A stretch of DNA of 32,375 nucleotides from Patescibacteria group bacterium (GTDB lineage Bacteria > Patescibacteriota > Microgenomatia > UBA8517), in NCBI GenBank assembly GCA_026416845.1, contig JAOAEL010000001.1, positions 83,565 through 115,939 on the forward strand, in the 5' to 3' direction. This document shows, piece after piece, positions 1 through 32,375 of this stretch; position 1 is the stretch's first letter; each line of letters starts with the position of its first letter. The position numbers and the translations under genes are program-made. The notes under the pieces were generated by a model. It saw nothing but the letters and a program-made list of their open reading frames with translations, ran no database searches and was not told where the DNA came from.

Positions 1-296
1 GGCAAATAATGGCTTGGTGAAAAAAAGAGATTTAATTTTTCCTTAAACAAAAGTTGAGGCATAAGTTTTTTAAGAATCCAAAGTTTCTCTCCCTTCAAAA
101 TTTTATACGACCAATACTCATTTTCCTTTGGCAGATCGCTTCCGGGAATCTCTTTTAAAAAAACCTTAAAATGAATTTTGTTTTTTGACGACAAATTAAG
201 TGTGTTTAAAGCACATAACAACTTATATGCATACATGTGTATGCCAACTTTTTGAGCGGTATTGGCTTCATTTCCGTCTATACCTATAGTAATCAT
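1..296 (-). CDS. GT4 (GT-B, glycosyltransferase family 1) protein, N-terminal part; runs off the left edge of the window
   Basis: Not in the ORF track. Manual translation from ATG at 296 is open to the edge: MITIGIDGNEANTAQKVGIHMYAYKLL...MPQLLFKEKLNLFFSPSHYLP. The IGID, G-x-x-x-Y and FFSPSHY motifs are typical of the GT4 N-terminal domain and resemble the start of the neighbouring GT4. Confidence 0.85.
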   Translation of the reverse strand, partial: MITIGIDGNEANTAQKVGIHMYAYKLLCALNTLNLSSKNKIHFKVFLKEIPGSDLPKENEYWSYKILKGEKLWILKKLMPQLLFKEKLNLFFSPSHYL

Positions 297-316
297 AAAT
301 TAGATACTTATTTGAG

Positions 317-1405
317 CTATTTAGGCTGCACACACAACTCATATAACTTCAAGGTTAGTTTTGCTGTTTTTTCCCAAGAATACATTGCAAGCCTTTTAAC
401 ACCTTCTTTTATTAATTGTTCTTTTTTCGCAAAAGCTTTCACAATACCCGCTGATATACTAGACACATCAAACGGATCAACCCCAACATAAGCCTTACCC
501 CCCACCTCCGCTATGCTTCCGTAATTTGTGGCAACAACCGGAATTTCACAAGCAAAAGCTTCAAGTACCGGCAACCCAAACCCTTCATAAATAGACGGGT
601 ACACAAGCGCCTCTGCACCTGAATATAATGCCGGCAACATCTCTGCTTCAACAAAAGGGATACTTTTCACGCGATTAGAATCTTCGTGAAAATTTTGATT
701 CTCCCCTATTACTACCAAAATTAGATCATCACGCTTAAGTGAAAAAAACGCGTCTATAACAGACCTTAGATTCTTCCTTGGATTCCTGCCAAAACAAAGC
801 AAATATTTTTCACGAATTCCCAACTTCTTCCTCATTTTGGCAATTTGATATTTGTTTGCCTTTTTGAAACTGTTAGGTAACGCTTCGTAAACAACATGAA
901 TTTTGGATACATTAAAACCTATATCTAGTAAGTCTTTCTTTGTTGTTTCCGATGGAACAATTATAACATCACATTCTTTTTTGACTCTTGATAAGCGGGA
1001 CTTGTGAACCGAGACGATCTTTTTGGGAGTGTATTCAGGGTATTTTATAGGTGAAAGATCATGAATAGTAGTCACATTAAAAGCATTGCTTGGCGGTTGC
1101 GACCAATCAGAAGAATGAAAAACATCCACTTTGCCAATTATTTTCTCAATATGCAACCTATGAACTCTGTTCCATATAAAATCAGCCATACTTGGAGAAA
1201 TTGGAATTATTTTGGTCTTCAAATTTTGGTGAAATCCCAAAGAATCAAAAAAAGCTTTTAATTTGTAAACACCCCTCAAGCTTCCACCAAATAGCAAATA
1301 TTCATTCTTGTTATCCAACAAAAGCAGGTGTTTCACCAATTCCTTGGTATAAACAGATACCCCTGTTTCATAAACTACCTGTGATACATCAATTGCTATT
1401 TTCAT
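317..1405 (-). CDS. GT4 glycosyltransferase (MtfB/WbaZ-like mannosyltransferase subgroup), 362 aa
   Basis: MKIAID start, TGVSVY, VTTIHDL, PRKN, and the canonical E-x7-E motif YPSIYEGFGLPVLEA; YSWEKTA near the C-terminus. Confidence 0.92.
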   Translation of the reverse strand: MKIAIDVSQVVYETGVSVYTKELVKHLLLLDNKNEYLLFGGSLRGVYKLKAFFDSLGFHQNLKTKIIPISPSMADFIWNRVHRLHIEKIIGKVDVFHSSDWSQPPSNAFNVTTIHDLSPIKYPEYTPKKIVSVHKSRLSRVKKECDVIIVPSETTKKDLLDIGFNVSKIHVVYEALPNSFKKANKYQIAKMRKKLGIREKYLLCFGRNPRKNLRSVIDAFFSLKRDDLILVVIGENQNFHEDSNRVKSIPFVEAEMLPALYSGAEALVYPSIYEGFGLPVLEAFACEIPVVATNYGSIAEVGGKAYVGVDPFDVSSISAGIVKAFAKKEQLIKEGVKRLAMYSWEKTAKLTLKLYELCVQPK

Positions 1406-2765
1406 TTGGAACTAGAATATCTACAGCGCCTATCTTGTCCACTACAGTATAGCGTGAATTTATGTACTCTTGTATTCTTGGCATATATTCAACCAAGTTT
1501 CTACCTGATACCTCTGCCGAGCTATCGCGCAATATTACTTTAGGGTTTTCTGTTTTAATTCCATCTAATATTTTATCTTCGGCAATTCTCATAAACCAAT
1601 CAAAATGAAAAACAAAAACATTCCCAGCTGGTCTGGTATTGGTCAAATAGTATATATGAGGCGTAGTCGCCATAGCAAAAATTGGCTCGTTAGGCAAAGC
1701 ATATTTCCGAACTGATTTTGACAAAGTCATTTCATGATCGGTAAAAAAATAAACCTTGTTGCCAAAAACAAATCTCAGAGAAGAAAAGACAACAATCAAA
1801 GAAATCGCAAGATAAACAAATATTATTTTTTTAACTAAAATCAAATTAAAGGTGTAAACCAAAAGCATCAAAGCAAAGGGAAGCGCAGGTTGAAGATGCA
1901 CATAATCAAATCTGGCATAAGCAAAAAACAAACTGCCAATCATAAAAACAAAAACTAAAAATATTTCTTTGCCAAGCTTGTTTCTAAAGCAGAGAACAAA
2001 AGGCGCAAAAAAAGCAAAACCAAATATCATCAAGCTTTTGATAAATTCGCCCGGCGATGGATATTTTCTGCCAAGTTCGGCAAAAACAGTTAAGTTAAAA
2101 ATCACAGTCCAGTACCAAAAATCTTGCCACACTTCAATATGAATAAAGTACAAGCACATTAAAAAACCGGGCAGAAAAGCTCCAAGACTAAACCAAAAGA
2201 CGTCTTTTTTCTCATTTGAAGTTTTCAACAAATAAAGCCAGATCAAGATAACTAATGGAGCAACTACTTGCTTAAAAACTATCGCAATTCCCAATACCAA
2301 GCCGGCAAGAAAATAAAAAATTTTATTTCTAGCGTTAACCAAAAGCAGAAAAGACAATAAAAACAAAGGCACTACAAACGAATCTATCCACAAAACATAT
2401 CCTTCAAAAAATGGTTGCCAAATTAAATAAAGCAAATTCACAAAAAAAACTTTTTTTACGCTAACAAAAATTTTTTTGCCTATTAAATAAATTAAAACGT
2501 GATTAAAAAAGACAAGCAGAATTTGCAAAAATCTATAATCTTCAACTGTATCAAAACCAATAGTGGCAAAATTAACAGGGAAGAAAAACAAACCAGGAAA
2601 ATGTTGATCCATTATCTGCACGTACGGCAAAAGTCCAATTTTTGTAAGGTAAGTGTAAATAAATATTTCAGGATAAGGGAAAAAATTTAAGTTGAGCAAT
2701 AAAAAAGCGTGAATTAAAAATATGAAAAACAAAAAAAAGTAAAAAAACAAATCATTTCTTTTCAT
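1389..2765 (-). CDS. Polytopic membrane protein, putative GT-C (ArnT/PMT-like) glycosyltransferase
   Basis: About 10-12 hydrophobic segments, a first-loop motif GLLPY...MDQHFPG, VFKQ and QPALPF motifs, and a soluble C-terminal domain (PHIYYLT). Start moved to ATG 2765 (MKRND), which overlaps the upstream stop. Confidence 0.65.
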   Translation of the reverse strand: MKRNDLFFYFFLFFIFLIHAFLLLNLNFFPYPEIFIYTYLTKIGLLPYVQIMDQHFPGLFFFPVNFATIGFDTVEDYRFLQILLVFFNHVLIYLIGKKIFVSVKKVFFVNLLYLIWQPFFEGYVLWIDSFVVPLFLLSFLLLVNARNKIFYFLAGLVLGIAIVFKQVVAPLVILIWLYLLKTSNEKKDVFWFSLGAFLPGFLMCLYFIHIEVWQDFWYWTVIFNLTVFAELGRKYPSPGEFIKSLMIFGFAFFAPFVLCFRNKLGKEIFLVFVFMIGSLFFAYARFDYVHLQPALPFALMLLVYTFNLILVKKIIFVYLAISLIVVFSSLRFVFGNKVYFFTDHEMTLSKSVRKYALPNEPIFAMATTPHIYYLTNTRPAGNVFVFHFDWFMRIAEDKILDGIKTENPKVILRDSSAEVSGRNLVEYMPRIQEYINSRYTVVDKIGAVDILVPNENSN

Positions 2766-4242
2766 ATGTGGTAACAATCCCAACTCCCACAAAATCTTTT
2801 CGAGAGGCTACAGAATATCCATTGTGAATAATAATTTGTTCTATAACTTTATTAGGATCTGTCAATTCATGAAGATACTCAAAATAATAAACAGTGTCTT
2901 TGCCGGCAATTGCATTTTCTACCTTCTTTTTTGTTGCTTGCAAGTCAAAACCTAATTTGTTAATTCCTCCAACAGATCTAATTAAACCTTTAGAGTACCA
3001 TCGATAAGGCGCAAAAGGCTCAGGAAAAGAAAAAATTGCAAGTTTATGATAGTCGCGCTCTTTTTCCACATATTTTACAACCTCCCGCCAATTTTCCCTT
3101 TGTTGCCTGGAATCAAATATATAAATACCATTTTGTATCAGAAAAAAAACGCAAATGGTTAAAAAACAAATTTGCGCGATTTTTTGATTTTTAAGATTAA
3201 CTATTCCATAAGCAATTAATATAAAAACAGCAGGAAGTATAAAAACAAACCTAAAATAATTAAAAGCCGGGAAAAAAAACGAAGCTAAAATGCACAACAG
3301 AACAGGCGTTACAATCCACAAATAAACAGGAATCAAGCTTTTTCTTAAAGCGCCTCGCAAAATCACATAAAAAACAGGTATTGAAACGGCAATTACCAAA
3401 CCATAATAGAGAGATTTTGGATAGAAGGAGATTCTGCCGCCAATTATTTTTACCCACAAAAGGCTTATCTCTTTTGGCGATATGCCACCCGCCACACTTT
3501 TCCATTGACTAAAATCACTAAGCAGATATTGATAGTTTTTTACTTGTTCAAAAAAAGTTGGCAACCATAAAAGACCAACAAAAAAAACTGGCGCCAAAGA
3601 TATTAAATAAGGTTTAATCAAAAGTTTGTATTTAGATTTGTAAAAAAGCAAAATTAAAAAAGGAACAGGAAGAAAAAAAATGGGCAAATAATCTGTATAA
3701 AGTAAAACTATTGAACTGAGAGAAAACAAAAACCAATAAATTTTTTTGTCATTTTTCAAAGCAAGCAAAAAAAAGTAAAACACGCAAGCGGCAAAAAAAG
3801 CGGCCATTTGATACATTCTTGCTTCCTGAGAAAAGTATACGGCAAATTGCGAAATCGACATTAAAAATGCCACCAAAAATGGGAAACTAAATCCAAAAAC
3901 GCTTTTTTTTACTTCGTCAAAAAGTCTTGCAATTTGATATGTTAAATAAATCGTTAAAATCCCAAAAACAAGAGATAAAGATCTGATAGCGATTTCGCTT
4001 TGACCAAAAAGGTTAATCCAAAATTTTAAAGCAATATAATAAAAAGGAGGATGATTATCAAATTTGATAAACTCGTCCAAAATCCCAGAGTAAGTGTAAT
4101 CTCTTGCCGCTAAAGCCCCTATTGCTTCGTCTAGCCACAAAGATTGATCGATATTTATCAATCTCAAAAGCAAACCAACAAAAATTACAAAAACTAAAAT
4201 CACACTTTCTCTTTTTGCAATTTTTTTTGCGATATTTCCCAT
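2752..4242 (-). CDS. GT-C glycosyltransferase, GT39/GT83 (PMT_2/ArnT-like), 496 aa
   Basis: SLWLDEA acidic pair after TM1, DNHPPFYY, AIRSLS, FSQEARMY and RF motifs; many TM helices; soluble C-terminal domain (ENWR). Confidence 0.85.
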   Translation of the reverse strand: MGNIAKKIAKRESVILVFVIFVGLLLRLINIDQSLWLDEAIGALAARDYTYSGILDEFIKFDNHPPFYYIALKFWINLFGQSEIAIRSLSLVFGILTIYLTYQIARLFDEVKKSVFGFSFPFLVAFLMSISQFAVYFSQEARMYQMAAFFAACVFYFFLLALKNDKKIYWFLFSLSSIVLLYTDYLPIFFLPVPFLILLFYKSKYKLLIKPYLISLAPVFFVGLLWLPTFFEQVKNYQYLLSDFSQWKSVAGGISPKEISLLWVKIIGGRISFYPKSLYYGLVIAVSIPVFYVILRGALRKSLIPVYLWIVTPVLLCILASFFFPAFNYFRFVFILPAVFILIAYGIVNLKNQKIAQICFLTICVFFLIQNGIYIFDSRQQRENWREVVKYVEKERDYHKLAIFSFPEPFAPYRWYSKGLIRSVGGINKLGFDLQATKKKVENAIAGKDTVYYFEYLHELTDPNKVIEQIIIHNGYSVASRKDFVGVGIVTTYEKK

Positions 4243-4964
4243 AATTTGACTACCGTAATCATCCTATATATTCCCATCATATAAGACAAGACAAACCCGC
4301 GCCAACCATCCAAAAATCCCATCTTCATAAAATACCTACCGATAAACGATCGCGGAAAAGCGATTAGCAATTTAAACAAAGAGAACCTATGTCCTTTTTT
4401 ATGCTCGCTTAAAGCTATTTTTGAAGTATAATCATTCGTCATGGCAAAAAATTCAGTCACAGTTGAGTAAGAATGATGAATCTTAGAACCGCTTAACTCT
4501 AGGGTATTGCCATCAACTAAAACTTCCTCATGTATTTCTCCAACCCATTTGCCAAAACCCTTTCGGAAAAGCCATATATGCTTATCTGGACTCCATCTTG
4601 TATGATTTATCACTTTGCCAAGAAGTATGTTTTTTCTAGAAATATAAAAACCATTGCAATTGTCTTTTTTGATTGCTTGTTTTATCTCTTTTGCCAAATC
4701 CTGACTAATCTCTTCATCGGCATCCAAAGACAATATCCATTCTCCAGAGCTTTTTTCTAAAGCAAAATTTTTCTGAGAAGAATAATCGTCAAATTTTCGA
4801 TAAAAGATTTTCTTGGTATATTTTTTTGCAATTTCAATAGTTCTATCGCTACTGCCAGAATCAACAATAATAATCTCATCAGCTATATCTTTTATAGACT
4901 CCAAACAAGTCTTAATATTCTCTTCTTCATTTAAGGTAATTATGTTAACCGACAATTTAGTCAT
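4200..4964 (-). CDS. GT2 glycosyltransferase (KdtX/beta-1,4-glucosyltransferase-like), 254 aa
   Basis: ITLNEE, VDSGSSD, LDADE (DxD), IHE and GFLDGWRGF motifs. Confidence 0.9.
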   Translation of the reverse strand: MTKLSVNIITLNEEENIKTCLESIKDIADEIIIVDSGSSDRTIEIAKKYTKKIFYRKFDDYSSQKNFALEKSSGEWILSLDADEEISQDLAKEIKQAIKKDNCNGFYISRKNILLGKVINHTRWSPDKHIWLFRKGFGKWVGEIHEEVLVDGNTLELSGSKIHHSYSTVTEFFAMTNDYTSKIALSEHKKGHRFSLFKLLIAFPRSFIGRYFMKMGFLDGWRGFVLSYMMGIYRMITVVKLWEISQKKLQKEKV

Positions 4965-4969
4965 AAGCT

Positions 4970-6025
4970 CTACATGGATATACTTTCAAACAATTCATAA
5001 TATTTACCAGCTATTTTGTTCCAAGAATACATCTCAGCCCTTTTTCTTGGCACATCTTTCCAATTTGTACTCAAAGCCTTTCTGATTAATCTAATAAACT
5101 CGTTTTCTTTTGTGGGATCCACTAAAAATCCGGCATTGCCCACAATTTCGCGTCTAATAGGATCGTCATTTGCAATCACGGCAAGATTGCAAGCCATGGC
5201 TTCTATTAAAACCATTTCAAATGAAAAATGTTTAGTTGACGCAGATATCAGAAGATCAGAATTTTGATACAATTTGGGTATTTCATCAAAAGAAACTCGC
5301 AGGAAACTTGCCCTTTTGCCTAATTTCTCAAAAGCCAAATTCTTTAGATAACTTTCTTCCTCGCCTTCTCCAACAATAGTTAAATTTAAATCTGGAATTT
5401 TCGCCACCGCATTAATTACCAAATCAATTCTTTTATCTTTTGTCAATGCACCAACACACAAAACATTTCTGCCGTTTTTTGGTTTTGTAAAAGGAACAAA
5501 CAAATTTGTATCAACTCCGTTTGGTATTTGAGTTAACTTCACAAACGGATTCGCTTTTCTTGCCCACATTAAAGCATATTTTGACAATGCAACAAAACAA
5601 TCAGGGAAACACCACAAATTATTCAGATCGTCATAACCAACTCCGGCATGCCCAACAATAATCATCTTTTTGCCAGTTAGCCAACAAATAATCCTTACAA
5701 TTGCACTTTCCCAACCGCCATCCGTGGGAATAATTATCTGGTGTTTTCTAAAAATCAACTTTGGCAAAATCTTGAAACAAAAATGCAAAATCTTCAAAGA
5801 ATCATAATCAATAAAAAACCTTTTAAGCAATTTGCTTTTTACGATCTTTCTTTGATAAGTAACATAACCATTCACAATTTCAACTCCGCGACAAGCCGGC
5901 AAATTGCTATTTTGATAAATAGTAAAATCGCATTTGCCCGACAAATTGCCAGTTAAATCATTCACCCACCTTTCCACGCCACGATTATTTATACCTCTGT
6001 AAAAACTAATTATTGCCACATCCAT
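4970..6025 (-). CDS. GT4 glycosyltransferase with a non-canonical E-x7-E motif, 351 aa
   Basis: RGVE, IPNGVD, VGAL...KR, IVGEGEE, FSFEMVLIEAMAC and YSW motifs. Confidence 0.88.
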   Translation of the reverse strand: MDVAIISFYRGINNRGVERWVNDLTGNLSGKCDFTIYQNSNLPACRGVEIVNGYVTYQRKIVKSKLLKRFFIDYDSLKILHFCFKILPKLIFRKHQIIIPTDGGWESAIVRIICWLTGKKMIIVGHAGVGYDDLNNLWCFPDCFVALSKYALMWARKANPFVKLTQIPNGVDTNLFVPFTKPKNGRNVLCVGALTKDKRIDLVINAVAKIPDLNLTIVGEGEEESYLKNLAFEKLGKRASFLRVSFDEIPKLYQNSDLLISASTKHFSFEMVLIEAMACNLAVIANDDPIRREIVGNAGFLVDPTKENEFIRLIRKALSTNWKDVPRKRAEMYSWNKIAGKYYELFESISM

Positions 6026-6030
6026 ATGAG

Positions 6031-6735
6031 TTAATCTGAAAATCTAAACTTAATTAATGTCCAAAGCGCAATAAGTCCATCTTTCCAAGAAATTTTTTTG
6101 CCTTCTTCGTATCCTCTTGGTTTAACACTAATAGGTATTTCATGAATTTTGATTCCTTTTTTTAGAATCTTTGCTGTGATTTCAGGTTCAAAATCAAAAC
6201 GATTGGACTTAATTTTTATACCTGACAACACTGACCTTTTAAAAACTTTATAACAAGTTTCCATGTCTGTTATACGCGAGCCATACAATAAGTTAGTGCA
6301 AAAAGTCAAAAATTTATTGCCAAGATAATGAGTTACAAGTGGAGTTTTTTTTGCTCCTATTATCTTTAGAGGATAATTTTGCAATCTGGTTCCATAGGCA
6401 ACCTCCGCAATATTTTGATAAACCAATTCAACAAGTCTAACAAGATCTGAAGGATTATATTCCAAATCCGCATCTTGTATCGCAATGATATCTCCATTGG
6501 AAACTTTAATTCCGCTTCTAATTGCGGCTCCTTTGCCTAAATTTTTTTTGTGATTGATTACCTTTATACCTTCAAATTTTTTTACTATATCAAGTGTTTT
6601 ATCAATTGAAGCGTCATCTACCAAAATAATTTCTTTTGATATTCCATTCCCAAACTCAACCTTTTTGACTTTCTCCAAAAGTTTGCCAACTGTTTTTTCT
6701 TCATTGTAAGCTGGAATAATAATAGAAACTAGCAT
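6031..6735 (-). CDS. GT2 polyprenol-phosphate glycosyltransferase (DPM1/Ppm1-like)
   Basis: IIIPAYNEE, VDDASID, NLGKGAA, QDADLEY, GTR, TDMETCYK, FDFEPEIT, GKKISWKDG. Start moved to ATG 6735 (MLVSIII), just after the upstream stop. Confidence 0.9.
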   Translation of the reverse strand: MLVSIIIPAYNEEKTVGKLLEKVKKVEFGNGISKEIILVDDASIDKTLDIVKKFEGIKVINHKKNLGKGAAIRSGIKVSNGDIIAIQDADLEYNPSDLVRLVELVYQNIAEVAYGTRLQNYPLKIIGAKKTPLVTHYLGNKFLTFCTNLLYGSRITDMETCYKVFKRSVLSGIKIKSNRFDFEPEITAKILKKGIKIHEIPISVKPRGYEEGKKISWKDGLIALWTLIKFRFSD

Positions 6736-6736
6736 T

Positions 6737-7423
6737 TCATTTTTTTTGCGCAACTGCAAACACAGAAAGTCCAACAGGAAACTTTATAAACTTTTCAATA
6801 AACAAAAACGGGGCAAAAATTTTGTCAAAGAATGACAAATGAGATGTGGGAATAATATCAGATTTAACCAACTTCGAATTGAACCACCAACCAAAAATGC
6901 CAATAAAATTCACATATCTGCTTTCCAAAACAAAAAAGCCCAACTTTTTCAACTTTTTTTCTAATTCGCACCTTGTGTATCTCCGATAATGACCCAAGCT
7001 CTCATCAAGTTTTCCATAAGCAAACATAAAAGCTGGAACTATAAGTATAAGTGTGCCGCCATGTTTTAGAAAACCATACATATGAGAAATAGCTTCCTGA
7101 TCATTTTTTATATGTTCCAAAACATTCATACACAAAATAGAGTCAAATTTAATCTTGCCGTATCTGTTTACTCCGGTTTCAATATTCACATATTTGCTTT
7201 TGACAGACTTGAAATTCTTTTTCAGATAAGAAAGATAATACTCATCCACATCTGAAGCATAAACATCCGAAACTTCAGCAAGCATTTTGGTGAAATTTCC
7301 AATACCAGAACCTATTTCTAAAACATTTCTGCCAAGATATGGCTTTATCAATCTAAAAAGCCAAGAATTATAGTTTCTGGCTTTATTCATTACCTCCAAA
7401 GTTTTTTTGCCTACAAAATCCAT
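6737..7423 (-). CDS. Class I SAM-dependent methyltransferase, 228 aa
   Basis: VLEIGSGIG (motif I), FDSILCMNVLEH, LILIVPA and LGHYRRY. Confidence 0.9.
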   Translation of the reverse strand: MDFVGKKTLEVMNKARNYNSWLFRLIKPYLGRNVLEIGSGIGNFTKMLAEVSDVYASDVDEYYLSYLKKNFKSVKSKYVNIETGVNRYGKIKFDSILCMNVLEHIKNDQEAISHMYGFLKHGGTLILIVPAFMFAYGKLDESLGHYRRYTRCELEKKLKKLGFFVLESRYVNFIGIFGWWFNSKLVKSDIIPTSHLSFFDKIFAPFLFIEKFIKFPVGLSVFAVAQKK

Positions 7424-7433
7424 ACTTATTTAA

Positions 7434-7441
7434 ATTATACT
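7434..7441. promoter_or_regulatory. Overlapping divergent -10 elements: TATAAT (minus, 7439-7434) and TATACT (plus, 7436-7441)
   Basis: Both lie in the 24-bp gap between the divergent ATGs at 7423 and 7448. TATACT ends 6 nt before the asnB ATG; TATAAT ends 10 nt before the methyltransferase ATG. No convincing -35 element. Confidence 0.55.
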
Positions 7442-7447
7442 AGATAT

Positions 7448-9331
7448 ATGTGCGGCATCGCCGGCAAAGTATATTTAAACTCAAATCAAATCGATACAAA
7501 TTCATTACAAAGTATGTCTTCCCTGCTAGCGCATAGAGGACCTGATGATGAAGGAATTTATATAAGTCCAAATGGGAATGTAGGCTTGGTAAATAGAAGG
7601 CTGGCGATCCAAGATTTATCAAAAAATGGTCACATGCCAATGGATTTTAAAAACAAATACATTATCACATTCAATGGCGAAATATACAATTTTTGGACCC
7701 TGAGAAAAAAGTTGGAAAAGTTTGGATATAAATTCAAATCTAAAACAGACACGGAGGTAATACTTGCTCTTTACGACAAATACAAAACATCATGTTTGTC
7801 ACATTTAAACGGAATGTTTGCGTTTGCCATTTATGACAAAACAAAAAATATTTTATTTGCCGCTAGAGACAGAATTGGAGAAAAACCATTTAAATACTAT
7901 TTCAGCAACAATTGCTTCATATTCGCTTCGGAATTAAAAGCGATATTAACTCAAAAGGAGATCAAGAAAGATATCGATTGGGATGCGATTTGCAATTATT
8001 TGACTTTTGGATATTGTCCAGCGCCGCAAACCGGATTTAGTGGCATACAAAAACTGCCGCCAGGTCATTATTTAATTTGCGATATAAATCAAAAAAAACT
8101 ATCAATTTTTAAATATTGGGATATTGACTTTAGCAATAAAACGGATCTTACAACAGCCGAATTGCAACAAAAGATTATAAACACCCTTGAATCAGCAACA
8201 AAAATAAGAATGATCTCGGATGTGCCGATCGGAGCTTTTCTCTCTGGAGGAGTTGATTCAAGCGCCATTGTCGCAATGATGGCAATGAACTCAAACAAAA
8301 AAATAAACACATTCACAATAGGTTTTGAAGACGAAGAATACGACGAAAGAAAATACGCCCAAAAAGTTTCAAAAAGATACAACACAAACCACATAGAACT
8401 CATGGCAAAACCTGCCGATGTTGAGATATTGCCAAAACTTGTTTACCAATACGAGGAACCTTACGCGGATTCAAGCGCTGTAATAACATACATGATTAGT
8501 AATCTCGCCCGCCAGCACGTAACAGTAATATTAAACGGAGATGGGGGAGATGAAAACTTCGCCGGTTATGAAAGGTACAGACGAGTTAAAAGAGATGTAT
8601 TAATTGATAAATTGGCAATTGCTAAATTGCCCTCGCAAATTGCTGCAAAAATACTATTTCGATTGTTAAAAACAAATTTAACCAAGCGTATCGAGAAATT
8701 TTTAGCAAAATCAAGGTTACCTCTTTATCAAAGATATCTAAGCTATATCAAATATTTTGATAACAAGGAGAAAAATAAGATTTTAAAATTCCACCTGCAA
8801 GAAATAACTTCAGATAATTTTATAAAAGAAGTTTTTGAACAAAAAATATCAGACGATTCAAGAGATAAAACATTGTATTGGGACTTGAAATATTATCTTC
8901 CTGATGATCTTCTTGCAAAAGTTGACATAGCAAGCATGGCTGTATCTCTTGAAGCAAGGGCCCCTTTTTTGGACTATCGCATGATAGAACTATCCGCAAG
9001 CATACCTTTTGACATGAAAGTCAAAGGATTCGGCAAAAATACTCAATACAAATACATCCTAAAAAAAGCCCTTGAACCATATGTGCCAAAAGACAATTTA
9101 TACAGACAAAAAAAAGGATTTAGCATTCCGCTTTCCAAATGGTTTTCAGGGAAACTTGGCATATATGCCAAATCTATACTTTTATCAAAAAAAGCGCATA
9201 TAAATAACTACTTTGAAAAAGACGAAATAAAACAAATGTTTGAAAAACACAATGTTCTAAATGATTTTGGACCAAAACTTTGGAGTCTATTAACGCTGGA
9301 GCTGTGGTTTAAGAATTATTTCAATAACTAA
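7448..9331 (+). CDS. asnB: Asparagine synthase (glutamine-hydrolysing) family amidotransferase, probably glycan-amidating, 627 aa
   Basis: MCGIAG (Ntn Cys nucleophile), HRGPD, FNGEIYN, ARDRIGEKP, FASELKA, FLSGGVDSS, GDGGDE, KVDIASM...LEARAPFLD and KKGF. Confidence 0.95.
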   Translation: MCGIAGKVYLNSNQIDTNSLQSMSSLLAHRGPDDEGIYISPNGNVGLVNRRLAIQDLSKNGHMPMDFKNKYIITFNGEIYNFWTLRKKLEKFGYKFKSKTDTEVILALYDKYKTSCLSHLNGMFAFAIYDKTKNILFAARDRIGEKPFKYYFSNNCFIFASELKAILTQKEIKKDIDWDAICNYLTFGYCPAPQTGFSGIQKLPPGHYLICDINQKKLSIFKYWDIDFSNKTDLTTAELQQKIINTLESATKIRMISDVPIGAFLSGGVDSSAIVAMMAMNSNKKINTFTIGFEDEEYDERKYAQKVSKRYNTNHIELMAKPADVEILPKLVYQYEEPYADSSAVITYMISNLARQHVTVILNGDGGDENFAGYERYRRVKRDVLIDKLAIAKLPSQIAAKILFRLLKTNLTKRIEKFLAKSRLPLYQRYLSYIKYFDNKEKNKILKFHLQEITSDNFIKEVFEQKISDDSRDKTLYWDLKYYLPDDLLAKVDIASMAVSLEARAPFLDYRMIELSASIPFDMKVKGFGKNTQYKYILKKALEPYVPKDNLYRQKKGFSIPLSKWFSGKLGIYAKSILLSKKAHINNYFEKDEIKQMFEKHNVLNDFGPKLWSLLTLELWFKNYFNN

Positions 9332-9332
9332 A

Positions 9333-10175
9333 TCAATAACCGCTTTTGCCTTCGTAAATTCTTCTTTTTATTTTTCTCAAAGGTGTTTGAATCAAGGAAG
9401 ACAAAAAAAATTGCATGTCCATTTTCCTCCAAACCGAATCAACTATCTCAGGCCTTTCTCGAAAAAAAACTTCGGGGTAATAGAAATCTTTTGGAAATGA
9501 AATTCCTATCTCATGTTTGTACTTCATCAAACGTTTCGGAACATTAGCTTCACTTTCTCTTCTTGTCGATCTGGGAAGATGAGTAAAATGCATATATCCA
9601 AGCTCTGGAATATATTTTCTTTTATTGTAGTCTCTATATTGAATAAGTATTCCATTTTTATCAAAAAATCCCTGCTGTCCATGCGGCTTATCCACCTTAA
9701 GACCTGGAATCGACATGTTCATAGCCCTAATTGTTACATGCCCCTTATGCTCGTCTATAGAATATTTGCCCGCCGCTTCTTCTTGGTAATGATATATATC
9801 TCCCACAACATTTACATATCTTGTTATTATTGACTCAAACAAATGCCCATGAGAGTTTATTAAATCGGTAATTCTTTTTATCGAATCGTCCCACCAAACT
9901 TCATCGCCATCCAGTATTAATACCCAATCAGATTTTGTTTGTTCAAGCATCTGTTGCCTTACATGAGTAAATTCATCAATTGAGACATCACCAACTTCAA
10001 CAAAATCCAACTTCTTGGGAAACCGCTTTTGAATATACCTGATTATATCTATTGTTTTATCAGTGCTACCTGTATCCCAAACAAGCATTCTATCCACATA
10101 ATCAATAACGCTCATCAGGGAATACCAAACATATCTATCCTCGTTTTTTACAACAGTATGTGACCAAATAGACAT
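9333..10175 (-). CDS. GT2 glycosyltransferase, 280 aa
   Basis: VKNED, DTGSTD and LILDGDE (DxD) motifs. Confidence 0.85.
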   Translation of the reverse strand: MSIWSHTVVKNEDRYVWYSLMSVIDYVDRMLVWDTGSTDKTIDIIRYIQKRFPKKLDFVEVGDVSIDEFTHVRQQMLEQTKSDWVLILDGDEVWWDDSIKRITDLINSHGHLFESIITRYVNVVGDIYHYQEEAAGKYSIDEHKGHVTIRAMNMSIPGLKVDKPHGQQGFFDKNGILIQYRDYNKRKYIPELGYMHFTHLPRSTRRESEANVPKRLMKYKHEIGISFPKDFYYPEVFFRERPEIVDSVWRKMDMQFFLSSLIQTPLRKIKRRIYEGKSGY

Positions 10176-10179
10176 AAGT

Positions 10180-11466
10180 TTATTTCTCTTTTAGTTTACA
10201 TAATACCCACCAAGCAGGAATTATAAAACTAATACACTGCACAACCAAAACCGTCAAAGCGCCTCCGACAACACCATATGAACTGATCATAAACCATCCC
10301 AAAATCGCATTAATCAACAAATTAACAATGGCAATCCATGAAAACAATTTAGGATATTGAAAGAAATAAAATACTGTCTGATGAATAGGCACTGCGACAA
10401 GAAAAATCAGCATCGATATCATAAGTATGATAAACACATTTATAGAAGGCAAATATTCAGAACCAAACAAGACAGGGATAAAATAAATAGCAACAGGTAT
10501 TGAAACTAATCCCAGAAAAGCGATGCCCAAAACCATAACTTGCACTTTTTTAAGGTAAGAAGTTAAATCTTTTTTGTTTTTACAAGCGGCAATTTTAGGA
10601 GCAAGCACAGCGCCTATCGCTCCAACAATTTGAGGAACAACCTGCACAAGCTGATTTGCGGCAGAATATATCCCAACTTGCATACTATCTAAAAGTCTTG
10701 CTGTTATAAATGTATCCAATCTGGAGTTTAAAGCCGCAATTATCGCAAAGCTGGCAATCCATTTGTTATAAGCAAAAAACTCCCCGAATCTTTTATTTTC
10801 ATTTTTTACTTTTATAAAAGAATTGGGAATAAAAACAAAAACCAGTAAAAATCCAATAAAAGGATATATCAAATAAATCAAAATGGAATTAACCACATTC
10901 AATGACCAAAGGTAGCTAGCCAGAAAGATTGACAAAAGTCTTAATCCATTGGTAAATATTTGCAAAAAGCTCCAACTTAAAAATTTCTGATACGATTGAA
11001 GCGCGCATATTGCAAAAGTAAACAAATGCGTAGCCGCCACTCCCAAAAAGACTAATCTCAAAGGAAACTCCAACTCAGGCTTGAAAAAAACAGATCGCGC
11101 GAGATACGACGCCAAAAAATTGCCAATAACAATTACAAAAATGCTGACAATTATTTTTATTTTCAAAGCCAGTTTCAAAAATTGATAGGCTTTATTGGAA
11201 TCAACTTTCACGTATTTCGAAACAAAATTAACAATTCCGCTATTTGTTCCAAAATCTGTGATATCCGCAACCAATGTAAGAGTAACAATAGCAACGCTAA
11301 AAATGCCAAAATCTGAAGGACCTAACATTCTTGCCAAATAAATATAAAAAAATGCTCCTAAAGCTCCATTAATTAATGTGGCAACTGAAGTCAAAGAAGA
11401 ATCTTTCAGAGTCTTAGATTGCAAAACAGTTTTTAGATATTTATATGCAAAATTTCCAAAACGCAT
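10180..11466 (-). CDS. wzx: Wzx-type oligosaccharide flippase (MOP/PST family), 428 aa
   Basis: About 12 TM segments; ARMLGPSDFG, DFG, RLD, VGIYSAA, LFGSEY and YGVVGGA motifs. Confidence 0.85.
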   Translation of the reverse strand: MRFGNFAYKYLKTVLQSKTLKDSSLTSVATLINGALGAFFYIYLARMLGPSDFGIFSVAIVTLTLVADITDFGTNSGIVNFVSKYVKVDSNKAYQFLKLALKIKIIVSIFVIVIGNFLASYLARSVFFKPELEFPLRLVFLGVAATHLFTFAICALQSYQKFLSWSFLQIFTNGLRLLSIFLASYLWSLNVVNSILIYLIYPFIGFLLVFVFIPNSFIKVKNENKRFGEFFAYNKWIASFAIIAALNSRLDTFITARLLDSMQVGIYSAANQLVQVVPQIVGAIGAVLAPKIAACKNKKDLTSYLKKVQVMVLGIAFLGLVSIPVAIYFIPVLFGSEYLPSINVFIILMISMLIFLVAVPIHQTVFYFFQYPKLFSWIAIVNLLINAILGWFMISSYGVVGGALTVLVVQCISFIIPAWWVLCKLKEK

Positions 11467-11507
11467 AAACTAAAATTTTTTAGACAACCACAAATTATGA
11501 AATTCGC

Positions 11508-14294
11508 CTACTTTCTCTCATTTTTGTTTGTAATTTTGAATGTAAGAAAATTCGAGATGAATACAATCAAAATAAATGTTACAAAAAACACACTGACATA
11601 AAAGCCAATTTCAACAAATTTGTTAGGGTAATAAAAAATTTTATATTCTCCAGAATTTGAAACAACAAAACCATTTGCAAAACTATACACAGGTAAAGAT
11701 TGGCTCGAATTTAGGATCCATAATTTGTCATAGGTATTGGTAAAAACAATAGTTGCTCTATTATTTAAATTTTTCACATTCAGCAAATACTCAGTGGAAT
11801 TTAATTTACGGTAGGACAAAGTTGCAGTGTTAGAAACATTTTGCGAAAACAGATTTTTTTTGTCTTTTAGGTTCATATTCTCCCATTGATTTATTTCAAT
11901 ATCCTTAGTAGAAAAAATTATTTTTTGCAATTCATCTTTCTCAATCACAACTAAAGCGTTAATAACATTCAAATCACCTTGGGTTTTTATTGTTATACTT
12001 TCATAAGATATCAGCTCACCCACCTTAACCCACAAAAAATTAGAATCATAAAAAGTTAACTCTTTATCTTTGGTATCTCCATACCCTTTAACAGCCCTGA
12101 TAATCTCCCTCGGATTTTCAACTTTTGTTTGTATCGAACCAATCTCTTTGCCGCTCTGCCAAAAACTTACTTTTCCTCCTTTTTTGCTAAATAAAACTCT
12201 TGCATAAAGATCGCCTTGCTTTTTGAAAGATTGATCAATAATTTCAAGTTCAGATTCTCTTTCGGCAATAGCCCAACCGCCACCATAATCAAAATCCGTG
12301 TTATCTATTAAATATTTTTCCTGCAAAAAAGATCTCCACCAAACAAAATCCATGCTTTCTCTTTTCCACCAAGAGCTTTGAGAGGGCGAAAAGTCCAAAT
12401 TTTTAGAAGGGAAGACATATCTGCCAGTGTCAATAAAGGAGAGGTATAAATCAAGCAAATTTTTGTTATACAAAATTACTTTGCGAATATCTCCACTTTT
12501 GACATAAGAACTTAGATTGTGCGATTCTTCAATAAACAAAAGCGGATTTTTTGACAAATCCGCACCCAGAAAATCAATTTCTTCATAAATCTTGTCACTG
12601 CCTACAACACCAACTGTTTCGTTGGCAAGATATATAAGATCCTTGTTGCTTTTAGTTTGCAAAAAGGCAACCGGATAATCGTATATTAAATTGCCAAACC
12701 ATTTAGTGTTTTTTAGCTGATCTAAAAAAGTAAAATAATAATTCCTCTCATCCTCTGAAACTTCCTTTCTCCTAATGTCATAAAAAGGATAAGCGACATA
12801 TTTGATACCTGCCATATCCAAAAATTTATCCATATAAGACGAATCTCTCAGAAAATTCATTGTTTCATATGTGCCTATTATGCCTGTCGCAAAAGGCCTA
12901 ATTTTGATCAATTCATACGCAGAAACAGAAGGATTTTCCAAAGCGGCATAACCAAGAGGCGGTCTTTGAGGCAACCACAGAACCCTGCCGAAACCTTGAT
13001 CATCCAGTAAATGTTTCTTAATCTTTTCAAATTCATTTAAGTAAATCGGTTTTGACAAGGTTCCTGTCATTAAGTTTGTATATGTTGGATACATCAACAA
13101 AAACCAAACAAACAAAAAAGATGAGGTAAAAAATGGAATTGAAATATTTTTGACTTTTAAAATTAATTTATATTTTTTCTCTAAAACAGTTATAGAAAAA
13201 CCAAGCAATACCGCAAAGGAAAGACAAACCAAAAAGAAAAACTTGGTTGGATCTCTAAACATAGAAAAACCCGGTATATTTAAAAAAAGCCATTCATATA
13301 TAGATCCAAATGGTTCTTTACTTCCTTTAACTAAAAATACAAATACTAAACAAATCAAAAACCAAAAAGCGACATGTTTGTTGCGTCTAACAAAAATTGG
13401 AGTCAAAAAAACAAATATCGCAATCATGCCAAAAAATGAATTTATTTTTGCTATTTCGCCAAAATTATTTTTGTGCCAGTGGGGAGAAATAACAAAAAGT
13501 CCATGACTTAGACTCGCAAAACTTAATTCCCGAACTTGAGACAACCTGTCATAGCCAAGCGGCAAAGATGGAGGTTGTACCAAAAGCGCAGGCAAAAGCC
13601 AATAAAAATTAAACGTCACAAAAACAAAACAAACTACTAAAAAAGTTTTGAAAAATTCAAATAACTTATTTAGTGAATCCTCAAATGAAGAAAAAACTAT
13701 GGTAACAAAAATATAAAAAAACATTAGCAAAAACAACACATAAACAAACCTGATATCAAAATACCCAAGTATGGTGATAGACAAAGCGGCAAGCAGTTTT
13801 TTATAAAACGACTTTTTTTGCGATTCTATAAAACTAAAAAAGCAAAAAGGCAAAAAAGCATATGCCAAAGCAATCAAATACTGACCTCCATCAATCAAAA
13901 GCACGATATAAGTATTTGCAAGATAAAACAAAGTGGCAACTAATTTTCCATTTTTGCTAATTTGATATAAACTCAACAATTTTGAAAAAGAATAAATACC
14001 CAAAAACAAAAATAAATAAAAACCCAAAATCCTGTATAAAAGACTAAATGGCAATCCAATTTGCGCTCCGAAAGCATACAAAAAATTCATAGGCCACGCC
14101 CACATGGTGGAAATTGCGTAATTTCCAAAACCGTTATACTCTCCAGTCCAAATACGAGGCATATCATAACCAGTTTTTAATACTTCCTCCGCGACATCAG
14201 GGAAATCGTTAGCAACCCTTATTCCGGGCAACAAAAAACTGGAATAAACAACTGCAAGCGCTAAAAGAAGCAATAAGAATCTAATTTTACCCAT
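11508..14294 (-). CDS. Large membrane protein, AftD(DUF3367)/YfhO-like putative GT-C glycosyltransferase with a beta-rich extracellular insert, 928 aa
   Basis: N-terminal polytopic domain (NFYW, KGSKEPFG...MFRDPTKF), then RVLWLP, GIKYV, LNSTEY, IVFTNTYDKLW, FANGF and a C-terminal TM anchor. Confidence 0.65.
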   Translation of the reverse strand: MGKIRFLLLLLALAVVYSSFLLPGIRVANDFPDVAEEVLKTGYDMPRIWTGEYNGFGNYAISTMWAWPMNFLYAFGAQIGLPFSLLYRILGFYLFLFLGIYSFSKLLSLYQISKNGKLVATLFYLANTYIVLLIDGGQYLIALAYAFLPFCFFSFIESQKKSFYKKLLAALSITILGYFDIRFVYVLFLLMFFYIFVTIVFSSFEDSLNKLFEFFKTFLVVCFVFVTFNFYWLLPALLVQPPSLPLGYDRLSQVRELSFASLSHGLFVISPHWHKNNFGEIAKINSFFGMIAIFVFLTPIFVRRNKHVAFWFLICLVFVFLVKGSKEPFGSIYEWLFLNIPGFSMFRDPTKFFFLVCLSFAVLLGFSITVLEKKYKLILKVKNISIPFFTSSFLFVWFLLMYPTYTNLMTGTLSKPIYLNEFEKIKKHLLDDQGFGRVLWLPQRPPLGYAALENPSVSAYELIKIRPFATGIIGTYETMNFLRDSSYMDKFLDMAGIKYVAYPFYDIRRKEVSEDERNYYFTFLDQLKNTKWFGNLIYDYPVAFLQTKSNKDLIYLANETVGVVGSDKIYEEIDFLGADLSKNPLLFIEESHNLSSYVKSGDIRKVILYNKNLLDLYLSFIDTGRYVFPSKNLDFSPSQSSWWKRESMDFVWWRSFLQEKYLIDNTDFDYGGGWAIAERESELEIIDQSFKKQGDLYARVLFSKKGGKVSFWQSGKEIGSIQTKVENPREIIRAVKGYGDTKDKELTFYDSNFLWVKVGELISYESITIKTQGDLNVINALVVIEKDELQKIIFSTKDIEINQWENMNLKDKKNLFSQNVSNTATLSYRKLNSTEYLLNVKNLNNRATIVFTNTYDKLWILNSSQSLPVYSFANGFVVSNSGEYKIFYYPNKFVEIGFYVSVFFVTFILIVFISNFLTFKITNKNERK

Positions 14295-14499
14295 TTTTGA
14301 TTTCTAAAAAATACCTAACTAAACCTATAATTGACAAAAAATAAGCGTACATGACTAAATTTGATCCCAAATTTTCTCCTCCCAAAATTAAAACTAAAAC
14401 AGACAGAAACAAAACTAATACAGAAACTAAAAACAAATACATACTTTTAATCCGAAAAAAAACAGCAACAAACAATCCTAAAAAAAGAAATATAATCAT
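14287..14499 (-). CDS. Small hydrophobic membrane protein (about 3 TM), 70 aa
   Basis: ATG start; ATGA overlap with the upstream gene and 8-bp overlap with the downstream gene; almost entirely hydrophobic. Confidence 0.75.
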   Translation of the reverse strand: MIIFLFLGLFVAVFFRIKSMYLFLVSVLVLFLSVLVLILGGENLGSNLVMYAYFLSIIGLVRYFLEIKNG

Positions 14500-14735
14500 T
14501 TTGTTCTTTTCACCAATAAAACACCAAAAAGAAAATAAATTAATAAAAATACAAAAGAGAGTCTAAAAGAAAACTCGGCGGCTTTTGTGAAATTAAACGC
14601 ATACAAAAAAATTCCAAGAAAAAACAAAAACAGACAATTGCGTGAGAATAGACCAATTTTCACTTTCTTTTTTATTAAAAAAAGGTAAACAAAAAACAAA
14701 AATACAAACCAATAAAAACCTGTTTCAATTAACAT
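14496..14735 (-). CDS. Small hydrophobic membrane protein (about 3 TM), 79 aa
   Basis: ATG start overlapping the upstream stop by 11 bp. With the 70-aa ORF it fills the gap between two large genes with no free intergenic DNA. Confidence 0.72.
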   Translation of the reverse strand: MLIETGFYWFVFLFFVYLFLIKKKVKIGLFSRNCLFLFFLGIFLYAFNFTKAAEFSFRLSFVFLLIYFLFGVLLVKRTK

Positions 14736-17655
14736 GTCTTCTCTTTTTTATTTTTACAAATAAATAAATCATTAATAATCCAGTCACAGTTATTAGTGAT
14801 ATCTTTTTACCAATCTCAAGAATCTTCTGTGGTGTATAAATCACTTTTATCTCATATTCTCCAGCTCTATCTATAATCCAGGCATTTGCGTAAATGTTCA
14901 CTTTCAAATGTTTTTTAGTGTCTATTAACTCATTGTCATGATAATAAACATGCCAACGCGAATCAAATAATTCTGAAAAAACAAGAATTTCTTGTTCATT
15001 ATCTTTTTTTGAAATTCGCACTTTATACTCGGTCGGATTGATATAAATATAATCCATAATTAATGTGCTTGTTTTTTGGGGCAATTCATTGTTTTTTAGC
15101 AAAGCAATATTTTCTCTTTCTTCCGAAGCAACAGCTATTTCATACTCTTCTTCTTCAAAATAAACACTTTTTTCCACATCGATCAAACTGCCATTTAAAT
15201 AAACTTTATCTGACTTGGCAACGCCCAATATATTATATTCTCCTTTGGAACTAACATTAAACTTATAAACATAAAACTTATTTTCTTGTTCAACTAAATA
15301 TTTTGGCTTTTTCACAATTAAATCAATAAAAGATCTTCTGAGTTCGTCAGCCAAAGGCGAATCAATTCTATCAAAAAGCTCAATGTGCAAAGACAAAGAT
15401 TGTCTTATAAGACCGGATAATGGCGTGCCTTCATAGTTTGACTTAAATATTGGCAATAATTCGTAAAACAATAATCTATAATCTTTTTCGGCTTTTCCCA
15501 AAATATCATCATTCAAGGAATCAAGCATTTTCAATTTATAAATTTCAACAGCTCTTTTGCCTAACAATCCTATTTTAAATATTGCTTTTGAATCTGAGTC
15601 TTTTTGTAAATAAAGCTCGAAAAGTTCTTTATATCTAACAAAAGGGTAAAAAAATGAATTGTGCAAATGCTCTACATGAAATAATCTTGCTAATATGTCA
15701 TCATCACTAAAAAATCTAAAATCTAAGATTTGATCCTTGTCATATAAATAACTATCCTTCTCTGGAAAAATCAAATCATAATTAGAACCAAAATTATCTT
15801 CATAAGACAAATAAGAATTTCTAAATTCGTTTCTCCCAAAAGCATTTTCTATTAAAACTAAATCTTCCGAGTTTGATTTAATTACGTTTTCTGCAATATA
15901 AAACTTTGGCAAAGAATAATCTTCATTTAACTCATATATTTTTATTTTTCCCGCGTTAAAAACCGGTTTTATTTTGCCTTCACCAATTAATTTTTCAATA
16001 TTCTCTTTCAAAACTTCCGGGTTAACCAATCCCCTTAATTCGTAATCAATATCTTCTCTAATAAGAATGTATTTCACATTAAGATACCTTAAGGCGGAAA
16101 GGAAAATCTCCTGATTTTGGTAATTTTCTATGCTTTTTACAATTTCATAGTAATAAGGTATTGTAGTATTAAAGGAAATAACAGGGGTGTCAAATATAGC
16201 ATTGGAAAGCTCAACTCCCGAATACGGATAATCCCAAGTGTATGTCATGCCCTCTCCACCCAGCGGCAAAACCAAAGTTCTTTGATAATTAGCATTTTCA
16301 TACAAAAATTTGTTCGCCTCATCATAATAATCCGGAACTTTTACGGAATAATCATCAGTAATGCCATCTCTAAAACCAGCGTTACTGGACAAAACATTCC
16401 CTGAGATAAAAGGATAAATATACACAAGAATTAGGATAAAAAAAATTAAATACGAAACTTCTGAAATAATTCTTCCAAAACTAATTTCGTTAACCGCAAT
16501 GACGCTTAATATTACAGTTGGCAAAATTAAAACCAAACTAAATTTTTCAAATGGATTTCTGAACACCTGCATAACTGAAAACTGATTAAATAAAACTGTG
16601 AATGATTCACCAAACGGAGGATTAGACCCTTTTGCAAGAAAAAGCAAAACAATAAAAACAAATATTAAAACTTTATAAATCTCCTTAACTTCCCGGCTCA
16701 AAGACCAAACAATAATTAGCGCAACAGGCAAGAAAGACAAAATATTTACAGGAAAAAATTTGTATACGCTAGCCCAAGATAAACCATTAGCAAAATCTTC
16801 GTGGATTAGTCTAAAAACGCTTACAAAATTGCCAAGACGACTACTGGTATCAGTTAATATAGCTAAATTCCCATCTGGAGAAAAAAAATTTGAAACAACT
16901 GAATTATAATTGCTAGAAGCGCTAAAAGAAAAAATTTGTGAAATCCACCAAAAATTAGAAAGCGCAAAAAGTACCACTGAAAGTAAAAAGTACTTAACTG
17001 CAAAAAAGAGATATTTCAAATCTTTGCGCACTAAAATCATCCCCAATGTGGCAAATGAAAACAAAACGTACATATTTAACACAAGAGCCAATGAAGAAAA
17101 AGCGTAAGCGCCAACAAATAAAAAAACATTAAGCGGCAATAAAATCAGAAAACTTCTTTTTACCAAACCTTCAATAAACAAGCAAAATGCAATCGGCAAA
17201 ATTGCCCAAAAAACAATAAAATTATTTAAAAAACGATTCCAGATATTAAAAGCGACAATCGGATTAAACCAATAAAATAAAATTGCGAGAATAACATATT
17301 TTTTTCCTATTTGGGGAGATAAAAATTTACATAAATTAACTATGCCAATTCCGGATAAAACAAATGCAAGGTAAAAAAAAGTAAATTGTTGAAGGTAAGC
17401 CGGCAAACCTAAACCATTTAGTAAACTAAAAAATCCATAAAAATAATTTCCGGAAGTTGTGGTATATGTTGAATTTCCAAGCGCATTTGGCGACCATGTA
17501 TAAGATGCGTGCAAATATTCTTTTGCGATATTATAAAAAGGCAATCCGGATTCTCCGACTCCCTTTATCAGCCCATCTTTAAACCACCACAAAAGCAAAA
17601 AAAATGGAAACAAAAGAAGAAAAATTAATAATAACTTATTTTTCAGCAACCACAC
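14725..17655 (-). CDS. Large membrane protein, AftD(DUF3367)/YfhO-like putative GT-C glycosyltransferase with an internal DUF5667-like helical module, 976 aa
   Basis: GTG start; WFKDG...GES loop, NFWWI, KGSNPPFG...VFRNPFEKF, VPDYY, RTLVLP, NVKYILIREDID, INPTEY, LVFSELFDSRW, YANAW, and YTPQ followed by a C-terminal TM. Confidence 0.68.
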   Translation of the reverse strand: MWLLKNKLLLIFLLLFPFFLLLWWFKDGLIKGVGESGLPFYNIAKEYLHASYTWSPNALGNSTYTTTSGNYFYGFFSLLNGLGLPAYLQQFTFFYLAFVLSGIGIVNLCKFLSPQIGKKYVILAILFYWFNPIVAFNIWNRFLNNFIVFWAILPIAFCLFIEGLVKRSFLILLPLNVFLFVGAYAFSSLALVLNMYVLFSFATLGMILVRKDLKYLFFAVKYFLLSVVLFALSNFWWISQIFSFSASSNYNSVVSNFFSPDGNLAILTDTSSRLGNFVSVFRLIHEDFANGLSWASVYKFFPVNILSFLPVALIIVWSLSREVKEIYKVLIFVFIVLLFLAKGSNPPFGESFTVLFNQFSVMQVFRNPFEKFSLVLILPTVILSVIAVNEISFGRIISEVSYLIFFILILVYIYPFISGNVLSSNAGFRDGITDDYSVKVPDYYDEANKFLYENANYQRTLVLPLGGEGMTYTWDYPYSGVELSNAIFDTPVISFNTTIPYYYEIVKSIENYQNQEIFLSALRYLNVKYILIREDIDYELRGLVNPEVLKENIEKLIGEGKIKPVFNAGKIKIYELNEDYSLPKFYIAENVIKSNSEDLVLIENAFGRNEFRNSYLSYEDNFGSNYDLIFPEKDSYLYDKDQILDFRFFSDDDILARLFHVEHLHNSFFYPFVRYKELFELYLQKDSDSKAIFKIGLLGKRAVEIYKLKMLDSLNDDILGKAEKDYRLLFYELLPIFKSNYEGTPLSGLIRQSLSLHIELFDRIDSPLADELRRSFIDLIVKKPKYLVEQENKFYVYKFNVSSKGEYNILGVAKSDKVYLNGSLIDVEKSVYFEEEEYEIAVASEERENIALLKNNELPQKTSTLIMDYIYINPTEYKVRISKKDNEQEILVFSELFDSRWHVYYHDNELIDTKKHLKVNIYANAWIIDRAGEYEIKVIYTPQKILEIGKKISLITVTGLLMIYLFVKIKKRRHVN

Positions 17656-18493
17656 GTATTACTTCCCCTTTCCCAAATTTGGTCAGAACAAAAGAAATCA
17701 TCAAAGACAAAGGAATAGTTATATAAAACAAAAATTTGCGGTTGTATTTATTCAATATTGAAAAAGAGAAATTTAAATTCGCTTTAAAAGGATAATAAAT
17801 GTCAATTTTCTTAAAACCACAACTGCGCAAAAATTTTTTGATGCCGTCACTGGTCCAATATATTGTGTGCTGGGGGACTCTTAACCAGTTATAATATTTC
17901 CCAAATATGATAAACAATAAAGAATTCGCATTTGGCACTTCTATAAAAAGTTTAGCTTTTCTTTTGAGAACTTTGTAAATAACTTTTATATCTTTTTTCG
18001 GATTGGTCAAATGTTCTAACACATGCCACATAGTCACACAATCCAAATTATTTACATTTACAATGCCTAACCTTTCTAGATCGCTATAATAGTTATTTGT
18101 GTCTCCAATGTTTCTTTTAAATAACTTTTTCGCAGACAAAGATATATCGTATCCATATACTTCCCAGCCTAGGGCTTTCATTTTTGCTAAAAAGGTTGAG
18201 TCTCCGCATCCATAATCTAAAATTTTGGCGTTTTCTTTCTTAATAAATTTTTGAACCAATTTGTCATAAGGCAAATACAAATGCAACCTAAACAATTTAT
18301 CTATCAAAAAATTTTTAGGGCAAGGATTGACAAAATATTCATCTTTATATATTTTCTTAACATTCCTAGGAAATGGATATAAGAAAAAGTTAAAACAATT
18401 GCCGCAATATACATAAGAAAAAAAATCAGAAACTTCAAAAGACCTAGTTTTTTCACTTATATATTTATGACAAACTGTGCACTTTAACTTCAT
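17636..18493 (-). CDS. Class I SAM-dependent methyltransferase with an N-terminal CxxC...CxxC zinc ribbon, 285 aa
   Basis: CTVC...CGNC, ILDYGCGDS, TMWHVLEH, IEVPN and PQH motifs. Confidence 0.88.
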   Translation of the reverse strand: MKLKCTVCHKYISEKTRSFEVSDFFSYVYCGNCFNFFLYPFPRNVKKIYKDEYFVNPCPKNFLIDKLFRLHLYLPYDKLVQKFIKKENAKILDYGCGDSTFLAKMKALGWEVYGYDISLSAKKLFKRNIGDTNNYYSDLERLGIVNVNNLDCVTMWHVLEHLTNPKKDIKVIYKVLKRKAKLFIEVPNANSLLFIIFGKYYNWLRVPQHTIYWTSDGIKKFLRSCGFKKIDIYYPFKANLNFSFSILNKYNRKFLFYITIPLSLMISFVLTKFGKGEVIRVVAEK

Positions 18494-19548
18494 TGTTTAA
18501 CTAAAAAAACTTTTTTAACCTTCTGCCTTGCGTACCAAATAGAATCCCAAACTATCGAAAAAACATTCCCTCTCTCAGATACAAAATCCATCCAAACAGA
18601 ATCTGCGAACTTTCTTCTGGATTGGACTATTTTTCTTTGTTCAAGCGTATCTTTTATATAAAAAATGTTCCAAGCAAAAGCTAAAGCAAAGCCAATAATT
18701 GGCATAAATTTAAACTGAAACAAATTATACAATCCCCGCAAAAAAAGCATAAAAATAACAAGTGGCAAATATCTAAAAACATTTAGCAAAGAATAATTTT
18801 TTATTACGATTCTAATTGTTTTAGCAAATTCATATTCCCAAATAAGTTTATTAATCATTTGGCCTCTTAACTTTGAACTTTTTGCGGTCCAGTGATATAT
18901 GATAGAACGAGTAGCCGTAACAGTTTTATATCCTGAAACCCATAAACGTATCGCTAAATCCAAATCATCTATATTAAACCTGAGTTTTTCATCATAAAAC
19001 CCAAACTTTGCCACCACACTTTTTCTAAAAACCACATTAGTAGCGCCTGCTAAACTATACTCTTTGCTAACATATTGGCCCTTATCTTCTTCACCAAAAC
19101 CCACGCATTTAACCCACATGAATTGTTTGTACAATCTTATTGCTGTGGTTTGTATTATTTTTCTTTGATTTATATCAAGTGTTTTGCCTTGAGTGGCAAC
19201 AACGCTTTTGTCTTCTTCTAAAATTGCAATATGTTCATCCAACCAATCAGACGCAACTTCCACATCATGGTCCAAAAGAGCAACATATTTACCCTTTGAC
19301 TTTTTAAAACCTAAAGATCTGGCGCCTGCTAACCATAAACGCTTCTTCGATAAAAACACTTTCAATTTCTTATTCTTGAATTTTGAAACTACTTGATAGT
19401 AAGTATCTGTATCATTCCCATCTACAATAACCAAAATCTCATAACACGGGTAATTTATTTTAAGCACAGAATTTATACAAGCATTTATATAAGGTTTGCT
19501 TTTGTACATTGGGATAACCACAGAAACAAGCGGCAATCTATTTTGCAT
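18490..19548 (-). CDS. GT2 glycosyltransferase (WbbL/rhamnosyltransferase-like subgroup), 352 aa
   Basis: VSVVIP, VDG, LLDHDV, FYDEK, DDLDLAIR and IYH motifs. Confidence 0.87.
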   Translation of the reverse strand: MQNRLPLVSVVIPMYKSKPYINACINSVLKINYPCYEILVIVDGNDTDTYYQVVSKFKNKKLKVFLSKKRLWLAGARSLGFKKSKGKYVALLDHDVEVASDWLDEHIAILEEDKSVVATQGKTLDINQRKIIQTTAIRLYKQFMWVKCVGFGEEDKGQYVSKEYSLAGATNVVFRKSVVAKFGFYDEKLRFNIDDLDLAIRLWVSGYKTVTATRSIIYHWTAKSSKLRGQMINKLIWEYEFAKTIRIVIKNYSLLNVFRYLPLVIFMLFLRGLYNLFQFKFMPIIGFALAFAWNIFYIKDTLEQRKIVQSRRKFADSVWMDFVSERGNVFSIVWDSIWYARQKVKKVFLVKQ

Positions 19549-20565
19549 TTAGTTTCTAAAATAATTTAAATAAATATTAATCAAACTTTCGCTAGTCATA
19601 GCGTGTTTGTATATGTATGACCAATTTTTCTTTCTAAATCCATTAATATGTTTTCTTTCATCCAGAGTATCAGCAAAATTTCTAATATTCCAAATAATAG
19701 CTTTCAAACTTCCCTTAAGCGCCGACAAATCTTTCCTGAAAATCAAAAAAGCAAAACCTCTACCCAAATTAATGGCCAAAGAAAAAGGCAGATATTTAAA
19801 AACATAAACCAATTCATAATTTTTTATAATTGATCTAAAAGAATTTTTGGCTAAATGAAAATAAATGTTTTCAATTTTTTTTATGTAACTTCTTTCCAAA
19901 GGCTTTTTTGTGTAATGATAAACTATGGAATTTTTCGCCAAAACTACCCTGTAACCTGAAATCCAAATTTTCATGCTAAAATCTATATCTTCTGTGGTAA
20001 CAGCTTCTTTTTCGTCAAAAACTTCTACAATTTCAATCGCTTCTTTTTTTACAGCCAAAGCGGCAGATATGGCAATAATCTCATAAAAATCCAACACTTT
20101 TCTAACTTTTTTATACGAATCTTTATGGTGCAAAGGCAAAATCCAATGGGTATGAGGTATAAGTTTGCCTCCAGCCATTTGTATTAGATTTCTATTTTCG
20201 TAATCAATAAGCAAAGATTGTGCCGCTCCAACTTCCGGATCCTTCAGCGCCTCTTCCAATCCCACTAGCCAGAAAGGGTCTACCTGCGTATCATTATCAA
20301 GAAAAACAATCACATCGCCTTTTGCTTTTTGAATTGCTACATTCCTGCTTTGAGCCGCTCCCAAATTTTTTTTGTTTTTTATAAGCCTGATTTTTTTGTC
20401 TTTATTTTGATTTATATAATTTCTTATAATTGAAACACTATCATCGGTAGACGCATCATCCACAACTATTAATTCATATGAAGCATAATTCGAATTCAAA
20501 ACCGAATCTAAGCAATCCTGCAAATATCTGCCACCATTATAATTGGCGATAATTATCGAAAACAT
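19549..20565 (-). CDS. GT2 glycosyltransferase (WbbL/rhamnosyltransferase-like subgroup)
   Basis: SIIIANYNG, VDDASTDDS, NLG...SRN, FLDNDT, FDEK, EDIDFS and VYH. Start moved to ATG 20565 (MFSIII), just after the upstream stop. Confidence 0.9.
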   Translation of the reverse strand: MFSIIIANYNGGRYLQDCLDSVLNSNYASYELIVVDDASTDDSVSIIRNYINQNKDKKIRLIKNKKNLGAAQSRNVAIQKAKGDVIVFLDNDTQVDPFWLVGLEEALKDPEVGAAQSLLIDYENRNLIQMAGGKLIPHTHWILPLHHKDSYKKVRKVLDFYEIIAISAALAVKKEAIEIVEVFDEKEAVTTEDIDFSMKIWISGYRVVLAKNSIVYHYTKKPLERSYIKKIENIYFHLAKNSFRSIIKNYELVYVFKYLPFSLAINLGRGFAFLIFRKDLSALKGSLKAIIWNIRNFADTLDERKHINGFRKKNWSYIYKHAMTSESLINIYLNYFRN

Positions 20566-20567
20566 AT

Positions 20568-21326
20568 TTAATTCTTTGCACAAACAGCAAATAAATACGG
20601 AGCCTGATCAATACGATCTTTAGCAAGTTTGTAATCCTTGGCAAGAAATTTTACTTTGTTTTCTCCAGTAATAATTCTTTTGGGCCATGCAGGAAAATAA
20701 TTAATGATTCTTCGCATAAAACGTTTTCTAACTATCATTGAAGCAAATTTCCAACGAAATGTTTCTTTAACTTTTTCTTCTTGGGTTTTTTTATAGTCCT
20801 TTAGAACAATTCCGTATAAAACCACTTCCTTGAAATTCCGTAAAAGCAAGGATTTAAATTCACTGGGATAATACTCTCTAACATGATAAGGATTGCTTGG
20901 CTTGTCGCCATCATAAGAACTCATATATCTATTAGGCGTGGATACAAAAAACAACCCTTTTTTCTTTAAGCCGGTGGAAACTATATCTAGGAATTTTTCC
21001 GGATTTCTAAGATGCTCTATAACTTCAAAACTTACAGCAATATCAAATCTTTCTTTGCCTAAATCCAACTTTTCCACATCGGCTTGAAAATAAAAAATGG
21101 TTTTACTTTTATAATGTTTATTGGCGTAAGCAATCGAGTTTTTATCATTGTCATAAGCTACAATTTCTTTCGCTCCAAATTTTGACAACAAATATGTTCC
21201 ATACCCATAAGCGCACCCTAGTTCAACAACACTTTTGCCTTTGACCTTACCTCGCAGACATTTATAACGAAATGTGTTAATTCCCCCCTTGTCCAAAAAA
21301 TCAGTTCTTTCACCTGTGAAAATCAT
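20568..21326 (-). CDS. Class I SAM-dependent methyltransferase, 252 aa
   Basis: FTGER, VELGCAYGYG, VSFEVIEH, STPN and NPYHVREY motifs; ATGA overlap with the upstream gene. Confidence 0.9.
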   Translation of the reverse strand: MIFTGERTDFLDKGGINTFRYKCLRGKVKGKSVVELGCAYGYGTYLLSKFGAKEIVAYDNDKNSIAYANKHYKSKTIFYFQADVEKLDLGKERFDIAVSFEVIEHLRNPEKFLDIVSTGLKKKGLFFVSTPNRYMSSYDGDKPSNPYHVREYYPSEFKSLLLRNFKEVVLYGIVLKDYKKTQEEKVKETFRWKFASMIVRKRFMRRIINYFPAWPKRIITGENKVKFLAKDYKLAKDRIDQAPYLFAVCAKN

Positions 21327-22834
21327 GTTTTTATTTCCTTTTCCGCTATCAATATTAAACCAAACGCCGGATAAATATACACAAAAAAAGACGCCAAATA
21401 TGAAATTAAACTAAAAACAGGAATCAAAAATTTCGGCATCGTTCTTGCACAACCATTAACACCCCAAATATATTTCAATCCTTGCCCATAAACACTATAC
21501 CCGCGTTTTATAAAATCATCAGGCAACCAACCAGATAAATGCTTTTGAAAAGGATTATCATCTTTTTCCTTTTCAATCGGTTCATATTCTATAAATCCAT
21601 TTGTAGTAGTTATCAATACCCTCCTGTTCGCCAATCTTTCCCAATCAGCAATGCTTTTCAAAGCAAGTTTTTTTGGCATATGTTCAACTACCTGCGAAGA
21701 AAAGACAAGATCAAACTTCTTTTTTCTCAAAGATTGTGGCAATTCCAAAATGCTGGATTTATATACTTTGTCATAAACCCCGCTTGCTATCGCCTGTTCA
21801 ATTGCTTTAGGATAAATCTCCACTCCCACTATTCTCCAATCTTTTTTACAAGACAGACATTGCATGTATTCACCTGTCCCGCAACCAAGATCCAGAACCG
21901 TTCTTATATCATCGCCTATCAGCTTGCGTATTATCCAAGCATAAGAAAAAGGCATAAACAAATAGCAATTAGTATACAAAATCCCATCAATAACACCCTT
22001 TAAATAATTAAACCAAGATTTGAATTTCCTGTATTTGATCGCAAGTTTCAAATAGTAAAAAGCATATAAAGGAATAAAAAACAAAAAAGTAATTTTGCCA
22101 AACTCTTTCATAAAAATAATTCTGTTTCGCGCCACATAATAGCCTCTGTCCAACAATCTATAAGCTTCTTTTTCTTTGTCCATAGAAATATCATGATAGG
22201 CTTTGGCTTTAGAAGAATAATAAGTTAGATAACCAATATTTTTGGCTCTGAAACAAAAATCTGTATCCTCAAAAGTTGCAAAATATTTGTTGTCAAATCT
22301 CAGTGATTCCAACAAACGCCTTTTCACCAAAAGACAAGCAGGGGCTACGCCAACTTCCTGATCTTTATTGTATTGGCCTTCATCTTTGCCACCCCTAAAA
22401 ATCACCCTGCCCGTCCATAAATTAATGTCAGTGCCAGCAGACCAAATAATTTTTTTGTCAGAAAAATAGTATATCTTGGGAGTAACAATGCCAATTTTAT
22501 AATCAGAATTGGCTACCTCTAGCATATTTTTCAGCATATTTTTATCGGCAATCATATCGTGATCAAAAAAAAGCACATATTCAGATTTGCGAGAAGCGTA
22601 ATAACATCCATAATTTCTGCCTCCAGTCACACCATAGTTTTTGCTAAGTCTAAAAACTCTCACAGAAGGGAAATTTTTGCGGATTTTTTGATATGTGTGA
22701 TCAGAAGAATTATTGTCAACTACAATCACCTCAAAAGGTTTGTGTGTTTGTTTCAATATTGAATCAATACACTTCTCCAAAGTTTTTACACTGTTATAAG
22801 TTGGTATTACAACTGAAACTTTGCAATCAGACAT
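21323..22834 (-). CDS. Fusion protein: N-terminal GT2 glycosyltransferase plus C-terminal class I SAM methyltransferase, 503 aa
   Basis: GT2 motifs VIPTYN, VDNNSSD, GRN, FDHD and FEDTDFC in about aa 1-290. Methyltransferase motifs VLDLGCGTG, GVEIY, FDLVFSSQVVEH, TTNG and HLSGW in about aa 295-503. Single open frame. Confidence 0.88.
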   Translation of the reverse strand: MSDCKVSVVIPTYNSVKTLEKCIDSILKQTHKPFEVIVVDNNSSDHTYQKIRKNFPSVRVFRLSKNYGVTGGRNYGCYYASRKSEYVLFFDHDMIADKNMLKNMLEVANSDYKIGIVTPKIYYFSDKKIIWSAGTDINLWTGRVIFRGGKDEGQYNKDQEVGVAPACLLVKRRLLESLRFDNKYFATFEDTDFCFRAKNIGYLTYYSSKAKAYHDISMDKEKEAYRLLDRGYYVARNRIIFMKEFGKITFLFFIPLYAFYYLKLAIKYRKFKSWFNYLKGVIDGILYTNCYLFMPFSYAWIIRKLIGDDIRTVLDLGCGTGEYMQCLSCKKDWRIVGVEIYPKAIEQAIASGVYDKVYKSSILELPQSLRKKKFDLVFSSQVVEHMPKKLALKSIADWERLANRRVLITTTNGFIEYEPIEKEKDDNPFQKHLSGWLPDDFIKRGYSVYGQGLKYIWGVNGCARTMPKFLIPVFSLISYLASFFVYIYPAFGLILIAEKEIKT

Positions 22835-22873
22835 TTCGTGGAATTTGAACTAATTTAAAAATTTTTATAAATT

Positions 22874-24076
22874 TTAATTTTTTATTGCCCGCAACAAATT
22901 ATTGGCCCGAACATCCCAACTCCAATTTTTTGAGATCATAGCATAAGCTTCATCACCTAAACTTCTCCTTAATTTATCATCTTTCAAAAGACGAACAATA
23001 TTATCCGCATAAGATTGCAAATCTCCAATTTTTACTTTAACCATACCTTTAGGATAATAAGACTTATACGCAACTAAATCAAAGCCTACGCAGGGAATTC
23101 CAAAAGCCATCGCTTCGGCAGAAGCCATGCCTCCACTATCATAAAACGCAGGGTGAACCACAACTTTGCTCTGAGACAAAATTTCGTATTTTTTGGGACC
23201 ATCAAACAAATATCCAAAAAGTCTTACATTTTTTTCTAATTTATTAGCCTTTATTTTTTGTTTTACTTTCTCCATCAATGGTCCATCTCCAATCATGGCA
23301 AGTTTTGCATTGGGGACTTTTTCAACAACTTTTGCCCAGATATCAATCAACTCAACAACCCCTTTTTGAGGATGAAATCTTCCCTGAAAAACGGCATCAT
23401 AAACTTTTCGTTGCAACAATTTTTCGTTTTCTGATAAATACTTTTTTATGTCCTCAAGAGGAACACCACCTATTAAAACCACAACTTTTCCTTTTCTTGT
23501 TTGAAGCGGAAATTGATTTTTCTCATTTTCATTATTAACAATTATCTTGTCGGCATATTTTTTAATCAAAGGTTTAACTGGAAACTGCATAAACCAATAC
23601 AAAAATGATCTTAATCTGTGAGAAGATCCCGGCCTTTTGTCTTCTTTGTAACCTTTCAACGGATTGGGGGCTGTCTGATACCATGTGCAAACCAATTTGC
23701 AGTGAGGATGGCGAATTTTGCAAATCATTGCCGGAAAAAAGTCCATCCAAAAATCAGACGCGGAATATAAAAAAGTTTTTTCAGTATTTCTTATTTTTAA
23801 TCTAAAACCTAATTTCAAACCCAACAATATTTTTTGAATGTATTTTACTAAAAATAAATTACTCAAATTATCTGAAACACTTATCAACTTAAGATATTTC
23901 CCGTTAAGTTTTTGCCTTCTGGCCATTTGAATCCCCTCTATCGTGGTGTATACACACACTTGGCAAGTTTTAGACCATTCTCTTGCCAATTCTATAAAAA
24001 TTCTGTCGCTTCCAGAAATGCCTTCACCTGTTGGAGCAAGCGCAAAGAAAATGAACTTACTTAGATTACTCGTCAT
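22874..24076 (-). CDS. GT4 glycosyltransferase (D-x7-E variant), 400 aa
   Basis: SGSDRIF, FQGRFHPQKG, IGDGP, YDSGGMASAEAMAFG and WSW motifs. Confidence 0.88.
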   Translation of the reverse strand: MTSNLSKFIFFALAPTGEGISGSDRIFIELAREWSKTCQVCVYTTIEGIQMARRQKLNGKYLKLISVSDNLSNLFLVKYIQKILLGLKLGFRLKIRNTEKTFLYSASDFWMDFFPAMICKIRHPHCKLVCTWYQTAPNPLKGYKEDKRPGSSHRLRSFLYWFMQFPVKPLIKKYADKIIVNNENEKNQFPLQTRKGKVVVLIGGVPLEDIKKYLSENEKLLQRKVYDAVFQGRFHPQKGVVELIDIWAKVVEKVPNAKLAMIGDGPLMEKVKQKIKANKLEKNVRLFGYLFDGPKKYEILSQSKVVVHPAFYDSGGMASAEAMAFGIPCVGFDLVAYKSYYPKGMVKVKIGDLQSYADNIVRLLKDDKLRRSLGDEAYAMISKNWSWDVRANNLLRAIKN

Positions 24077-24172
24077 TATTTCTAAGAAGGATATTCATCA
24101 GTAAATTTTAAAAGATCATTTATAAATACTCAAACCTAAATGTTTTATACAAATCAACAAACAAAACATAAT

Positions 24173-25021
24173 TTATTTGGTAACTACAGCTAAAACACCA
24201 ACTCCACTACCAGATGGCTGATACAAATCATTCAACTTGTCAACCAAATTGACAATTTTAAATGCCAAATTGATATAAAAGGGTCTTTTGGGATTATTTT
24301 CAAATTTATTTATCGCTTTTGATAAAGATTTATCCAATTTTCCACTATGAAGACCCCGCGCCGCCAAATGCATTAAGTTGTGATTAAATGGTAAACACCA
24401 ATAAGTTAAACTTTGCAATTTTAAAATTTTCAAACCCGATTTTTCAATCACTGTTGCCAATTCCTCAGGAGTATAAAGCCTTAAATGCTGATTCCAAATC
24501 CCAGCCCAAAAACCTTCTTTGATATGAGTACCAAAGAAATGTTGTAATATCCAATTAACTGGATCCCAAAAAAATGGGTAATTTTTATTAGGGACAGTGA
24601 CAACAATTATACCTCCTTTTTTCAACAATCTTTTGGCTTCTTTTAAACCTTTTACATCATCTTCCAAATGCTCGCAAACCTCGCTCATTATTATTTTATC
24701 AAAAGAACTATCTTGAAACGGAAGTTTCTTTAACACATCCCCATGTAAAAGCTGAACCTTCCTGCCAGAAAGATTTCTTTTAGCGCTTTTTAAAGCATTT
24801 TTGTCTATATCAATACCAACTAAATTTAATTTCATACCTAAACTCGAAAGAATATGAAGATAAAACCCGTCTCCACAACCTATCTCCAAAATTTTATCTT
24901 TATCCTGCAGATTCAAACTATCAATTATATTATAAGCCCTTTTTTTAAGAGCCATGTCTCCAGTATTTTGCAAAAGTTTATTTAACTTGTTAGACATTAC
25001 TAATTTCTTAGGTATTTTCAT
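24173..25021 (-). CDS. Class I SAM-dependent methyltransferase (Methyltransf_11-like), 282 aa
   Basis: ILEIGCGDG, GIDID, LPFQDSSFD, MSEVCEH, VTVPN and HLRLY motifs. Confidence 0.9.
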   Translation of the reverse strand: MKIPKKLVMSNKLNKLLQNTGDMALKKRAYNIIDSLNLQDKDKILEIGCGDGFYLHILSSLGMKLNLVGIDIDKNALKSAKRNLSGRKVQLLHGDVLKKLPFQDSSFDKIIMSEVCEHLEDDVKGLKEAKRLLKKGGIIVVTVPNKNYPFFWDPVNWILQHFFGTHIKEGFWAGIWNQHLRLYTPEELATVIEKSGLKILKLQSLTYWCLPFNHNLMHLAARGLHSGKLDKSLSKAINKFENNPKRPFYINLAFKIVNLVDKLNDLYQPSGSGVGVLAVVTK

Positions 25022-25032
25022 TTTGCAATAGA

Positions 25033-25061
25033 ATTATATCTTGGCAATTATTAAGTTTAAA
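25033..25061 (-). promoter_or_regulatory. Putative internal sigma70-type promoter upstream of the 282-aa methyltransferase
   Basis: Perfect TATAAT on the minus strand (25038-25033), 11 nt before ATG 25021. Weak -35 TTTAAA (25061-25056) at 17-bp spacing. Confidence 0.45.
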
Positions 25062-25093
25062 ATACTAAACTTAATCTAAAAAAACAAAACTAC

Positions 25094-27043
25094 TTATCTA
25101 GCAAATTTAATTTCTATTAAATCATGACTTATATTTTCTAAAACCCAAGAGTTTAAACCACCATATTCATGAGATTTATACTCGCGATTGCCAATTTTTA
25201 ATTTCCAATACGGATGATAAGAGCTTTTGAAAATCAATCGCGCAAACTTTGCTTCAAAATTAAGTTTGCCTAAATAATGTGTTGGTGAAATTTTATTTAC
25301 ACTTATAGAAATCAAGTCTATACCCTCAATATCCACAATCTGCGTCTGATTATTTCCAAATTCAACTTCATAAAATTCAAATATGGAATCTTCAAAAATA
25401 AGTTTCAAAGGCATTATTTCCTTCAAATTAAAAATCATCCAATCATTCAACCACAATTCGTCCAAATGTCCTCCTTTTGCAAGATCTTTTTGAAAGAGGA
25501 CATATTTAATATTCATTTTCTTAAATTGATTTTCGTCATATATATGTGAGACTAATTGTTGATAAAGTTTTTGATATTCTAAATCAGAAAATTTGTTGCC
25601 TACATACCTAGAAATCAATGTACAATCAACAAAATACTCAGTTGGAATAACACCAGTATATCCCCATTTATAAACCGCTCCATCTCCGTTAGTCATTGGC
25701 AAGACTAAGATTCTAGAACCTTCATTTTTGCAACCAGTGAAAGCATTCACCTTAGAATTTAGACTTTCATATTCGTAAGGAATTTTCACTCGAAAATTTC
25801 TCATTACATCTCCATTAATCATTGGATAAGAAAGTGCAAAAATTAAAATAATTCCTAAAACAAAACGATATCTACCTAAATTTCTAAGATGCAAAAGCCC
25901 CAAAGACACAAAAACAGAATATGGAAGTAAAAGCAATACGCCTAACTTCTCATAAGAATTTCTGAAAATTGCAGTTTCAGGAAAAGAAAAAAATAAAAAT
26001 TTATACACTTCAAGACCTAAAGGAGGGTTTGCTCCTTTTGCAAAAAATAAAACAATTACAAAAAAATAAAACAGATATCTCACCACAGGTTTAAACCAAT
26101 AATTAACCAAACCAACTAAAAAAAGAATCAAAATAGCGACTGAAAGCAAGTATGAAAAAGCAGAATCATAAAAAAAGTTCCAGATAAAATTCTGGTTCAA
26201 CAAAAACCTTTGGCGAAGGAGCAAAATTTCTTGTAGTGGAAAATAAGCGCTTACACTTTTCAACGATTCAAAATTAGTCAAATGATCAATTCTGTTGTCA
26301 AAAGAGCCTCTTATGTATAAAAAGTTATAAGAAATCCACCAAATGTTAGAAATTATTAAAGTTGCACAAACAAGCAAAGCTTTAAAAATTTTGACCTTCG
26401 TAATTTTTTTGGTACTAAAAATATCAATAAAAAAAATAAAAAATAATACAAAAATAACCAATAAAACATTTACAACAATCGTATAAACAAAAGAAAAAAA
26501 TACTTGACTTATAAAAATAATAAATAGATACAAAACATTATTTGTTCTAAAATATTTTATTGCTAACAATGTCAATAAAGGCAAGAAAGCCCAAATACCC
26601 ATTTGAGAATACAAAAATCTACTCCAAATTTGAGTCAAGCCATATAAATTAAATAAATAAAACAAAGAAGAACAAAAAGCCAAAATATTGACATCCTTAA
26701 AATTGCAAAATAATTGCTTAACTAAAAAATAAACTGAGACCGTACCTGTTACAATCAAAATATAGAAAAAAAACATTTGCACAAAAAAAATTGAGAAACC
26801 AAAATTTAAATTCAATTGATTAAACAAAGTAATTGGTATGTTTGCAGAATAAACCGGTTGCGCGAAACCCAAACCAGATTCTTGCCAAACAGAATTTTTG
26901 TCAATAGCATTTATCTTGTGAAAAATTGAAAACGACTCTTCCGCACCAGCTAAAACCAATCCATCCTTAAACCAAGTTGCTAATAAAAATATTGGCAAAA
27001 ATATCAAAAACCAAAAAAATTTATCTTTTTTTTCTTTGTACAT
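25094..27043 (-). CDS. AftD(DUF3367)/YfhO-like putative GT-C glycosyltransferase, compact paralog, 649 aa
   Basis: WFKDG...AEES loop, NIWWI, KGANPPLG...IFRNSYEKL, IPYEY, RILVLP, NIKYVLFQKDL, ISPTHY, LIFKSSYHPYW and GLNSW. Lacks the large insert and the C-terminal TM of its paralogs. Confidence 0.65.
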   Translation of the reverse strand: MYKEKKDKFFWFLIFLPIFLLATWFKDGLVLAGAEESFSIFHKINAIDKNSVWQESGLGFAQPVYSANIPITLFNQLNLNFGFSIFFVQMFFFYILIVTGTVSVYFLVKQLFCNFKDVNILAFCSSLFYLFNLYGLTQIWSRFLYSQMGIWAFLPLLTLLAIKYFRTNNVLYLFIIFISQVFFSFVYTIVVNVLLVIFVLFFIFFIDIFSTKKITKVKIFKALLVCATLIISNIWWISYNFLYIRGSFDNRIDHLTNFESLKSVSAYFPLQEILLLRQRFLLNQNFIWNFFYDSAFSYLLSVAILILFLVGLVNYWFKPVVRYLFYFFVIVLFFAKGANPPLGLEVYKFLFFSFPETAIFRNSYEKLGVLLLLPYSVFVSLGLLHLRNLGRYRFVLGIILIFALSYPMINGDVMRNFRVKIPYEYESLNSKVNAFTGCKNEGSRILVLPMTNGDGAVYKWGYTGVIPTEYFVDCTLISRYVGNKFSDLEYQKLYQQLVSHIYDENQFKKMNIKYVLFQKDLAKGGHLDELWLNDWMIFNLKEIMPLKLIFEDSIFEFYEVEFGNNQTQIVDIEGIDLISISVNKISPTHYLGKLNFEAKFARLIFKSSYHPYWKLKIGNREYKSHEYGGLNSWVLENISHDLIEIKFAR

Positions 27044-27068
27044 TTGAGAATAAAAACAGTAATAAAAA

Positions 27069-27112
27069 ATGTAAAATTATTTACATAATTTTAATGCAAT
27101 GTAAAATGTAAA
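27069..27112. repeat. Four copies of ATGTAAA (one inverted pair, one tandem pair) in a divergent intergenic region; possible operator or promoter
   Basis: ATGTAAA-ATTA-TTTACAT at 27069-27086 and ATGTAAA-ATGTAAA at 27099-27112. Confidence 0.45.
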
Positions 27113-27118
27113 TTAAAT

Positions 27119-27607
27119 ATGAAATCTGCATTATTAGTTGTTGTAACGATTATAATTTTTTCACTCTCATCTAGCGCCGTGATAGTTGATGCGAAAAAAA
27201 GCGAAGAACCTTTTGTTTACGAACAAATCAATCCTGATTCACGTTTAATCTACAAATATAAACGACTAAAAGAGAAGTTATATACTGCATATCTTGCAAA
27301 ATTTAGAAAAGAAAAACTGTCACAAAATTACATTGAACTTATCAATAGACGATTCAGAGAATTAAAGTATGTAGTAGACAAAGACAAAATAGATCTACTT
27401 GAAACCGTAACCTCCAGATACAATTCGCAAATTGGAGAAGTAACAAATATAAATACTAATCAAGAAACTAATATAAATGCCTTACAAGCTATACTGGAAA
27501 TTCAACAAGAAATCTTGCCAACGCTTAGGGATAAATACCCGGCAAATAGCGCTCAATGGTTGCTTTTGCAACAGACATTAGATACCATCAATGCCATTGT
27601 CAATTAG
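27119..27607 (+). CDS. Secreted or membrane-anchored helical protein, DUF5667-like, 162 aa
   Basis: N-terminal signal or anchor sequence (MKSALLVVVTIIIFSLSSSAVIVDA), then INPDSRLIYKYKRLKEKL...ELINRRFREL, matching my recollection of the DUF5667 pattern P-DS-x-Y-x-x-KR-x-x-E...L-x-x-[KR]R-x-x-E. Confidence 0.7.
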   Translation: MKSALLVVVTIIIFSLSSSAVIVDAKKSEEPFVYEQINPDSRLIYKYKRLKEKLYTAYLAKFRKEKLSQNYIELINRRFRELKYVVDKDKIDLLETVTSRYNSQIGEVTNINTNQETNINALQAILEIQQEILPTLRDKYPANSAQWLLLQQTLDTINAIVN

Positions 27608-27615
27608 CATATTCT

Positions 27616-29469
27616 TTAATTGCATAAATTTATTTTACAAAAACGCGCAATAACCTTTAATTCCCGAAAATCTTTTTCATTGGGAAACTTAATAATTTCA
27701 TTCCTTGCGCTTATATCTGAAATGGAGTAAGTTATTTTTCTTACTATTTCGTTTTTAGAATTGACAAATGTAAAAGTTAGACTTCCTTGAATTTTTTCTT
27801 TTTCTGACAACTTCACAAACAATGCAGAATATTTATTTTCAGAATCAACACTTGGCAAATAAAAATACGCGAATTTACCATCAAAACTTTTCCAAAGGCA
27901 ATCAGCATTTTTCACAACATATATTCTTGTCTCTTCTGTAACATTTCTAAATACACCAAGATCATCTATGCGCCAAGCATATATTTTCTCAGGATTATAA
28001 ATTTTCCCCGATTTTTTCGTGCCTCCGTATAACCAATCAGTAACATCCACGTTTGTATCGCACATCAAACGAATCATTGTTTCTTTATTGGCAAAAACCG
28101 GAAATTCTTCAAAACTTCTTATGCCACGAAAGTAAACATACGGATAAACACCAGACCAATCAAAAACATAACCTCTCAAAGCATGATCGCCAGAAACACT
28201 CAATACAACATCTTTACTATAAACTGGCACTGTTTTTAGTATATCTCCCCACATAGCCCTTACCACATATCTTGACCGGAATTTTTCTTCAGTGGTAATA
28301 ATTTTGTTGGCATGAAGCAAATAAAAAACTATGAAAACCGATAATATACCCAATTTATAATTTCCTTGCATCCTGGAAAGTAAAAATCCAATCACCAAAA
28401 CCAATCCTATATTTCCTATAGAAACATATCTGTGAGTAACTCCCAAAGAAATCATTGGTTCATATAACCAATTTGGCAAGTAAAACAATACCAACCACCA
28501 CAATAAAAGAGCTATTTTGCCTATAGTCAAAGATTTTTTTATTAAAAAAAACAAGCTTATTGCAACCAAAAACAAAACAAAAGCAAAGCCTAAAATTAAA
28601 CTCGTATTATCTCCAGCTGATAAACCGCCTTCTTCGTTCACGGGGAAAAAGGGCGATCTGATAATATTGCCAATCGTTATAAAAAAACGCGTGTAATAAT
28701 CTTCGCTTAATGCTTTTGCGATTATTGAAAATGTATCAAGTTTCCCACCCATAGAGCTTTTCCCGCTCGTTGCGACAATAACTTCTTTAATAACAAAGAA
28801 TTGCAAACAAACAAAGATGAAAATTCTTAATAAACTCTCCCTAAATTTATAAACTGGTTTTGGCTTGGAAATTGCGACAATAAACTCAAAAGCAGGTATT
28901 AAGAAAAGCAAAGCAATGCCCCTCCACAAATCAAACAAAAACAAGAGGCTGGCAAAAACATTTGAAAAAATAAAAAAGAATAATCTTTTTTTCGTTCGCC
29001 CATTAATAGAAACAACATAAAAAGCAAAAGAAATCAAAGACAATATCAGGATAAAACCATTAAAACGCGCCCACGAGAAAGACTCCATGCTATAAGGGCC
29101 TGATGAAAAAATCAAAGAGGCAAATAATCCAACACTTACATAACTAAACAAAACATAACCCAAAGATCCAATCAAAAACGATGCGATGATTTTAGAAATC
29201 AAACCGGCAAATTGCCACAAATAAGAGTCAGGACCAATTACATTAATAAAAACCCAATTAAAATAAGGAGCCAGAAATCTGTTTCTATAACTTTCCCAAA
29301 TCAAAGAATTTTGAAATTTGCCTGCCCAAATAGTAAACCAATCATCCCTCCAAAAATCAAAGTCTATCGCCTTGCCATAGCTTAAAATATTTAACAAAAT
29401 CACCAAAATTGCGTAAATTGTTACTGTAAAAAACAATTTCAAACCTAGTGATATTTTGTTTTTTTTCAT
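27616..29469 (-). CDS. Polytopic membrane protein, putative GT-C glycosyltransferase with a large C-terminal soluble domain
   Basis: DFWRDDW acidic pair after TM1, YR, about 11-12 TM segments, an HRY motif and about 210 aa of soluble C-terminus. Start moved to ATG 29469 (MKKNK), downstream of the upstream stop. Confidence 0.62.
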   Translation of the reverse strand: MKKNKISLGLKLFFTVTIYAILVILLNILSYGKAIDFDFWRDDWFTIWAGKFQNSLIWESYRNRFLAPYFNWVFINVIGPDSYLWQFAGLISKIIASFLIGSLGYVLFSYVSVGLFASLIFSSGPYSMESFSWARFNGFILILSLISFAFYVVSINGRTKKRLFFFIFSNVFASLLFLFDLWRGIALLFLIPAFEFIVAISKPKPVYKFRESLLRIFIFVCLQFFVIKEVIVATSGKSSMGGKLDTFSIIAKALSEDYYTRFFITIGNIIRSPFFPVNEEGGLSAGDNTSLILGFAFVLFLVAISLFFLIKKSLTIGKIALLLWWLVLFYLPNWLYEPMISLGVTHRYVSIGNIGLVLVIGFLLSRMQGNYKLGILSVFIVFYLLHANKIITTEEKFRSRYVVRAMWGDILKTVPVYSKDVVLSVSGDHALRGYVFDWSGVYPYVYFRGIRSFEEFPVFANKETMIRLMCDTNVDVTDWLYGGTKKSGKIYNPEKIYAWRIDDLGVFRNVTEETRIYVVKNADCLWKSFDGKFAYFYLPSVDSENKYSALFVKLSEKEKIQGSLTFTFVNSKNEIVRKITYSISDISARNEIIKFPNEKDFRELKVIARFCKINLCN

Positions 29470-29483
29470 TTTGCTAAAAACGC

Positions 29484-30554
29484 TTAAATCAAAAACACCT
29501 GATAAAACATACACAAATTAACCCCATACGCAGGCAATTTATAAGACAAACCAAACTGCTTTCTGACAAAATGATATGTTATCAAAAAAGCTGTCCAAAA
29601 ACTAAGTATCAAGTGAATTAAGTAACAAAAATTTCTTCTTGTGAAAGATAAATACAAACTATCAAAAAGAACCGGCAAAAGTAAAAACACATAAGGTAAA
29701 AAAAGGTATTTTTTAAAACTATAAAATCCTTTCTGATAATTATTTCTTCCTGAAAAACCGGCTAAGGCATAGTCTTTTTGCAAATAGACATTTAAAATAA
29801 TCCTCCAATTAATCTTCCTCAAATATCTTTTTAAAGAAGTTGCTGAATAATGGAATATAGGATCATCTTTGGCAATTGCAATTAATTTTTGATTTTTATT
29901 TAACAGATAAAAAGTGTGCCAAATCAGCTCGGGCACCTTCGTAACTTCCGGGCATTTTGTTAAGAAGAATGATTTATCCAACATACTGCCCATGGCGGCA
30001 AGTTCTATGATAGGTAAATTATTCTCTTGAGATAAATCAAAAACTACATAATCTTTAGTTTTTTTAACAACTAAATATCTGAAAATCATACTACGCAAAT
30101 AATATTTATGATTTTTGGATAATCTATATATAAAAAATGAAAAAGGATCTCCAAACTCATTAATATACCTATTGATAAACGGGTAATTTTTAGGATCCTT
30201 GTATCCTACGGGGGTAACAGCAACAACATCTTTTTCTCTTTCAAGGCAAGATACTTTCTTTTTAATACTATCAACACTTCCAAGAACCTCATCACTATCC
30301 AGAAATACAACATACTTGCCTTTCGCTTTTAGAAAACCGACATGTTTAGCGTAAGTAGGTTGTACCCTTTTATTTTGATATATCCTACATTTATATTCTC
30401 TTGCAATTTGCAAAGTTTCATCTGTGGAACCACCATCTAACACAATTATATCTATAGGTTTATATTTCTGCTTTTTTATTGATTGTAAAACCAATTCCAA
30501 AGTACCTGCAGAATTATAAGTTGCAATAACAATACTCACTAATGGACTTTGCAT
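29484..30554 (-). CDS. GT2 glycosyltransferase with C-terminal TM helices, 356 aa
   Basis: VSIVIATYNS, LDGGSTDET, FLDSDE and a hydrophobic C-terminus. Confidence 0.88.
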   Translation of the reverse strand: MQSPLVSIVIATYNSAGTLELVLQSIKKQKYKPIDIIVLDGGSTDETLQIAREYKCRIYQNKRVQPTYAKHVGFLKAKGKYVVFLDSDEVLGSVDSIKKKVSCLEREKDVVAVTPVGYKDPKNYPFINRYINEFGDPFSFFIYRLSKNHKYYLRSMIFRYLVVKKTKDYVVFDLSQENNLPIIELAAMGSMLDKSFFLTKCPEVTKVPELIWHTFYLLNKNQKLIAIAKDDPIFHYSATSLKRYLRKINWRIILNVYLQKDYALAGFSGRNNYQKGFYSFKKYLFLPYVFLLLPVLFDSLYLSFTRRNFCYLIHLILSFWTAFLITYHFVRKQFGLSYKLPAYGVNLCMFYQVFLI

Positions 30555-31657
30555 AAATTCAAAATTTCATCAATTATTATCTTAGAAGGACTACTAGATA
30601 TATCCAAAACTGGGTTAGTTTTATATTTTGTGTAGTTTCGCAAAAAAGAACCAATTATTCTCTTATTGTATTTAGATAGAACAACATTAATTTTTAAACC
30701 TTCTATTCTTTCCGTTACATTTCTCAAAATAAGACAAGGCTTGCCAAGATAATACATTTCTTCCTGATTGCTACCACCATCTGTGATCACAAATTCGGAA
30801 TTTCTGACTATATGAACAAAATCCGGCATTTTCATACGAGGAAGGAAAAGTACATCTCTACTTTTTGCTACAGTGTTAAAAAAATCTGAATCCCCTAAAT
30901 ACCTTTGTGTCACAGAATGCAAAACAAATACACAACTTAAACCCGCAGGAGTATTATCAATAATATATTTAATCAGATTTATAGTCCGCCACTTGTTAAA
31001 GATAACATTTTCTTGTCTATGCACAATTAAAACAAAATACTTTGAATTTTTTTTTAGAGGCAATTTATACTTCAATTTTTGCGAAAGACACCATTTTACA
31101 GTTTCAACCAAAGTGTTGTTAAAAGTATTAACTTTAATCCCACTTTTTCTTCTGAGATTATTCAAACTCCAATTATTAGGGCAAAAGTGAATTGTGGCAA
31201 AAAATGAAACCAAAATTCTATTAATCTCTTCAGGAAAAGGCTCAAACATTTTAAAAGATCGCAATCCTGACTCAACGTGAGCAACCGGCACACGATAAAT
31301 ATATCCAACGAAAGCCCCTATTACTGCCGAAACAGTATCTCCATGAACAATAACAATTTTTTTGCCTGGATTATTTTTAAAAAATTCATTGTAAAAAGTT
31401 TTTATTGTTTCAACAAATGATTTTAAGACCCAAAGAACGAATTTAAAAACCGATGGTTTAACAGATTTTTTACAAAGTGAAATGTCCCAATTGCCTTGAC
31501 CAATAATAGATTTGAAATCTTTCAAATCAACAATATTTTGTCCTGAAGAAACAAGTACCGTTTTTATCTTTCTTTTTTTACACTCACGAATAACGGGCGC
31601 TAGTTTGATAAGTTCTGCGGTTGTGCCAACAAAAAAATACAAAGTCAGTTTGTCCAT
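30539..31657 (-). CDS. wecB: UDP-N-acetylglucosamine 2-epimerase family protein (WecB/MnaA-like, divergent), 372 aa
   Basis: GTTAELIKLAP, SGQ, VHGDT, AHVESGLRS, PFPEEINR, HRQEN, TDGGSNQEE and LRNVTERIEG motifs. Confidence 0.8.
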   Translation of the reverse strand: MDKLTLYFFVGTTAELIKLAPVIRECKKRKIKTVLVSSGQNIVDLKDFKSIIGQGNWDISLCKKSVKPSVFKFVLWVLKSFVETIKTFYNEFFKNNPGKKIVIVHGDTVSAVIGAFVGYIYRVPVAHVESGLRSFKMFEPFPEEINRILVSFFATIHFCPNNWSLNNLRRKSGIKVNTFNNTLVETVKWCLSQKLKYKLPLKKNSKYFVLIVHRQENVIFNKWRTINLIKYIIDNTPAGLSCVFVLHSVTQRYLGDSDFFNTVAKSRDVLFLPRMKMPDFVHIVRNSEFVITDGGSNQEEMYYLGKPCLILRNVTERIEGLKINVVLSKYNKRIIGSFLRNYTKYKTNPVLDISSSPSKIIIDEILNLCKVH

Positions 31658-31666
31658 TTTTCAAGT

Positions 31667-32375
31667 TTATTGCATTAAATCCAAATATACATTGATTATC
31701 TTTTGGGCATTTCTGGATGAAAATTTTTCTAAAGCATATTTTCTGGCATTCTTTTGATAAATTTTAATTTTAGAATTTTTATCAAACAATTCTTCAACCT
31801 TTTCTTTTATAGATTTTTCGTTAATTTCTATCAATTCTCCAACTTTTTCAGATATTGCCTCCGGAATAGCTCCGCGATTGGACGCCAAAACTGGTGTTCC
31901 ACAGCTTAAAGACTCCAATATGACCCTACCAAATCCTTCTTCATGTATGGAAGGAACTATCAATAGATCTGCCGCAGAATAATACAAAGGCAAATCGCTT
32001 TGCGAAACTGCCCCTAAATAAATTAAATTTTTATCTTTCTTTGCCTGTTGAAAAACCAAGGAATCAAGAGGACCAATACCAATAATTGCAAGTTTAATTT
32101 TCTTTGACCAAATTTTTTTGGAATTCAAAAGCACTTTGACTCCTTTCTCGGGAACTAATCTACCCACAAATAAAACAGTAAAACTATCCCATCCGGTCTT
32201 TTCCTTGGCTTTTTTTACAGGACTGAAAAGATCCGTATTTATCCAATAAGTAAAAACAGTGATTTTGTTAGGACTAATACCTAAATCCTCTATCTCTCTT
32301 GCCGATTGTGAAGAAAGACAAAGCACCTTGCTGGAAAAAGCAAAAATATGCTTTGCTATAAATCTGTACAAACCT
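31667..32375 (-). CDS. GT4 glycosyltransferase, C-terminal part; start lies beyond the right edge of the window
   Basis: Frame is open to the edge (GGT TTG TAC AGA...). FVGRLVPEKG, GIGPL and PSIHEEGFGRVILES (E-x7-E) motifs. Confidence 0.9.
   Translation of the reverse strand, partial: GLYRFIAKHIFAFSSKVLCLSSQSAREIEDLGISPNKITVFTYWINTDLFSPVKKAKEKTGWDSFTVLFVGRLVPEKGVKVLLNSKKIWSKKIKLAIIGIGPLDSLVFQQAKKDKNLIYLGAVSQSDLPLYYSAADLLIVPSIHEEGFGRVILESLSCGTPVLASNRGAIPEAISEKVGELIEINEKSIKEKVEELFDKNSKIKIYQKNARKYALEKFSSRNAQKIINVYLDLMQ

Follow-up and report, generated by a model that had tools for sequence, protein, structure and literature searches.

In three-component extracytoplasmic glycosylation, a GT2 polyprenyl-phosphate glycosyltransferase is combined with a small flippase and a GT-C enzyme (GtrABC; CsbB-GtcA-YfhO). 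A second point of reference is the mycobacterial GT-C enzyme AftD, an arabinofuranosyltransferase. The available part of the AftD preprint describes three beta-sandwich carbohydrate-binding modules (CBMs) and a structural beta-sandwich, followed by TM12 and a bundle of four helices in the membrane, to which acyl carrier protein binds; in the structure as that part presents it, a helical module between the corresponding domains is absent. Multi-component systems for extracytoplasmic glycosylation are also the subject of PMC11127046 and PMC8035078. The Pfam family DUF5667 (PF18915; profile length 99, gathering cut-off 27 bits) is an uncharacterised helical domain common in Patescibacteria, for which no function is recorded and on which we found no publication in the literature searched.

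Here we analyse a 32,375-nt stretch of DNA (the window) from a Patescibacteria group bacterium (GTDB lineage Bacteria; Patescibacteriota; Microgenomatia; UBA8517): assembly GCA_026416845.1, contig JAOAEL010000001.1, positions 83,565-115,939 of the forward strand. The comparison set was 121 genomes from the order of the source bacterium, 119 of which contain DUF5667. An initial annotation had proposed that a DUF5667-like segment is fused inside one GT-C protein and free-standing beside a paralog that lacks it, and its open reading frames of 976, 649 and 162 aa, the last two divergent across 75 bp, are as it gave them (Table 1).

Table 1. Features of the window discussed in the text (window coordinates)
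Feature	Position	Strand	Basis
976-aa AftD-like GT-C glycosyltransferase ('long' type), putative	14725..17655	-	Pfam GT-C_AftD, AlphaFold, Foldseek
Internal divergent DUF5667 module, aa ~662-779	15319..15672	-	hhalign, segment-only profile search, model helices
928-aa distant AftD-like GT-C paralog ('928 type'), module-less	11508..14294	-	BLASTP, HMM, NB860 profile
649-aa 'short' AftD-like GT-C paralog, without module and without C-terminal membrane helix	25094..27043	-	BLASTP, family HMM
75-bp intergenic region from which the 649-aa and 162-aa genes diverge	27044..27118	.	Coordinates; repeated in same-genus genome G106 (L042)
162-aa free-standing DUF5667 protein, 'F162' subfamily	27119..27607	+	Pfam PF18915
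632-aa polytopic membrane protein, gene facing the 162-aa gene convergently	27616..29514	-	Hydrophobic segments, profile comparison
Seven genes between the 976-aa and 649-aa GT-C paralogs	17636..25021	-	Pfam
Wzx-type flippase gene, Polysacc_synt	10180-11466	n/a	Pfam

A compact AftD-like protein with a helical module

The 976-aa protein matches Pfam GT-C_AftD (PF11847) over aa 74-560, with 44 bits (cut-off 26; E 9.9e-12). Its AlphaFold model (pLDDT 83.5, pTM 0.79) consists of a membrane domain (aa 7-418), a periplasmic alpha/beta domain (423-640), the DUF5667 module (about 662-779), a beta-sandwich (793-940) and a final membrane helix (942-975). A Foldseek search of the PDB with this model returned mycobacterial AftD (6w98) as the top match (E 1.5e-12), at an identity of about 10%, followed by STT3, AglB, PglB, DPY19 and AftA. 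The above-threshold PF11847 match together with the GT-C fold places the protein in the AftD type, and it would be a polyprenyl-phosphate-sugar-dependent GT-C glycosyltransferase.

Like AftD, the protein starts with a GT-C membrane domain and a periplasmic alpha/beta domain, has a large part outside the cytoplasm and returns to the membrane at its C-terminus. Unlike AftD, as far as the available part of its description goes, the modelled protein carries a five-helix DUF5667 module (helices 670-682, 687-710, 716-740, 747-763 and 768-779), a single beta-sandwich region and a single C-terminal helix; the AftD-specific architecture of three CBMs and a C-terminal four-helix bundle binding acyl carrier protein is absent from the model. 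The module lies outside the cytoplasm, in the outward-facing part of the protein between the alpha/beta domain and the terminal beta-sandwich, the position that the CBMs occupy in the mycobacterial enzyme.

Two paralogs in the window lack the module. The 649-aa protein is 28% identical to the 976-aa protein over aa 12-536 (BLASTP E 2e-30) and matches the GT-C N-domain HMM at E 1.6e-49, with no match to PF11847. It has no equivalent of residues ~540-870 of the longer protein. As the initial annotation had said, it contains no insert: neither the SEG nor the DUF5667 profile matched it, and tiling its family alignment against DUF5667 gave no DUF5667-like tile (best E 0.0029). The 928-aa protein is a more distant relative of the 976-aa protein (BLASTP E 4e-11 and 9e-9; 1033 bits with the NB860 profile), and tiling of its family likewise revealed no DUF5667 (best E 0.034).

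The window as a whole is one glycan island. At least five of its genes are of the GT-C type, three being AftD-like and two PMT_2-type, and a further membrane protein, the sixth, is GT-C-like. The seven genes between the 976-aa and 649-aa paralogs encode three class-I methyltransferases, two GT2 enzymes, a GT2-methyltransferase fusion and a GT4 enzyme. Besides its GT2s and GT-Cs the island contains a Wzx-type flippase, a set with some resemblance to the three-component systems. The 632-aa protein has a GT-C-like layout of about nine hydrophobic segments and a soluble tail of ~220 aa; it has no Pfam or NCBIfam match and shows weak profile similarity to a PMT_2-type family of ~700-aa proteins (68.5%, E 4.6e-5, 87 columns). 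Neighbours of ~700 aa in other genomes were considered as homologs of it, which phmmer ruled out; they are PMT_2-type GT-Cs. The 976-aa and 928-aa genes are 430 bp apart; a decayed copy of the small gene was sought in this gap and not found, two small hydrophobic ORFs lying there instead.

The fused module and the small protein as members of DUF5667

The 162-aa protein passes the Pfam DUF5667 threshold barely: its residues 37-132 align with positions 2-96 of the 99-position profile at 28.1 bits (E 2.7e-6), and the search of the genome gave 29 bits. Its model (pLDDT 83.9) has an N-terminal hydrophobic helix (aa 2-19), a disordered linker and a five-helix domain (42-62, 64-87, 91-114, 119-137 and 145-161). 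It is predicted to be an exported or membrane-anchored form of DUF5667, and both modules are placed on the extracytoplasmic side. Because a Foldseek search with the model found no match in the PDB at E <= 0.001, only generic helical bundles, the fold offers no functional hint. The protein atlas gave no functional lead either: the sequence matched nothing there but further clusters of small DUF5667 proteins, all scoring below 0.9. Its subfamily, F162, is sharply delimited and is present in 35 of the 121 genomes: its 35 full-length members score at least 98.5 bits, and the next match scores 34 bits.

The relationship of the fused segment to DUF5667 is much less apparent. BLASTP between the 976-aa and 162-aa proteins gave nothing significant (best E 1.9), and Pfam called no DUF5667 either in the full 976-aa protein or in residues 662-779 alone. 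In a six-frame search of the 1.08-Mb genome with the Pfam model, aa 666-708 of the protein ranked third, with 12.3 bits (E 0.18), a score so low that the fusion stays unannotated. An initial hhalign comparison with thin alignments (7 against 4 sequences) was also not significant (E 0.17). These results would be expected if the likeness were convergent or compositional, arising from two lysine/glutamate-rich helical bundles that share no ancestor.

Deeper alignments gave a different answer. We built a segment-only profile on 11 long GT-Cs and compared it with the 162-aa family: significance was reached only with 11 against 9 sequences (93.9%, E 1.5e-7, 106 columns) and with 11 against all 35 members (95.8%, E 7.9e-9). 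Against an independent DUF5667 profile the segment family gave 92.5% (E 4.9e-7), rising to 97.9% (E 3.4e-13) with 17 sequences. The alignment has the register that the initial annotation had drawn by eye, and residues invariant in both families coincide: the consensus P at 665 with P39, E677 with E52, R701 with R78 and E704 with E81. When the long-family alignment was tiled, two of 16 tiles matched DUF5667 (E 3.4e-13 and 4.9e-10), the other 14 remaining at E >= 0.046, and a reversed profile gave E 0.23. By the Pfam threshold the small protein is a member of DUF5667; the segment lies below the cut-off and joins the family by profile-profile comparison and iterative search.

The segment-only profile retrieved 1117 proteins at E <= 0.001 from a library of 1.84 billion representatives, including Pfam-verified free-standing DUF5667 proteins at E values down to 1.9e-17. 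Among the best 150 of these matches, 109 were 900-1250 aa long, 28 were at most 300 aa, nine were 301-899 aa and four exceeded 1250 aa; ten of ten sampled small or giant matches were PF18915, and nine passed the cut-off. The orthologous position in a 1177-aa GT-C frame of genome G095 reaches 48.8 bits (E 3.9e-13) with the Pfam model itself; two of eight sampled long GT-Cs reach 17-25 bits with it, and the small-family profile matches inside seven long GT-C frames (E 2.5e-6 to 3.3e-4). Each model shows five helices in the same order; their lengths are 13/24/25/17/12 residues for the fused module and 21/24/24/19/17 residues for the 162-aa protein. On these profile comparisons the fused module and the 162-aa protein are homologous DUF5667 modules, and convergence is largely refuted and highly improbable.

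By the same measure, the small family does not stand nearer to the fused module than other DUF5667 subfamilies do. A recent origin of the small protein by fission of the module is unsupported, the giant-repeat type being at least as close (97.5%, E 6e-12, against 95.8%).

Genomic neighbourhood of the small gene

We scored ~10 kb on either side of the 35 small-family genes. Twelve of them, spanning eight genera and three families, have a module-less AftD-like GT-C no more than 212 bp away; other small genes are 1-3 kb (four genes) or 7.5-9.3 kb (two) from an AftD-like GT-C. Every one of the 12 directly adjacent AftD-like enzymes lacks the module, and a long GT-C that bears it directly abuts the small gene in no case among the 35. 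This matches the prediction that the module is supplied in cis in one enzyme and in trans to another. The head-to-head arrangement with the 649-aa type is confined to the source genus (G000 and G106); in ten other genomes, from seven genera, the small gene is co-directional with a 928-aa-type paralog and lies 23-212 bp upstream of it. In family f2 the small gene is also ~2.3 kb from a long GT-C that has its own module.

On a rival reading, these reduced genomes pack envelope genes in large islands, any exported envelope protein would often lie near a GT-C, and fusion and adjacency would be unrelated events. The window, itself a single island, fits such hitch-hiking, as does the direct adjacency to AftD-like genes in just 12 of the 35 cases. 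Nevertheless, a matched control argues against it: the ~210-aa type of DUF5667 had a GT-C in the flanks of none of 19 loci. The short same-strand gaps in ten genomes point the same way. So does co-occurrence, an AftD-like GT-C match being found in 33 of the 35 genomes with the small family and 38 of the remaining 86, although these counts come from related, non-independent genomes and overstate significance. We consider hitch-hiking unlikely. The initial annotation had named two outcomes that would refute it, and neither was observed: the profiles are similar, and fusions as well as adjacent genes are seen again in further genomes. DUF5667 and the AftD-like GT-C family are thus joined by a real Rosetta-stone link.

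The partners of the small gene are varied. In 19 of the 35 neighbourhoods no AftD-like GT-C occurs within ~10 kb on each side; among these, a PMT_2-type GT-C lies within two genes in 11, and no recognised GT-C was present in five. Those 11 small genes are near GT2 and/or PMT_2-type genes in place of AftD-like ones. A ~315-aa GT2 gene follows the small gene immediately in seven of the 35 (gap of at most 11 bp, or overlap), with a convergent PMT_2-type GT-C nearby, an arrangement reminiscent of the three-component systems. Elsewhere, GT4 genes (G100, G120 and G104) or carbamoyltransferases (G113) stand between the small gene and the GT-C. Moreover, 11 genomes have short module-less paralogs and no small-family gene (G062, G077, G096, G076, G095, G064, G027, G083, G057, G119 and G047), indicating that the small protein is not obligatory for those paralogs.

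These observations suit a reading in which the homology is real and the small protein is no GT-C subunit. It would instead be another component of the glycan island, such as the acceptor that becomes glycosylated, a factor for assembly or chain length, or a sensor in the envelope, and the fused module would be mainly a structural spacer. The consistently module-less state of the adjacent AftD-like genes, and the lack of any small gene abutting the long type, speak against it; we regard it as a real possibility, though a doubtful one. An anti-sigma context was looked for and not found, neither DUF5667 gene of the source genome lying near any of its three sigma-70-type genes. The cis/trans idea of the initial annotation is supported in part. 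The adjacent AftD-like enzymes show the pattern that it predicts; the pairing with the 649-aa type is limited to one genus, GT2 and PMT_2-type neighbours and the genomes without a small gene do not follow from it, and the small family is not the one to which the fused module is specifically closest.

A possible accessory role in surface-glycan assembly

The reading we favour, at a rough probability of 0.45, is that DUF5667 acts outside the cytoplasm as an accessory module in the assembly of surface glycans, present in cis in the long enzyme and supplied as a separate small protein to module-less GT-Cs. The homology of the two modules, the domain order, their placement outside the cytoplasm and the recurrent fusion and neighbourhood are shown, and we infer the accessory function as well as any contact between separate proteins. 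The 162-aa protein is a free-standing copy of the same domain family, from a distinct subfamily encoded within GT-C glycosylation operons. It may serve the 928-aa and 649-aa AftD-like types in the source genome and PMT_2-type enzymes in others. In either format the DUF5667 element might act in acceptor or carrier handling, or as a scaffold. A complex prediction for the 649-aa GT-C with aa 30-162 of the small protein gave 0.00 in both runs, with controls that did not fold, and so argues neither way on binding.

In contrast to the multi-pass flippases GtrA and GtcA, the small protein combines just one hydrophobic helix with a helical ectodomain, and it is thus no flippase of that type. Relative to the three-component systems it would be a fourth, undescribed component.

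A broader reading, which we think decidedly unlikely, makes DUF5667 a 'glycan or lipid-carrier handling' module of Patescibacteria that couples glycan synthesis, sensing and display outside the cytoplasm. It would come in four formats: within AftD-like GT-Cs in place of CBMs; as a detachable subunit for module-less GT-Cs, whether AftD-like or PMT_2-type; as the outer part of proteins that partner sigma factors; and as repeats in giant surface proteins.

Under the favoured accessory reading, DUF5667 gains its first functional context, and a testable one, in cell-surface or extracytoplasmic glycan assembly. Standard annotation has missed a divergent copy of the domain within more than 100 representative AftD-like GT-Cs (109 of the best 150 of 1117 matches), which define a compact AftD-like architecture where a helical module appears to replace the CBMs. 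Alongside it there is now a defined subfamily of small proteins that travels with GT-C genes. Both occur in ultra-small bacteria that are uncultivated and have poorly understood envelopes.

The surface-glycan island and its AftD-like paralogs

The window, 32 kb long, is a surface-glycan island from a genome of 1.08 Mb that is 96.8% complete. Across it, Pfam finds glycosyltransferases of the GT4, GT2 and PMT_2 types, several methyltransferases, an AsnB-like amidotransferase, a Wzx-type flippase and a UDP-GlcNAc 2-epimerase. It holds three AftD-like GT-C paralogs, and the reading frames and coordinates initially assigned to the 976-aa and 649-aa paralogs and to a 162-aa protein proved correct (see the table of features). 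The 162-aa protein, which had been called DUF5667-like, is indeed a Pfam member, if a borderline one. Its gene, the sole plus-strand gene of its stretch, is convergent with that of a 632-aa polytopic membrane protein and, as first described, stands head-to-head with the 649-aa gene across 75 bp. The 649-aa and 976-aa proteins are paralogs over aa 12-536 only (E 2e-30); the region beyond is absent from the 649-aa protein, in agreement with the original claim that it lacks an insert.

Two tiny ORFs with overlapping ends may encode small membrane proteins and share an operon with the 976-aa and 928-aa genes. The 632-aa protein, for which Pfam and NCBIfam gave no match, is, judging from its sequence, probably a further unannotated GT-C. 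Residues 290-450 of the 928-aa paralog gave a sub-threshold NCBIfam match to the MmpA family trehalose lipid delivery protein (39.5 bits, cut-off 210).

Coordinates of genes, predicted domains and related loci
Feature	Location	Strand	Remarks
928-aa AftD-like GT-C paralog	11508-14294	-	
70-aa ORF	14287-14499	-	strongly hydrophobic; between the 976-aa and 928-aa genes
79-aa ORF	14496-14735	-	strongly hydrophobic; between the 976-aa and 928-aa genes
976-aa AftD-like GT-C	14725-17655	-	Pfam GT-C_AftD, aa 74-560, 44 bits
649-aa AftD-like GT-C paralog	25094-27043	-	
162-aa protein	27119-27607	+	Pfam DUF5667, 28.1 bits (cut-off 27)
632-aa membrane protein	27616-29514	-	GT-C-like layout; weak resemblance to PMT_2-type enzymes (profile 68.5%, E 4.6e-5)
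976-aa model, membrane domain	aa 7-418		
976-aa model, alpha/beta domain	aa 423-640		
976-aa model, all-helical module	aa 670-682, 687-710, 716-740, 747-763, 768-779		five helices
976-aa model, beta-sandwich region	aa 793-940		
976-aa model, C-terminal helix	aa 942-975		one helix
162-aa model, five helices	aa 42-62, 64-87, 91-114, 119-137, 145-161		order as in fused module
Second DUF5667 gene of source genome	locus L001 (contig C33), 1384-2007	-	207 aa, ~210-aa type
Split long GT-C, genome G064	locus L040 (contig C4), 5765-9329	-	two ORFs
1124-aa protein, genome G092	locus L074, 6385-9759	-	

Homology between the fused segment and DUF5667

The initial annotation had aligned by eye a segment of the 976-aa protein (here placed at about aa 662-779) with the 162-aa protein. 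Pairwise methods did not bear this out: BLASTP between the two proteins gave no significant similarity (E 1.9) and Pfam did not detect DUF5667 in the segment, so the alignment by eye alone is not above chance. Profile comparison, by contrast, recovered the similarity in the same register. The segment aligned from 11 long GT-Cs matched nine sequences of the small family, that is, the 162-aa protein and its free-standing relatives, with a probability of 93.9% (E 1.5e-7, 106 columns), and all 35 members of that family at 95.8% (E 7.9e-9); an earlier comparison with thin alignments was not significant (E 0.17). Against an independent DUF5667 profile, made from 30 loci of related genomes, the long-family segment scored 92.5% (E 4.9e-7), rising to 97.9% (E 3.4e-13) with 17 long GT-Cs. 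The invariant residues of both families align (a consensus P at 665 with P39, E677 with E52, R701 with R78 and E704 with E81).

Controls were run by tiling. In the 17-sequence long-family alignment, 2 of 16 tiles matched DUF5667 and the remaining 14 gave E values of at least 0.046; in the first tiling it was 2 of 14, with the other 12 at 0.1 or above. The best tile reached E 0.034 in the 928-type family and E 0.0029, at a probability of 10.5%, in the short-type family to which the 649-aa protein belongs. A reversed profile gave E 0.23. When the genome was searched in six frames with the Pfam DUF5667 model, aa 666-708 of the 976-aa protein ranked third (E 0.18), after both true DUF5667 genes.

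The strongest test of homology is a search of 1.84 billion representative proteins with a profile of the segment only, which yielded 1117 matches at E <= 0.001. The best 150 of these comprised 109 proteins of 900-1250 aa matched at about aa 650-800, 28 proteins of at most 300 aa matched around aa 35-170, with E values as low as 1.9e-17, nine of intermediate length and four giant multi-repeat proteins. All 10 small or giant matches sampled belong to PF18915, nine of them over the cut-off. Among eight long matches sampled, six have PF11847 at E <= 0.01 (one of these over the cut-off) and two have PF18915 at the module position, where its sub-threshold score leaves the fusion unannotated. Taken together, the fused segment is almost certainly homologous to DUF5667. 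The segment profile also matches representatives of 1358-1822 aa, in three stretches each.

Two genomes present the fusion in other forms. In G095, the Pfam DUF5667 model reaches 48.8 bits within a 1177-aa GT-C frame. In G064, the long architecture appears in two parts: a 655-aa GT-C ORF and, after it, an ORF opening with a Pfam-level DUF5667 domain (40.2 bits) and closing with the C-terminal domain. The open frame of this second ORF measures 545 aa, or 489 aa when counted from the first start codon. The split could reflect a frameshift or an error in sequencing as well as true gene fission.

Predicted structures and comparison with AftD

In the model of the 976-aa protein (pLDDT 83.5, pTM 0.79), the all-helical module lies between the alpha/beta domain and the beta-sandwich region, and its topology is outside-facing. 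The top PDB match of the model is mycobacterial AftD (6w98, E 1.5e-12), followed by oligosaccharyltransferases, DPY19 and AftA. The 162-aa model (pLDDT 83.9) has an N-terminal hydrophobic helix and a disordered linker before its five helices; Foldseek found nothing significant for it. In AftD, according to a preprint, what separates the alpha/beta domain from the C-terminal membrane helices is a set of three CBMs plus a structural beta-sandwich, without any helical module. Judged by domain order, the DUF5667 module would therefore occupy the place at which AftD has its glycan-binding modules.

Distribution in the order

We surveyed 121 genomes of the same order, the source genome included. DUF5667 is present in 119 of them, mostly as a protein of ~210 aa, a type to which the majority of the order's DUF5667 matches belong, and also in multiple copies within ORFs of 1500-1850 aa. 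Four loci of family f2 (L003, L005, L007 and L008) hold giant ORFs of 1740-1850 aa with at least three strong DUF5667 repeats, of up to 83 bits each. All three sigma-70-type genes of the source genome lie away from both of its DUF5667 genes. The second of these DUF5667 genes is unlinked to GT-C or sigma genes; from the translations, we take its neighbors to be nrdR downstream and an 87-aa ORF and a CPBP-like membrane protein upstream.

The AftD-like family is found in 71 of the 121 genomes, and its fusion to DUF5667 recurs in the long GT-Cs. The close relatives fetched have a common cluster plan, in which a module-bearing long GT-C is directly followed by a 928-type paralog, with a short type of 633-723 aa in addition. 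The small family is sharply bounded: it has 35 full-length matches of at least 98.5 bits, one per genome, and the next match in the 121 genomes scores 34 bits. An AftD-like match occurs in 33 of the 35 small-family genomes versus 38 of the 86 others, counts that are descriptive rather than a test because the surveyed genomes are related.

Neighborhood of the small gene

The flanks of all 35 small-family genes, about 10 kb on each side and less at contig ends, were scanned with family HMMs.

Nearest recognized GT-C to the small DUF5667 gene
Nearest GT-C	Number	Genomes
Module-less AftD-like short type, divergent, within 212 bp	2	G000 (source), G106; this genus only
Module-less AftD-like 928 type, 23-212 bp downstream, same strand	10	G007, G014, G020, G044, G001, G012, G010, G002, G084, G092
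AftD-like at 1-3 kb	4	G120, G104, G100 (GT4 in between); G113
AftD-like at 7.5-9.3 kb	2	G082, G093
PMT_2-type, ~700 aa, within two genes	11	G031, G053, G056, G074, G115, G055, G078, G058, G073, G067, G005
PMT_2-type, ~6 kb off	1	G018
None recognized in fetched flanks	5	G110, G072, G041, G066, G030

Direct adjacency to a module-less AftD-like GT-C, as originally proposed, thus recurs in 12 of 35 cases, from eight genera and three families; the head-to-head arrangement with the short type does not extend beyond the genus. The ~210-aa DUF5667 type served as matched control: at none of 19 such loci did these GT-C families appear in the flanks (~1.3-1.5 kb).

In seven genomes of the PMT_2 group, a ~315-aa GT2 lies immediately downstream of the small gene (gap of at most 11 bp, or overlap). 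The small gene, the GT2 and an adjoining ~700-aa PMT_2-type GT-C occur together at loci L057, L058, L062, L063, L065, L070 and L077, the GT2 and PMT_2 assignments coming from Pfam on one pair and from phmmer similarity to that pair for the rest. This conserved set is reminiscent of a three-component glycosylation system plus one more component. Next to the small gene, G066 and G030 encode a polytopic membrane protein of 555-557 aa. The 1124-aa protein of G092, encoded divergently from the small gene, matches the YfhO C-terminal domain at aa 534-613 and PMT_2 at aa 732-859, and is possibly two GT-C enzymes fused.

The initial annotation had suggested that the module may be supplied in cis in one GT-C paralog and in trans to the other. 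Several observations argue against this specific reading. Short module-less paralogs occur in 11 genomes that have no small-family gene (six by local ORF scans, five deduced from the length of the frame and the part of the profile it matches); in family f2, a long GT-C with its own module lies ~2.3 kb from the small gene; and one third of the small family accompanies PMT_2-type enzymes. In addition, the fused module shows no special affinity to the small family over other DUF5667 subfamilies. True binding of the small protein in trans to the module-less paralogs is, in our estimate, rather unlikely.

A proposed role for DUF5667

A literature search returned no paper on DUF5667 or PF18915, nor on AftD with Patescibacteria, and among the matches listed for AftD and GT-C the candidate phyla radiation is unmentioned; InterPro-type tables may already list rare architectures of GT-C with DUF5667. 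The AftD-like GT-C is itself of a known kind; it carries an undescribed, putative accessory module and has a linked family of small proteins.

The evidence best supports reading DUF5667 as an accessory module, and we give a functional link between the domain and GT-C glycosylation a probability of about 0.7. It would act outside the cytoplasm in polyprenyl-phosphate-dependent glycan assembly. The long AftD-like enzymes would have it in cis, and a small protein, either exported or anchored, would provide it to GT-C enzymes without the module, perhaps through physical contact. There, DUF5667 may take part in acceptor handling or carrier handling, or may serve as a scaffold.
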